A DNA stretch of 63,890 nt, filler included, from Dugesia japonica (lineage: Eukaryota), in assembly GCA_001938525.1 (NCBI GenBank). It is 6 parts of 6 records of this genome, joined end to end, with 100 filler letters (N's around TTAATTAATTAA, not from the genome) between each part and the next. Parts side by side here need not be neighbours in the genome. Positions count along the whole stretch, not along the records: positions 30,588 to 45,711 come from MQRL01319735.1; 5 more parts are not named here. One strand, written 5' to 3'. The position numbers and the translations under genes were made by a program. Below are positions 1-63,890 of this stretch, piece after piece. Below the pieces are notes generated by a model. The model made no database searches. It saw only the letters and a list, made by a program, of their open reading frames with translations, and was not told the DNA's origin. Numbering within the stretch: position 1 is the stretch's first letter; each line of letters opens with the position of its first letter.

Positions 1-315
1 CGGATATTTTTGAAAAGTTTAGAAAGCAAGTAATGCAGCAAGATGGTCTTGAAGCCTCCAATTTCGTTTCGATAGCGGCTTTAAGTTAGGCTACGGCTAT
101 TAAATCATGTCCGGAAAAAATAGAGCTTTTACAAGATCCGGAGATGTACTTTTTTTCATTTAACTTGATAACATTCGAGAAAAAAAAATTTTTTTTCCAA
201 AGTAATCGTTTTTTCATGCAAGTATGTATATTTATTCAAAGAATTTACAAATATATCTAATCATCAGCAAATGTAAAAATAATTAATCTGTTATAGCTGT
301 CTAGCTATAATAGAA

Positions 316-790
316 GGTGTAAAAACTGTTCTTCTCTCAGTTTTAACTATGAGGGGTAACAAGTTTTTCGCTAAAAAATTTGAGATGAATCTGTCATTTA
401 TCGAGCTTCCAGAGCTCTCGAAAGCAGTGAAAATTCTCTCTCTTTTTTTAAAGTGTAATAACTGTTCTTCTCAGTTTTATCTATAAGGGGTAATAAGTTT
501 TTGCTTTAAAATTTGNNNNNNNNNNNNNNNNNNNNNNNNNNNNNNNNNNNNNNNNNNNNNNNNNNGTTTTAACTATGAGGGGTAACAAGTTTTTCGCTTT
601 AAAATTTGAGATGAATCTGTCATCGATCGAGCTTCCAGAACTCTCGAAAGCAGTGGAAATTCTCTCTTTTTTTAAAGTGTAAAAACTGCTCTTCTCAGTT
701 TTATCTATGAGGGGTAACAAGTTTTTCGCTTTAAAATTTGACATGATTCTGTCATTGACGGAGTCTCGAGAACTCCTAGAAAGCAGTGAA
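316..790. repeat. Tandem repeat of about 132-135 bp, at least 3.5 copies, interrupted by a gap; subterminal to the Polinton-like end at 1102
   Basis: GAGGGGTAACAAGTTTTTCGCT or a close variant recurs at about 351, 486, 577 and 709, with shared TGAATCTGTCAT and CTCTCGAAAGCAGTG blocks. Confidence 0.85.
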
Positions 791-840
791 ATCTCTTTAA
801 ATTAAAATTAATTAAAATTCAAAACAATTTATAGTAACCA

Positions 841-1102
841 ATGACCTTGACCTACTTTTTTTTGAAATNACCTTGACCTAGTTTATGTTGCTAAGGACGG
901 CTGCCATGGTAACCAATAACCTCGATACCGTTGCTAAGGCGGTTGCCATGGTAACCAATGCTCCAGTTGCCGTTGCTAAGGCGGTTGCCATGGAAACGAC
1001 CTTGACCTGCATTGGTTGCCATGGCAACGGTTACCATAGCAACGGGGGACCCCCCTCCCCCCTTTGACCTACTTTGTCCTCGTGTCCTCCTATCTATCTA
1101 CT
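841..1102. mobile_element. Right terminus (TIR) of a Polinton/adintovirus-like element ending ...GTCCTCCTATCTATCTACT
   Basis: Ends in CTATCTACT, the reverse complement of AGTAGATAG starts at 6437 and 55530. TGACCTTGACCTACTTT (842) is the reverse complement of AAAGTAGGTCAAGGT (about 1520). CCTCGTGTCCTCC resembles TCTCGCGTCCTCC just before the terminus at 38040. Abruptly interrupts a transposase fragment at 1103. Confidence 0.6.
887..1043. promoter_or_regulatory. Dense cluster of RFX X-box palindromes with CCAAT boxes and AGGTCA-type half-sites
   Basis: GCTGCCATGGTAAC 900, GTTGCCATGGTAAC 942, GTTGCCATGGAAAC 984, GTTGCCATGGCAAC 1015, GTTACCATAGCAAC 1030; GTTGCTAAGG half-sites at 887, 930 and 972; CCAAT at 913 and 955, ATTGG at 1011. 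Confidence 0.7.
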
Positions 1103-1202
1103 AAAGTTTTTTAAATTTGATATCCAGCGATCAACAGCTGGATGTTCTTCCCTTATAAACTCTACTACTGTATGTAGTGCATGAACTAAACAAGTAACAT
1201 AC
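1103..1202 (-). pseudogene. Fragment of CGGBP-like/hAT-related transposase
   Basis: YVTCLVHALHTVVEFIREEHPAVDRWISNLKNF matches the HVTCxAHxLHxVAExIRxxxPxVDxLISNxKKxF pattern of CGGBP1-like transposases. Confidence 0.55.
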
Positions 1203-1311
1203 AAGGATGGATCTACAGTGGGGGAATGGGGGAGATTCGCCCCTGCATAACCGAATTTAGAAAACGCTATATAACAACAATGAATGGCAGACACACACGA
1301 ATATTAGTATG

Positions 1312-1600
1312 AGTAGGTAGATCCTAGCGCATTGTACCACTCCCCATGTCAAGGTCAAATTTTTTGAAGGTCGATGGTACATAGTATACTCGATTCTGAT
1401 TGGTCAGTGGTATAGTTTACTCGATTATGATTGGTTGAATTTTTAGAGGTCAAATTATTTCAAAGTCAGTGGTATAGTATACTTGATTATGATTGGTGTA
1501 ATATATCAAGGTTAAATTAAAGTAGGTCAAGGTAATTTCCATGGTAACTATCATCCGGTCAGACTTTCCTGCGCAGATTTAATATTTAAATTCCTCGCGC
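1312..1600 (+). mobile_element. Left terminus of a Polinton-like element (AGTAGGTAGAT...)
   Basis: Homologous to 6437-6620 (TCAAGGTCA, TAGTATACTC, AAAGTAGGTCAAGGT, TTTCCATGG(T/C)AACTAT, CAGACTT); three GATTGG repeats. Confidence 0.55.
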
Positions 1601-2548
1601 AGGCTTATTATTAATATTTATTATTTTATTGTTTCAATTATTATTATTTTTTTGTGTTTTAATTTATTAATTTAATTTGTTTTTTTTAAATTATAATTTT
1701 AACAACTATCAAGTGTATAAAAAATTTACTTTAATTAAACTCTTTCTCTTGATACATCATCCTCCTTGATTTGAATTATTATAATTCTAAAATAAAATTA
1801 ATAGCCATTAAATAATAACAATAAATTTGGATTATCCATTGTTGAGTTCGTACAATTTTGAATCCATAAATATTAGACAAAATGGCAATATTTATTAAAA
1901 TTCAAATTTCTGCTTTTCTACATTCTGCTTTTCTGTATTAAAATATATTATGTAAACAAAATGAATTTGTTTAAAGTATATTTTTAATTTAGAATGTAAT
2001 ATGATTAAACGTCATATTACATCCATCATTAAACTTGTCAAATTCATATTTTTAATATTTTTTTTATTGATCATAACCTAAAAATAATTAATAAATAATA
2101 ATAATGAAAAGTATTTACCTTTTCTTTGCTCAACAATGTTCTCAATATGGTTTTATTATTGTTAATAATCTAAACAATATTTAAAGAGATATAAAAAATA
2201 TCAAACTTACGCATCAAAATTGTAGCTTTTAAAAAAAGTTTTTTTTGAAATTTGTGAAAAATATAATGTCGAGTGTCAAAAGAAATTTTCTATTCTCTTT
2301 GTATGTGTATCATATATTTTCTATCCCCATTTAACTATTTCTATGTGTGTATTAAATTTTTCTATCTCCATTGTATGTGTGTATTATATTATTTCTATAC
2401 CCTTTATAAGTGTGTATCACTAATGTTAAAATACCAAAAAGTAAACTACTTAAAAATATCACAACGTAATATAATTTAAGTGTGTATGTCTAACATTTTT
2501 TTGTCAATTATATATATCTCTAAATAAATTTGTCATTTTACAATAATT

Positions 2549-3098
2549 ATGTATAATAAAATTATTAAAGAAACAGCTTTTGCTATGCTTGAAGATGGTT
2601 TAACGTTTTTGGAAATTTCAAATCGCATGAAAGTATCAATTTCAACTTTATTCAGATGGAAAAATAGAGATCAAATAACAAATAAAAGAAAAACTTCTGA
2701 ACAGTCAACACTTAAGAGGAAATTAAGAAAGATGATAAAACCCAATAAACCGATTAAACTCAACATCAAATTATGCATAATACATACAGAAAATTAAAAA
2801 TACAAATGCATAAAAATACAAATGCACAATGTAACACGTATATTTACACTGTTCATAAAATTAACCATAATATATTCAATAATGATTGATTAATAGAGAT
2901 CAAATAACAAATAAAAGAAAAACTTCTGAACAGTCAACACTTCAGAGCAAATTAAGAAAGATGATGAAACCCAAAATGAAAACCGAAATGAATAAAAGTA
3001 TTCCTGTTAGAGATCCAAAAGAAGAAAGACAATTTCATGTCTTCAATGACGATTATCCTTTTTTATTCGAGTATGAGAAACCTTATTTCATCAAATGA
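2549..3098 (+). pseudogene. Small helix-turn-helix protein disrupted by an internal duplication/insertion
   Basis: GLTFLEISNRMKVSISTLFRWK is an HTH pattern. NRDQITNKRKTSEQSTL is encoded twice (about 2663 and 2892). The intervening 2745-2893 is a copy of 3559-3709. Confidence 0.5.
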
Positions 3099-3289
3099 TG
3101 AGAGGAAATCAATGCAAAACCATGCATGGTATTATTCCTACATCGAAAGAAACAATAAATATTGATATTTTTGAACCTGCATATTCAATTATAAGGTAAT
3201 TATTTGATGTTAATTTCAGAGATAAAAATAAAATGTATAATAATTTGAATTTGTCATTTAATAAATGTTAATTTCAAATGTCGTTTTTG

Positions 3290-6200
3290 TTATATAATGG
3301 TTTATATGATTATTTAAATTTTTTCTAAGGTTTTATAGTGACTGATAATCAATTTATAACCAATCTATATATTGTAAATATAAGGTTTTATATGATATTC
3401 ATACGATTTTTAAATATTTTGTATATGATTTTGTATGGTTTTTACAGGGTACACATAGAATAATTTAAAGGTTTTGATATATTCCTATGGGGTAATTTAA
3501 AGTTTATAGTCTTATAGATCATTTAGGGTTATTATAGTATTTAGACACGATAAAATCAAATAAACCAATTAAACTCAACATAAATTATTCATAATACATA
3601 CAGAAAATTAAATATACAAATGCATAGACTAAATAAATACACAATTTAACACGTATATTTACACTGTTCATACAATTAACCATAATATATTCAATAATGA
3701 TTGATTAATAAGCAAAATTGTAGGTTTTTATATGATTTTCATAAGTTTAATAGGGTTTTTTATAGTTTTATTTATGTATTTTTATATACTTTTATTTGGT
3801 TTTTATGTTTTTATATGGTTAATTTAAGGCTTATTGCGGTTTTATATAGTTTTATAAAGTTTTATATAATCTTATTAAATATTATCCATTTTATAATAGA
3901 TGTTAATCACATAATAAAGAACTAATACATACATACACACACGCATAATGAATCATATACGCACAAAATGAAACCTATACATGCATAATTAACAATACAC
4001 GCTCAACAAACCATGAATCATACCTATACAACACAAATACCAGTCAAACAAAGACATTACAACACGAGTGCAACTAGAACAAAGAGCATAAGTCATACTT
4101 NNNNNNNNNNNNNNNNNNNNNNNNNNNNNNNNNNNNNNNNNNNNNNNNNNNNNNNNNNNNNNNNNNNNNNNNNNNNNNNNNNNNNNNNNNNNNNNNNNNN
4201 NNNNNNNNNNNNNNNNNNNNNNNNNNNNNNNNNNNNNNNNNNNNNNNNNNNNNNNNNNNNNNNNNNNNNNNNNNNNNNNNNNNNNNNNNNNNNNNNNNNN
4301 NNNNNNNNNNAATGTATTTATATGGGACTTATATGGTTATAATATGGTTTTCTAAGGTAATTATAGGGTTATAATAGAGTTTTATATGATTGATGGGTTT
4401 TTATATCTTTTAATAGGGTTTTATATGTTTCTCTAAGGTATTTAAATGGTATTTATATGATTTAATTTGTTATTATATTGCTTTTTATATGGATTTTATA
4501 AGAATTATAAGATTTTTATAGAGTAAATATAGGGNNNNNNNNNNNNNNNNNNNNNNNNNNNNNNNNNNNNNNNNNNNNNNNNNNTTTATAAGAATTATAA
4601 GATTTTTATAGAGTAAATATAGGGTTTTATATGTTCTTATTATGCTTTTATCGGGTTTTATATGGTAATTATCTATGTTTTATAAGGTAATCATAGGTTT
4701 TGATAGAGTAATTATATCATTTTTTATGAGCTTATTAATCAATTCTTTTAAAATTACATATATTTCAATGAAAAGTTACTAGATGTCATGTAATNNNNNN
4801 NNNNNNNNNNNNNNNNNNNNNNNNNNNNNNNNNNNNNNNNNNNNAATCAATTCTTTTAAAATTACATATATTTCAATGAAAAGTTACTAGATGTCATGTA
4901 ATTATTTCAAAAGATTTATCAGAGATACGGTAATTATTTCAAAAAGTTACCAGAGATCTGGTAGTTCATTCTAAAAGTTACTAGATGTCACAAACATTTT
5001 CAAATTCCCATGTAAAACATAGGGAAAATAACTGAAAGATTTACTAGATATCCGAAATATTTCAAAGTTACCAGAGGTTCGTTAATTTTTGTAAAAAGTT
5101 GCCAGAGGTCCTTAAAATATTTTTAAAAAGTTACCTAATATCATGTAATTATTTCTAAATATTTACTCTATGTTCCTGAAAAGTTACTAGAGTTAGAAAA
5201 TCTAATACATTCATTAAAATCATGAAATAAACCAAATGCACTCAATGAAACAATTAACAGCATACATTCAATAATTACATCATATAAACGAAAATATTTC
5301 AAAGAAATCTATATATTAAATATATTCAGTACATTCATATACACATTAATATACTTAATCTACACAATTTATAAATCATTTTATTAATAAAATATGCAAA
5401 GTTCATTCAAAGTTTCATAGATTTACATATACATTTGATTAAAAATAATTTACAAACTAGAATATGTTTTCTATAGGCTTTATAGGATAATTATTGGGTT
5501 TTATAAGGTAATTATATAGTAATTATATGGTTTCTTTAATGTATTTATAAGGTTTTATTAGGTTTATAAGGTAATTATATGGTTTTATATGTTCTTATAG
5601 TGTTTTTTATTGGATTTTTTAGTTTTTATAGGGTCTTATATGGTAATTATATGGTTTTATTTTCTATTTATATGGTTTCTTTATTGGATTTATAAGTTAA
5701 TTATACGGCTTTTATTGGATTTTTATGGGATCTTATGGGGTATATTTAAGATTTGTAATGTTTTTTATAGGATTTTATATGAGCTCATTGATTAAATATT
5801 TCGAAATGACATTTACATCTATGTAATCATTTCAACAGAGTCTAATACAAAAAACCTAATAGAGCTTCATACATAGTAAATTAATCGAATCTTATACATA
5901 TGAAACCAATAAGGACTTGTACACAATAAAACCAATGTGATCTTATACATAAAATAAACTAAATAGAGTAATGTAATACACACAATTAACATAATATAGT
6001 CATATAATACGCATAATATGTTCTATATATTCATATAATATACACAATAAACTCAATATAATGACATAATGCATGAAATGCACAAAATAATGCCATAAAT
6101 TACACCCAGTAATGTCAAATAATAAACCCAATAAAGTCACTTAAATACACACAATATACTCTATAAAATATAAAAATTTTAAAAATCACATAGAAGTCAA

Positions 6201-9200
6201 CAAAAAATTTCAATTTCCTATGTACACCAATAGGAAAAAATTTCAAAAATTGCATAGAAGACCGCAAGAAATTTTAAAAATTATATAAGTCGGTTAAATT
6301 TTCAAAAAATTACATAGAGTCGGTAAAATTTTATAATAAAAAAAATTTGAAAAAGTAAAAATAAATTGTTAACAGTGAAAAATTAATTTTAACAATTAAT
6401 TTTGCAACACTAAATAAAAATAATGTCAATCACAAAAGTAGATAGATACTGGCGCACTAGATCAACCCCCTCCCCGGAGAAGAAAATTTTTCAAGGTCAT
6501 TGATCTAGTATACTCAATTTTTAATAGTGGATTATTTCAAGATCGAATAATTGTAGGTCAAGGTTAAATAAAAGTAGTTAAAGGTTATTTCCATGGCAAC
6601 TATAATCTGGACAGACTTCATATTTAAATCCTACCATTATTTAAACTTACCATATTTGTTGAAATATTTACCTTGAATTCATTCTGTTAGTATCTAAAAT
6701 TTAAAAAACACATTAAAATAAATTAACAAATAAATATTTACTTATTTTATAATAGATTTTTCAAGGTCATCTACCGTTTTACTTATTAAACTCAGTTAAA
6801 CAAAAAATATAATATAATATAATTTCCATATAATAATAATTAATTATAAATCATTTTTAATTTAAAATACTTAAACAAAACATAATTTAATATTAATTTA
6901 AAATTTATTAATTAAAAGCTTATTAATTAAAATCTTATGAACTTTAAAAACATTTTCAAACCAATATAACCTTAAAACTTTTAAAGAATATATAAAAATA
7001 TATAGATAACCTATAAAATCACATAATATTCTAAAGAAACCAACATTAAAACTTTGATTTATAGTGCATTTTATTGTTTCCATTGCATTAATGTTGCAAA
7101 AATAGGACTCATGTTCTTTGTTTAATTGAATTCCTGTTGCATTTTCTTTGTTATAGTGTCATTAGTGTTGCATTTTCCTTGTTATAGTTAAATTTATATT
7201 TTAATGTTTAATTATTTATTTAATTGTTTTTTTAATAAATGATTGAATTTTGTGGAAATTGTAAAATTTGTTTTACTTTTGTTTTTTTGTTTAAATTTTC
7301 TTTTTTTATTCTTATATATTTATATTTTATTTATTTATTTATTTTTTGAAAAATGTTTTATTTTTTTTGTTTTAATAAATGGTAAATTTTTGTAGAAATT
7401 GTAAAATTTGTTTTACTTTTGTGTTTTTTTGTTCAAATTATCTCTTTTTCTTATATTTTTTTTGTTTTAATAAATGGCTGATTTTTGTAGAAATTGTAAA
7501 ATTTGTTTTAATTGTGTTTTTTGAAATTTTTTTTTAAAATTTTTTTCTGGTGGGTAATTTTATGCCATTTTTAAAATATTTTGTCGACTTCTATGAAATT
7601 TTAAAAATTTTTTAAAGACTTCAATGCAATTTTTGAAAAATTTTCCCATTGGTTTACATAGAAATTTTAAAATATTATTATCAATTATTTCCTTATCAAT
7701 AATATCATCATTTAGTTGAGTATCCTCCATCTCTTTCTCTGTTGATGCCTCTATTTCAATTATTTCTGCATCATTTCCTTGAAAATCATCTACTATAAAA
7801 TAACGATTTAGATTAATAATAGTTATTATTATTACCTTGAATCGATGAAGTTATTTGTTCAATCATATCGTCTGAAATATTATACAAATCCATTAATAAT
7901 CAGTTAAGTTTATATTAGTCCTTTGTATATCTTACATTTTCAATGATTAACATGTATTTATGATGCCCCCATGGATTAATATGTATAAAATATTTTAATA
8001 TTTCCTCGGGAACAATTAATATTAATATTTTAAATAGATGAGTATATTTGTTGTATAATGTGTATTTTATGACTCTATTTGGTTTATTGCATGTATTTAC
8101 CTGTATTTATAGGGGTTTTTGTATCTTTTAACTAGTTTAATTGATGTATTTGTATGTATTGAATGTAATTAGGTTTATTGTGAGTGTATTATATGAAATT
8201 ATTACGGTTATTGTATATATTATTTGACTATATCGAGTTAATTGTATGTATTATATGACTATTGGATATATTGTGTGTATACAAATGATTTTATTTGGTT
8301 AAATATATGTATTATATGACATTATTTCGTGTATTATGCGTATTATATGACATTATTTTATATATTGTGGTTACTATAGTGTATATTGTATGTACTATGT
8401 GAATATATAGAGAATATTATGTATGCATTATATATAATTACAATTATTGTGAGAATAATTGTTGGACTTAACCATTGATCGGATTTGAGATTTCATTAAA
8501 NNNNNNNNNNNNNNNNNNNNNNNNNNNNNNNNNNNNNNNNNNNNNNNNNNNNNNNNNNNNNNNNNNNNNNNNNNNNNNNNNNNNNNNNNNNNNNNNNNNN
8601 NNNNNNNNNNNNNNNNNNNNNNNNNNNNNNNNNNNNNNNNNNNNNNNNNNNNNNNNNNNNNNNNNNNNNNNNNNNNNNNNNNNNNNNNNNNNNNNNNNNN
8701 NNNNNNNNNNNNNTATATAACATTATTGGGCGTATTGTATGTATTATATGATATTATTTCATGTAATATATGAATATAAGGTAAATTTTATGTATTTAAG
8801 TGACTATATTGAGTTTATTGTATGTATTATTTATTTTTTTAGGTTTATTGGATGTATTATATGAATATATAGAATATATTGTATGCATTTATATGACTTT
8901 AATGGGTTAATTATATGTATTATAGAACATTATTAGGTGTAATTTATAACATTATTTAATGTATTGTTTGTATAATAAGGTGTATTGTGTGTATTATATC
9001 ATTATAATGTGTTAATTGCGTGTATTATATGACTTTATAGATTTTAATGTGTAATATAAGAACTAATTGAGTTTAATGTATGAATCCATTGACTTTATAT
9101 AGTTTATTGTGTATATAATATCCACTGGTTTACTATATATGAAGCTCTATTGAGTTTTTTGTTAGACTCTATGTTATTTTTGTAAAATAATATACATCTA

Positions 9201-9830
9201 TGTGATGTTTAAAAATATTGCATAGACATATATGCTATGTTTGAGAATATAACATAGACATCTATGTTATGCTTGAAAATATTATTATATGTTTATGTAA
9301 TTTATCTATGCAATTTATATAAACTTTATGCAATTTATGTAAACTACAAAATTTTATAAAAACCTTACTTTTCCTTATTATTTGACCTTTTGTTTACTTA
9401 CTTGCAAACCTATAATGAATTGTCTTTGTTAACTTGTAAAAGTATAACTCATGCTCTTTGTTCTAGTTGCACTTGTGTAACAATGTCTTTGGTTGACTTG
9501 AATTTGTGATATAGAGGTATCACTCATACCCTTTTTAAACATGTATTTGTGTATGTGTGTATATATTGGCTCATTATATGTGTATTAATTTATTATGTAA
9601 TAAAAATCAAATATAAGTTCGAAAATATTTTATAAGACCATAAAATCATAAAAAACAGTATAATGATATATGAAACCCAATAGGATTATATAAAATCCTA
9701 AAAATACATAATGAATCATTATAAAAACCCTTTAGACTCCTATAAGAATCAATATAGAAACCTTAAATAAACCTATTAGAATATATAGAAAATAAATATA
9801 AATATTAGTATAAACATATGTTTATGTATT
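3290..9830. repeat. Patchwork of degenerate strand-asymmetric minisatellites arranged as a large imperfect inverted repeat
   Basis: GGTTTTATA-rich, ACACAAT-rich and about 31-bp AAAAGTTACTAGA blocks. Inverted matches: 4013-4100 with 9441-9527; 5836-5880 with 9128-9172; about 6185-6260 with 7585-7670. Confidence 0.65.
6437..6625 (+). mobile_element. Second left terminus of the same Polinton-like family (AGTAGATAGATACTGGCGCA)
   Basis: Homology to 1312-1570, including the X-box-like TTTCCATGGCAAC at 6588-6600. Confidence 0.55.
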
Positions 9831-9837
9831 TATTTAA

Positions 9838-10164
9838 ATGAAAATAAATTTCGAAAGAAGTATTAAATTTTTTACTGTTTTGATTAAATCGCCTAACGTG
9901 TTGAGAATGAAAATTCTACAGGCGTTGCCAACCTATGTTGTTGAGGATTTGGTAGACATTATCAAAGGTTTTGTTAGTGGGAATATAACTACAAGTAGGA
10001 CTCAAAAGGATGCATTGAATAAATATAAAAGACCTATATTATCACTTGTAAATTCAAAGAGTAGAAGATTAACGAGAAAGATTATGCATGATCAAGAAGG
10101 TGGTTTTATATCAGTACTTCTACCAATTTTATTATACTCATTAGACGTGAGTTATCTCGAATAA
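9838..10164 (+). CDS. Polinton/adintovirus-type small basic protein with QxGGF-amphipathic tail (putative virion core or membrane-active precursor)
   Basis: LNKYKRPILSLVNSKSRRLTRKIMHDQEGGFISVLLP resembles the conserved LxKYKxxIRxL...RKIxxQxGGFLxxLL ORF of Polintons/adintoviruses; xGG-F resembles an adenain cleavage site. Confidence 0.6.
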   Translation: MKINFERSIKFFTVLIKSPNVLRMKILQALPTYVVEDLVDIIKGFVSGNITTSRTQKDALNKYKRPILSLVNSKSRRLTRKIMHDQEGGFISVLLPILLYSLDVSYLE

Positions 10165-11087
10165 TGTATGTCCCCGAGCGCCAGACAATGGGGCGCCAAA
10201 ATGGGGTTTGAAATATTTGTATTGTGTATTTTTTGTACCGTTTTAATATGATATCTATCAAGATTGAAGGTTCGTCACTCTCTTGCGGTCAACTTTTTGT
10301 TATGCATTATCAATCTTATTGTATGAATTTAATATTGCTAAACCTAGTCGATAAACTACAGATTTCTTAACCTATGACCAGAAAAATACATCTTATTTGT
10401 ATATCGGCCAATCGGATTGTATGCACAGTGCTATACTAGTGGCCTATTACTGACTACTCGGAAATCGAAAGAGACACAAATATAATCAGATACGCTCAGC
10501 AGTCAGCAGCAACTAAAAGCTTCGCCTGCATCCAGGCTACAAATTCGTTCTGTATTAATCAGTGAGACATAGAAAGTAATCCAAGTTCCAACACATATAG
10601 GAGTGGATGCAGGCAGCTGGGAAGGAACTGGGCTTGACATACTTGGCATCAGATTTGGCAGTGAACTCGTGCATCCCAACGTGTGTGCTGCAGTCGCGGG
10701 CCCACGGCCAGTCACTGTGGTGAACCTTAGACCAGCATTTGTCATAAGAATTTGCTAGAATTACATGCATATTTATCGTCTGTATGAAAATTGACAATTT
10801 TCAAAATTAATTATAGTATTGATATTCCAAAAAATAAATAGTACATAATATTATTTATATAATAATAATAGTCATATTATTCATGTTTGGTAGAAAACTA
10901 AGTGGAGCGCAAAGCTGTAAGATGAAGAAAAATGCTGAGCAAGCAGAAAAGAAATCCAGTGAATTATTCAAAAACTTTTTTAAAAACGCTAAGTCAGACA
11001 AATCTGAGTCAGAATTCATTTTATTTTTATTTCTTTATTTAAAATTAAACGTTTACACCTAACAGTAGTAGTAGTAGTAGTTAGGGT

Positions 11088-11187
11088 NNNNNNNNNNNNN
11101 NNNNNNNNNNNNNNNNNNNNNNNNNNNNNNNTTAATTAATTAANNNNNNNNNNNNNNNNNNNNNNNNNNNNNNNNNNNNNNNNNNNN
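11088..11187. other. Artificial contig-joining linker (44N-TTAATTAATTAA-44N); identical linkers at 21649-21748, 30488-30587, 45712-45811 and 55626-55725
   Basis: The same 100-bp structure with a six-frame stop 12-mer occurs five times. Confidence 0.97.
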
Positions 11188-11189
11188 TA

Positions 11190-13050
11190 TTACTAATTTT
11201 GATGATGTTAGGATTAATAAAACAAACTGGTAGCTTAATAGCATACGATTGTAATAATCCTATCCGATCAAGTATATACTCACTTGTTGATGCGGTAGAA
11301 TGCAATTAGGCCTACCCAGATAAAATAGACGTAATTAAGTCATTTGTGTATAATTATATCTTATTATATCTTATAGAACAAAGGTGAGGGAGTGCTGAGT
11401 TCAAAAAGCGGTGTTTGGATATTATTGTGGAACGCATAGTTATGCCGCTATATTATCACCTAGGCTCATACCACGACCAGTAAGCGTGTTACCAGAGGAC
11501 TGCTTAGATGCTTTTCGAACAGGAAAACTAAAAATTGATAGTAAAGTGACGTTAACAGCAGAAGTCGGAAAGATACTGGCAGAAGCAGTTATTAGAGGTG
11601 AAACAATCAATGAAAACGGTGATTGTACCGGTCCATCAAAAACAAGGCAGAATAATTTGGTAAATCGAGTATTTAATTTAGAAGACTATTCAGTTGAAAT
11701 GAGAGAATATGGAGGAATATTTGATGTGGAGACAGGAAATCTGGTGGGAAATCCACACTGCAATTCAAAGTTTTCTACCTGTCAAACGGGGTTTGCTATA
11801 CTTTTATATGATGAAAGACGTGATTTTTGTGAATTAAAATTATTTAAAAAGCTATGTTTTACTCAAATAAATGGAACTCGAAATAACGTGGAAGAAAAAG
11901 GATCCAGATTGATGGATAATCAAAAGGTTAAAAGGTTAAATAAAAAGCAAGTAGGAAACATGGTTAACAATTTACAAAGAGATGGAATTGAGGAGGAAAG
12001 TACTCCAGTTGTATTAGAATCAACTGATCCCAAGGGTGCAATACGATTTTTTAAGAAAGCTTCCACAACGAAATGCACTCATCTTGTCTACGAAACAAAT
12101 TATAAAGGTCTATATTTGGGGAAAACGAATATTCCTAAATCAACACAATTAAACGCTAAAGATATAAAAATGACAAATTATGTAAACAGCAATATTGATT
12201 ACGCCTATAATAGTTTGTTGTTTCAAATGAACGAAAAGTATCAAGAGATAACCTTGAACGACTGCAAATTGAGTGAAGAAATAATTAAAAATCGATTAGC
12301 AATATCGATAGTGAATCCTGATCTTGTTACTCCAATGTTGTCAGAAAAAGGAGTATTTGGAAAGATTATGGGAGAGGTAATATACAGCTATAATTGCGCA
12401 CCAGTAGATGTGTCGTTAGCTAACTTTAACTAATGTACAATAGATTTGCCAGTTGTTTGTGAAAATAAATTGAGATTCATGAGTCCAGTAACTCATATGT
12501 TATTAAATGAAAATGTGAAGCCACCGGAATCAGTATGTAATCCTGCAATGTCACCACTATACAAGACTTATGATCATTGGATTTCCTTGCCTGACAGGAA
12601 ACCGGCATCAAAACAAGTACAAACTTTAGATATATCATCTCTGTCCAAAAAAATAAAATTTAAAACAATGGATGAATTAGCTAAATAAGGAATATATACA
12701 GCTGAAGATAACGAGCAAGCCAGAAAAATGATGTAGTTCCTACATACGAGAAAAAGGGTATATCAGAGATAATCAGAACAGTTTATCAACAAAATGAGAT
12801 TCATCCTAACTATAAGTTATTGTTCGGGCCAGAGCACTATAAAGAAGCTGCCAGGAATGTGGCAAAGAGAATTTGGGGAAAATTTAGTGCATTTGGAGTA
12901 TTTATATCAAGTCTAGCTGGTATTTATGTTATTTGTGGGTTGGCAAAATTGGTATTTACACAAGTATTGTCGACCTATAGTATATTCAAAGTGGATGCAC
13001 ATGGGATTTGATGGTTGATTTCTTCCCGTTTTGTGCTAAATTTCTATTAT
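11190..13050 (+). pseudogene. Chuvirus-like (class III fusion) glycoprotein/env, with stops and frameshifts
   Basis: Hydrophobic leader then LIAYDC; YCGTHSY; DCLDAFRTG; GDCTG; GEVIYSYNCAPVDV; CTIDLPVVCENKLRFMSPVTHML; CNPAMSPLYK..HW; GIYT; TM segment WGKFSAFGVFISSLAGIYVI. Motif order is typical of chuviral G. Confidence 0.75.
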
Positions 13051-13065
13051 TTAAGCATCATCATT

Positions 13066-13560
13066 ATGAGATATTATCGCAAATTCATTCGAAACTTCTC
13101 AACATTAGCTTTTCCATTAACTCAATTAGAAAAGCTAGGAGTAAAATTCATTTGGGAGCTAGAGCAACAGAAAGCTTTTGAGGAGCTTAAGAAGCTGTTG
13201 ACATCTGCACCAATTTTGAGATACCCAGATTTCGAAAACCAATTTATAATAATGAGTGATGCTCGCAATAGAGGTATTGTTGCTGTGCTAGGTCAATTAG
13301 ACGATAATAAAAACGAATATGCAATAGCATATGCGAGCAGAGGATTGAAACCTCACGATAAAAACTACGCGGTTGTTGAATTGGAAACATTAGTAATATT
13401 TGCTATTGATATGTTTTGACATTATCTGTGGGGTAGAAAAATCGTTATACTTACTGATCACAAACCATTACAATGGTTAATGAAGCACAAAAACGACTTT
13501 TTAAGATTGATTAGATGGGCACTTAAATTACAACCAAACGATATTGAGATAACTTACCGG
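13066..13560 (+). pseudogene. Ty3/Gypsy RT thumb/connection and RNase H fragment
   Basis: YYRKFIRNFSTLAFPLTQL, FIWELEQQKAFEELKKLLTSAPILRYPDF, IAYASRGL, YLWGRKIVILTDHKPLQWL, RLIRWALKLQ. Confidence 0.9.
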
Positions 13561-14699
13561 ACCATGTACATATCAATCATGTCTGCTAGGAAAATGGCCA
13601 ATTTATTCGACATGTTTCCAGAAATAAAACATGAAAATAAAACATCCGAAATGTGGATTCACTGCATAAATAAGCCTTATGTGGTTTTAATTGCAGGCAC
13701 CAAAGGTCCTATATATTTGGACAAATGCACCACCTTAGAAATTAGTCATGGTGATGGAAGAGAGAAACGTCTATCAAATCAAAGCGAAAAAGATGGCACT
13801 ATGATAGTAGTAGAAATACTAAGCATAGTCAAGCTACGAGTAACCTTTTCGGTTAACTAGCCGTTATGGACTTATAACGTTAACATGAATGACATGAAAA
13901 CTTTAACGCCGTTTGTTCGTTTATCATTGACGCAGCTCCAAGAAGACAAGCTAACTTGCTTTGTTGCTGCACATTATTGTACAACAAGAGAAAATTTTAC
14001 TCCCGCTTTGGTAGCTGTTAGTTAACATTATAATCACCTCCAGACAACCTGTTAAGCATTATCAATCACACACATGGCTTACAAGAAGAGCAAATTCGTG
14101 GAAATTGAGACGAAGAAGACGCAAAGGTGGAAATCAAAAAATTTCTGGATGGGCGAATTCTAGTAGGAATTGTAGAGATATACAACGGAAAAAAGTTAAT
14201 CAAACCGCAATAATTGACGGCAGCCGTTCTAAGAGAACTATTCAACTTAAAGGATGAGAATATATAAAGTCCTCCATAGTTTATGTGGATAAAGAGACTA
14301 GAAATCTTTTAGTTTTTTCCTACAACTTCGCAACCAGATCAAGCAAACTACCATGAGTCATACCGAATCCTAAAACACTATCCAAGCTCCTCCAAGCAAA
14401 TTTAAAAAGAAGAAACATTCTCAATCTGGTCCTAGAATCAGTAAGTAGTAAAAGTTCTGATAGTGAGAGCCATAGCGTTTCTAGCTCCTTGCGTTCTTCA
14501 TTGAAGCCAATTCAACCCAACAATTATACCAATCCAAAATGGGAACCATAGCTGTAATCAGCTACTACCGTTTGCCATTATCCTTATTTACAGACATTTA
14601 TTTTTAATGAAATTAAAGTGTATTTATTATTCAAGCGGTGTAATCTCTGACTTTATTATTATGTGTTTATCATTAAAATTACTTGAATGTAGATATTTT

Positions 14700-14765
14700 A
14701 GTTTTTGGGACAAAAATATTTTTTTGGAGATAATATGTTAGGGTTGTAAGCTAGGCTTACAAATT
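14700..14765 (+). mobile_element. Possible PPT / 3' LTR start of the env-bearing Gypsy element
   Basis: GGGACAAAAATATTTTTTTGGAGATAATA followed by TGTTAGGG at 14736. No second LTR is visible. Confidence 0.3.
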
Positions 14766-17429
14766 ATTAAGTTTAATTTAACTTTATTTATAAATTTTAA
14801 TAATTGATTTGTTCAAAGGTTATATATATATATTAAATTAGAATTTATTTATAATTACAAAACAAAATAGTAAATATTATTTTAATTAAATAAAAATAAA
14901 AATAAATCTTTTATAAAAATTACTTATTTTAGATATTGGGATTTTAAATATTAATGTAAATAGAAATTACCATTTTTGGTAAATAACAATACACAAAATC
15001 TACGCATAATTTTTATGTAAATTTTTTGTCAACAAAAGAATAAATGCATAATTTTATGCAAATTTACCATTTTCGAAAATGTTATAAATACTGATTTTCA
15101 AATTAGTGTAACAACACAAAAAAATTAGAAAAATTTTTAAAGCTAAATAGCAGTTTGGATTTCTTAACAATAAGTTTCATGCTAAAAATTATTAGCAGTT
15201 TTAGGTAAAGTTTGTCTTGAATTCATTTAATTTATTGAACAAATATAAATCTGTTAAGGATTATTATTTGTCTCACTTTTAATAGTTATTTTGAGGTAAT
15301 ATTATAGTGATATATTATCTGTTGATTTTTTAAAATTTTTGCTCTAAATTACTCTTAAATCTATTACGTGTGATGAGGAAACTTAGGCCCACCATTCATT
15401 ACTTAACAGAACGGTATTGTAATACCTGTATTTATCATTCTATTAAAGTCACTATAGAGCGGTTTTCGCAATTCTTAAAATTAATCAACTCTTGTGCAAA
15501 TTGTAATTTTTATTTGTAAATTATATTTGATTTATTTTAATAAAGTTATAAAATAAAATCGTGTTCTTTTAGTTTTTTACTATTATTATATTATTATTTA
15601 TCTATAATAAAATCACCTGCATGCATATTTTTAAAGTAAAATTTGGAGTCAGTAAATAAATTGTTATTTCTTACCCACAAGATCTAACAGTAGCAATAAA
15701 ACTAATGACCGTGACTCTAGCATTGACCAGAAAATTTCAACCAGAATTCTAACGATGATAATACGGACGGAAGCTGTACTAGCGCATAAAAGTAATACTA
15801 ATCCCATCAGTAATAATAATAACTATAGTACTATAATTATAACAAAGTTTGAAAGTAATCAGGATTATAATAATGTTATCGTATTGATATTTAGTAATAC
15901 TGATAGAAATTTAGTCAAAAATTATGATTTTAATAATGGTATCAGTTGTAAAATAGAAAAACGCAAAAATAACAATTTATAACTAAACAATGACGTTAAA
16001 GATTTGGATAGTAATAACAATAATATTAATAATAATATTCACTATAAGGATAATTGTATTAATAGGCGTCTCGCGCGACACACAACAATGCAAAATATCA
16101 CATATCTCAACTTGGCTACCTCATCCAATTGCATATCATTGCATGCATTTCGTATTCCATTATAAAAACAGTTATCTTATTTAGACTGCTGTCTAAAATT
16201 ATTCCCTGAAACTTCACTTCTCCCTGTATGATTGCTGATCTGGTAGTCATCCTTTACAATCCGAATCTTTACCTGAACGAAATATCTCGATAACATTTAC
16301 TTAAACGAATTCAATTTTAAGAAATTAATTATTATCCTTAACAATTTCTGTAGTTGCATAATCTTAGTATGCTTGCAAATTAATTTCTATATCTTTAAAA
16401 CAAGTTTTTCTTTTATCGTTATCTCACGGATTCATTTTTCATTATTTTATTTTTCATCGTTTCTGAAAAACGTTTTTACTATATCATCTACTCACACAAA
16501 TTCTCTTACATTACGTTCAAGTATATTAATTAGATTTATTTCTTTCAGACTTTTTTTCTATCATTTTCTTAAAAAATTCTCGTTTTCATTATTTACTTAA
16601 ACACACTTTTTTCTTATTACTTTATTAAACAACTAGAATGTGCGTAGGAAAAAAACATTTACAGAAATTTGTTTGAATTAAATTTTATTAATGCACCTCA
16701 TTTTTGTCTTTTCGTGTTTTTCCTTAGAACTTTCTCAAAAGATCTTATTTCCATGGTATTAATGCCTTCCATTTGCTCTCTTTCTTTCTATTATCCAAAG
16801 AAACCTCGTGACCCTTTTGATTTCCCCACAAATCAACCGCCTTATTTGGCACATCAATTTCTTCAGGAAGTTGCTTGATTATATTCACCATCATTTATTG
16901 ATATTCTTCGACATCAGCTGCATTCCATCTGCTCTCGTTTTAATCATTTTATTAAAGTCGTATCTTTGAGGTTACACGCGGAAAACTTCATTTTAGACTA
17001 CGTTGTTAGTGAATTCTATGTCGTATTTCAGCAACTAGTCCTGCTCGTGTGAATGTGAAAATTTCCCTTTAATATTATCGCCGTTGCAAGCACGTATGAC
17101 AGCGACAAATAGTTAACCGTGGTTGAATACTGGAACCTGTAGGTTAATTCCCACCATTCCATATCTTCTGTATTATCTCGCAAACCAAGAGATCGATGCC
17201 TTTAAGACCTTCCTTAGGCAACATCGTGACTTCATCGATAATGATAAGCGTTGCATCACACAAAATTGAAGCATCGTTTGATACCAAACGCATCGACGAA
17301 ATGTAATGTCCAGAAGAGAAACGGGGAGTTTGAAACTACTATGAACTGTTCTGCTTCCTTTCAAAAGTATCGCTACAATTCCGATTGTTGCAAATGGAAG
17401 GGAAATTTGATAAGAACCTCGCACGAATG

Positions 17430-17603
17430 GCAAAGACGTCATATATAGGAAAGTATTCCCGCCATCTGTGTAAAATAATTCAGGAACATAATCAGTTAGG
17501 TAGTTGCAGTAATATTGCAGAACATAATATTCAGTGTAAATCAGTGATAAATAATAAGAATTTGAAAATTTTTTCTAGAAATTTCAAAGATTATTTGGAG
17601 AGA
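17430..17603 (+). pseudogene. GIY-YIG endonuclease fragment (Penelope-like element)
   Basis: SYIGKYSRHLCKIIQEH...SNIAEHNIQC matches YIGxTxRxLxxRxxEH...SxIAEH. Confidence 0.7.
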
Positions 17604-19385
17604 ANNNNNNNNNNNNNNNNNNNNNNNNNNNNNNNNNNNNNNNNNNNNNNNNNNNNNNNNNNNNNNNNNNNNNNNNNNNNNNNNNNNNNNNNNNNNNNNN
17701 NNNNNNNNNNAAACTGTTACATAAGCTATTGCATAATTCGGAATTTTAATTTATATGTTTTCTTGTTGTTCTATTTATCATTACATTGATTACTGTGTTG
17801 TCAACTTCCTCGTTGCACTGCTTTCATTGACATCAGCTTAACATCAAATTTGTTTCGTTATTAAAAATTCAAAAGTTTCGCAAGAGATCACCAAATGTTG
17901 CAGTTAATATAATAGAATTAAAAATACAATCAAATGTAATTTTACTTTCTCTAAATTTTTGAGCAGAGTTTTTTTAAAAATTTGATAAAGCAAATCAATA
18001 AATTTGTAAATGATTCTGTCATACAAAATATATCGTCGATTTCAATCATATTCAATGAGTTTTAATAGACTTCAAGAGAAGTATTTTCACCTTGATATTA
18101 AAATGTTAATTTTTAAAATTTATTTTAACTCNNNNNNNNNNNNNNNNNNNNATAGAAATAGATTTTAATTATTGAGGTCAATTTTGAATAGCAATTTACT
18201 GTAGTTATCATTTTGGTTGCTAAAATCACATTTATATTGAAATATTTTTTAACTTTATCAGCTAAATCAATTAGATATTTAGCATCCCGAAAATGTAAAA
18301 ATTTTAAGGAAATTTTTTTATTGTACAAGAAATTAAATAAAAATATTTTGAAAGAAATATTAGTGATTTTGATGCGATTGAAATTACTGAAATCATAAAA
18401 TAGACCAAAACAATAGAGCAATCAAAATATGCAATAAACTGAAAACCAATCAACTGTAAATAACATCATAATTATTTAATCAATTAACTGGATTTAACGT
18501 GTAGAAACAAGTCGTTTGAAATTAAAAAAAATTACTATTTGATATAAAAAAATTAATTTCAGTAATTTTTTTNNNNNNNNNNNNNNNNNNTTTTACTCGT
18601 ATTTTGGGATTTCCCTAAACTTTATTGGACAATTTCAATAAATTAAATTTTCATAAAAATGCTGTTTTAGTATTTCAAATTTTGACAATTGACTTCAGGA
18701 ATTAACTTTTTTATTCAAGATTCTTCCTGTGAATGGTAGAAATGTACCCTAGTCCTAGAGTTCTCAATATTATAGTGAAATTTTAATTTTGCGTTTGAAG
18801 AGATATTCCCTAATTCATGTTCTACATGTTTAACCAATCAAATAGTCCGGAAAAAAATTTCGCTGAAATTTAATAAATCGATGTAATAAATTTTATTTTT
18901 TAAAAAAAATTATCGGTAAGACATAAATATGCTTATTCTGTTGTTAAAAAAATAGCTCGACAATGAATTAAGCCAATTTTTAAAAAAAATCAAAAGATAA
19001 CTAATTCTATAATTCGGAAAACTAGAATTGTTTTTTGAAAAATTCAATCCGTCTACTGCATGGTATTTAATACGTGACATATTTCTTATTGTATTTCTAC
19101 CATAACAATTGCATTTGGAACCACACAAGTTTAATTGTTAATATCGTTTAACTGTTAATATCAATAAATACACGCTAAATCATTGAAAAAATAAAATCAA
19201 AAAAAGCGAAAATCCAAATCTACTACAATTAACAAAAAAACCATCAATAGAGCAAGCACCAAATTTCAATATCGATTAACACGCTGAAATATTTGCAAAG
19301 TTTTGTAAAAATAAATTTATTAACTAAAAAACAAATTTATGAAAAATATATTCCACACTTTCTATATATGTATAAAGAAACACTT

Positions 19386-21181
19386 CTATTCGGCAACATC
19401 TCCTCCTCCAATCTTCTGTTTCTTGGTTCCAGACAAAATATCATCGATTCGTAAAATCAGAATTGAGGTTTCGATAGCTGTTTTCAGAACCTGCGCTCGA
19501 ACCGGCAGAGGATCCCACACGCCCAACTTCTTCATGTCAACAATGGCGCCCTCCTCTCCATCAACACCGATACTCCAATTGTTTGCCGGATCAACAGCGT
19601 GTTTCGCTCGCAACTCGGTGATCAATCTCAGCACTTTAGCACCACAATTTTGGGCCAAAGTTCTTGGAATAACTTCCAGAGCGTTAGCAACACTCAAATA
19701 AGCATTCTGTCTTACTCCGACGATATTCTGGGCTTTCTGTGTCAAATGAGCTGAGATCGCCATTTCCAGAGCTCCTCCGCCGGGAACAAGAGTATTTTCC
19801 ACCATCACATTTCTCGCAACCGACATCGCATCTCCAAGATTTCTCTCGATCTCGTTCAACACATCTTTACTGCTACCTCTCAAAAGAATCGAGCAAGCTT
19901 TCGGATCTTTACATTCAGTGATAAATGTGAAATATTCATCACCGATCAATTTGATTTCGAACAATCCCGCTCCGGTTCCGATATCTTCTTCTTTCAATTC
20001 GTCGATATTACTTACAATGCTTGCACCGCAACAACGAGCTACTCTCACGTTATCGGTTTTTCTCAATCTTCGAAGAACAGTAATATCGGCCTTCACGAAA
20101 TAATGTTGAGCTAAATCGGAAACACCTTTTTCTGTGATAACGAGATCTGGTTTCATTCTGATAATATCTGCGCATAACTTCTCAACATATTCCTCTTCCA
20201 ATTGTAGCGCTCTCAACATATCGGATTCTTTGGTGATTTCAATCGATGTCTGAGATTCTCCTTTTTTGTATTCGATACTCAAATCCAATAAAAGTATTCT
20301 CGGATTTTCAATACGGCGTCTCATTCGAGGATGAACAATATCTTTATTGAACATAACTCCACTCAAAACAACAGAATCTTCTATTGTACCACCGGGAATC
20401 TTTTCAATTTTCACATATCTTTTTATATCTATTTCTTTTTTACCGTTTTCTTCTGTTGCTACTTTTGTTACTGCGTCAATAGCGATTTTACAAGCGAGAT
20501 CTGACCATTTATTTATGAATTTAGTACCCAAACAACTCTTGATAACGTTTAACATTTCATCACGATTTTCTGAATTAATCTTAACACTAATAAATTTATA
20601 ACTTATAACTAATTAGTTTAAATAATACCTGCAATGTGATCGCATGTATTCTAAAGCATCATCGAGAGCTTCTCTGTAAGCACTAATAATTTTAGTTGGA
20701 TGAATTTTTTCTTGCAATAACCCAGTCGCTTGACTTAACAATTCTCCAGCTAAATATTTACTTAAATTTGAAAATAACTTTTAAGTTTTCACCAAGTATT
20801 ATAACAGATGTTGTACCATCTCCACATTCTTCATCTTGTGTTCTTGCAATTTCTATCATAGATTTCGCTGCTGGTTGTTCAACGGTTATCTAGTAAAATA
20901 GTTATATTGGTAAAATATTCAATTTAAAGTACTTCTCTCAATATGGCATTTCCATCATTAGTCATAACTATTCCACCAGTAGGACTCATGAGCATTTTCA
21001 ACATTGCTCTTGGGCCTAAGCATGTTCTAATAACGTCAGCTACATGTTTAGCAGCAGAAATATTTTGTTCCTGAACTTTTTTCCCTTGTAAACGCTTGGC
21101 GTTGGAGTCTTAAATAAACAATAAATATATTTGCTAAAAACAAAATTCCTTACTTAAAATCATAACAGGCATTGCACTCAT
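19386..21181 (-). CDS. CCT3: T-complex protein 1 subunit gamma (CCT3); exons 21181-21154, 21108-20933, 20889-20793, 20749-20629, 20586-19386; 540 aa
   Basis: Spliced [25 protein letters not shown]...[12 protein letters not shown]...[10 protein letters not shown]...GDGTTSV...EYKKGESQT...LRIDDI. Four GT-AG introns (45, 43, 43, 42 bp) join in frame to 1623 nt. Confidence 0.96.
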
Positions 21182-22566
21182 TTTCTACTTGCTAGGTTAA
21201 ATATTTTGAATTTGTGTTTATTAAAACAATTATGTTATTCTAGAAAAATCAGGATTAAGTTTGTATCAAAATAATAGATGCTTTTATATATTTTTAAAAT
21301 AGTAAAAGNNNNNNNNNNNNNNNNNNNNNNNNNNNNNNNNNNNNNNNNNNNNNNNNNNNNNNNNNNNNNNNNNNNNNNNNNNNNNNNNNNNNNNNNNNNG
21401 AAATTAACTGAAGAGTTTTTTCGAAAATTCTTTTATGAGTTTCATGATAATATTGAAGATTTTTAAAACATGTGCTTGATGTTCCAAAATTATTTGATTA
21501 GTAGTAACTTAAAAATTTTTAATTATTAATAATATCACTTTTTAAGTGATAAAATATTTAAAGGTACCTAATAACTCAAATTTATATTAATAATATTTTC
21601 ACATTTAACTTTAAAGAACACATAAATATTTTAATCATTATCAAAAGCNNNNNNNNNNNNNNNNNNNNNNNNNNNNNNNNNNNNNNNNNNNNTTAATTAA
21701 TTAANNNNNNNNNNNNNNNNNNNNNNNNNNNNNNNNNNNNNNNNNNNNGATTATGGATATTTTCATTTATCTGGAATTGTTTGTGGAAATTCGTATTTCC
21801 TTGAAGAAATTTGAGAAATTCTACCAAAACTGCTTTTGACGCCATGTTGTTTTGTAAATATTAGTTCGACTAAACAACATCTATTTCTACAATAATGTAA
21901 GAGCAATAATCAAATATTGATTTAAATACTTTTAAAATTAAAAGGAAAACAACAATAAAATAATAAAAAATAAATTAACGACGAAATAAAAATTATGACT
22001 AAATAAAATATAAATAACCAAGGAATAAATAACAATAAAGGAATAAATAAAAGAATATTAACTGAAAATGTGGAAAACTCTGAAAAAACAAGTATAATAG
22101 GATTACAAATGAGTAAAAACATTTAAATCAAATTATATATATATATTTTGATTCAACCATTTTGAATTAGTCACTATTATGAAAAAGTAGCTATTTTGAT
22201 GGTTGCCCTTTTGAAGTAGCCGATAATTTTCAGATCAGTATTTTTTGATCGTCATTTTTGCATGATTTAATACCATTTATAATTTGATTTATTTATAAAA
22301 TTATTCATTTCCATCCTGTGGTGTATTGAAGGGGGTCAGTTATTGATACTCAGGGCGCTTCAAAGTGATAAGTTTCGCAATGGTAAAATAATTTTATTTT
22401 ACCATAAAACATCAAAATGTTTTTTTCATAAAAATTTTCTTGAATTTTTATAAAAAAAATATTTATAGAAACATATTATATCAATACATGAATGTGAAAT
22501 AAGAACATTTTAAAAATACAATAATAATCTCAAATAATAATAAAAAAATAATTTTGTGGTAGATTA

Positions 22567-25500
22567 TGTCGCTAAGAAAACTCACTGGCGCTCAGCGTCG
22601 GACAAAAAGATTAAAAAGGGAAAAAGAACCCCTTTAATTTAGAAATGTAATGTATTTATTTATAAAATAAACCACGAAGTGAAACAAAAGCGGACATTAA
22701 TGCATAAAAGAAATTGGATAAATTTGGTGCTGCAAAAAATTAATATGAAAATTAAAACGCACATACGTCCGAAAATCTTAACAATAAAGATTACTAAAAT
22801 GAAGACTAAAATACGTCTGTAGAAATAAATAATATAAATGACGAAAATTTAAATATAATTCCAGAAGTTCTGAGGCTCAGAGATGTGGAGTATTTACAAT
22901 TTAACAGCACTACATAATTTCCTATAATATCAGATAATCTTCAACAGAAATGATCTGCATGGATCACATAAATCTCAAAATAAGCTATTTTAAATACTTT
23001 CGAATTCTATAAAATGCAGATGACTTACTGGTAAAGGAAGGAATTGAAATAAATCAATCTTGGATATTATACTCATCGTTGAAATATGTGAGTTACTGTG
23101 TTGGTTGTTTATTATTTTTTCATCAATTCCTTTGAACAATCATCTTTTTTTATGACTTCCAGATTCAATAACTGGAGAAAAAGAAAGGCTATTTGCTAAC
23201 AAAAAGAATCCTAATCATTGTACATCATTTACAACTTGGAAAAAAACTGAGAGAAGATTAATAAATAAAACAAGAATCGATGCTGTATTAGATGCAAATA
23301 TTCTGTCTGAAAAGGAACAATGACAATGAATACTTGCTTGTATAGAGTATCTGATTAGATAAAATCCACCTCTACGTGGATACGTATAAAAAATTGGTGC
23401 TTTATGATGGAAAAAATATTGGAAACTTATTATCTTTGCTCAAGCTGGTAGCTTTATACGACAGATTGCGAACAGATCATCTTAAACATGATATAAACAC
23501 AAAATCACAATACAATTCTCGGAGGCGTTTACAGATTTTCATATAAATGATTGAAACGAAAATTCATTTTATGCTATTTTATAAAAGATATCGCAGTACG
23601 CCTGCTAACACACTTTTTAATCGTATTACGTAAACATTTGTAAGTGCTTTATTTTTATTTCTTCGACTTTTCAGTTTATAATACCTATATATTCATTCAT
23701 TTTATCTTACAGATTTTCAATGTCTGAAAAAATATAAACAAAAACACTTCTGCACGTGCCACTTCCTTAAAACTCGTCACTACGTTAATAGATTCTTTTC
23801 TTTCTATTTTCTTTACGTAATATAGAGTTTCTTTTATATCTTCAACTTTTTCCAACTTCTGAATAATAATTTCTTTTGCTATCTGAGCATATTATTAGCA
23901 TCTTTTCGATATTTTTATCTTTTGTTACAAATCCATTTGATAGCCATTTTTTGACTAAATCTTCAACTCTTGTCAAGACGATGATTTAAAGAAATTAATA
24001 AAACAAGTTGAAGATATTAAAAAGCAAGAAGTATCGTTATCAAGAAATATCAAGAACATTTGACAACATTATAGCATTATACATATCCATTCATTCATTA
24101 CCAATAATTGGTGGAATTAAAAATACGCATGAAAACAGGTAGAAAAATAGATAGGGAGGAACTGACTTAACAAAAAAAGTGTTTTCAATGGCAAAACGTT
24201 CTTGATTAATGAATAAGTTTATATTTAGCAGGGAGAAAATGGCGTTTAGTGAAAATTTGGACAAGTTATAATCACTTGACTGTCGGAAATTCTTAAGTCT
24301 AGTACAAATTCTTGAAAATATGGTCCTATAGTGAAGAATCATTGTTTATCTGACCATTATTGTTCGGAAATGATTCAAAATAAGTTAATTGGTTTAATGG
24401 TAAAAAAACGTGATTGAATCGACCGTATCTAGGACTAAAAAGTCTATATATTACGCAATTATTGCCAATTGCAGCCTTGAAATGTTTCGAAATGAACAAT
24501 TATCTTTAACATTTCGATTTGTTGACATACCAAGCAATTTAGTGGAAACTATAAAACATTTCTTTGGATTCCGAGCCATCAGCAATACAACTGGTTCAGA
24601 TTTTAGTAACATAATTATTAAAATGTTAACTAAGCAGGAGCTTCGCCTTGTAAATTGCAAAGGTAAAGGGTATGGTAATCGGTCTAATATGAAAAGTAAA
24701 AATAGTGAAGTACAAAAAAAACAGCTTTACGTATAAACCATTTTGGCTTTGTTTGTTCCTTATGGGACCGCACTTTAAATCTGTTTTTATGAAATTCAAC
24801 GCAGTCATTTGTGAAGTCTGTAGCTTTATCTAGTATTCTTAGAAAATCCTTTGGAGATTTTTCTGTTTTTACAAAATTCATGTAACAATTTACTCTTTTA
24901 CACACAAAACAGCACACGTTAGTAAGCCAAAATAACTTGGACAAAATCAGTGAGATATGAAGTTCATAAAATTCATGACTCGATAATTGCATTTTCTGAA
25001 ACTGAAGGATCTGACTAAGACATAGTACACTAGGCAATAGCATTAGCAGAACATCATAAAGATTTTAAATGACCTCGCTTAGCTGTTTGTTACAATATTC
25101 TTTTTCAAATAAATTTTGATCTAACATATGTGCAGAATTGCTGAAGCAATGGTGTTTATTTTCAGCCGATTGTAAAAAGAACAGCTTTAAAAAAGTCATG
25201 TTTTCAGTCAATGATCTAGGAATCTTATTCCACATTGAGAATATGTTCAAAACAGCAAGAAGAATAAGACGCGTGAAAAGTCAATACAAAGAAAATGCTG
25301 TATATAAGTCAGTCGTTTGTCCAGGGAAAGATTTTGAGGTCGAATTTTTAAATCCGCTATTAGATACCGTTTTAAACTCAAGGGAAGAGAAATGTCACCA
25401 GGTAGACGAATATTCAGAGATTTGGGTTTTTACAGTCTCTTTTTTATCTCTAAACTGCCGGATAGAGATAAACTTTTAAAAGTATGTATTAATCTCCAAG

Positions 25501-26282
25501 TTAAACTCTCAATAAATGTAAAATCTTGTATTGTTAGAGTGAGAAAAGATAAATAATGATAATAGTGATAATTATAATTGTTGATATAATTGTATATATA
25601 AAACAGTGTTTTAATATTCAAACATGGTTCAGTAATAAATTACAGTGTAGTGAGAATTTAATAAATTGAAAGTGTACTATGTATCATTGCTATTATTTCT
25701 TGAGATTACATTTCTGTGCGGAAATTTAACAAACTATATTTGGTTACCAAATCAAGTCTCAGTTCATATCTCAGATATCCCAATTCTAAAAATTACTTTT
25801 AACAAGCTATATCTGGTTAGTATTCTGAAATAAATTTCATAATTGCTGTGTGTAAATTTTGTTTACGTTATTAATAAACCTTACCTTATATAAAATTTAT
25901 TACTTACTGAAATTGTTGTGAATTTGATTTAAATCTATTTAAAGAAATTTATTATATAATTAGATTAATAGTTATTAATAGCTAAATATTGTTATCATAT
26001 TGTCTTTCATATATATAGAATGAGTACGACTGCATTATCCCTTAACAGTTAGTGAATTAATTTAAACCAATAAATTAGCTTGAAGGCTTGTCTCTCAAAT
26101 AAGGTTACAAATAAAATTATTCCATTCGTAATATTAAATTTCATACACTGGCACAAGATTTATATACGAATGTGTGGATTGCTATACGAATTTTATCGAC
26201 GATACCCATAACTAAAGCAAGTTGAGAATGAAGTTTTCCAAAATTAAAATTAATTAAAACCTATCTTCGGTCTACTATGTCA
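22567..26282 (+). mobile_element. Degenerate hAT transposase (ZMYM1/DUF4371 type) with internal insertions
   Basis: MSLRKLTGAQ start; WIYYS..YCVGCLLF zinc finger (about 23060); PLRG; YYAIIA..EQLSLTFRFVD; CKGKGYGNRSNM (CRGQxYDNxxNM); C-terminal KLIKTYLRSTM (about 26250). Confidence 0.8.
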
Positions 26283-27570
26283 TCAAAAACTTTTCTTATT
26301 ATAAAAATTTAACGAACTTTCATTGGTAAACAATTTTAATTTTATTTAAATTAATTTCAAAAAATTTAAACTTAATTTAAAGAATTTTCAATAAACTTTT
26401 GTCTTTCTTATAAAAATAAGGCAAAATTTCTTCTCAATCTATTTGTATTACTAAAATAATGTCCAGTGATTTTCAATGAAACATTTGAAAAAAACAGTTA
26501 TTTAAACAATTAATTGTTCAGGTGAATTAAATGTGTTGGGCTGAAACAGCCTTTCGTGAAATATGAAAAACATAAAAGGAAATAAATTAAAAAGTAATAA
26601 GAAAATGAATAAAAAAATAAGTAATGAGAAAAAAATAAAATCTTGATCTATGAAATGATAAGGAAACGATTATTAAATAATAATAACTGAAGTTAAAAAG
26701 TGTAAGAAATATCAAACAAAATCTAGGGTAAAACAATAAAAAGAAAATAAAGTCGTAAAAGCTGTCGAGAAAACGAAGAATTGATTAAATATTAAAATAT
26801 GCAATAATTGAAGATAATCAATGATTAGATGGCTAAGGTAAAATATGCTCAGAAAATAAGTTAAAGTGATTGAAAAGAAGAATGTCAATAAAACAAGGAA
26901 TATCTATTATTATTTATAATTTGTATAAATGTGTTGGAAATATTCATGTATTAAAAATAAAATTATATTGATGAGAGAAAAAGAAAGATTAAAACTAATA
27001 GTTATATTAAAATATTTTGATATTTTAGAGAGAAATTATAGGGGGAAAACAGAATAAATCATCATGATCATAATAAATAATAAAATAATAGATTATGAGT
27101 CAGGTTTAAGCACAAGAATTGTATTATAATTATAATTTTATAAAAAATATAAAATGTGAAATTATTATTTTTATCGATAAATATAATTAAAATTATTATT
27201 ATTCAATAAATTTTATTATTTATAATGAACCCAGAGGAATTATAACAAGAAAATTATATGTAGTAGAAGATCTGATGATTTTGTGTAAGAATTTAGAATT
27301 GATATGTTTATATTTGCTTGTGATTGTAGAGTTATCGCTATTTCTAAAACACTTACAAGTTTCAGAAAATTATTATTTCTTTAGAAAATGATTATTGTTT
27401 TAGACCCCTCTACTTGAGGAAAAAAATATAGAACATCTGTGAGCACATAATCCACTACAGAATTAACAGAAAATAAAAATAATCACGCCCATATTTGGAC
27501 ATCTATGTGTAAGCTACGGGTAAGCAGCGTACGATTTCTTGCATTAGCAGAACTCTGAAGTGGACGCCAA

Positions 27571-27637
27571 CTGTATCTGTCAAAATTTGACATACAGTGA
27601 GGTATAAAAGCAAATCAAAATGAGTGGAAAATCAGTC
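27571..27637 (+). promoter_or_regulatory. Hairpin followed by TATA box and Inr-like element
   Basis: CTGTATCTGTCAAAATTTGACATACAG imperfect palindrome (27571-27597), TATAAAAG at 27603, TCAGTC at 27632. Confidence 0.35.
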
Positions 27638-28739
27638 TTGAAAATTCGATTTTNNNNNNNNNNNNNNNNNNNNNNNNNNNNNNNNNNNNNNNNNNNNNNN
27701 NNNNNNNNNNNNNNNNNNNNNAAGTAGAAACGGAAAGCCAAGAAGTAACTATTTCAATTTATTTATAAAATTATCATAAAAAAAATTAAATAATAATTTT
27801 TATAAAACGGAAAACTGAGGTGATGGTCGTCATCACTAGCCTTGTTGGTGATGACGATCATCACAACTTAGATATTCAATGCACCAGATCATCTCTTATG
27901 AATTTATGCACTGCGTAAGTAAAATATTGATAAGATGATTATGATAAAGGAGATTTGATGATAACGATGATAAACGTTTATGGTTAAAGATGCTGATGTT
28001 TAAGATAATGAAGAGATGAATATGGGTTCAAGTATTGTGTAATGAGGCAATGAACGGAATAAAGTAATATATGGTAAAGAGATGAGGGCTAATGATACCT
28101 TAAGCCTTGATGTGTGGTGGTTGAACTTTCTATTACTGAAATACAAGTGATAATATTGTGCTTGGTGTATTCAATGAGTATCAGGAACTTTGAGGTTAAC
28201 ATGAATTTACTTGAAAATATTAATTTCCGTTTATAAAATTATGCTGTTACGTTTTGATTTCATAGATCTATATGATATTGCTTTTGTTTATGAGAAGGAA
28301 TTATTTTTATTTATTGAATAAAACTAGAATAATTAATCTAAAGCAGTTATATATTTCGTGAAATATAATTTAAAATTTTAACTATTATATTGGTATCGTT
28401 AAAGTAATAATTAATAACACAAAATGGTCTAAAATTATTGACGCGACTTAAAATCTTTAAATCATTAATACGTAGCAAGTCGGGATGTGTCAGTTCCTGA
28501 GAGCAATAAGAGACGAAGCTTTCATGTTGATTAACGATTGAATATATAGGTCATTTATAATTAATTTTGATAATTTCTCAGATCACATTTAAAATGAAGC
28601 TCCCCAAATAGTAGAAAACATGCGATGGTGAAAACTTGAAGTGATTATGATAATTCTTAATTAAATCTATATTTATTCGTTTAAATACATCAACGCTTAA
28701 CAGATTAAACTGCATCCTAAAATTATTTAATTCACAGAA

Positions 28740-29012
28740 ATGTCGATGCGGATAACTAAGCCGACGAGAGAAGAGATACTTTCCGAACAACAGGCTACAT
28801 GCGCAGAATTGAAAAAGTTGCGAAAAGAAAACAAGGAGCTTCGAGATACTGCCAACCCCACTAAACGGAAAAGGTCCACCTTAAGAGAGAGATTGAGTGT
28901 GAGTCGACGGAGAGAATTCACACTCATCGCGAACAACTGCATGTTTGTCGAGATAATCAAATCATATGAAGATCGAAAAGCATCCGTTCTCGCCAGCGTA
29001 AAGACATTGTGA
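28740..29012 (+). CDS. Unknown small basic coiled-coil ORF, probably extending past a premature stop to about 29140
   Basis: Higher GC than flanks; heptad ELKKLRKENKELR; NLS-like KRKRS; AATAAA at 29097 and 29139. Confidence 0.3.
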   Translation: MSMRITKPTREEILSEQQATCAELKKLRKENKELRDTANPTKRKRSTLRERLSVSRRREFTLIANNCMFVEIIKSYEDRKASVLASVKTL

Positions 29013-30694
29013 AAGGAATATGAGATGAAGAACAAAAGTGACGATGAATGTGTGATTACCGAGGAAAGTCTTCGGGTCACCATAAATTATGTCAAAATAA
29101 ATGTGTATTTATTATCGAAGTCTCTTCATTGTTTAAAGAATAAATTTATTCAACTTAATAAGAGCCATAACAACTAAGACTTTCTAAAAGACGGGATACC
29201 GCATAGTCCCACATGGACTCAGGGTGGATGGAGCAATACAATGAGTGTTGCCAAATTTCTGCCGGCTCCGGGGTATCTGTCNNNNNNNNNNNNNNNNNNN
29301 NNNNNNNNNNNNNNNNNNNNNNNNNNNNNNNNNNNNNNNNNNNNNNNNNNNNNNNNNNNNNNNNNNNNNNNNNNNNNNNNNNNNNNNNNNNNNNNNNNNN
29401 NNNNNNNNNNNNNNNNNNNNNNNNNNNNNNNNNNNNNNNNNNNNNNNNNNNNNNNNNNNNNNNNNNNNNNNNNNNNNNNNNNNNNNNNNNNNNNNNNNNN
29501 NNNNNNNNNNTCCTTTTTAATATTTACTTTAAAAGCTGTAATCAAATAAGTACGGCCGACGTTACAGGGTTAAATAATAATTTACAGATAATTAATTACA
29601 GAGACTTCTTTTTCTTTTTAAACATAAATTCAAGAAACAAAGAAAATTATGAAATACAAAAATTTTATTTATATTTCTACGGATCTTCGATAAAAATTTT
29701 TTTAAGTAAACAAACTATTAATTTTAAGTTTATAAAATAATAAATAAATTTCAACTTTCAAAATTATATTTCACTTTTTCATGATAAATTATTCCAAATT
29801 TTTCACATAAAATAAAGATTTAAGGTTGATTAATGGCATCCCTTATATTTGGGCAATGAATTGCATGATATAAACAAGGAAATTCAATTGAATAATCCAG
29901 ATCACTTTGTCTTTTCATTTCAGAATTATCTTTTACAGANGATAATGCCCTTAAAATCATATCTTTCAATAATGTTGTATCTGCATTTGTTTTCAAAGCC
30001 TAAACATTATTTTTTTAAAAAAAAACTATTACGAATAAGATTTTTACCTGACTTTCGAATAGAAAAATTAAAAAAGCTCCAATATAAACCATTATTTCTC
30101 CTTGTTTCATTTGTTTTTGAAGATTTTTTAATTAAGAATATAAATTTTATTTTAAATCTAAATACAATTTGAGATCGCTTTTGATTTGTTGAAAAAAAAA
30201 ATTAATGAAAATTCATTGTGATTTTGTTTTGGGAAAATGAAACAATTGTCGTNNNNNNNNNNNNNNNNNNNNNNNNNNNNNNNNNNNNNNNNNNNNNNNN
30301 NNNNNNNNNNNNATAAATTATTTTCTTATTTTAATCATGTTTTTTATCGTTATAAAGAAAAAAAATCGTAAATTTTGCTACGATTTGTTGAAAATTACTC
30401 CAATATTTAGATGAATTAATATCCACTACTGACTTATTGTGGTATACAACTGATTTTTAAAATATGGGATTCTACCTCAAATTGAGCNNNNNNNNNNNNN
30501 NNNNNNNNNNNNNNNNNNNNNNNNNNNNNNNTTAATTAATTAANNNNNNNNNNNNNNNNNNNNNNNNNNNNNNNNNNNNNNNNNNNNTTTTACCAGTTAT
30601 CTGGCCCATTTTTTGGCCAGATTAATTAAAAAATATTAATTATAATAATGATAATTATAATAAATAATAATAAAATAATATATAATAATGTGTT

Positions 30695-30952
30695 CCAGCC
30701 CAACAGATTTATTGAAATCTGTAAAGAAGCGGTCACCGTCACCTATTGTATTTGTTCGACAATTATCTTGAATGAAAGGCCTTTTCTTTCTAATGGCTTT
30801 TTACAGCCCATTATTCTACATTTTCCATTTGGAAATATGATTATTGTATAATCGGGNNNNNNNNNNNNACATTGTTTTGGCTTATAAGTAAATTGAAGAC
30901 TATCTAAATTTTCAGTAGTATATCCTTTATAATTAATATTTGACATGGACAT
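30695..30952 (-). pseudogene. TATA-binding-protein-like gene (first repeat and start of second; in-frame TAG and truncation)
   Basis: SNINYKG..NLD; YKPKQ; TIIIFPNGKCRIMGCK (compare TALIFSSGKMVCTGAK); IQ*VTVTASLQISINLLG (compare IQNMVGSCDVKFPIRLEG). Confidence 0.6.
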
Positions 30953-31043
30953 AATTACAAAATAAAAGTGACTTATTTTGTTCTATTTATACTTTTTTGA
31001 CTATAAACAAAATCAATATGCTGATTAAAAATGCTTTACGATC

Positions 31044-31274
31044 ATGAATACTGAAGAGGAAACACGAATTGTATTTATTATCAAAGAATATGCAACTATG
31101 ATAATTGACGAAGTTTTGAAACTTGCTTCATCTAAAAACATGCTTAAATCAAACGAAGACGAAGAAGAAAAAGAGATGGATGATGAAGGAAACGATATGG
31201 ATGATAAAAACGTTACGAGTGGCGATGATGATGAAAAGGAAAACCTTATGAATGATGATGAAAATAATTATTAA
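31044..31274 (+). CDS. Small acidic protein, divergent from the TBP-like gene
   Basis: Intact 76-aa ORF with a D/E-rich C-terminus; back-to-back TATAAA at 30986-30991 (minus) and 31002-31007 (plus). Confidence 0.4.
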   Translation: MNTEEETRIVFIIKEYATMIIDEVLKLASSKNMLKSNEDEEEKEMDDEGNDMDDKNVTSGDDDEKENLMNDDENNY

Positions 31275-31469
31275 TCAAATGATTGTTCAAATAATTGTTA
31301 AAATTATTGTTTAATGAAAATTTTGGATTTATTTTTTCTTTACTTTAAAAAAAATATTAAATTAAGCATATTAAATAAAACATTAAAAAAAACAAGTTAT
31401 ATAAAAAAATAATAATTTATTTCTATGACATCAACAATAACACCAATAACAACACATTTTCTAAAATAA

Positions 31470-32060
31470 TTAACAACTAAAAACATCCATCAATTTCCAA
31501 ACAGGAATTTTGATTCCATTTTTTCTTTTGAATCCTTGCAGTAAAATTTTCACTTTAACCATTCCATCTTGTGCGGGCATACATTGATTTCCAGAATTTT
31601 CATACCAATTGAAATCCGTCACGCGAATATAGAATGATCTTTTCGTTGGGATGTCTGTTTATATTTCTGTATTAATTTGACTTAATTCATCTTTTAAGAA
31701 TTGAATATTTCTACCTGTTAATTGCGATATTTGGAAGCCGAATTTAACTTTTTGCATTTTGACAACATCCGGTAGAAGCAATGACTTATTTTCTTTGAGA
31801 AAAGTCATTTTAAAACCACGATAAGTATCCGACGGATTGAAATTTCCTTAAGAAAATAAAATTAATGGAATAATAATAATATTATAATAATAAAAGAAAA
31901 CTATCGTTGCTTTGCTTTTCCTCACCAAATATATCTTCATATGATAATTTTCTTTGTTTTTGATCTATTTTGCCGTATTCGTTGAATTGGCAAGAAAAGT
32001 CAAGCATCCCTTTATTCGCCTCATTAGTTTGAGAATCATCATTTCAAATTATTATAAAAT
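31470..32060 (-). pseudogene. Spliced element gene, possibly an OB-fold ssDNA-binding protein
   Basis: A 55-bp GT-AG intron (31901-31847) joins ...LSYEDIFGEEKQSND in frame to RNFNPSDTYRGFKMTF...VKVKILLQGFKRKNGIKIPVWKL; one internal stop. Confidence 0.35.
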
Positions 32061-32845
32061 GAATTATGATATTTACTTATTTACTATTTTACTTAATCAA
32101 TTATATCGATGTAATCGAACAAAATTTTGTCTAATTAAATTATTTATTGCATCTGCATTGCATCGACATCGCATCTGCATCGCATCGGCATAAGATTTTT
32201 GTTTTCAATGTAACATTGTTTATTATAACTATATTTAATAACAACAACAACAACATTTATTTTCATTATAAGTAGAATTATTTTATTATAACTACAATTA
32301 TTTTTTAACTAGAATTATTTAATAAAAATAGCAAATAAAACATTATTTTAGAAAACATTTATTTGTACAAAATAATAACAAAAAATATCACAATATTTAC
32401 ATGAAATTAATATTATTATTATTAATTTCGAATTGTTGCAATCGAACCCATGCATTTTCAAGTAAGGAATCTAGAAATCGATTGGTTCACTCTCCTATCT
32501 CTTCTTGCGGAAGATTCCACGGATTCGTTTCGACTCATCTTGTTGACATATTATTATCGTTATTTATATTGTTGATATTTAAAAGACCAAAATAATGAAT
32601 TAGATGCGTTATAAATATATATATATATATATTAATTTCAAATAAATGATATATTACGTTATGGTATTTTAAATTAAAATTTAAAAATTTGATAATATTT
32701 TATGTCAAATAATGCATACACAAACATAAAATATACAATAAAAAACATATCTTAAATACATCAGGTTACTATTACATTGCAGTATTTAATATTACATTAA
32801 ATACCGACGTTTTTTAGTTTATAATCTTTTTTTATTTTTGAAAAT

Positions 32846-33112
32846 ATGAACTGCAGACAAGAAAAATATACGAAAACAGTAAATTTATATTCTTTATTTC
32901 ATATATTATTTTGTTATTTATAGGATGCAACGAATCAAAATAGTTTGGATTGTGATTATTATTTTGATTATCTGGCTGATAGAAACCAGATCAGAAGATA
33001 TGAAAGGCAAAAGATAGATGATATCGAGAAATGGGTGAAAACCATGAAACAAAAAAAAATATTATTGTACATTTTTATAAAAACAATAAATGTTGTTAAT
33101 TCATGTTGTTAA
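32846..33112 (+). CDS. Small spliced ORF of unknown function
   Basis: Exon 32846-32878 (MNCRQEKYTKT), 45-bp GTAAAT...TTATAG intron 32879-32923, in-frame exon DATNQNSLDCDYYFDYLADRNQIRRYERQKIDDIEKW. Confidence 0.4.
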
Positions 33113-33251
33113 AACACATCGTGATACACACGATACACACATGATGCACATATGATGTAACCATAGATACGCACTAAAATCTATATTTAAAATAGTATAT
33201 ATAGTAAAACATATTTATTATTATTTCTTTTTACTAAAATCAATTTTCAAA

Positions 33252-33515
33252 ATGCTATGTACAAAATACCAAGTTTGTCAATCGCGATTCCACAACGATT
33301 GTAACAAAGTCATGGAGCTTTATTACAAATTCAAATCAAGAGGGACTATATTTTATATATGCCCAAACTGTGAAACGGCAGAAGCAACATCATATGAGGA
33401 ATTTTATGCAAAACATTCAAATCATCATCTTGGACCATTTAAAATATCAAAGAAGTCAATGTTCATTAGTTTTATAAACAAAATGAACAATGTTCAAAAT
33501 GATGGCAACAAATGA
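33252..33515 (+). CDS. Small Cys/His-rich (putative Zn-binding) ORF overlapping the PolB start
   Basis: CQSRFHNDC...CPNC...HSNHH. Confidence 0.4.
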   Translation: MLCTKYQVCQSRFHNDCNKVMELYYKFKSRGTIFYICPNCETAEATSYEEFYAKHSNHHLGPFKISKKSMFISFINKMNNVQNDGNK

Positions 33516-36500
33516 AATGTCTACAATCAATAATGTAAATCCAGTCAATCCAGCAAATTCAGTCATTCCAACAAATTCAGTCATTCTAACAAATTCAGTC
33601 ATTCTAACAAATTCAACCATTCAAGACAATCAAATCTACAAAGTTATTCAAAAAAGTCGTAAACGAAAAGGATCACCAACAGCAGCTTCATCATCATCAA
33701 AACGAAATTGTAATTATCAGAAAATGACCGTTATTATGAATGGGAGTCATATAGAGCTTTGTTTTGATGTCACTAGAAATAACACTCAAGAAATTATGCC
33801 ATTAAAAAGGTATGTGAGGAAGCAGAAAAACTGAAAAATTGTTAATTTGTTCACGGGCTTAAAATTCAATTTGAGAATCCGGAATGTGAAACAAAAGAAT
33901 GTCACGTTTCACTTCGTGCAGTCGAATATGAGCCGAATTTCATAAACAATATCTCACCAGTCTTAGCTGAAAAGGTACAAAATTATAGTGAAATGGGAAG
34001 CGGTTGGAAAATGGTAAAGGTAATACAATATTGTTTTAAACTAATAAAAATCCGTCCAATCCCATATTTTTCCGGCCGAATTTATATCAAATCTCCAGAA
34101 TCATTAATGCTACCATCAATGTTAAAAATGACAACAGCATTTTGGCAGTAGAAAAATATTCATTTATAAATCATCATCGCAAAAGAGTTACCAACTATGT
34201 TCCATTCTTATCAGAGTTAAATAATTCTATGGAAGAAATGCCAATGAAAAAAAAACATTTGAAAATTTGAACGAAATAATTTAGAGTTGGCTATTAATAT
34301 TTTTAAATATAATAATGAAGTGGATATCATCAAAAATCCCTACATTGACATCTTATATAAGAGCAAAAATGAAGATGGGAGAGAAATTAACTTGCTCCTC
34401 ATCAATAGAGAAGGGTAACAATTATAATTACCTTGCTTTTATAAATTTGGACAAGCTACTCAATATGAGAGATAAAAAAACTGAATTAGAATTCAATATC
34501 AATTTTGGTGTCGCAGATTTTTACACGGATTTCGATATCAATTGGGTTATGACAAACACTTACCCCTCTGTGATTCACACAATACATTAACCACGTTATA
34601 CAAAATGCCAAATCAAAAATATTGCGAATTTTTCGATTATTCGAAGACCATCAGCCCACCATATATTATTTATGCTGATTTTGAGTCAGTGTTGGAGCCG
34701 ACAGAAGTCTAGGAAAACTTTCATATGCCAGCATCAGCGGGTTTGTTACTTTTAGGACCAGATGGATCGAAAAGTTATGAGGAACAATCTGGTCAAGATT
34801 GTATCTGTCACTTTTATCAGCCTTGAATTCTATTGTAAAAACCAAGGTTTGCACATAGTACAAGAATGCTAAAGTGCAAATGTTGCCTCTATCACACGGA
34901 GAACAATATGCTTTCGATAATGCGACAGAATGTTATTTATGCTAACAAATTTCATCAAAATATGTAAGAGAACATTGTCATGCAAGTGGGAAATTTCTTA
35001 GAGCGGCATGTAACAAATGCAACATGAGCAGACAGAACAGATGGATGCTACCAGTATTTTTTCATAATCTAAAAGGATATGATATGCATCATATTCTGAA
35101 GCATCCTATCAACAAATTTCCCGCTTACAATTTAAATGTTATTCCACTAACAACAGAAAAATTTTCAACATTTACTGCCTACATCAAGATGGAACAAGGA
35201 AAAACGGTTTCAATCAGGTGTCTCGATTCTTACCAGTTTTTATCAGCGTCATTAAAAACTCTGGCTTCAAATTTGCAAGAATTTCCAATCACTAAAACAG
35301 CATTTTCAGATATCGTTATCAAAGGTAAAGGCGTGTTTCCATACACACTTGCTTAATCATTCAACGATCTCAAATCAATCAAACAGTTACCGGCAAAATG
35401 GGACGATATATCTGATGCAGAGTATAGTGATGCTATTCAAGTAATGAATCAGTACAAATGTGTCAATCTCCTGCAATATATGCTAATTTATATTTTTCAA
35501 CAATTCAGAGTGCAAGTTAAACAACAAGATAGAATGGAAGCAGCTAACTTCGTTTCTATACCGGCTTTAAGTTGGGCAATAGGTATAAAAACATGCCCAC
35601 TCATAATTGATTTACTACAAGATCCGGAAATAAATTTCTTTTTCCAGACTGGCATAAGAGGCGGAATGACCTTTGTCAATTAACACAGGGTCATAGCAGA
35701 TGAAACAACAAGTCTGCTCTATATCGATATCAACAACCTCTATGGCTGGGCATTGAGTCAACCATTGCCATATACTGATTATAAATGGATAAATAATGAT
35801 GAAGAGTTGAAGATTCTAATTGATATGTTGCCATATTTGAATATTGAAAAGGAAGAAAATGGACTTGTTTTCGAAGTAGATTTGTCAATCCCTACAGAAG
35901 AACACGATAAGCTGTATCAACTACCTCTTGCACCGATTAATCAATGTCCACCGGGAAGTAAAGTTAAAATATTGCTTTTAACTCATGAGACCAAGAAAAA
36001 TTTTATTATCCATTATCGCCTACTACAGATGTTTATCAAATTGGGAACGAAAGTTGACAAAGTTCATTGTGCAGTCTCATTCAATAAAAGCTGCATTTTA
36101 AAGTCGCTTATCGAATTCAACTCAGAAAAGCGGGCTCAAGCCAATAATGCCTTTGAAAAAAGACTTTTATAAGTTAAAAAAACAACAGTCTTTAAGACAG
36201 GACTGTTGAAAATCTTATGAAAAGAATGAATTTAAAGCTATGTAACAATGACAAAAAGCTGCTTACCTATGCTTGCAAACTGCAATTCAAGGATTCAGTA
36301 GAAATTTGCGATAATTTAGTGGTGGTTCTAATAGATAACACTAGATAGACCGTCATACATTGGTTAAGCAGTTCTTGATTTATCAACGCTGCGTATTTAT
36401 AACCTACAATATGAGGACTTGAAGTCCTATAGTGAAATATTTATCTGCGAAATTAAAATCGTTGCAGGTGATCGGATAGCTTTTTCCTCGAATGTAAAAA

Positions 36501-36930
36501 TGTCAAACTTCGAGATCAGCTATTACTACCAATGATTCAAGACCGGATTTTAGATACATCAAATTTAGATAAAGGCGATCCGCTTAATTCGATATATCTT
36601 TAACAGTCGCGATTGGGAAATTCAAGGATAAAAATCGCGCAATGTCGAATTTTAAGGAATGGATTTTCCTACGACTGAAATCCTATTCAATCCAAACAGA
36701 TTCGAAAACTGTGATGAAAAATAAAGGAATCACATTGAAGAAAACTAATATAAATCATCAATATTATATTAATTCTTTTGAAAATGGAGAAGAAAAAAGA
36801 CTGGAACAAAGCAGAATAGGATAGGCCAATCTTCAGTAATTTACAATCAAATGTTCGAAAAAAGCACTCGATCCATTCGATAATAAAAGAAGCTGGGTAG
36901 ACAAAAATATTTTAAAAAAATTTAGATATC
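33490..36930 (+). pseudogene. Protein-primed DNA polymerase B of Polinton/adintovirus type, with many stops and frameshifts
   Basis: GSGW (about 33995), YADFES (ExoI, 34671), EHCHASGKFLRAACNKCN (endonuclease VII-like insert), FHNLKGYD (ExoII), CLDSYQFLSASL, KGVFPY, GIRGG, LYIDINNLYG..SQPLP (motif A), GKFKD, RLKSYS, FDNKR (36876). Confidence 0.92.
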
Positions 36931-37254
36931 AGTATGTAATAATATCTTAAAAATTATAATATTAATAACATCTTTAATAATTCATCTTCCAAAAAATGGA
37001 CACTTAAAAAAAATATTCAACGTTCTAAAAAATAGACATTTAAAAAAATTCAATGTTTTAGAAAAAGGACATTGGAAATTTATAATTTATTCTAACTTCG
37101 ACATTTTAAAAAAAATATTCTATGTTCTAGAAAATGGGCATTATAAATATATAATTAATTCTAGCTTTTAGATATTTAAAATCAAAAAAAAATAAAATTT
37201 CAAATTTTTCAAATTTTCTTTTTAGATTTCTATCTATGAAAAATTGTAGTTTCT

Positions 37255-38641
37255 AGTAAAAAATAAATTTTTCAAAAAAGTATTACTCAAGTCGCTCAAA
37301 AACAATGGAGGACGCGAGGACAGAAACTTTTGAACCTTATATCATCACCAGTATTCAATGTAAAACATTTTTAAAAATACCATTATACTTTATTTATTTT
37401 TCTTAATTTTCTCATTTTTTAAAATATTTTAAAAATCAAAATTTTATTTTTTATTTTTCAGAAAAAATTTTTCAAAAATATTAAAAAAAAATTTTCTTTT
37501 CATAACATCCAATCATCTGAATGCGGACACAAAGGCTACAGATAGTTCAGCAATTATCCCGACTCTATTCCTCTTAGTTGCTGAGAAAAATCGAAAAAAC
37601 AAAAAATTTCCAAGTTACCATAGCAACCGTCCCATTCTTCGTTACCAAGGTCAGAAAAAAATCTATATTTCATTACAAAAATAATTTTTCAAAAAACTAT
37701 AGTGCAACTTGCTCAAAAACATGAGAGGACACAAGGACAGAAAATTTAGAACTTTATATCGTCACCAATTTTCTATAATGAAATTTCAAAAAATTTCAAA
37801 TATTTTTCTCAGTTTTTTAAAATTTTAAAATTTTCAAAAATCAAAAATAAATTTTTTATTTTTTCAGAAAAAATTTTAAAAAAATCGGGTTGCCATGACA
37901 ACATGCCCCATAGATACGCACACCTTGGTTACACATTACAGAATAAGTTTCCGCGCACCATCGCCCTTAGTTACCGCACAAAATCAAATGGTTACGGTTA
38001 TTTCCCCCCTGTTCTTCTCGCGTCCTCCTTTCCCACTACTATACCTTTTATAATTAAATTGTTTTTAATTTGTAAATCCAAATCGATCATTCCAATTATT
38101 TATAATTTACAATTCTAAATTAAAAATCCCAATGTATAATATTGTTTAAAATTTACTAATAATTTTTTACATAATAAGAATTATAAAAATTTGATAGAAA
38201 GATTTAAAATTTTTACATAAAAGTAGAATTGAAAAAAAAATGAGCGCACGAAACAAGGGGCCCTCGAGGGAGGGGGCCTAACCTCCACCCTACCCCTATG
38301 ATTCATCAAAAATTTTTTAGGGGCGGATGATGAGTTATCGATGTGATGAGTCATAGGGTACCCCTAAAATTTTTTGGTTAGGGGGGTCATAGGGTACTCC
38401 CAATTTTCAAAAATTTTCAAAAATCGAAAATAAATTTTTTATTTTTTCAGAAAAATTCGAAAAAAATCTAAAAAAATCTAGTTGCCATGACAACACACGC
38501 ACACTTCGGTTACACATTACGCAATAAGTTTCTGCGCACCATCGCCCTTAGTTACTGCACAAAAGCAATTTTCTGTTATCGCAACGGTTGCCATGGAAAC
38601 GGTTACCCCCGCCTGGTCTCGCGTCCGTCTTTCCCACTACT
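37255..38641. mobile_element. Subterminal repeats and two tandem, diverged right termini (ending CCCACTACT at 38040 and 38641) of the PolB-bearing element family
   Basis: Direct repeats about 37265-37470 / 37683-37880 and 37825-38040 / 38410-38641; X-boxes at 37614, 37889, 38481 and 38587; ACTACT ends as in Polinton TIRs (5'-AGTAGT). Confidence 0.7.
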
Positions 38642-41034
38642 AGGTATCGATTTTGATTTAATAGTAAATTTTAATAAATGTTTATATTATTTTTAAAAAT
38701 TTTGATAATTATTTTACATGTACAACTTATATATACTACGATTAGTATAAATAATGGTACTAAATTCATTATTCCCCCTTTTTTATAATCTTACAAAGAC
38801 CTAAACTTTCTAAAGTTGCACATCAAAAATTAAAAATAGAAAACACTATTGCTGTAATATTTGAATAAAGAATAAAACTTAAAAGTAAAATTTTGTTTAT
38901 CTTATAGTAACACCATTGGCATTAAGTATTCAGCAATGTTGATGGCATAATGAATCGACCACTTGTCGTATTTTCAATTCAAAATCGAATTAGTCGCTTT
39001 AAATTCTATTAAAGTTTTCTTAACCCACTTTTTTCTGATCCTCCTGAGCAAAGATATCCATCTATACTAGCTGACATATCAGTCAATTTTCCCATGATTC
39101 CAAACTACTTACATGTCATATGGAAGATCAGCGTTGGGTACTATCATTTTAATTCCTCCGTGACAAATTATCATCGATTAGCCATTGGGCATTACTGTTA
39201 GGATTGATTTTAATCCCATCGGCGGAATGTCAAACATGTTGAGTAATATGGAATTTAACAAGTGATCTTATTGTATTTAAACTGAAATATGATATTAAAT
39301 GTGTCATTCTTAAAATTTGTTTTACGGTATTTATTATTGATTTGCTATTAAATAAGATCTAATTAGTATTGTTAATATCAGTGTGTTCTGCAGAAAACAA
39401 CCATTATAATTAGTCGGAACAAATATATTTCGATTCTCAGCAGCTATTTCTTTATGGATTATTGTAAATTCTAGTGCCAACATGATAATTATTCCTTATT
39501 ATTGTTTCAAAATTTATTGTGAATTCTACTGATCATGACAAGTGTTCCTAGGATTATGACTACTAATTATATGGTAATACTGTGTAATAACATTAAGGAT
39601 TTTATGTTTTGCATATGCTTGTCTTCATTAACGATGTTAATATTATGATTAAAGATTTATTAATAGTAAAAAAGACATTTTGTTATGATTTACGGGGAGC
39701 GTTTAAACCGCTATTTCAAACAACCCAACTTCCCTCGTATTGGATTCTATTTTTGCCTTTGATTTTATGTTCTTCATTAGTGCCTTAACCAAAATTCTTA
39801 AATTTTCTATGATTCTCTTTGTTGGGAAACATCACATGCAACCATAACATTTAAACATTCAAAATACAACTGATTACATACACATACACAAACAAACTCA
39901 ACAGATGAAACAGCGAAGCTCATCACCAAATGCCCCAATCAACTAGAACCTCAATCAACAATCAATTCGAATCGTTCAACATCTGATTTAACAATTTTAA
40001 TCTGACCGAATTATTTCGTTTGACATTTTTTTTATCAGTTTTATTCTATTACTTGACAGTTATTTATTATTTAATGCTGTATATTTTAGTATTTTTCTTT
40101 ATAATCTTATTTTATTTCTACAATAAATCAACTGTATTTAAAAATCAAAGTCTAAATTTGAAAACCAACTTTAGAGAAATTCGATCAAATAAAACTCTTA
40201 ATTGATTGTAGAAAGAAATTCAATATATTTTAATATAATTTTATTTATTTTGAGAAATTCAATATTTTAATGTATTTTATTTATTTTTAAAAATAAATTT
40301 TTTTAATTTAATCTAAATTTATTTAATTTTTGGAATTTATTTGTAATCTTAATGGAATTTTATTTATTTTATTAATGTATCTATACGCGTAATTTTGGTA
40401 TAAATAGAGAATGGTTTCTCAGTCAATCACCCTTAAAAAATTTAAATCTCAAGTCGAGTTTAGTTTTAACGAAACGACACTCGCGAGATAAAAATAATAA
40501 CGCCTGTAAAATTGTAATCAATAAAAGTTTTATTTAAACTAATTATAGTCTATAATTATGTCCGGCGGTTCCAGGTGCTACTCCATATATTATCCACTAA
40601 AAAACACCTTAGGTATTGTATATGTTTAGACATATTTATCTAGAATGAAAGAATAATTTAATTAATTGATAACACAAAATTTAAGTTTATCCGTCAATAC
40701 TCATGTCGACATTGGTGTGTAATGAGAATAACTCTACGAAGCATCGCAGATCAGTTTCGTCGGGCGACAGAATCTGCTCAGGTGTTAAAATATGACATAT
40801 CAATTGTCGCTTTCGAGATTTTTCTCTTTCCTGTTGATAAACGCAAAGTGTCCCATAATACTTTGGACATGGGTTTGTATCCTCTGCCCATGTACTAATA
40901 GAATTATTGATGTTTTTTGCTGTCACTCATCTATGTAGAGAAATTATAGCGTTGTAACGATTGAATTTTTTATTGATGGTGAAACAGTTGTGTCAATTAT
41001 TATTATTAATATTAATTATTATTATTAATACTTA

Positions 41035-41470
41035 TAGTGTTGAGATTCCATCTGAGTTAGTGATAGAAAACCTTAGCTGGGGAGAAAAATCAACCCTCAG
41101 TGGACCCCTCAACCCATAGTTAGAGTTCCGAATCGCACACCTTGTTTCGAGTTCACAATTCCCTTTAATTTTTAGGATTATTACGACGAAGATAAACGAT
41201 TTACAAGGAAAATTTATTTACAAAACATCTAGAGCTTCAGGATCTAACCACTGTACGGGCACGTCGTCTGTGAACCCGAACGCGGCCTCGTCATCGTCAC
41301 TAATTCATGGTTTGGAAGCATCAAAACTGTAACTCGCTGTCAGTTCAGCTATATATTGATTCAAAAAATTTACTTTATTATAAAGTTGGTGTGCCATTTT
41401 ATTGGCGATTTCAAGTAAGTAGTAACAAAAACTAAGACCATCGTGAACTAGAGACGCCTTAACAATAAAC
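41035..41470 (-). pseudogene. Unknown protein, QWLDP family copy 1
   Basis: KVNFLNQYIAEL...P*ISDDDEAAFGFTDDVPVQWLDPEALDVL; paralogous to 44735-45200. Confidence 0.55.
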
Positions 41471-44400
41471 GTTCAAAATAACATTATATTAAGCACTCAT
41501 TATCTTGAGCATACCAAATAAATATCTAAGCCTTAAAAATATATCAACATTCATGGATTATTAACTCTCACGTTAAACTCAATCCAGAGTTTGTCGTCGT
41601 ATTATCCTGTCCGTATTAATAATACAGGCAGTAAGGAAAATCCAATCAATCTTCGGTAAAGCTTAACGAATTACAGATTAAACTTGAATTAATCTGGCTT
41701 GATTTAAATGACTAAAACGCCCCAAAACTTCCCGGAACCGACAGCTTTTGGACAGTCGACCCAGTCGAACATTCGGCGAACAACTAAAAACTTGGCACAT
41801 ACCTCCCAATCTTTGCAGAAAAAGATAGTTATGTTAGTAGTAGAAGTTTCCTCTATGAGGAAACAAAATATAGAATACAACCGGTGAATCAAATCTCAGG
41901 GTATGAAGATTTGGAAATTGGAAGCGGAGATCAAATGGATCCGACATAAAAATGAAAGTTTATGAAATCATCCCTCAACATCGGCGAGCCCACCTCCTAA
42001 GAAGGCTAAGTTTTTATTATATTAAATTTATCTAAGATTAGGAATTCCTGATTTGTAATCATTAGACAGTTATGAAAGTCTGAAAATAGGAAAAATTTTT
42101 GATTTCTCTACAAATGTTCGAATTTACAGGAATTTTCAGATTAATCAATGCGAAATTTGAACAAAGTTTCGGGAACCTTATTATAAATACAATAAATTTT
42201 TCCTATTTTATACATTAATTTTTAGTATTCATATTATTATTATTTAAATGACTATGAACAAAACTACTATTTTATTTTCGAATTGTGTGCAATTTAAAAA
42301 TTTTTATTTTCATTGCAATTTAAATATTACTAGTCAAATTAAATGAAATGACTTTCTTTATCTCAGAAAATTTGAATTTTAAATTTTCAGTACTAAACTA
42401 AAAGTTTGTTCATATTGTTTTCAACAGAAAAAAATTAGTGCAAAGAAACAAAAAGAAACAATAGATCAATATACTGAAATAGCATCATTCTTGACAAAAA
42501 CAAGCCAGAAAGATGACGAATATATTATGAAATCATCGAATCTGTTAATGAAAATTCTTTCGATACAATGATTNNNNNNNNNNNNNNNTATTTTTAATCG
42601 TGGAAAGTGAATAAAAATAATAAACATTATAACAGTTATAGTAATTGATCCTCGTGATTTGCCATTTATACATTAAAATAAGTATTTTTATTCTTATTAC
42701 CTTCAGAAACACATCTAAATTAAAATCATCGAAAACACAAAATTTTAAAAACATCATTCCTTAAATATAATTTAATATAATCAATAATAATGCTGAGGCG
42801 AAACACCCGGAGGAATGAGAAGCAAAGTCGAAGGGGACCAGGAATAACCCAATATTAAAATAAAGATTACCGGAAGAAAAATCCAGACAATGATATTAAA
42901 TGGAAACTCAGAAGACCAAATCAAATACGATTATTTATAATAATCGCAAAATTAATAAAATTATTAAAGAAAATGGATAACAAAAGAAGGAATGAATATA
43001 AAAAAAATTAATAATTAATTCAACAAAAAAATTTATTAAAATTAAGACAAAATCCGTTTTACCCGAATAACTTCGCTCAAGGAGATCGGAAAGAACCCGG
43101 AGAAGAAAATATGAAAAGAGAACAAGACGCATTTAAATTGCTAAGAAAAAAATTACCACCATCCAGAAGGTTGCTACAGGGTCCTTAAGATCGGGCCAAT
43201 AGGAAATCTAAAAATAAAAATAAAACAAAGAGACAAGTATTATGTGTCCGTCCAAAAATAGACGCCAATGATAACTCCAAAATTCCATGAAAATTCTAGA
43301 GAATTGGCATTGGAGCCAATAGAATCGGAAAACGTCGATCTAAAAATAATCAATAAATCTGGAAAAGTTGGGGTGTCAAGAAAATCCTATAAAAGGACCC
43401 CCGATTTTAGAATAAAAAACACAAAAAATTTTTAGTTATCTAATTGTACTTTCGTATATAAGCGCACCTATTGAACTTTAGTACCAGACCTATTATTGAT
43501 AAAAGGAAGAAGAAAAACCGCTTATCAATTCATAATTAATTATCGTCAATCAAGAATAATTCAACCCCATCAGAGCACCAACAGGTAAATTATAGTAACT
43601 TAGCGTCAGTAAAAAGAAAAAAGAATAAGCCACAGAAGGAATTCGGGTTTTCTATCAAATTTATACGCCTAGGGATAGCCATATCAACTACGATCACCGT
43701 TGCAGAAAATTTCCAGTAATATAGAAAAATTAAAGTAATTATTTTTTATTTCTTGTTAAAAATCGGGTTATTGATAAAATGTTGAATATTATGTATCATA
43801 ATACATTAATTTATATTGAAAATTTTATGTTATTATTCGTCTCAGATAAATAAGAAGCATGGCAGATATTTTGTTGATAATTTGGATGTCGATTAAAATA
43901 AAAAGCAACAAATTTTTTATATACATATGTATATTGGAATTAATTCTGTATTAATAACCTTATAAAGAAACCAAACAGTAAATCAGTCTTACTACTCATT
44001 AAAATAAATATATTATTACTTCGTAAATAACGTAATTCTAAATTATGTCATATGTAAAGCAAATAATGGGCGGTTAATAAGAAAATGATATGAGCGGTTG
44101 AACCTGTTTTTCTTTTTGTTTCGTCCAATAATTTTATAAAAAATAAACCATAAGAAAAAGAAAATTATATACTAAGTGTTTATTTCGTAAAATTAGTAAA
44201 TCATCAAAAATTGCTACTAAACTCGGCTAGTTCAAGTGCATTATTCCAGATAATTCGATCATAAGTCCTCGCTGAACAACAATCACCGATCATTAAACTC
44301 CCATTTATTCAGAAATAGCAACGAGTTGTGCCACAGGACATCTTTAAACAGAAATAATTATTTTGCTGGAGTATTTCCCCGACAAAATAAATATTACGCA

Positions 44401-44734
44401 TTCCAAAAAAATCTATAAGCTTGTCCGATCGATATTCACAATTACTACAAGTTGGTATGCGTATGTAAGGGCTAGCTAATTAGTCACAAATTTACATTAA
44501 CGCTTTTCACTTAACTTTACATTCTATTTATACACACATACTCAGAACTTATCTTAAGATTCTGACACACTGATCGATATAGTCACTAGGCAACAGTAAC
44601 GAGCGGTAAGTCAAATAAAAAAAATATATATAAAAAACCAATAAATTTAATTCAGTTATTAATTTTTTTTGTTGTATGGGGAGTTTTATTAATATTATAA
44701 CTACCATTCTTATAAATATTAATAATGATATTAA

Positions 44735-45711
44735 TAGTATTGTTGGGGTCCCACTTGAGTTGAGTGATACGAAAAGGTGGCTGGGGAAAAACAGCCTTCA
44801 GGGGAACACTTTTAAGAATTTACCCTACCATCCCTGGAGTAGGTTTTCAGTTTATAGCGGTTGACCTTACTCTTAATGGAAGGTACACGCCGTTAAACTT
44901 TTATTTCGGGTTCAATATTTTTCTCTTATTTGTATTATTAAAGACAAGATATTACAATTCTGGTTACAGGTGTTTATTACATAAAAATATTTGAATTAAA
45001 TCAAGCCCTCCTGGATCCAACCATTGGTCTGGATCGGACACGGAGAAATTGAACGCGGCAATGTCGTCATTATCTTTCCATTGCAATATTGAGGGGTTGT
45101 TTATCTGAGGGGAGAGGTCAGCAATATACTGTTTGAGAAATTCTATCTTTCTCAACAATATTTGTTTAGTTTCTTCCTCAAGTGCTTTGGTTTGGGAAGC
45201 CAGATCCGTTTGCTTTCTTACGATCAGATCTAATTTTTTTATAAGTTAGTCACGCTGAGCTAAATGCCTGAGGATGGTCTTATCCACCTTACGCTTCAGA
45301 TGACGTTCGACCAGTAAGCGGCGCCTAATTCTATGGCACTTTTTCAAACTCGTTGGAAATGTGATTCTTGGCACTAAAATCAAGAATTATAATTAAGCGG
45401 CCAAAACCCAATTCAGGAGAAATAAAGTCAATTTAGGTAATAAATGGTTTATTAAAAATCATAACATAGCGGACAAGGTAACTCAAGAACGGCCAGTTTG
45501 GGTGCCTTTATCAATCATGAGAGGCTTCAGATAAGATTTCTCTTTTAAACGAAGAATGTCTTTGACCAGTTTATTCTTACGGTCATGGCTGGACCGGATA
45601 ATTTCAGCGAAGGATTTTACCTGGGCCTTCAAGACCGGCTCTTGCTCCTGGACCAACTTCATTTCGTCGCGGATGTTTGAACATTTGGTTTTATATCTTT
45701 TTACTTTCGCG
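44735..45711 (-). pseudogene. Unknown protein, QWLDP family copy 2, with coiled-coil-like upstream coding sequence
   Basis: KIEFLKQYIADL...QWKDNDDIAAFNFSVSDPDQWLDPGGLDLI...PLKAVFPQPPFRITQLKWDPN. Confidence 0.55.
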
Positions 45712-45811
45712 NNNNNNNNNNNNNNNNNNNNNNNNNNNNNNNNNNNNNNNNNNNNTTAATTAATTAANNNNNNNNNNNNNNNNNNNNNNNNNNNNNNNNN
45801 NNNNNNNNNNN

Positions 45812-47215
45812 CCCAAATTTGGAATTAATTTAGATGAATCAACTTTACTTAGCAATAATTCATGTTTTATTGTATATATATACTAGATCAGTTAATAAAG
45901 ATGACACATCCAGAAAACTTGTTTTTGCATTTGATTGAATTTTCATAGACAAAGTGCTGAATGTATATTTATCACTCTATTAGCAGAATTAAATATCCTT
46001 GGATTAACTGAAGCTATTTTACAAGATTGTCTTATTTCCTTAATTTGCGGTGGTGCTGCTGTTTTGCTAGGACGTAAATCTGGAGTTGCTAAATTGCTTC
46101 TGGAAAAGTACCTTAATCTTATAATAATAAGATTAAAAACATTACTGGTGTTAATTATCTTAGAACAATTGTTGAAAAAATACGTACGCTATATGCTTCT
46201 TCTCCTAAGAGCCAACGAGAACTAAAAGCATGTTCGCAATCATTTGATCAGTCTCTATTAAAAATTGAATGAATTGTAGATGTTTGTTGGGTTTCATCCT
46301 CTTTGAAAACCGTAAAAGCACTCTGGGTAGATTAACCTGCTTTATTTAAGCATTTTTTTAAAGCTTAAAGAGGCAAGAAGAGACGAATACGAAATGACTA
46401 AGTTTAGCGGATTAGCTTTGAAAGTAACATCAATTGCTTCTGTTCAGAACTTGTATATGATGCCATGATGGACCTATGGAATTTATCTTTAAAACTGGAA
46501 GAAAGAAAATGTACAATAATTACATCTCTCCGGGAAATATGTTTACAAGTTCGTATTTTTGAATCCATAATAGATCAACTAGGAAGGCATTAGTCCGAAA
46601 CAATAGCGGCAGTGCAAAAGAAAACGTTTCGTGGTGTTGAACTTGTAATTGGGAATAAAACAAACTTGGTCTTCGATTTATAGGAGTTTGGACAATAACC
46701 TTCTCTCAAGAATGTTTGTAATTAGACACAATGATACAAATTAATCTAAAATAAAGTATAATAATTATAGTATGTAGCCTGTAATTAAGAAATGTGGCAT
46801 ACGGTACAGCGAAGAAGAGGTCTGCTTGTTCTCACAAAGATTTAATATAAATCGAGAAACTGCAATAAAAGATTTTCGAACATTCATAAATACGACTGGC
46901 AGTAAAATTTATACAAATTTAAATCAACATTTTACAGTAATAACTACAATAGCAATTTCAAGTGCAGAATGTGAACGAATATTTTCAGCTATGAATTTAA
47001 TAGTAACACCAACATGTTCGTCTTTATCGACTAGAACTTTCTCAAATTTGCTATTTATAAAACATTTTGGTTCTCCACTTACTTTTTTTTATCCCAAAAG
47101 GTATGTTTGCAGTTGGCTAGCCAAAGGAAAACATAGCGCTCTAGACACTCAATCGAGATCTAGGAGTGCTAAAGTATATGACGAAAATATGGAAAAAATA
47201 TGGAATTTATTATAA
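45812..47215 (+). mobile_element. Degenerate hAT transposase, KIAA1586-like family
   Basis: INLDEST; GGAAVLLGRKSGV; C-terminal dimerisation domain AISSAECERIFSAMN...SNLLFIK..GSPL..F.P..YV.SWL..GKHSA. Confidence 0.85.
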
Positions 47216-47269
47216 TTATTTTTTGAATAATAAATAAAAAANNNNNNNNNNNNNNNNNNNNNNNNNNNN

Positions 47270-47430
47270 GTAGAAACAAGAAATAAAAGTCAAGACAGAT
47301 TAAAAGGTTCTTATCGAATAATTGAGAAAATTCACAAAAGACGGTATGCTGTACAATGAGAAAATGGAAAGCGATTGGAGATAAATATGGATAAACTTAG
47401 AAAGTTTCTTAAAAAGAGGAATATAAGGAA
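47270..47430 (+). pseudogene. Gypsy integrase C-terminal remnant and PPT-like tract
   Basis: RLKGSYRIIEKIHKRRY..ENGKRLEINMDKLRKF, similar to 60840-60960; AAAAAGAGGAA. Confidence 0.45.
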
Positions 47431-48233
47431 ATAATTATGAAGAATTTTAAACAATAGAAATTGATTAAAATTATTTTAATTAATTATTTATTTCTATTCA
47501 ACATTGTTTTATTAAAAATATTCAAAGTTTTCATTAAAATAAAGAAAAAGCTTTGATCAAAATAAAACGTATTTTTATAGAAGCTTTTTATTTATTTTAA
47601 TGAAGTAAACTCAAATGCGATAAATGGTTAACTCCAATAATTATTCTCGCAATAATTCTTGTAATTATAATATTCACAGTTGTGAATTGTGAAATAAATT
47701 GTGAAAACGTCTCAAATGAATAGTTGTGATTTATAAAAAAACAATTATCTTTAGAAGATTTACCTAGCAATATTAAATCATTTTTATCACATGAAAATTT
47801 CTAGGATCAATATAAGATGTAAGAAATTATAAATAAGAGAGTTAATTAACTGAGTGGAGAAAATAAATCGTTAGAATACGAATAAAAACCATGACCCAAA
47901 TCCTCAGAATTTGTCTGTTATAAGTAAAAGCTTGAATAAGAACAAAGCCTATTGAATGTAGCAATTGTATGAATTACAGATTTTCTGAAGCTATTAGACA
48001 ATATCTATGAAATTTGTCAACTTCCAATCCAATTTGAAAATACAATCACCTCAATTATAGGTCACCGGTATTGCTGAAATAGAGTTCACTGCTAATGATT
48101 AACATTTTCGTGTTCTCATCCCGTTATAAAAAAACCTCACATGAGAAACATTTGAAAATGTTTTATAAAACATAATAATGACTAGGTTAATTATACTAGG
48201 TTATACTAAGACAATAAAATTTTACTGTGGTTG

Positions 48234-48295
48234 AATTATTATTATNNNNNNNNNNNNNNNNNNNNNNNNNNNNNNNNNNNNNNNNNNNNNNNNNN

Positions 48296-48364
<69 letters not shown>

Positions 48365-48744
48365 AACAATAAATTATTGAAAATTTATATAAAATAAGGT
48401 TTAAACTTAATTACCGCTTTCTTTCAATTATAAATAACAAAGGTAAATAAATCTGGATCGGCGTTTCTTAATTTTAGCATCACGCACTGCTTCATTGTAT
48501 TAGTTTTCGTTTCTTAATTATTTAAATCATTGGCGATCATCAAAATTCCGCCCAAAGAACTTTCTTATTCATGAAATATTAATTGCTTTTGTAGTCGTAA
48601 CTCATTGCTGATATTGTTAGAATTATTTAATGGTTCCGCATGATATGGGTCATTCTCCTTATATCTATTATTTATTGACTCAAACATCCGCCATTAGTAA
48701 TGCAAAAATTTTACTACGATGAACAGTTATTTTCAATAATAATG

Positions 48745-48813
<69 letters not shown>

Positions 48814-48873
48814 NNNNNNNNNNNNNNNNNNNNNNNNNNNNNNNNNNNNNNNNNNNNNNNNNNNNNNNNNNNN

Positions 48874-48945
<72 letters not shown>

Positions 48946-49151
48946 TTTACCATTACAATTATTGCGAGAATAATTGTTGGACGTAACCATTGATCGTTTT
49001 GCAGAATTCATTAAAATAAAAACTTCGTTCAATTTTTTTTTGTTTTTGATAATAATAATTTTGAATTATTATCAATTACAAAGAATTATTTTTGATTGAA
49101 ACTTTTATTTTAATGAATAATAAGAATAATAATTACAATAATTACAATTAA

Positions 49152-49214
<63 letters not shown>

Positions 49215-49270
49215 NNNNNNNNNNNNNNNNNNNNNNNNNNNNNNNNNNNNNNNNNNNNNNNNNNTATTAT
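48234..49270. repeat. (ATT)n microsatellite arrays at 48234-48362, 48746-48945 and 49152-49272; another at 61181-61345
   Basis: Perfect ATT/AAT triplet runs spanning gaps. Confidence 0.95.
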
Positions 49271-50347
49271 TATTGTTATCATCATTATCATGTTATACAA
49301 TAATCTTCATTTATCGTCTCACTAATTATTGTCGAAAAAATTCTCAATTTCTGATCAAAACGAATATTCATTTCATTCTAATTAGATAATTTATCAACAA
49401 AATTATTTAGTAGAAGATAATTAATTCTCATGTTTGTCACTTCAACTTTCACTGAACCTTACACAATGAAGTAGATGGTTGAACAACATTGTTCAATAAT
49501 GTTAGAAATGAGAGAAAAAGGACTTGACAATGATTGATGATGAAAATTAGTTTATTATGCTTCATATCATCCAGCAATGAATTTTTTAATAATTGCTGTT
49601 TTTTGTTTTAATAATTTACTTGATGACCAACAATAGAAATTACAAATCTAAATTTGGACCAATGTTTAGGTTTGTTTTTTACCTGTTCATTTTGCTGCTT
49701 ATGTTTATTTATAAAAGAGTTTTAAGAAATAGTTCATACTTTTTTGAATTTTTTAGTTTGTTATGTTTAATGGTATATTAAAATCATTATATTGTAGTAT
49801 ATTATATTATATTATTTTATATCATTTTATATCATTTTATATTGTTTTATATTATTTTATATTATTTTATATATTATTTTTTATTATTTTATATTATTTT
49901 ATATTATTTTATATATTATTTTTTATTATTTGATATTATTTTATATTATATTATATTATATTGAGATTTTTTTGAAAAACTAAAAAACATTGTTAACTTT
50001 TTCAAAAAAATTAAATAACACCATTTCACAAAATAATTATATTCCGCCATTAATTTAGACGGAATAACCGTCATCATCAGGCAATTAATGATTAGTAAAA
50101 CAAATTATTTAAAATTTTTAAATGATAATATAATTTCAATTATGAAATCTCAATAAATAATAAAAAATAATTTTAAGAGCAATGTTGAATCTTTCAACTA
50201 AACATTAATTTTAGGATTTATCGCCATTATCAACAAAGCTTCACACATCACTCTCTCCAAATAATTATTAAATCCACTGTACAAACCCTTTTGGTTTTAT
50301 ACATTTTCTCCGATGCTCAACAATATTACTATTTATACTATTTAGAC

Positions 50348-50370
50348 CAGGAGTCTCAAACACGCGGCCC
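50348..50370 (+). mobile_element. Buster/SPIN-like hAT TIR remnant
   Basis: CAGGAGTCTCAAACACGCGGCCC preceded by an nnnTAnnn-type site (ATTTAGAC). Confidence 0.4.
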
Positions 50371-53300
50371 ACAATGCTTCACTTGGACTAGCAAAAGATT
50401 ACTTGTTTAAGCAGCTTTACTTTGTAAATTTTAGAGATAACTAAAGATTTTCATTTTAAATATGGCTCTAGTTTAAATATATTTTCATTTTTATTTCATA
50501 ATTATTTTTATTTCTCAATAAATTCAAAAAGTCAATTCCTGACGAAGGCATAGTCAAAATATCGAATCAATCTCAAAAAATAAAAATAAAGTTTTGATTG
50601 AAGCTTTTATTTTAAATGAATTCTAAAAACGATCAAGGATCATGTACAACAATTATTCTCGCAATAATTGTAATAGTAAAAAAATTCAAAATAATGAAAT
50701 ATTTTTTTAAAAATACAGTAAATTTTAATAAATTGGTTTGTTTTAATTATATTTGCTAATATTTGCTACCTCCACTATTGAAAAATTTTTCAAATTTCTA
50801 ATATTATCAAAAGGTTTGGCTAATTTAAATTATGAAAGTCTTTAAAATTTTTAATGTAAAATTTGTCTTTGAAAATTTTTATTTAAATTATTTTCTTATT
50901 TAAAATATTGTAGATATAATAATAAAAATAAGAAATACATTTGCTTAACATTTAATCAAAAAATTGAAAATAATTTATTATAATAAAAACAATAAAAATA
51001 TATCTGAATATATATGAGATAAATATTTTTAAAAAATTTTAAGCATTGATCTCTGAATGATAAAATTAAATATTTGCAAAATTAAGAAAATAAACTAAGA
51101 CTTAGTTCAAAAAATGTTTTTTTTAGAATTTTTATTAAAATTACAAAAATTTCAAAAAATTTTATTTTTTCCAAAAAAGTTTTCGAATTTATCTTCTTCT
51201 TGAGTTGTGATGGATTTATTAGATTTTTATGTAAATAAAGATGTTTTTAAAAATTATATTTTTTAATCCTGATTTTCAATTTATAATATTATTGAAATTT
51301 ATATTAATATCTGGTTTAAATTTTTTGATTAAAGTTTCTTTGTTTTTTCTTTCTATGGATTATTGATATATAGTAGGAATCTATAATTTTTTATTGCATT
51401 AAATTGTAGTCAGCATGAATATTAAGATCGTGTATGAAATGTTTATAGACCTCACTATCCATATGTTTGATATATTCTTTATTCTGGTTCTGATTGTTCT
51501 AAAAGTTTCGCCTATGTATGATTTATTGAATATTGTACAAATAATTTCATGTTTCATTTTTTAATACATATATACTTGTTATTACATNNNNNNNNNNNNN
51601 NNNNNNNNNNNNNNNNNNNNNNNNNNNNNNNNNNNNNNNNNNNNNNNNNNNNTTTAGAGATCGAAAATAATACGGAAGAGTTAAGAATCGAATTTTTAAC
51701 TTTTGAAATAATTCAACACAACTTTGTAACATTGAATAACTTTTTATAGAAACGTGTTATATTGTTAAGTTAACTAAGGAAATCGTTGTAAATTAATAGA
51801 TTTTTTGAAGAAAAAGCGAAATATTTTTATATTTATTATATTGTAGTCATTTAGATATAATAGTTGAATATTAAGGTCGTCATCTAATCATAAGGGCATT
51901 ATTTAGTTTAATATGCAAAATTCCAATTTTTTTTAATAATAAAGGAACATTAATAATACATAAATATTTCTTCGATTCTGAAATGTTATTACATTTGCAT
52001 AGGCGGAATGATAAGGTATAACTCTTACATTACAAGACTCTACAAGACTCCGGTTTTTTTCCTTTTGATTCCTTTGATTTAACCCGATATATTATGATGT
52101 CTGCAATATTGTTGAAAAATAAAATGACACAAGAGTTTTATTTTTAGTTCAAATGGTTGACAAAAGCATGGTTCCATAGTGGTATTACCGTAGAGTAACG
52201 ATTTACCGAAGTATAAACACTCACGTGATTCTTTCAATAAATAATGATTTGAAAATTATACATGTTGCATTGTCCGTCATCGTCATGCTTATTATAGGGA
52301 ATTGATGAGTTAGAGAAATTTGGGACAAACTGAGAAACTCGGAATATTGAATTAAGTCGCATATTACTTAATTCTTCATATTTGCTTCAAGTTAAATGTT
52401 TTATCTTAGAAAATCTTCCATAGTAAATAAGATTCGTCATAATTTATGATATTTCTTGGACTATAAACAAACACTATATTCAAAAATTAGTTCATAAACT
52501 CTTTAACATTTTGATATTAACTCTACAAGGCATTTCGACAATTCGTTTTGATATAACATCATTCTTCTTCTAAATCATTTGAAACTATTAATGAGATACT
52601 TTCAAATTTGTAATTTTCTTTTAACCTGATCACCGGTTACAAGTAAAGACATTGAATTAAGTTTTTAAAATAAAATAAACCAAACCAAATTTCATGTTTT
52701 TAATTTACAATTTTTTAATTTGTTTTCCTGGAAATATTCTGTTTGGACTAGATTTCTGAAAACTAAATTTCGATATCAGTTTTAAACTCGTTAATTATTC
52801 GTAATTTTCTTAAGAGTCTGCATGGACTCAATAACTTTTCATGAAAATCTTAATCTATTATATCCATCACCATCTTTATTAAAAGTTCTTAAACTCTGTT
52901 CCAATTCTTTTTATTCTAAATACTAATCCAAAATTCCAAGTTCACTCGCAATCAGTCAAAATTTGCCGCGTCACTTGCTTGTAGTCTGAAATTTAATTAC
53001 TTCTTAGAAGTCTGGTCGGCGTAAAGCAGGGTGCAGACTTATCCAGAGTTTAAACAAATTCATCTTATTTGTACAAGAATGATCTCCTATACTGATGTCA
53101 TCCAGTTATTATTTCAAAATGAGCAGCACTGTTTTCTGATTTCCGTTGCTTTATTATGAGAACTTTCAATTCCATTCGTAAATGTTTTTATTAAGGTTAT
53201 ATAAAGTTATACCTTGGATTGTTTATTTTATAATTTTTTATAATTTAATTTATTCTCTTAATTCTTTATTATTATTTTATATTTTGTTTGATTTTAATTG

Positions 53301-54225
53301 TAGAAAGAAGTCTGTTGAGCTCGGCAGCGTCTCCTGTCTCAATATTGGGACAACCGGGTGCTTGCTTCGTAAATAATAAATTTTTTAAAAAATAAAAATT
53401 TGACAAAATTAATTTGACGAAAATATAAAAATATTCAACAAAATTAATAGTTGTTAAACAAATTTTATTAACAAACAAAATTAAAAATTTACTGTTTTAA
53501 ATTTTCGATTTGATAATTGAACTTGGATTTGTTTCTGTAGTTTGTTTTCCTTTAGCTTTCTAAAGTTCTTCTTTTATATATCTTTCTTCTTCTTCTACAG
53601 ATATCTTTGCTTTGGGCAAACTTAGCTTTGTAACTAATAATTCTAATATTCTAATGTTATGCATTTCAATATTTTGTTGGCAGTTGTCGAGTCTTCTTTA
53701 ATTTCGATATTTGGTTTAACGTTTGATTTGAATTTTAATTTCAATTAATTATACACTTTTATAACATTTGATGGTTGTCAAGTATATTAAATTTTTTAAT
53801 TTCCATTTTCAATTTGTCTTTGTTCTCCAATTTTTTGTTTTTTCTAATATTTAGCGGTTGCCAAGAATTTGTTTTTAAATTTTTATTGTTTTATTTTAAA
53901 TTCTCAGATCAATACTCGTATTTAATTCGTATAATAATTTATTTTAATTATACACATAAGTGTATCTACATGTATGTGTGTATATACACACACCTTCTTT
54001 GGAAAATAAAAAATAAAACAATTACATTATATAAAACTTCCATCTTAAAGACTGAAGGTTTGTACAACGATTAAAAAAACACGTTCGAATATTTGGATCA
54101 GAATATTTAAACAAGAACATAAATCTGTAAAGTGTACAATAAAATATTTACATCACGTTATGTTTGTTTTTGTTTCTTATTTTTATTTGTTATCTTTTAT
54201 TATCTGTGTACTTTTGTGTAGATTT

Positions 54226-54612
54226 TTACTTGGTTTTATATGTTGAATATGTTACGTGTTTGTTTTCTTTTGGTATATGATATGGTTTGGTTCGTCTGAG
54301 GTTTATTTTTGTTTCTTTTTCATTGATAATAAAGGTTGCGAAATTTTTGTCAACTTTCAAAAGTATGTATGGGCCTGAATATTTTGCTTTAAAGCCACTT
54401 GTGAGAGATTTTTTTGCTAATGCATAGTTTGTCGATAGTATAATTTTATTTGGAGTTTGTGGGTTTGTTCTCTTTAGGATACTCTTTATTTCAATAGGGT
54501 TGGTTCTGTTTCCATTGTTTTCTGCTTTTTCTGTGTTTTTTACTTTGTTTTCTTTTAAGTTCAGGATAGCTGTTTGTTTTTGATTTTGCCACTTTGCTTT
54601 CTTCTGACACAA
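54226..54612 (-). pseudogene. Gypsy integrase C-terminal (GPY/F) fragment
   Basis: FKAKYSGPYILLKV...KINLRRTKPY. Confidence 0.55.
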
Positions 54613-55725
54613 ATTTGTAATGTATTAATTGAGCACTATTCTTAATTTAGTTTTATTTCAATTATATCGTGTAGAAGAGGACTTGTAGGCCCCAATAGTC
54701 TCCGAAATAAGTGTCTGTGTAGGAATACTTGGGGTGAATGTTGTTTCCAACAATTAGATCTTTAACTTATTAAATAGTTTATTTTCTTTATAATTAACTT
54801 ACAATATTTTTAAAAAAATATAAAAATCAAATTAACAAAACTTTTTTCACGAATAATAATTTTATAATTTACTGTTTTAATTTTCTTTAGATAAGGATTT
54901 GATTTGGATATTGACTAATGATTCTGACGGTTGTAAAAAATTAGATCCTTTAATTTAGATTTCTTATTGTTTTAAATTTCGCTTAAGCTATTTTCCAATT
55001 CTATTTTCTTTTCGATTTTCGGAAGTTGCTAAGATTGTATTTTTTAGATTTGTTTTCAAATTTTTAATTTGCAATTCAATTTTTAAAATTCCTGTAATCA
55101 ATAATATATTTATTTTCAAGGTTTTATTTCAGCTTTTTTATTATAATTTGTTTAATTATTATACATGTGTGTATGTATATATACACACATATTATTTACA
55201 TACACTTTTTTTTTAAAAATGAATAAAAAAAATAAAATCAATAACATTACAATATCATATATCAATTAACATTCTGAAGTAATTAATGGACAAGCATATT
55301 AAGGAAATGTACTAAACTGGCATTCATTGAAGAAAAATAGATGAACCGTTAAACAACCTACGTCCAAGCATTCAAATAAAATACTTTAAACAAAAGAATA
55401 AAGCTTAGAAGGCGATATAGTCACTCTTCTGTAATCAGTACACGAACAGGTTATATAGAGTTCGACCCGAAGGGAGTCATTTTAAAAGTTATTTTACAAG
55501 AAACATTAGACCTAAACAGAGTTACGGTTAGTAGATAGATATTGGGAGTAATAGCCAGCACACATTCAGTGGAACCCCCCCCGTGTGTAAAAATTTATTA
55601 CATAAGTGGCTACATATTTTTCTAANNNNNNNNNNNNNNNNNNNNNNNNNNNNNNNNNNNNNNNNNNNNTTAATTAATTAANNNNNNNNNNNNNNNNNNN
55701 NNNNNNNNNNNNNNNNNNNNNNNNN

Positions 55726-56030
55726 ATAGATGTTTATATACAATTCTATTTAGATAACCATTATTTAGAAATTTATTTTTTATCAACCTGATGGAAGTCG
55801 GTCTCATTTCTTCGTTTGAAGATAGTCTTTCAGCTCTTATTTTTTCACCCTTGATTATTCCAATTTTCTGCCTGATGGTAGTATTACTACTCCAAGGTAA
55901 TATAAGTCCAATGTGAAATGGTTTCATATACAACTGTGTAAGTAATAATTTACCAGGTTTTTTTGGATTAAGATGTCCAGAAAAGGAATCTGAAAGTCTA
56001 TTGACTTCTCTAAAGTGAATTTAATGTTGT
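55726..56030 (-). pseudogene. Penelope-like reverse transcriptase C-terminal/thumb fragment
   Basis: IPFLDILI; LYMKPFH..LPWSS..QKIGIIKGEKIRAERLSS...FLNNGY. Confidence 0.75.
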
Positions 56031-56049
56031 CATTGATATTATTAGCTAG

Positions 56050-59000
56050 TTCTAAAATGAATGTTTGTTTGACGATAAAGAAGTTAAAAAGGAAATAAAA
56101 ATGCGAGATATAGAAGATGTTGAAAAAAGGAAAGAAGTTATAATTAAAATTGATGGATTGAAAAAAAGAAATAGAACCAGAACATGGAATATTAGCATTG
56201 AAGAAAAAGGTAACATATGCAACCGTAACGCATAATATTCCAAATTCACATAATCGATTTAATAAACCAAGATTCAGTGGAAATTTAAATAAAAGTAAAA
56301 ACTATGAGCAGAAATATGATTCCAAGATATATCGAAGAAATACCCGAAATTTTACGAGAGGAAACTATGAACCCAATGTTCAGACTTTCAGAGTGAGAAA
56401 ATGTTGGGAATGCAGAGAAGAAGGTTACATACGCTCACATTGTCTTAATGTTAAATGTTCGTATTGTAAGAATCCGGGAAATCTTCGATTTCAATGCCAG
56501 GAAATTAATCCTTTGAGATCTGAAAGAAGACAAATGTACAACAAGCCACAAAGATTTCAAATGAATGCCTATGATGTCGATGATAATGATGATGCCTGTC
56601 CCAGTGGTGGAGTAGATTAAGGAGATTATTCGAGAAANGCCAAAGCTCTGATGAGGGAGGATGCAATTGGAGCTATAAATCTAGGTTAGATAATAATGTT
56701 TTGAAGGCTAATGTATATGATATGAATGCTTGTGAATGTTTGTATGATGTAAATAATAAAAATTATAAAAAAATTGAATGATTTAGTTTGTTTGAATGAA
56801 TGTAAATATTTTTCGATTGATGGTTTATTTAATAAAACTTTAGAATATAAAAAATGAATATTTTATAGGTAATATGGTAATTCCCAATGGTGTTTCAGTC
56901 TTAAATAAGGACTTAAATAATGCGAAATTAAAAAATAATTATGAAGATGAGATTGTGTATAATAAAATGTCACGAAGATTTTGTTTAAAGTTAAAGTTAA
57001 ATGAATGTTGATTAAATTAAATGTTGATTGTTTACTTGATACTGGCGCTAAGATTAATGTGATTGACCATGCAATATTTTTAAAATTAAATATTACTAAA
57101 ATTAAAAGTGAATATATTAATATTACTTGTTCTAATGAAAGTCAATTAAAAATAATAAGAAGTATTATATTAAAGGTTACACTAATAATCAAACAGAATA
57201 CATAAGGTTTTATGTTGCAGAAAATATTTCTCCCAGTGTTATTGCAGGAATTGATTTTCTATCTAAATTTAATATAAAATTAAAAATGCTAAATTATATT
57301 GATAAAGAAATAAATGAAATAAAACTATGAACTTTAAAAATGAAGTGAATACAAGGATTAGTGATATAATTGAATGGTTTTCAGAAATTTCTATGAAAGA
57401 TAAATGGGATGTAGGTAAGGCAACTCTATTAAAACATGAAGTTGTTACTCACGGTGGTCCAGTTGTAGCAAATCCTAGGCGACAACCTATCCATTTAGAA
57501 GATAAAATTAATATGGATATTTTAGAAATGGAAAAAATGGTATAATTAAACAATGTGATTCTGAGTGGAATAGTCCATTAGTTTGTGTTTAGAAGAAAGA
57601 ATAAAAAGACATTAAAATCTTTTTGGATTTTAGATTAATGAATATTATAACGAAGAGACCACTGTTCCCAATACCAAATAAAGGAGAAATGCTTGATATT
57701 TTAAATGGATAAAAATTTTACAACGATAGATTTGGGTAAAGCATATTACCACGAATAATAAGAAGAAAGTTCAAAATACAAAACGACATTTTCCACAAAG
57801 TTTGGTCAATTTTGCTTCAACCGAATGCTTTTTGAAATAGCTGCAGCACCAGCAACATTTCAAAAATTAATGACCAATAAATTGGAAGAAAGCAATTGTT
57901 TATTTTGATTATATACTGATATTTTCTAAAACTGAGAAAGAGGATACAAAAGATTGGAAAATGTTTTTAATCAAATCAAAAATTCAGGTTTAAAATTAAG
58001 TTCTGATAAATGTGTATATATGAAAAGTGAGATTAAGTTTCTGGGCCATATCATTTCAAAAGATGATTTAAAAACATATCCAGAAAAGATAAGAGCAATT
58101 TTTAACACCCTAAGTGTTTGAAAAAACCTCGCGGATTGTTAGGGCTTACAAATTACTACAGAAAATTTATAAGAGATTATTCAAAACACTCCAAGTTAAT
58201 AGAAAATTTATGTGGAAAAAATAACAATAAAAATTAATTTGATCAAACCAATGTAAAGAAAATTTTAAAGAATTAAAACTAGAATTAATGAAGGCTCCTT
58301 TACTGATTTATCCAGATTTATCCAAAGAATTCATACTAGATACATACGATAGTTTTGACACAATTGGTGGAGTATTATCACAGTTAGATAAACAAGGCAA
58401 TGGACGGGTTATAGCTTATATATCAAAAGCAATGAGTAAGCATGAATTAGGTTATTGTATAACCAGAAAGAAGCTTCTAGTAATATATTATTTTAAGAAA
58501 CAGTATAAACACTTCAGTCCTCGTAAAAAAACTGTTCACCCCTATAAAAAGGCAACTTTTAATAAACATTTCGATTTAGTCTAAACTAATTGTTTAAATA
58601 TTTATTTATTGATAAATTATTTAAATAATGTAAGTTATTATAATTTATCTTTTATTGATGTAAAATGACATGGTTTAAGAACAATATAATGTCTAGAAAT
58701 TTAACAGAATTTCATAGAAATGCAAAGTCTTGGACAGAAATAGCTCGTGAATTACGTCAAAAGTACAGCAACACTGTGACAAAACGTGGAATGCAATATC
58801 TATGGAAGATATATCGGAAAATGGGATACGTGCGAGATAAGATGAGAAATGGCAGACCAACTATTGTTTCACCCCAAGCTTCACGAGCTATAACACGCGT
58901 TTGCAAAGCCAATCGCTTATTATCTGTTCATAATATCACCCATACGTACAATACAAGTGCTGTCCAAAATGTTTATGTTATTACTTTTCAGAAAATTCTG

Positions 59001-61100
59001 AACAAGTACAGTTTTCGAAGTTATTCAGCAATTAAGAAGCCATATTTGAAATTGCATCAACGTCTCAGAAAACTTTCCTGGGCCACGACTTACAGTAGTT
59101 GATATGCAGATAAATGGGGTGATGTTGTATTCAGAGACACTTGTATCTTTCAGTCATATTCGTCATCAAGTAAATTATTGATTCGAAGAACCTCATTGGA
59201 AAATTACAATCCTACCTTTATCCAAGTAGTTATGCAACATGGTCCATACATACATGTCTGGGGCTGCTTCAACAGTAATGGAGTTGGACTTCTGAAAAGA
59301 ATCAATGGAAATANNNNNNNNNAGAAATATCAAAAAGAGATACTTCATGATATAGACATAGTTGGTAAATGCTTAGTCTTTCCAAAAGCAGCATTCGTTT
59401 TAAAACATGATTTGGCTCCTCCACATAAGGCAAAAAGTACCCAGGCTTTCCTAAAAAATAGAAATATTGATGTATTACCTTGTCCAGGTAATTCTCCTGA
59501 CCTGAATCCCATAGAAAATATTTGGGGTATCCTTAAACGGAAAGTAAGACCAATGATAAACAATATTTATACCGGAAAAGATTTAAACTTTGAACTGATT
59601 ACAAAGCCATAACATTTATGATTAATACAAAAAAACCAAATTCTCTAAAATTCCAGACATGGATTAGTTATATAAGTAGTTTGGATATGATTATGGAATA
59701 TAAAAAGGGAGAATGTCATTTAAACGCTGACGCAATGTTGAGGAATAATTGCAACACGTGCATTCAATGTCAAATGAATCATGAAAATGCGAAAAAAGGG
59801 AAAATGAAAACAAAGGTCTTAGCAATTGAGCATAAAACAAATGGCAATAAATGGAAAGAGAACTCTGAAGAAATTAATACTACAAAAGGTTACTTAAAAA
59901 ATGATGAAATGAATTCAAAATTTAAGTTTTCAAATGGTATAATAATGACAAATAATAATAAAATTTGGATTCCTTTAAAATGCAATTATTTGTTAGAAAG
60001 GAACACGAATCATTATGCCATATAGGATCTCAAACATTGGCAGCTCATATAAGAGAAGATTACGATATGGAAGGTTTAGAATAAATGGTAAAAGAGGTTA
60101 CTCAAAGTTGTAAAGATTGTCAATTAAGAAAAACACAGAATACTCAAACAAAAGAAAGAATTATTAGTGTTCCAGCTGATGACATCTTTGAAATCATTCA
60201 TATTGATTTTTGTGGTCCGTTTAAGAAAACAATTTATGGAAAACAATACATTTTAGCTATAATTGATACATTCAGTAGATTTATATCTCTTAATACAGTT
60301 TCACATCAAGATGAAAATACCACTGTTACGATATTAAAAATTAATTGGATTTTGAAATATGTTGCACCGAGAATAATACATACAGATTGTGGAAAATCAT
60401 TTGAATCAAATCTATTTCAACAATAAGCTAAGAAATTTAATTGTGAAATCCAATACTCTAGTCCATATCATTATAGTATTAATGGAATAATTGAAAGACA
60501 ATTTCGAACTATAAATGATACAGTTCATATTAGTTTACTGGACAAGAAAAAGCAGGGCTGGGCTGAAGTTTTACCAGAAATAGAATTTATGTTGATCTCC
60601 ACAATTCAGAAAACGACGAATGCAGCTCCAGCTGAAATAGTTTTTGAGAAATATTTACACAAAGAATGGATAGTTAAGAATGATAAAAACAATGTAAATG
60701 AAAGAAATCTATGGCGTAAAAGAATAATAAACAATTTAAATAACTATGAAAATTTCAAAAATTTAGAAAAGAACAATACAGTTAGAAAATTTATTATTGG
60801 TGACGAAGTTTGAATTAAAAGAGAAAGTCCACATAAAAATAAAAACAGATATGAAGGACCAGCAATAATTATAGAGAAAATACATGATAGGAGTTTTAAA
60901 TTAGAACTTACGAATGGTAAAAAAATTATAAGAAATATTGAATGGTTAAAACATTTTAAAATGGGGGAATGTGAGATATGACTAATAATATAATATATCA
61001 TATTGACCTATATATAAGTAAATCGACATATGTATGTGATAATAGGTGAATGCGCGATTGACTGTTTGAATGCGTGTATGATTTTAGTGCTCAGACATTA
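56050..61100 (+). mobile_element. Decayed Ty3/Gypsy LTR retrotransposon (gag-PR-RT-RH-IN, PPT, 3' LTR start at 60970)
   Basis: Two CCHC-like knuckles (about 56402, 56456); LLDTGA; WNSPLVCV, IDLGKAYYH, FLGHII; RNase H RVIAYIS; integrase IHIDFCGPF, IHTDCG, NGIIER, YEGPA; GGGGGAA then TG at 60970. Confidence 0.93.
58515..59555 (+). mobile_element. Tc1-family DD34E transposon (right end missing) inserted in the Gypsy RNase H
   Basis: Left TIR-like CAGTCCTCGTAAAAAAACTGTTCACCCC; GRP motif; VWGCF; HDLAPPH...SPDLNPIE with 34 residues between D and E. The RNase H frame resumes (YLY.KRFKL.TDYKAITF) at about 59564. Confidence 0.9.
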
Positions 61101-61180
61101 TTGCATAACTGATTCCTCAAAAGCTATATATATTTGTTACATTGTAATTTTGTTTTAGAATATATATTTTATGCTTAACA

Positions 61181-61246
<66 letters not shown>

Positions 61247-62199
61247 NNNNNNNNNNNNNNNNNNNNNNNNNNNNNNNNNNNNNNNNNNNNNNNNNNATTA
61301 TTATTATTATTATTATTATTATTAAAATTATTATTATTATTATTAATAAAAATAAACATAAATAAATTAAATTTATAAAAAACATGATAATAAATATTTT
61401 AATACTATAAAAGTTTTAAAAATTCTTAAATTTAATGAAATTTAAAAACATTAATGAAATTTATATTTATCTTAAATATAACACAAATAAAAGAGTAAAC
61501 ATTTATATACAAAAATAAACAAAATATAAAACTTCAATAAATAAAAATTTGAAAAACAATAAAAATAATATAATATTTAATTATAAAAACGTTGTTATAT
61601 ATTTGCCTTTTTAATTGAATAAAATTAATGTAGTTTATGATGATTATAATTAAAATAAATAAATTTTCAAAAATTTTTAAAAATACAATTTAATATTAAA
61701 AAATATAATTTCAATATAATTCAATTTAATTAGATTTTTAAAATTAGATTTAAATATAAAATCTTAATTTGAATGTAATTTAAATTTGTTTGAAATTATC
61801 CAATAAAATTTTAATAAAATATAAAAAACTTTTTAAAATTTTTTTAAAATCGATTTCATCTATTTAAACGTTAATCCAGAAGAAGACAATTGTCGAAATT
61901 TCTAATATCTATACAACAACAATTAAATTTCATCGAATCTATTATTTCAATGAAATTTCAAATGAGATCAATAGCTAAGTCTAGCAATTATTATCTCAAT
62001 AAGTGTAATTGTTAAAGAAGTAAACAGGTAAATTACAAGTAATATTAATAATAAAAATCTGAGGTCTTTATTTTGCAATAATTATATAATTAGTGGTTTT
62101 ACGTATATTCCTTTTTAATTATAATAAATGAATGTATCACATTTCCGTCTTAAATGACTAATTGTATTTGGAATTTGGATTTTTAATAAATCAAGTTTA

Positions 62200-63050
62200 A
62201 TATCTTTTCTTACTGATTTATTTGTTTGTTCCTCTCTTGTTCTGAAGACTTCTACTTTGAGATGTTGTCATCTTGTCATACTTGTTGACGTTTAGAATGT
62301 GTTTGATCTGATTATAGTTTTTCTATATTACTTGCTGACATTTTTCACTTGTTAAGATATAATTCAACCCACTTTTACTTGAAATAATAATGAAGAGTCT
62401 GATAAATCTTTGACCAAATTCTTCTTGTGCTCGTTTCTCACTATTAATCGATCTCTCACATTTATTTTCTTATNCCATCTTGTTCTATCATACTTGTTTG
62501 CTCTTCTATGGCTCCTTGTTTCTATAATCTTTTAAATATAAGCTAGTCATAACTTATTGTCTGAGCCTCATGGTTTTTAGAAATATCGCAAATTTGTAGC
62601 CTTGGTTTAGAACCAAATATAATTTCATACGGTGAATACTTTCATCACATCAAATAGTGCTTAAATTTAAGCACAAACGTGCAAATAGAGAATAGATCTT
62701 TACAATATTAACGCTGACACTTTGTTTAAGATTTACTAGCATAAGCAATAACGTTTTCTTCATTATCTTGAATCTTAGATAAAACAGCTCCTATAAAGTT
62801 GTAGAAAGAATCTGTATCTTAAATATACTCACCATTTTCTCGAGGTAGACATAACGTTGTTGTTGAAATCAATTAGCGTTTGAATTCATAAAACGATGCT
62901 TTTCTTTGCTCTGACCATTCAAACGTAATTTTATTTCAAAGAGCGAAGATAACTCAGCAGACATTGCCGCATAATTTCTGAAGAATTTTATGTAATAGTA
63001 GAAGATTTCTAATAATGTCTCTAGCTCCATTTTACAAGACGGTAGTTCTA
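62200..63050 (-). pseudogene. Possible highly decayed non-LTR (APE endonuclease) remnant
   Basis: Weak motifs VNIVKIYS (IxVYAP-like) and QIKHIL (QIDHIL-like). Confidence 0.25.
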
Positions 63051-63890
63051 CTTTCTTTATTTACATTTAATTTTGATTTCTTTCTTTAAATTCTCTGTCT
63101 TCGTTTTCATACATTGCATTACTTCAGTATTATTCTTATGAAAAGAACGAAAATAAGTAATGTTTTTATCTTCTATTTCTTCCATCGTACAATCTTCATA
63201 TTTAATTGATTCCGTTGCAGCCTTCATTGTTTCTTGGTTTATTACTTGTAGAAAAGTTGCAACTTTCAGAAAAAGTTTGAAACAGTATTTTCTATTTATT
63301 TTAATTAATACTCATAGCATTGATTCTGATTCATTTTACATTATTTACTAGACTTTTACCTCGTTCTTGAAAAATATTGAGAATACATAAAGCTTGAATA
63401 ACTTTAGATCTCTTTAATTTTAAATGTTTAATGAATTTGGCCTTCAAATAATAAACTGATATTTTGTGATTATTAAAATCAGACTGAGACTTGACGTTTT
63501 TAAACTAAATCACTAGAAAGAATTTTGATAAAAATTCCATATTTGGCTTCTTCATTTAATTTTTGTAATTCAATAAATTTTAAAAAACTTCTTATCTTAC
63601 CAATATTTTTATGTAATGGAATATTTTTCTGATCCTCCTTACGATAAACTGTTAATTCTTCTTCGCACAATTTAAATAAATAATTTTCTGCTAGTAATGC
63701 CATATTACAGAAGAAGACCGAAAAATTCCAAGTTTTATTAATAATAAAAATCTGAGAAATATTTAAACAAAAACTAATTCGATAATTAGTTATTATACAT
63801 ATATTCATTTTTAATCATATTAAATGAATAAATCACAATAATCAATGGTATAAACATAGTTATTAACTTTGAAATAAATTGTGAATAATT

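What the first reader, a model, noticed from the sequence alone, without database searches (positions are those of the whole stretch)
887..1043. Element terminus built as a homotypic RFX X-box / CCAAT / nuclear-receptor enhancer
Seen: five near-perfect 14-bp X-box palindromes, three GTTGCTAAGG half-sites, adjacent CCAAT boxes and TGACCTTGACCT within about 200 bp of the terminus. The same X-boxes occur at the termini in contig D (37614, 37889, 38481, 38587) and at 1535 and 6587. Known: GTTRCCATGGYAAC is the RFX site, RFX cooperates with NF-Y, and RFX factors drive ciliogenesis and spermatid programmes. TCAAGGTCA is an NR5A/ERR-type site. Inference: this Polinton-like family may couple its transcription or terminal replication to host RFX, for example to activate in the male germline, as adenovirus ITRs use NFI/Oct-1.
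Basis: partly seen in the sequence, partly recalled or inferred. Interest (0 to 1): 0.8.

Follow-up and report, generated by a model that had tools for sequence, protein, structure and literature searches.

The report
RFX-site array in transposon terminus
Near the tip of a decayed virus-like transposon remnant, one 27-base core was copied several times, giving five textbook binding sites for the host RFX transcription factor; whether RFX ever drove the element is untested, and two related ends nearby lack the array.

Summary
Positions 887-1043 hold five 14-bp X-box-type sites, three GTTGCTAAGG sites, abutting CCAAT pentamers and AGGTCA repeats, 59-215 bp from a repeat boundary at 1102. One site (1015-1028) is letter for letter the published palindromic RFX site. 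All matches in the piece to the stricter published X-box consensi lie here.

The cluster is not five independent sites. It is a 42-bp tandem repeat plus a 15-bp tandem pair and an internal 20-bp inverted copy. The 27-bp core is far better kept between units than the 15-bp spacer, which argues against a plain young minisatellite.

Three related terminal units (836-1102 inverted, 1312-1597, 6437-6632) share an AGTAG tip, AGGTCA-type repeats and an inner block. Only the first has the array; the other two have one half-site.

Support for "Polinton-like" is indirect: the tip motif, and an intact Polinton-type small gene 8.7 kb away. No polymerase or integrase is detectable in the piece, and no partner terminus. 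No relatives of the array were found in public collections.

Best reading: a copy- or subfamily-specific amplified enhancer of host-factor sites in a dead element's terminus. Germline or replication coupling cannot be judged here.

The parts
887..1043 (.). Array of RFX-type sites: 12 monomer sites (GTTRCY) in 157 bp, arranged as five 14-bp X-box-type sites and three GTTGCTAAGG sites.
   Evidence: Monomer density is 7.6 per 100 bp here and 0.17 per 100 bp in the rest of the piece.
900..913 (.). X-box-type site 1. Meets the intermediate consensus only.
942..955 (.). X-box-type site 2. Meets the strict consensus on both strands.
984..997 (.). X-box-type site 3. Meets the intermediate consensus.
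1015..1028 (.). X-box-type site 4. A perfect 14-bp palindrome, identical to the published classic RFX site.
1030..1043 (.). X-box-type site 5. Meets the strict consensus.
887..997 (+). 42-bp tandem repeat, 2.6 units. A 27-bp core (monomer site plus X-box) is well kept; the 15-bp spacer has diverged.
   Evidence: Core differences are 1-3 of 27 and spacer differences 7-13 of 15.
942..1028 (.). Internal inverted repeat. The 20-bp arms 942-961 and 1009-1028 (X-box plus CCAAT) enclose unit 3. It forms a strong hairpin if single-stranded.
   Evidence: z = -4.4; a 20-bp stem in both the minimum-energy and centroid structures.
836..1102 (-). Terminal unit A, 267 bp, 50% G+C, with its tip at 1102 and reading leftwards into the element.
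   Evidence: Similarity to units B and C starts exactly at the tip; the flanks are unrelated.
1091..1102 (-). Tip motif of unit A, beginning AGTAG on the minus strand. It is identical to the tip of unit C.
   Evidence: End-motif literature.
1044..1062 (.). G/C run between the tip region and the array. Units B and C have shorter C-rich runs at the same place.
842..853 (-). Double AGGTCA repeat containing TCAAGGTCA. Further AGGTCA sites start at 874, 1003 and 1065. All point the same way relative to the tip.
827..835 (-). TATA-like box at the inner edge of unit A. Units B and C have counterparts at 1547-1555 and 6599-6607.
   Evidence: Read from the sequence and from the alignments. Its function is inferred.
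1312..1597 (+). Terminal unit B. Same tip type; a 62-bp tandem repeat (1403-1519) with three reverse CCAAT boxes; one half X-box at 1535-1548; no array.
6437..6632 (+). Terminal unit C. Same tip; a single copy of the B-type unit; one half X-box at 6587-6600; no array and no CCAAT.
3..165 (+). Short reading frame at the left edge that looked polymerase-B-like from memory only. If it is a gene remnant, it has one in-frame stop and is truncated.
   Evidence: No support from Pfam, PDB or the word search. Untested lead.
9838..10164 (+). Intact 108-codon gene of a small-protein family that lies next to the integrase in Polinton/Maverick-like contigs. Not linked to the array.

Best explanation
The 157-bp stretch is a locally amplified subterminal repeat array. 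It sits inside the roughly 270-bp terminal unit (836-1102, tip at 1102) of a decayed, AGTAG-tipped, probably Polinton/Maverick-like element.

How it arose: a 27-bp core, made of one RFX monomer site plus one 14-bp palindromic X-box, was copied three times in tandem. Two more X-boxes were then added, partly as an inverted copy.

How it most likely worked while the element was alive: as a copy-number-amplified enhancer. It would load dimers of a host RFX-type winged-helix factor, alongside AGGTCA-type nuclear-receptor sites, onto a TATA-like promoter at the inner edge of the terminal unit that reads into the element.

The array is a gain of this copy or subfamily. The parts shared by the family are the tip, the AGGTCA repeats and an inner block with one half X-box.

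Shown: the motifs, their enrichment, the duplication architecture, the uneven conservation, the shared boundary, and identity to the published RFX site.
Inferred: RFX binding, enhancer activity, the promoter, and the Polinton affiliation.
For: - Site identity. 1015-1028 equals the classic palindromic RFX site quoted in PMC3414849 and the core of the human RFX4 SELEX motif. Three sites meet the strictest and five the intermediate published consensus, and no other site in the piece does. There are 12 monomer sites in 157 bp, about 44 times the density elsewhere.
- Uneven conservation. Between units the 27-bp core differs at 1-3 positions and the 15-bp spacer at 7-13 (Fisher p from 0.0015 to 4e-7). 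This is not what a uniform, neutral, recent duplication gives.
- Terminus. Three copies share a sharp boundary at AGTAG with unrelated flanks. The tip resembles Maverick end-motifs, and the unit length falls in the reported TIR range.
- Other host-factor-type motifs recur in all units. AGGTCA occurs 10 times in the three units against 0.54 expected from their own composition, always in the same orientation relative to the tip. TCAAGGTCA occurs once in each unit.
- The best-kept block between units B and C contains the half X-box and the TATA-like box.
- Precedent. RFX1/RFX3 bind the AAV inverted terminal repeat and the enhancers of hepatitis B virus and polyomavirus.
- A Polinton-type gene is present in the piece.
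Against: - Only one of the three related termini has the array.
- No relative of the array was found in viral contigs, in metagenome contigs, or among predicted proteins.
- About 40 kb of Polinton-like contigs that carry the related small gene hold no X-box cluster, although none of them reaches a terminus.
- No gene lies downstream of any of the three putative promoters, and none of the termini has a partner.
- No polymerase or integrase is detectable in the piece.
- The host is unknown, and RFX is confined to opisthokonts and amoebozoans.
- The sites owe their number to duplication, so the statistics reduce to roughly one or two founding events.
Confidence: 0.45

Rival explanations
1. Neutral minisatellite. 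A GC-richer stretch in the terminus of a dead element expanded by replication slippage, and its likeness to the RFX site is incidental and never mattered.
For: - The array is a tandem repeat with few units.
- Related termini carry different tandem units and different copy numbers (2.6 units in B, 1 in C), so the subterminal region is prone to expansion.
- The element is decayed and without genes.
- One strict X-box match is expected about 0.07 times per piece of this size, so founders exist by chance genome-wide.
Against: - The core is much better kept than the spacer between units.
- The variant sites mostly still meet the published consensus.
- One site matches the 14-bp published palindrome exactly.
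- A separate 15-bp tandem pair and an inverted copy multiply the same site again by independent events.
Confidence: 0.25
2. Binding sites for a protein of the element itself (integrase, terminal protein or another DNA-binding protein). This would be like the subterminal repeats that transposases of many TIR transposons recognise; the likeness to RFX sites would be convergent.
For: - Subterminal repeated short motifs in both orientations, close to a tip, are the usual layout of transposase-binding sites (established knowledge of Ac/Ds, En/Spm and P elements).
- The core is conserved and the spacer is not.
- The palindromes suit a dimeric binder.
Against: - Units B and C, which have the same tip and so presumably the same enzyme, lack the array.
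- No element-encoded sequence-specific binder is detectable here.
- The exact match to the host RFX optimum would have to be coincidence.
Confidence: 0.12
3. A host regulatory region, for example the promoter or enhancer of a ciliary gene or of the neighbouring snRNA-like repeats. It would be no part of a mobile element, and the 'tip' would only be the edge of a segmental duplication.
For: - X-boxes are typical of host ciliary gene promoters.
- U2-snRNA-like tandem units lie directly beside it at 284-800.
Against: - Three copies in 11 kb, in both orientations, share the same sharp boundary and have unrelated flanks.
- No host gene is detectable beside any copy.
- The surroundings are repeats throughout.
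Confidence: 0.08
4. Auxiliary replication origin. Host RFX bound near the tip helps protein-primed initiation, as NFI and Oct-1 do in adenovirus.
For: - The tip has a reiterated end-motif of the kind linked to jumping-back in protein-primed replication.
- RFX binds the AAV terminal repeat.
- The array can fold into a strong hairpin as single-stranded DNA.
Against: - The array starts 59 bp and ends 215 bp from the tip. By established knowledge of the adenovirus origin, its auxiliary sites abut the core origin within about 50 bp of the end.
- The array is absent from related termini.
- No polymerase gene could be confirmed in the piece.
Confidence: 0.05

Closest known systems
[quoted passage not shown]
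   Same: A host RFX site sits inside the terminal repeat of a small DNA replicon, and binding there modulates expression.
   Different: AAV has a single, imperfect site in a 20-nt element of a ssDNA parvovirus, and binding was shown by experiment. Here there are five to eight near-optimal sites made by duplication, in a dsDNA transposon-like remnant, with no binding data.
EF-C/RFX sites in the enhancers of hepatitis B virus and polyomavirus (as summarised in PMC5760533)
   Same: An inverted-repeat RFX site is used by a virus as an enhancer element.
   Different: Those sites are internal enhancers, single-copy and not terminal.
Tandemly duplicated enhancer units in viral and retroelement control regions, such as the SV40 72-bp repeats, retroviral LTR enhancer repeats and mouse L1 promoter monomers (established knowledge)
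   Same: A short unit carrying host-factor sites is amplified in tandem, and unit number varies between copies.
   Different: The factor (RFX) and the carrier (terminal unit of an AGTAG-tipped DNA element) are different, and no activity data exist here.
Adenovirus inverted terminal repeat with NFI and Oct-1 sites (established knowledge; end-motif and jumping-back in PMC8097293)
   Same: Host-factor sites lie near the end of an element with a reiterated tip motif.
   Different: The array lies 59-215 bp from the tip rather than next to the core origin, it is multi-copy, and protein-primed replication is not established for this remnant.
Subterminal repeats of TIR DNA transposons (Ac/Ds, En/Spm, P; established knowledge)
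   Same: Short repeated motifs in both orientations lie within a few hundred bp of the tip, and their number varies.
   Different: Those motifs bind the element's own transposase and are shared by all copies of a family. Here the array is missing from two related termini, and its sequence is that of a host-factor site.
MHC class II S-X-Y module and ciliary gene X-box promoters
   Same: X-box and CCAAT motifs occur together, and the X-box sequence is as in ciliary promoters.
   Different: Here each CCAAT overlaps its X-box by one base instead of lying a fixed distance away. There are many X-boxes, and no host gene is attached.

Membership tests
RFX X-box (binding-site class) | Matches the published consensus of two inverted half-sites with a 1-3 bp spacer | tested here: met
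   Three sites meet the strict and five the intermediate consensus of PMC2375033. One site equals the classic palindrome of PMC3414849.
RFX X-box (binding-site class) | Bound by an RFX protein | not testable with these tools
   No binding or occupancy data are reachable for this genome.
RFX X-box (binding-site class) | Host encodes an RFX factor (opisthokonts and amoebozoans only) | not testable with these tools
   The host is unknown. RFX distribution comes from PMC10530576. Exact look-ups of window proteins found no source record.
RFX X-box (binding-site class) | Site conserved in related copies | tested here: not met
   Units B and C carry one half-site only. At the matching position, unit A has lost even that.
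Polinton/Maverick terminal inverted repeat | Reiterated end-motif starting with AG, of (AGT)2 or (AG)3 type | tested here: met
   The tips of all three units begin AGTAG followed by a reiterated TAGA-type tetranucleotide. End-motifs are described in PMC8097293. The match to (AGT)2 covers five of six bases.
Polinton/Maverick terminal inverted repeat | An inverted partner terminus bounding the element | tested here: not met
   No partner exists in the piece for any of the three tips. A and B lie back to back, 209 bp apart, facing away from each other. Element A runs off the left edge of the piece, so a partner could lie outside it.
Polinton/Maverick terminal inverted repeat | 6-bp target site duplication | not testable with these tools
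   This needs both ends of one element.
Polinton/Maverick terminal inverted repeat | Protein-primed polymerase B and rve integrase inside the element | tested here: inconclusive
   No Pfam family of Polintons hits any of 77 stop-to-stop frames. Integrase and ATPase of related contigs give no tblastn match. The left-edge frame looked polymerase-like from memory only and got no tool support.
Polinton/Maverick terminal inverted repeat | Other Polinton genes in the neighbourhood | tested here: met
   The ORF at 9838-10164 belongs to a family placed between a Pox_A32-type ATPase and an rve integrase in contigs L005 and L009-L013, and 10 of 36 members hit Adeno_PX. It lies 8.7 kb from the array and is not linked to it.
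RFX plus NF-Y cooperative module | A CCAAT box at a distance from the X-box that allows both factors to bind | tested here: not met
   The CCAAT pentamers at 913, 955 and 1011 (reverse) each share one base with an X-box. That this hinders joint binding is an inference.
ERR/NR5A extended half-site | Exact TCAAGGTCA | tested here: met
   Present at 842-850 (minus strand), 1349 and 6491, once in each terminal unit. The consensus comes from PMC8451941. Binding was not testable.
Adenovirus-type auxiliary origin | Host-factor sites directly beside the core origin at the tip | tested here: not met
   The array lies 59-215 bp from the tip. The comparison distance is from established knowledge of the adenovirus origin.

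The most novel reading that the evidence does not exclude
A lineage of Polinton/Maverick-like elements in an animal genome has built an array of optimal RFX sites into its terminal repeat. Its transcription is thereby tied to RFX-expressing cells, such as ciliated or spermatogenic cells. This would be the first host-factor wiring described for this class of virus-like transposon.
Probability: 0.2. Interest if true: 0.7.

Novelty: new member of a known kind. Interest (0 to 1): 0.4.

Why it matters
How Polintons/Mavericks are switched on in animal cells is largely unknown, and no paper in the searched library links them to RFX. If arrays of RFX sites turned out to be a regular feature of the ends of polymerase-bearing copies, they would give a concrete prediction that expression data alone could check: in which cells these elements are transcribed. 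As it stands, the piece shows one decayed terminus with such an array. That makes it a good lead for a genome-wide census, not evidence of a regulatory strategy.

Tried and rejected
- Coding repeat. The 60-codon frame across the array has no Pfam hit and no relative. Rejected.
- Structured RNA. Only a far sub-threshold isrG match, 19 bits against a cut-off of 100. Rejected.
- Relatives of the array by DNA pattern. Viral contigs gave none in four scans. Metagenome contigs gave three single chance matches: two in a bacterial regulator gene and one in a eukaryote-like contig, L003. None was an array. L003 was read once around the match, then set aside and not compared further.
- Source organism. 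Exact look-ups of two window ORFs found nothing on record.
- Polymerase-like left edge. A read-through with X at the break would have needed typed letters, so it was left out.
- Ciliate code (only TGA as stop). It gives long frames, but that is expected in DNA this AT-rich, and they cannot be sent to the family tools by reference. Left open.
- Similarity of units A, B and C, and of the 209-bp stretch between A and B, to any fetched locus: none.
- Integrase, ATPase, protease and other genes of the related contigs against the window: only the small gene matches.

Full report
OBSERVATION. The piece (1-11087) is AT-rich, mostly 15-25% G+C, and made almost wholly of repeats. Positions 887-1043 stand out: the terminal unit that holds them is 50% G+C.

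That is 14 strand-matches against 0.6 expected. GTTGCTAAGG occurs at 887, 930 and 972. ACCTTGACCT occurs at 844, 870 and 999. CCAAT occurs at 838, 913 and 955, and in reverse at 1011.

I took X-box consensi from a paper, not from memory (PMC2375033). Three sites meet the strictest form (0.07 expected) and all five the intermediate form (0.77 expected). Nothing else in the piece meets either. [quoted passage not shown] Counting the monomer site GTTRCY (PMC10530576), there are 12 in 157 bp, about 44 times the density of the rest of the piece.

HOW THE CLUSTER IS BUILT. The sites are not independent.
- Tandem Repeats Finder reports a 42-bp unit of 2.6 copies at 887-997 and a 15-bp unit of 2.1 copies at 1014-1045. 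In register, each 42-bp unit is a 27-bp core (monomer site plus X-box) followed by a 15-bp spacer.
- X-box 2 with its CCAAT (942-961) is repeated in inverted form at 1009-1028. As single-stranded DNA the region would therefore form a 20-bp stem (z = -4.4).
- Between units, the core differs at 1, 2 and 3 of 27 positions, and the spacer at 7, 13 and 12 of 15 (Fisher p = 0.0015, 4e-7 and 1e-5).

A young neutral duplication should diverge evenly. The unevenness points to constraint on the core, to conversion, or to a composite origin. The sample is three units, so this is suggestive only.

WHERE IT SITS. Three stretches of the piece are copies of one terminal unit: A (836-1102, inverted), B (1312-1597) and C (6437-6632). 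Their similarity begins at the same base, a tip that reads AGTAG followed by a reiterated tetranucleotide. Outside the tip the flanks are unrelated. That is the signature of a mobile-element end.

Behind the tip all three units have:
- a short G- or C-rich run;
- AGGTCA-type repeats, 10 in the three units against 0.54 expected from their own composition, all in the same orientation relative to the tip;
- one exact TCAAGGTCA each, the published ERR/NR5A-type site;
- a variable tandem repeat;
- an inner block with a double AGGTCA-type repeat and a TATA-like box.

In B and C the inner block also holds one site with a good RFX half and a poor other half (1535-1548 and 6587-6600). It is the best-kept part between B and C. 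In A that half-site is degenerate, and A alone carries the X-box array.

B carries a different 62-bp unit with three reverse CCAAT boxes in about 2.6 copies (1378-1526, counting the partial copy before the 1.9 copies that TRF reports at 1403-1519). C has that unit once. So the subterminal region of this family expands readily, and the array is a feature of one copy or subfamily, at least among the three ends visible here.

IS IT POLINTON-LIKE?

For:
- The tip resembles the (AGT)2-type end-motif, and the unit length falls within the TIR sizes described for vertebrate Mavericks (PMC8097293).
- The piece ends with (AGT)6 at 11064-11081.
- The intact 108-codon ORF at 9838-10164 belongs to a family of about 105-120-residue proteins, with 107 representative clusters at E below 0.001.
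- In metagenome contigs this family lies between a Pox_A32-type packaging ATPase and an rve (plus chromo) integrase, with a Peptidase_C5-type protease further on. Ten of 36 members hit Pfam Adeno_PX.

Against:
- That gene lies 8.7 kb from the array, with a foldback-like repeat structure in between, and has no ATPase or integrase beside it in the window.
- None of 77 stop-to-stop frames hits a Polinton family in Pfam.
- None of the three tips has an inverted partner in the piece. A and B lie back to back, 209 bp apart.
- The frame at the left edge (3-165) looked to me like part of a protein-primed polymerase B, but only from memory. It has one in-frame stop and is truncated, and its pieces searched apart found nothing.
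- A read-through with X would have needed typed letters and was left out.

The affiliation is plausible, not shown.

RELATIVES ELSEWHERE. Pattern scans of viral contigs found nothing. The one metagenome scan found three single chance matches, none an array. A protein search with the spurious frame across the array also found nothing. The Polinton-like contigs reached through the small gene hold no X-box cluster in about 40 kb, but none reaches a recognisable end. The source organism could not be identified. This matters because RFX is confined to opisthokonts and amoebozoans.

MECHANISM.
- Best reading (0.45): an amplified enhancer of host-factor sites in the terminal unit, feeding a promoter at its inner edge. 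It was gained by this copy or subfamily and is now part of a dead remnant.
- Rivals: a neutral minisatellite with an incidental likeness (0.25); sites for a protein of the element itself (0.12); a host regulatory region (0.08); an auxiliary replication origin (0.05).
The adenovirus analogy is weakened by the 59-215 bp distance from the tip. Germline activation cannot be judged here.

COMPARISON AND NOVELTY. Host RFX at a viral terminal repeat is known for AAV, and RFX sites serve the enhancers of hepatitis B virus and polyomavirus (PMC5760533). Tandem amplification of enhancer units is classical for viral and retroelement control regions. No paper in the library links Polintons or Mavericks with RFX. 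I rate this a new member of a known kind, of moderate interest, and a lead for a census rather than a result.

LIMITS AND SLIPS.
- In my own reasoning I recalled short strings from memory: an X-box consensus, X-box sites of individual host genes, the start of an snRNA, and polymerase motifs. I also noted the nature and place of the one break in the left-edge frame.
- The consensi used in scripts came from papers and the patterns used in searches came from the window. Three of those patterns had N or another ambiguity letter where the repeat units or copies differ. They were used as motif patterns only.
- The contigs L005-L013 were reached by looking up relatives of the window's own small protein. 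Some carry Bcl-2-like and RING genes, which hints at an animal host. On seeing that, I fetched no more, and built nothing from them.
- L003 looks eukaryotic and of unknown origin. It was read once and then left aside.
- No N was filled.

Noticed in passing
window 284-800: The roughly 113-bp tandem units directly beside the terminal unit give repeated weak matches to U2 spliceosomal RNA (26, 19 and 18 bits; gathering score 46). They may be a satellite or SINE-like repeat derived from a U2 gene.
   Followed up: partly
window 9777-10170 (ORF 9838-10164) and L001: An intact 108-codon gene of a small-protein family sits here as a solitary roughly 400-bp repeat unit, without its usual neighbours. 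In Polinton/Maverick-like contigs the family lies between the packaging ATPase and the integrase, and 10 of 36 members hit Adeno_PX. An 86% identical copy lies on a 903-bp ENA contig with different flanks.
   Followed up: partly
window 3-165: A short frame at the left edge looked like part of a protein-primed polymerase B, from memory only. It has one in-frame stop and is truncated. No tool supported the likeness.
   Followed up: partly
window 3944-6365 and 7507-9597: A large foldback-like inverted structure with arms of more than 2 kb at 68-76% identity. The arms are built of short periodic tandem repeats (periods near 10-11 and 31 bp). Terminal unit C lies in the 1.1-kb centre.
   Followed up: partly
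window 11064-11087: The piece ends with (AGT)6 followed by TTAGGG-like letters. This could be the tip of another Maverick-type element with an (AGT)n end-motif, or just a microsatellite. It is cut by the edge of the piece.
   Followed up: no
window 2528-3100 and 3549-3710: A fragment with a weak IS630/Tc1-type transposase helix-turn-helix (E = 3e-4, at the Pfam cut-off). A 91-nt segment of it is duplicated (2655-2745 and 2884-2974), and a 160-nt insert is repeated at 3549-3710.
   Followed up: no
window 4495-4534 / 4585-4624, 4737-4794 / 4845-4902, and 437-514 / 661-738: The sequence on the two sides of the N gaps at 4535-4584 and 4795-4844 is repeated exactly (40 and 58 nt). This looks like uncollapsed assembly overlap. 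Copy numbers of the tandem repeats near gaps are therefore unreliable.
   Followed up: no
L009 6413-6859, L010 5629-6075; L011 229-669 and 1492-1890; L013 305-745: The Polinton-like metagenome contigs reached through the small gene carry accessory genes with Pfam hits to TBP (TATA-binding protein), Bcl-2 (weak) and a RING finger (weak). The Bcl-2-like gene hints at an animal host.
   Followed up: no
window 1103-1311: The 209 bp between the back-to-back tips of units A and B are about 41% G+C, well above the background, with no recognisable gene or RNA. What this spacer is remains unexplained.
   Followed up: no
window 7560-7900, minus strand: A possible small two-exon reading frame with an AT-rich intron of GT..AG type. 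Its second half runs into a 31-bp tandem repeat, so it is probably not a real gene.
   Followed up: no

Follow-up and report, generated by a model that had tools for sequence, protein, structure and literature searches.

A decayed Ty3/Gypsy copy carrying a gB/chuvirus-type env gene before pol in Dugesia japonica, in which env and RNase H most likely meet through an internal deletion

We wanted to know how a gene for a virus-type fusion glycoprotein has come to lie directly against the RNase H of a Ty3/Gypsy retroelement in Dugesia japonica. The locus lies in a 63,890-nucleotide stretch of joined parts of assembly GCA_001938525.1 (hereafter the window), an AT-rich, gapped animal scaffold with many transposon remnants. 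Elsewhere in the window, we noted a host gene for CCT3 (TCP-1 gamma) that has a single long exon, at 19386-about 21000 (minus strand), a second decayed Gypsy pol at 57330-60810 (RT at 57330-58106, RNase H at 58162-58584, integrase at 60085-60810) that is interrupted by a Tc1/mariner transposase at 58659-59609, and a third Gypsy RNase H remnant at 62651-62923 (minus strand). A decayed protein-primed type B DNA polymerase at 34946-36172 (PF03175, E 3e-11), of which a 153-nt repeat lies at 4-156, is suggestive of a Polinton/Maverick element, and a PIF1-like helicase fragment at 17173-17574 (minus strand; E 5.2e-7) is suggestive of a Helitron remnant; a fragment of a hAT transposase dimerisation domain is found at 46778-47215 (E 2.5e-5).

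The env gene occupies 11190-13072 on the plus strand in four frame segments, which were translated with X at stops before Pfam matching. The N-terminal segment (11190..11354) carries a signal-like hydrophobic stretch and the first part of the ectodomain and is 29-39% identical to relatives; it is followed by a class III ectodomain of the gB/chuviral G type (11375..12760), by the membrane-proximal region with the transmembrane (TM) helix (12739..12993), and by a tail (12993..13072) whose frame differs from those of both the TM helix and RNase H. Pfam family PF24664 (Monjiviricetes_fusion) covers env in three segments, at profile positions 8-47 (E 0.019), 255-494 (ectodomain, E 5.6e-47) and 523-585 (E 1.2e-8) of 653, and the ectodomain has weaker matches to BDV_G (E 9.7e-5) and herpes gB (E 0.0012). 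The TM-like stretch lies at 12889-12945 (hydropathy 2.05 over 19 residues). The gene thus runs from the hydrophobic stretch at 11190 to the TM helix, as expected of the near full-length glycoprotein that the original prediction had described. A profile built from 90 env relatives matched 43 PDB sequences, 42 of which are herpes gB (best E 7.4e-5), and a phmmer search of the PDB with the window env ORF alone gave weak matches, 12 of 13 to herpes gB (E 0.46-1.5). An AlphaFold model of the stop-free part of env at 11399-12430 (pLDDT 89.4) matched glycoproteins of Jingchuvirales and related negative-strand viruses with E values down to 5e-13 and 13-17% identity in structural alignments, then herpesvirus gB (E 6.4e-4, 8-13% identity), GP64 and thogotovirus GP; its TM-scores against the PDB were low (0.2-0.3), because the model is a fragment of the protein. 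The chuviral and herpesvirus proteins share the class III fold and PF24664 with the window env, and a fold search had been proposed as the check on this assignment. A single-sequence structure prediction (pLDDT 32.9) was left aside, and an ESM Atlas search with env yielded no usable lead (first match 0.82). We conclude that env is a class III fusogen of the chuvirus/gB type, and we regard this call as sound.

The partner of env, at 13072..13563 on the plus strand, is the thumb/connection region of a Ty3/Gypsy RT together with RNase H (PF17917, E 3.1e-29; PF17919, E 1.2e-27), with Ty3 RT as the best PDB match (residues 297-461 of 478, E 1.2e-16). These matches agree with the Gypsy identity proposed at the outset, and the endogenous retrovirus-like character, a chuvirus/gB-type env with a Gypsy pol partner, likewise stands. 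The remnant starts at about residue 297 of Ty3 RT, and the fingers and palm are therefore absent. RNase H carries one stop, at 13417. No protease, YxDD or H2C2 motif was found in any of the six frames of 11188-15700, scanned with the usual patterns for these motifs. The copy is a remnant and not an autonomous element. Membership in BEL/Pao was considered and ruled out by the Ty3/Gypsy-type RNase H.

The frame at 12820-13011 had been read as continuing through one TGA into RNase H. We found that the TM helix, the TGA at 13009 and RNase H do share one frame, but env does not end at this TGA. When 153 proteins were compared with 12700-13200, 14 matches of at least 18 bits started at 12960-13030, 13 of them in the frame of 12993, and the tail motif G-x-x-W-x-L...P is invariant in 5 of 5 aligned relatives. 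The env tail leaves the TM frame near 12990, so that the TGA at 13009 is out of frame; in its other frame, the tail crosses 13009 and runs on to about 13072. The true junction is a 3-nt overlap at 13070..13072 on the plus strand, where the env tail is joined to the RT thumb and where protease and the RT fingers and palm are absent. The in-frame join of env and RNase H is thus incidental and results from a frame change in a copy that has decayed. Further decay is evident throughout env, which has five stops, one in the N-terminal segment (11307) and four in the ectodomain segment (11396, 12431, 12686 and 12734), and three frame changes (near 11355-11375, 12740-12760 and 12990). In total, the copy has six stops, three frame changes and two missing blocks, and in its present state it can yield neither a complete Env nor a fusion of Env with RNase H, nor an active RT. 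TGA readthrough is ruled out by the env tail in the other frame and by the upstream stops and frame changes.

The junction was mapped with contigs of four public DNA-type runs from three studies. Among the matches listed, contigs diverge from the window before 13070-13072 in all four runs and behind 13072 in two of the four. In one run (X7), two thumb contigs are unjoined, with depths of 846 and 169.8, the deeper of which departs from the window over 33 letters before 13072, and a third contig (13035-13128, 1 difference, depth 12.9) bridges the junction; it is the sole bridging contig among the matches listed, which are the best 32 of 398 pieces, so that there is at least one such contig, and depth does not equal copy number. 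The joined form may therefore be rare or even single copy, which this partial set of contigs and their depths suggest and do not prove. The bridging contig also bears on whether the joint is an assembly chimera of two repeat copies, as might be feared of a high-copy repeat in a draft assembly with many gaps, one of them ending 2 nt before env. The contig was assembled separately and extends 35 and 56 letters to either side of the junction with its single difference, and we consider a chimera exceedingly improbable. The run with the bridging contig is perhaps related to the source of the window, so the junction is real DNA that is not thereby shown to be widespread. Over 11190-14800, each run yielded about 1,000 related contig pieces, mostly less than 95% alike to the window, and the element family is thus abundant and diverged in this flatworm. 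Neither a contig spanning the whole element nor an intact parent was present among the public DNA runs examined, and in one poly(A) run, of which one quarter was read, 46 reads matched, none of them at least 95% alike to this copy.

The gene order of relatives indicates what the copy has lost. An exhaustive protein search with env found 237 relatives, of which the best 150 were listed and 20 long ones were chosen for analysis of domain order (word-index searches, which are insensitive compared with the exhaustive search, gave one distant protein at near length and none among longer ones). In 10 of the 20, env is followed by protease; five of these extend across RT and RNase H, four of them as far as integrase, and P0152 and P0275 are two further complete cases of the order Env-protease-RT-RNase H-integrase. 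Gag signatures precede env in P0003, P0019 and P0030. In none of the 20 does env follow integrase, and the assumption that env normally comes after integrase does not apply to this lineage. The nearest relatives are single Env-protease-RT-RNase H-integrase polyproteins, and env before pol is therefore the native arrangement. Most of the long relatives are gene calls and possibly spliced models, and P0057 is visibly mosaic; P0011 (HBK71150.1) is an NCBI record of 2,627 amino acids from a 9,084-bp contig with a bacterial annotation, which speaks for a single Env-Pol ORF without splicing. Compared with P0014, P0011, P0275 and P0006, the window is short of about 560, 590, 790 and 880 residues, respectively, between the env tail and the thumb. 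The order of env before RNase H, for which the original prediction had weighed a real architecture against deletion or recombination, thus has two sources: env before pol is native, and the direct contact of env with RNase H most likely results, as had been thought probable, from a deletion.

Several features of the long relatives deserve mention in their own right. P0011 is filed under a Flavobacteriaceae MAG though it is an animal-type Env-Pol retroelement, which is likely due to eukaryotic contamination of the bin. In P0003, P0005, P0006, P0012, P0152 and P0275, at least two aspartyl protease-like domains lie between env and RT. P0006, P0011, P0017 and P0152 extend 600-1,700 residues beyond integrase; by eye, this part seems to hold a second hydrophobic signal stretch, to which P0006, P0011 and P0152 add another TM helix, possibly as parts of a second membrane protein; these distal parts have no mutual BLASTP match beyond the integrase C-terminus and a protease-like repeat and may be gene-model artefacts.

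To judge whether the two halves belong together, we compared their relationships. The window RNase H is 43-55% identical to the RNase H of seven Env-Pol polyproteins and 32-36% identical to the other two Gypsy RNase H sequences of the window. Trees of RNase H and of env share the split that unites the window with P0275, P0011, P0014, P0152 and P0006 (support 95/98 and 91/94), the RNase H tree being made up solely of env-bearing relatives and the two other window sequences. In a larger env tree (FastTree, 60 of 101 qualifying rows), the window falls into a 21-row clade (support 99) that holds all seven Env-Pol polyproteins and is separate from stand-alone G proteins of 650-750 residues. A joint made by recombination or nested insertion between an unrelated env donor and an env-less Gypsy element might be imagined in a window so rich in nested repeats, beside a downstream stretch (13564-14735) that has no assigned identity. 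Against it stand the closer identity of the RNase H to Env-Pol polyproteins than to its Gypsy neighbours, the placement of env and RNase H in the same six-member group, and an even GC content of 0.34-0.35 over 11190-14735, and we hold such a joint to be very unlikely.

The same comparisons bear on the proposal that a Gypsy lineage independently captured the glycoprotein of a negative-strand RNA virus. Retroelement Env proteins among the top matches listed are 29-38% identical to the window env, the matches to PF24664 and in the env tree are mostly retroelement-borne proteins, and an IMG/VR pattern scan, which detects close relatives only, found no relative of env. The viral glycoproteins, at only 13-17% identity, speak against a recent capture, and with the main split shared between the two trees, an independent capture is not indicated. 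A recently captured chuvirus G, fused to RNase H when the TGA is read through, would fit the best viral structural matches, which are chuviral and related G proteins, and the shared frame of TM helix and RNase H with one stop between them; against this, viral identity is low, retroelement Env proteins are nearer than viral G and the env tail lies in another frame. Moreover, with the upstream env stops and frame changes, no G ectodomain can be made. We regard this account as largely refuted and give it next to no credence. A recent chuvirus EVE was likewise rejected, the nearest relatives of the window env being retroelement Env proteins and not viral G. As to the host, CCT3 at 19386-20612 (minus strand), for which parasitic flatworms are among the best full-length matches, falls into a clade of 12 rows, 10 of them named flatworms and one a further row (100/98), so that a flatworm host is likely; this is a tree of one gene with a long branch, built from 35 of 120 listed matches with no free-living flatworm included.

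Behind RNase H, the match of the pol part to relatives ends at 13560-13563, where the relatives continue to integrase, and a second deletion is therefore likely. The stretch at 13564..14735 (plus strand) has many related contigs and is a multi-copy region, likely the post-integrase part of the element; its GC content of 0.347 is like that of the coding part. It has no Pfam match, integrase included, in any of six frames, does not match the C-terminal extensions of the relatives, and an ESM Atlas search with 13570-13857 gave no usable lead. Two deletions that both spare env and RNase H could also mean that the env-thumb-RNase H form spreads as a non-autonomous subfamily that lacks protease, RT core and integrase and is mobilised in trans; the joined form is present as DNA in public run X7, and P0068 likewise has G directly before a Gypsy RNase H, without RT. 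P0068, however, belongs to another env clade, and its structure may reflect a faulty gene model or a deletion of its own, the depth of the bridging contig (12.9) is small beside that of the unjoined thumb contig of the same run (846), and both env and RNase H contain stops. We thus think a subfamily of this kind unlikely, and we attach the same low weight to a spreading subfamily with an unrecognised post-pol accessory gene, which as a satellite would supply fusogen to an infectious retroelement or interfere with it.

The ends of the element are less clearly marked. A candidate 3' LTR of the TG...CA type with a 6-nt terminal inverted repeat was read directly from the sequence at 14736..15689 (plus strand); a T run and a short purine-rich tract come before it, and its GC content drops to 0.20. 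No second copy of it is found within the window, so the candidate is unpaired and unproven. Upstream, an assembly gap at 11088..11187, in which 44 N stand on either side of a 12-nt linker, would contain gag and the 5' LTR, if present. Related contigs extend upstream of 11196 in three of three DNA-type runs, and no gag-like sequence was found at 10101-11086. The opening 8-mer of the candidate 3' LTR is present at two places in the window, 14737 and, after an AGT microsatellite, 11080 (0.49 occurrences expected; 6 of 100 shuffles reach two, in a post hoc test), so that 11080..11087 (plus strand) might be the first bases of a 5' LTR at the gap edge, which hints weakly at a 5' LTR and gag inside the gap. 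Upstream of the gap, the stretch 10460-10760 is richer in GC; each of its strands has frames that are partly open, and Pfam gave no convincing match.

A Gypsy element with an env of this type had been taken as new. Elements of this kind are already published across animals: the accessible part of Chary and Hayashi (eLife 2026; PMC13524379) describes 1,512 Ty3/Gypsy elements that carry env. In many of them env is of the HSV/gB type, which the authors link to the Chuviridae-like glycoprotein found on BEL/Pao elements of mosquitoes; they also state that elements of Nematoda, Bryozoa and Platyhelminthes bear only HSV/gB-type env, in the order GAG-ENV-POL. According to the same parts of that paper, 114 gypsy elements with a chuviral-type env occur in arthropods and six elements, with 1-215 copies, in Schmidtea mediterranea; its genome table gives ENV hits in ENV-POL versus POL-ENV order as 253 versus 4 for S. 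mediterranea and 5 versus 0 for D. japonica, and a role of Env in cell entry is described as untested in this class outside Drosophila F-type elements. The window copy has a gB-type class III env with a signal stretch and TM helix, located upstream of pol on the same strand both here and natively in relatives, and its host, by the CCT3 grouping, belongs to one of the three phyla named. The order of protease, RT, RNase H and integrase with a catalytic RT is present in the relatives and lacking in the copy, and its stops, frame changes and missing blocks place it outside the intact-ORF inclusion rule of the class. The copy derives from this class but would not count there as an intact member.

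The closest published element in the accessible supplement is Smed_errantivirus_4 (PMC13524379), which shares with the window a Ty3/Gypsy pol, a gB/chuvirus-type env before pol and a flatworm host. Counted by eye from 11387, the window env is identical to the Smed_errantivirus_4 row at 81 of 165 ungapped positions, with all seven cysteines shared; P0057, which is sister to the window env in the tree (support 100), carries two 10-residue motifs that each occur once in the supplement, both in this row. Published elements of this type are intact, whereas the window copy is without protease, RT core and integrase and has stops and frame changes. About half of the residues differ, and the window copy therefore represents a related family and not that element; this family may be among the unannotated hits of the same study (PMC13524379). 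In mosquitoes, the BEL/Pao elements named Anakin, with many defective copies, carry a chuvirus-like glycoprotein (Dezordi et al. 2020, PMC7642597); judging from the available part of that paper, they have the same broad fusogen family on an LTR element but differ in their BEL/Pao pol and insect host. A 2023 follow-up (PMC10084718) reports, in its accessible part, no clear case in insects of a Gypsy element that captured chuviral G. Our own literature searches found no further account of planarian env elements beyond the 2026 study and no match for gag-env-pro-pol or NERV elements. By its title, the work of Sacco et al. 2022 in J Gen Virol reportedly deals with nematode non-canonical Metaviridae in which a metavirus captured an RNA-virus glycoprotein, and these elements are said to have a continuous gag-env-pro-pol ORF. 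Their hosts are nematodes, in contrast to the flatworm here. It is this work (doi 10.1099/jgv.0.001739) that PMC13524379, in its accessible part, cites for the flipped ENV-POL order.

Overall, we conclude that the locus is very probably the decayed remnant of a multi-copy Ty3/Gypsy element whose gB/chuvirus-type env stands before pol, and that the contact of env with RNase H in this copy most likely arose by internal deletion. The intact parent would make a Gag-Env-Pol or Env-Pol polyprotein, whose signal stretch and TM helix would send the Env ectodomain into the secretory pathway while protease, RT and integrase would stay cytoplasmic; the polyprotein would presumably be cut by signal peptidase and by the element's own protease, and a trimeric class III Env could, from what is known of the family, allow particles to pass into adjacent cells. 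A deletion with a 3-nt overlap, by microhomology repair or template switching, would then have removed roughly 1.7-2.6 kb with protease and the RT core, a second likely deletion near 13564 would have taken out integrase, and later point changes would have broken env. A caution follows, as deletion and frame change in decayed gag-env-pol copies can mimic a novel env-RNase H fusion. Whether Env serves cell-to-cell spread, and whether genes passed from virus to retroelement or in reverse, is better asked with intact elements. The finding adds one family to the class described from 2022 to 2026: an abundant Gypsy family with a gB-type env in this flatworm, about half diverged from the nearest planarian element in the accessible published record.

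Follow-up and report, generated by a model that had tools for sequence, protein, structure and literature searches.

A Polinton-linked family of minimal TATA-binding proteins, present as a pseudogene in Dugesia japonica, and a candidate ATAAAC promoter box

The stretch of DNA analysed here (the window) comprises 63,890 nt from Dugesia japonica (GCA_001938525.1), and the locus of interest lies within its MQRL01319735.1 part (positions 30,588 to 45,711). An earlier note on this DNA had recognised three consecutive TBP segments in a broken reading frame, and that recognition holds. On the minus strand, an intronless frame that begins at ATG 30952 and extends to 30701 encodes NINY..ENLD, TIIIFPNGKCRIMGCK and IQ(stop)VTVTASLQISINL, which together make up lobe 1, with no helix H2, and the first strand of lobe 2. 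With X placed at the breaks, this frame matched the Pfam TBP family (PF00352) at E=2.4e-4 and 21.3 bits, just below the cut-off of 22.9. TBP accounted for 14 of 14 matches at E<=10 in a PDB sequence search (best 8.5e-4), and a profile made from 27 ORFs of related loci matched 30952-30701 with an iE of 2e-22 over positions 1-86 of 150.

The frame is interrupted by an in-frame TAG at codon 70 (30745-30743), contains 12 N at 30857-30868, and lacks about 60 C-terminal residues. The two lobes are not both present: homology ends at 30701, profile position 86 of 150, and the region of the TFIIB-binding Glu pair is absent. The interval where the remainder of lobe 2 is expected (30588-30700) holds AT-rich, low-complexity DNA that ends at a scaffold-type gap (30488-30587). 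The window copy is a pseudogene of a Polinton/adintovirus-encoded mini-TBP, incapable of forming a two-lobed saddle; the stop codon and the lost C terminus agree with its earlier description as pseudogenised. The earlier note had also remarked that the long helix was mostly missing. It is absent, but as a trait of the intact family and not as a product of this copy's decay: the intact relatives P0019 and P0020 align with the window copy over 83 aa at 72-73% identity and with no more than one gap, which makes the short linker a property of the family.

The TBP gene stands head-to-head with an ORF of 76 aa on the plus strand (31044-31274), which contains 26 D/E residues and an acidic tail, and the two are separated by a 91-nt spacer. 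Within this spacer, the minus strand carries a canonical TATAAATA (30991-30984) at a distance of 39 nt from the TBP ATG, a candidate host-TBP or early promoter that is weak alone; the plus strand carries TATAAACA (31002-31009), the non-canonical box of the family described below, 42 nt upstream of the start codon of the acidic ORF. The spacer had been read as a shared bidirectional TATA promoter. Boxes are indeed found on both strands, but they differ from each other, and the bidirectional TATA alone is weak, since 417 of 5000 shuffled sequences also have TATAAA on each strand. This particular combination of boxes is rarer, at 27 of 5000, but was picked post hoc.

Further along, a broken gene of a 116-aa family, with one stop, occupies 31485-31823 on the minus strand (iE 5.5e-15). 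It is followed on the plus strand by a protein-primed PolB degraded by many stops and frameshifts (33156-36911; PF03175 E 4e-7, and E 7e-78 to the PolB of related locus L026). PolB homology covers 33996-36911 and the first fragment ORF is at 33156, which places these divergent remnants 2.2-3.0 kb from the TBP gene, in line with the roughly 2.5 kb reported before. An intact member of the 116-aa family gave a confident model (pLDDT 91) with a predicted T7 gp2.5/Enc34-type ssDNA-binding OB fold. The model aligned to T7 gp2.5 (1je5) with Z 7.6, rmsd 2.9 and 105 aligned residues, a Z below 8 being moderate only, and also matched DUF2815, Enc34 SSB and ASFV CP312R; Foldseek returned no match for it under 1e-3. 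Members adjoin TBP in six related loci (L008-L012, L017) as well as in the window. The window thus preserves the TBP, SSB-like and PolB genes of one element. A longer, acidic-tailed family (L019, L021, L028, L032) may be related to the 116-aa family, at 15-20% identity.

Intact two-lobed relatives of the window copy were sought and found. The first, P0003, is 160 aa long, 47% identical to the window copy, and matches PF00352 at E 3.9e-16 in two TBP stretches; five more, of 144-158 aa, make an intact set of 144-160 aa that reaches 73% identity to the window copy. The TBP fold proposed for the locus was confirmed on P0003, whose AlphaFold2 model (pLDDT 88.9) has helices, counting elements of four or more residues, only at 22-27, 93-103 and 143-159; the two lobes are joined without a long helix. 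Foldseek placed 44 PDB matches at E<=1e-3, TBP in all the matches listed (best 8e-10), and the ESM Atlas gave 0.97 to TBP clusters. Structural matches in a viral library were weaker and included TBP-named proteins of large DNA viruses as well as herpesvirus BcRF1.

Among representatives clustered at 50% identity, a profile search returned 41 at E<=1e-30, and by motif screen and inspection the best 150 representatives divide into about 130 family members and 20 cellular-type or other TBPs. Viral contigs scanned with a TBP query or with alignments yielded nothing, or only distant matches of 30-38% identity. In a quick IQ-TREE analysis of 70 selected rows, a branch with SH-aLRT 99 divided the 50 family rows from 20 rows of cellular-type or other TBPs. 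P0107, which bears the family C-lobe motif, was placed inside the family. The window copy grouped with P0019, P0020 and P0022, again at SH-aLRT 99. The family did not group with host TBP in this tree, among whose rows TRF2/TBPL1 were not included.

Sequencing data came from 24 listed runs, all labelled with one organism. DNA contigs yielded 997 records on the 1.3 kb around the TBP gene, most of them less than 95% alike, and the summed DNA depth over the TBP ORF was well above that over PolB; this points to many related TBP copies in the organism but does not count them. Few RNA reads covered the TBP ORF (136, 160 and 26 in three runs); they fell on both strands and were never 99% alike, and some diverged from the window sequence at 30705. 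These reads stem from other copies and are not evidence for expression of this one.

We compared 47 near-full-length family members with 8 cellular TBPs, placing yeast positions by motif and numbering residues (F116, E186 and so on) as we take them to run in yeast TBP. Family and cellular proteins share the two-lobed saddle, the equivalents of F116, F190 and F207 (kept in 47/47 members) and the Glu-x-Glu stirrup that binds TFIIB (E186 and E188, each in 46/47). The family departs from cellular TBP on the DNA face, through V122R (46/47), T124M (47/47), N159S (47/47), V161T/S (46/47) and L205N (47/47). An F99 equivalent is not conserved, F standing in that column, whose register is uncertain, in 6/47, so that three of the four intercalating Phe are invariant. 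Identity to cellular TBP is about 21-28% in structural alignments. The family core measures about 145 aa, as against about 180 in cellular TBP, and its lobe 1 has a shorter H1 and no H2; the gene is that of a mobile element.

The loss of helix H2 follows from the T124-N159 spacing, which has a median of 23 in the family (16-34) and is 35-36 in cellular TBPs. What short-linker members have lost is the basic N-lobe site for TAF1, Mot1, TFIIA and Brf1. In the passages of PMC7221094 drawn on here, the basic patch for TFIIA, TAF1, Mot1/BTAF1 and Brf1/2 is assigned to the N-lobe, H2 contributing three of the four basic positions named; the partners that grip the patch do so through acidic segments. 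A longer subgroup of 26 members retains more of the H2 region (median F116-F190 distance 69, n=25, against 74) and shares the RxMG and xNxF signatures with the rest of the family; because it carries the same signatures, the DNA-face changes probably arose before the helix was lost.

For gene neighbourhoods, a metagenome scan confirmed at least 476 stretches, of which 80 were kept and 26 (L007-L032) taken as family members; one further locus, L090, came from 40 genome-contig loci, for a total of 27 loci, most of them short and without termini. The genes around these relatives (PolB, rve integrase, FtsK/A32 ATPase and adenain) are those of adintoviruses, Polintons and Mavericks. Seven of the ten family loci of at least 3 kb carry a Polinton hallmark (ATPase, integrase, adenain or PolB), six by Pfam and L027 by clustering, and adenain is also present in the shorter L015 and L022. 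Both loci above 10 kb have PolB, ATPase and an rve-chromo integrase, with adenain in addition in L090; the PolB of L026 matches PF03175 at E 2e-21, and that of L090 matches the window PolB by tblastn at E 9e-51. The recurrent linkage of TBP to PolB that had been anticipated is thus borne out in 2/2 loci of this length. Integrase, packaging ATPase or adenain were found in L010, L011, L014, L022, L025, L026 and L090, and none of the three beside the window copy, which ends at the gap. Neither TFIIB nor an RNA polymerase was found among 56 ORFs scanned from the partial loci. Conserved ORFs of 412-424 aa and 346-514 aa sit at the positions expected for capsid and penton; these labels rest on size and position, with no match for either in Pfam, PHROGs or PDB.

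Several other genes recur near TBP. An unannotated family of about 160 aa with a 'DFEAF/DFEGF'-like start, which we take to be exonuclease-like, is found in seven loci (L014, L015, L018, L022, L023, L026, L090). LRR-domain genes lie close downstream of the TBP gene in L023 and L029, KilA-N genes occur in L026 and L027, a PLA2-like gene in L026 and a RING finger in L025. L090 (12.4 kb) is an almost complete Polinton that includes TBP; its record bears the title of a bacterial MAG, but the contig is probably that of a eukaryotic virus placed in the wrong bin.

We then considered the upstream DNA of 31 morphogenesis-module genes. They come from 9 loci, a set in which L026 and L027 are close relatives and which is uncorrected for kinship among the others. 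The top de novo 6-mer was ATAAAC, found at -60..-5 in 15/31 where 1.5 were expected. Within 120 nt upstream, ATAAAC[AG] precedes 28 of the 31 genes, with none on the reverse strand, against a mean of 1.74 and a maximum of 7 in 1000 shuffles. The distance between box and ATG is 10-118 nt, and the box holds for 10/11 Pfam-supported genes and in 8/9 loci. It stands before genes for packaging, integrase, protease and the putative capsid; the integrase carries it though it is not a structural gene. The same motif precedes 0/21 TBP genes and 0/5 of the SSB-like genes checked. Canonical TATA was found before 8/21 TBP genes (shuffle mean 3.8, maximum 11), and TAAGA was not enriched before module genes (2/31, expected 6.4). 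As a control, TBP-less Polinton loci were sought in viral contigs by capsid, ATPase and integrase alignments, and none were found. Outside the 31-gene set, TATAAACA also occurs in the window directly upstream of a second Polinton remnant. That remnant, at about 9809-10134 (+), is a homologue (iE 4e-24) of the small ORF found behind the ATPase gene in elements that carry TBP.

From the sequences of protein and promoter together, we favour the reading that the intact mini-TBP is a late-promoter factor, predicted to bind an oriented [T/C]ATAAAC[A] box before the packaging, integrase, protease and putative capsid genes, and we consider this reading probable. It competes with the idea that a host factor reads the box, either a forkhead protein or host TBP with some tolerance of TATAAAC, while the viral TBP competes for TFIIB, dampens host transcription or binds element DNA. 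We regard this idea as a serious but distinctly less likely account. TATAAAC is one base off canonical TATA, and ATAAACA presumably fits the forkhead consensus. Yet ATAAACA occurs 26 times in sense and 0 in antisense, GTAAACA is found before 0/31 module genes and GTAAATA and ATAAATA before one each, and the strict orientation together with the scarcity of the GTAAACA and GTAAATA forms disfavours a forkhead site. Canonical TATAAAW/TATATAA is likewise not enriched upstream of module genes (5/31 against 4.4 in shuffles), C or G precedes ATAAAC in 6/28, and near-invariant substitutions mark the viral protein's DNA face. That ATAAAC might be a poly(A) or other 3' signal of the upstream gene is very unlikely. 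The module genes are packed head to tail and the motif resembles AATAAA, but the preceding base is T in 22 cases, C in 5, G in 1 and never A; AATAAA (5, expected 7.7) and ATTAAA are not enriched, which also disfavours a poly(A) site; and in the window the box occupies the spacer between two divergent genes, where its strand has no preceding gene.

Two further alternatives concern the genes of the window and not the box. The earlier note had cast the acidic ORF as a partner of TBP, an activator or DNA mimic in a two-gene transcription module. The head-to-head arrangement across a short spacer and the 26 acidic residues out of 76 suit such a role, and the first half of the ORF is present in further copies from this organism as well. 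However, no homologue was found in the protein collection at 41-133 aa or in 129 loci, domain and structure libraries gave weak matches only, and the basic N-lobe/H2 patch that acidic partners grip (in the cited passages of PMC7221094) is lost in this subgroup, leaving the partner role unsupported; we judge it improbable. Because an ATAAAC box precedes the acidic ORF, as it would a target gene, and a canonical box precedes TBP, the ORF is a candidate target and not a partner. We give hardly any weight to the alternative that the gene is a retrocopy of host TBP or TRF, inserted by coincidence beside a PolB fossil with which it has no connection. The copy is intronless and broken, the window is full of nested repeats, and TRF2/TBPL1 are missing from the tree; against this, the match to cellular TBP is about 35% over 25 aa only, far from the 72-73% shared with intact members, the OB-fold neighbour is the same in 6 other loci, Polinton genes surround the relatives, and many related copies occur in the DNA runs. 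The retrocopy reading largely fails because, in the tree described above, the family forms a large clade apart from cellular TBPs.

In the late-promoter reading, the TBP gene would be transcribed first, from a host-type promoter. The re-tuned saddle would then read ATAAAC, and its Glu-x-Glu stirrup would recruit host TFIIB and hence Pol II, while a mini-TBP without the basic H2 patch may escape TAF1, Mot1/BTAF1, TFIIA and Brf1. The predicted outcome is an early-to-late switch for particle genes. We hold it about evenly balanced whether Polinton-class viruses possess, in this form, the smallest known private promoter system: a 145-aa TBP without the regulatory helix, re-tuned to ATAAAC and using host TFIIB and Pol II for a late virion programme. 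The element-encoded transcription function suggested in the earlier note appears to be backed by the matching upstream box.

A dedicated TBP with a defined box would provide a direct handle on whether particles are formed by animal Polintons, by what route, and how their capsid genes are switched on; box-driven transcripts would mark the late phase. If the reading is correct, it would amount to a functional sign of a lytic-type cycle in these 'transposons' and to a natural orthogonal TBP-promoter pair. The family would also represent a natural minimal TBP in which the main regulatory surface is lost and the TFIIB contact kept, with substitutions that predict altered DNA specificity. The window copy itself is a relic, and mainly adds a host and the conserved TBP-SSB-PolB neighbourhood.

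A functional parallel may be drawn with KSHV ORF24, a beta/gammaherpesvirus vTBP that, in the passages of PMC12529657 used here, acts on TATTWAA late promoters. Common to the two are kept Phe residues, a polar DNA face, a non-canonical box before late genes and, as predicted for the family, host Pol II. ORF24 is, however, a multi-domain protein that contacts Pol II itself and acts together with further viral activators, whereas the Polinton protein is reduced to the core, with the TFIIB stirrup retained; most family members consist of a 144-180-aa core and not of a large protein with a Pol II-binding N-terminal domain. The resemblance to ORF24 appears to be one of function and not of class membership. 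The TBPs of large dsDNA viruses, as treated in the same passages of PMC7221094, share with the family the absence of the N-lobe regulatory patch, proposed there to permit escape from Mot1/BTAF1. Most of these viral TBPs have diverged at the TFIIB-binding Glu, which about 40% keep, and they are accompanied by a viral TFIIB; in our family, by contrast, each Glu is conserved in 46/47. Giant-virus TBP/TFIIB systems co-encode TFIIB or an RNA polymerase, neither of which appeared among the 56 ORFs scanned from the partial loci. 'TBP' appears once as a label on MELD virus maps, in a figure legend on non-animal datasets (Starrett et al. 2021, PMC8502044; preprint 10.1101/697771), where, in the portions of that paper used here, it stands as a label alone, without analysis of family, structure or promoter. 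Beyond that paper and its preprint, we found no link of adintovirus or MELD elements to TBP in a literature search that left subscription journals, figures, bioRxiv supplements and Repbase-type annotations outside its scope.

Downstream of the window PolB, imperfect direct repeats at 37239-38600, possibly subterminal, contain four RFX/X-box-like palindromes. The window as a whole has 22 strand-matches (11 sites) to such palindromes against 0.36 expected. Four of the sites (37614-38600) and another six (900-1548) lie, as two groups, each downstream of its own PolB remnant; the remaining site is at 6587. The RFX-rich character ascribed to the element termini is thus real as far as the sites go, and their terminal position is at most possible: no inverted-repeat partner of 36901-38750 was found in the window, the left side being lost at the 30488-30587 gap. 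No X-box-like palindromes were found in the 27 family loci, most of which are without termini. Near the window start, over 3-158, 340-805 and 900-1548, a third PolB fragment is followed by three imperfect repeats spaced 226 and 132 nt apart and by the six palindromes, the same order of PolB, repeats and palindromes as at 34-38.6 kb.

The remainder of the window is AT-rich and repeat-laden. A host CCT chaperonin exon of 408 codons lies at 19386-20612 (-), a hAT dimerisation fragment at 46778-47215, and a Tc1/mariner-type transposase at 58243-60813, between RNase H and integrase fragments of an LTR retrotransposon. Near RT-RNase H fragments, at 11399-12433 (+) and 13012-13860 (+), a 344-aa ORF matches a Monjiviricetes-type fusion glycoprotein (PF24664, E 2e-26); it could be a retroelement envelope or part of the nearby Polinton remnant.
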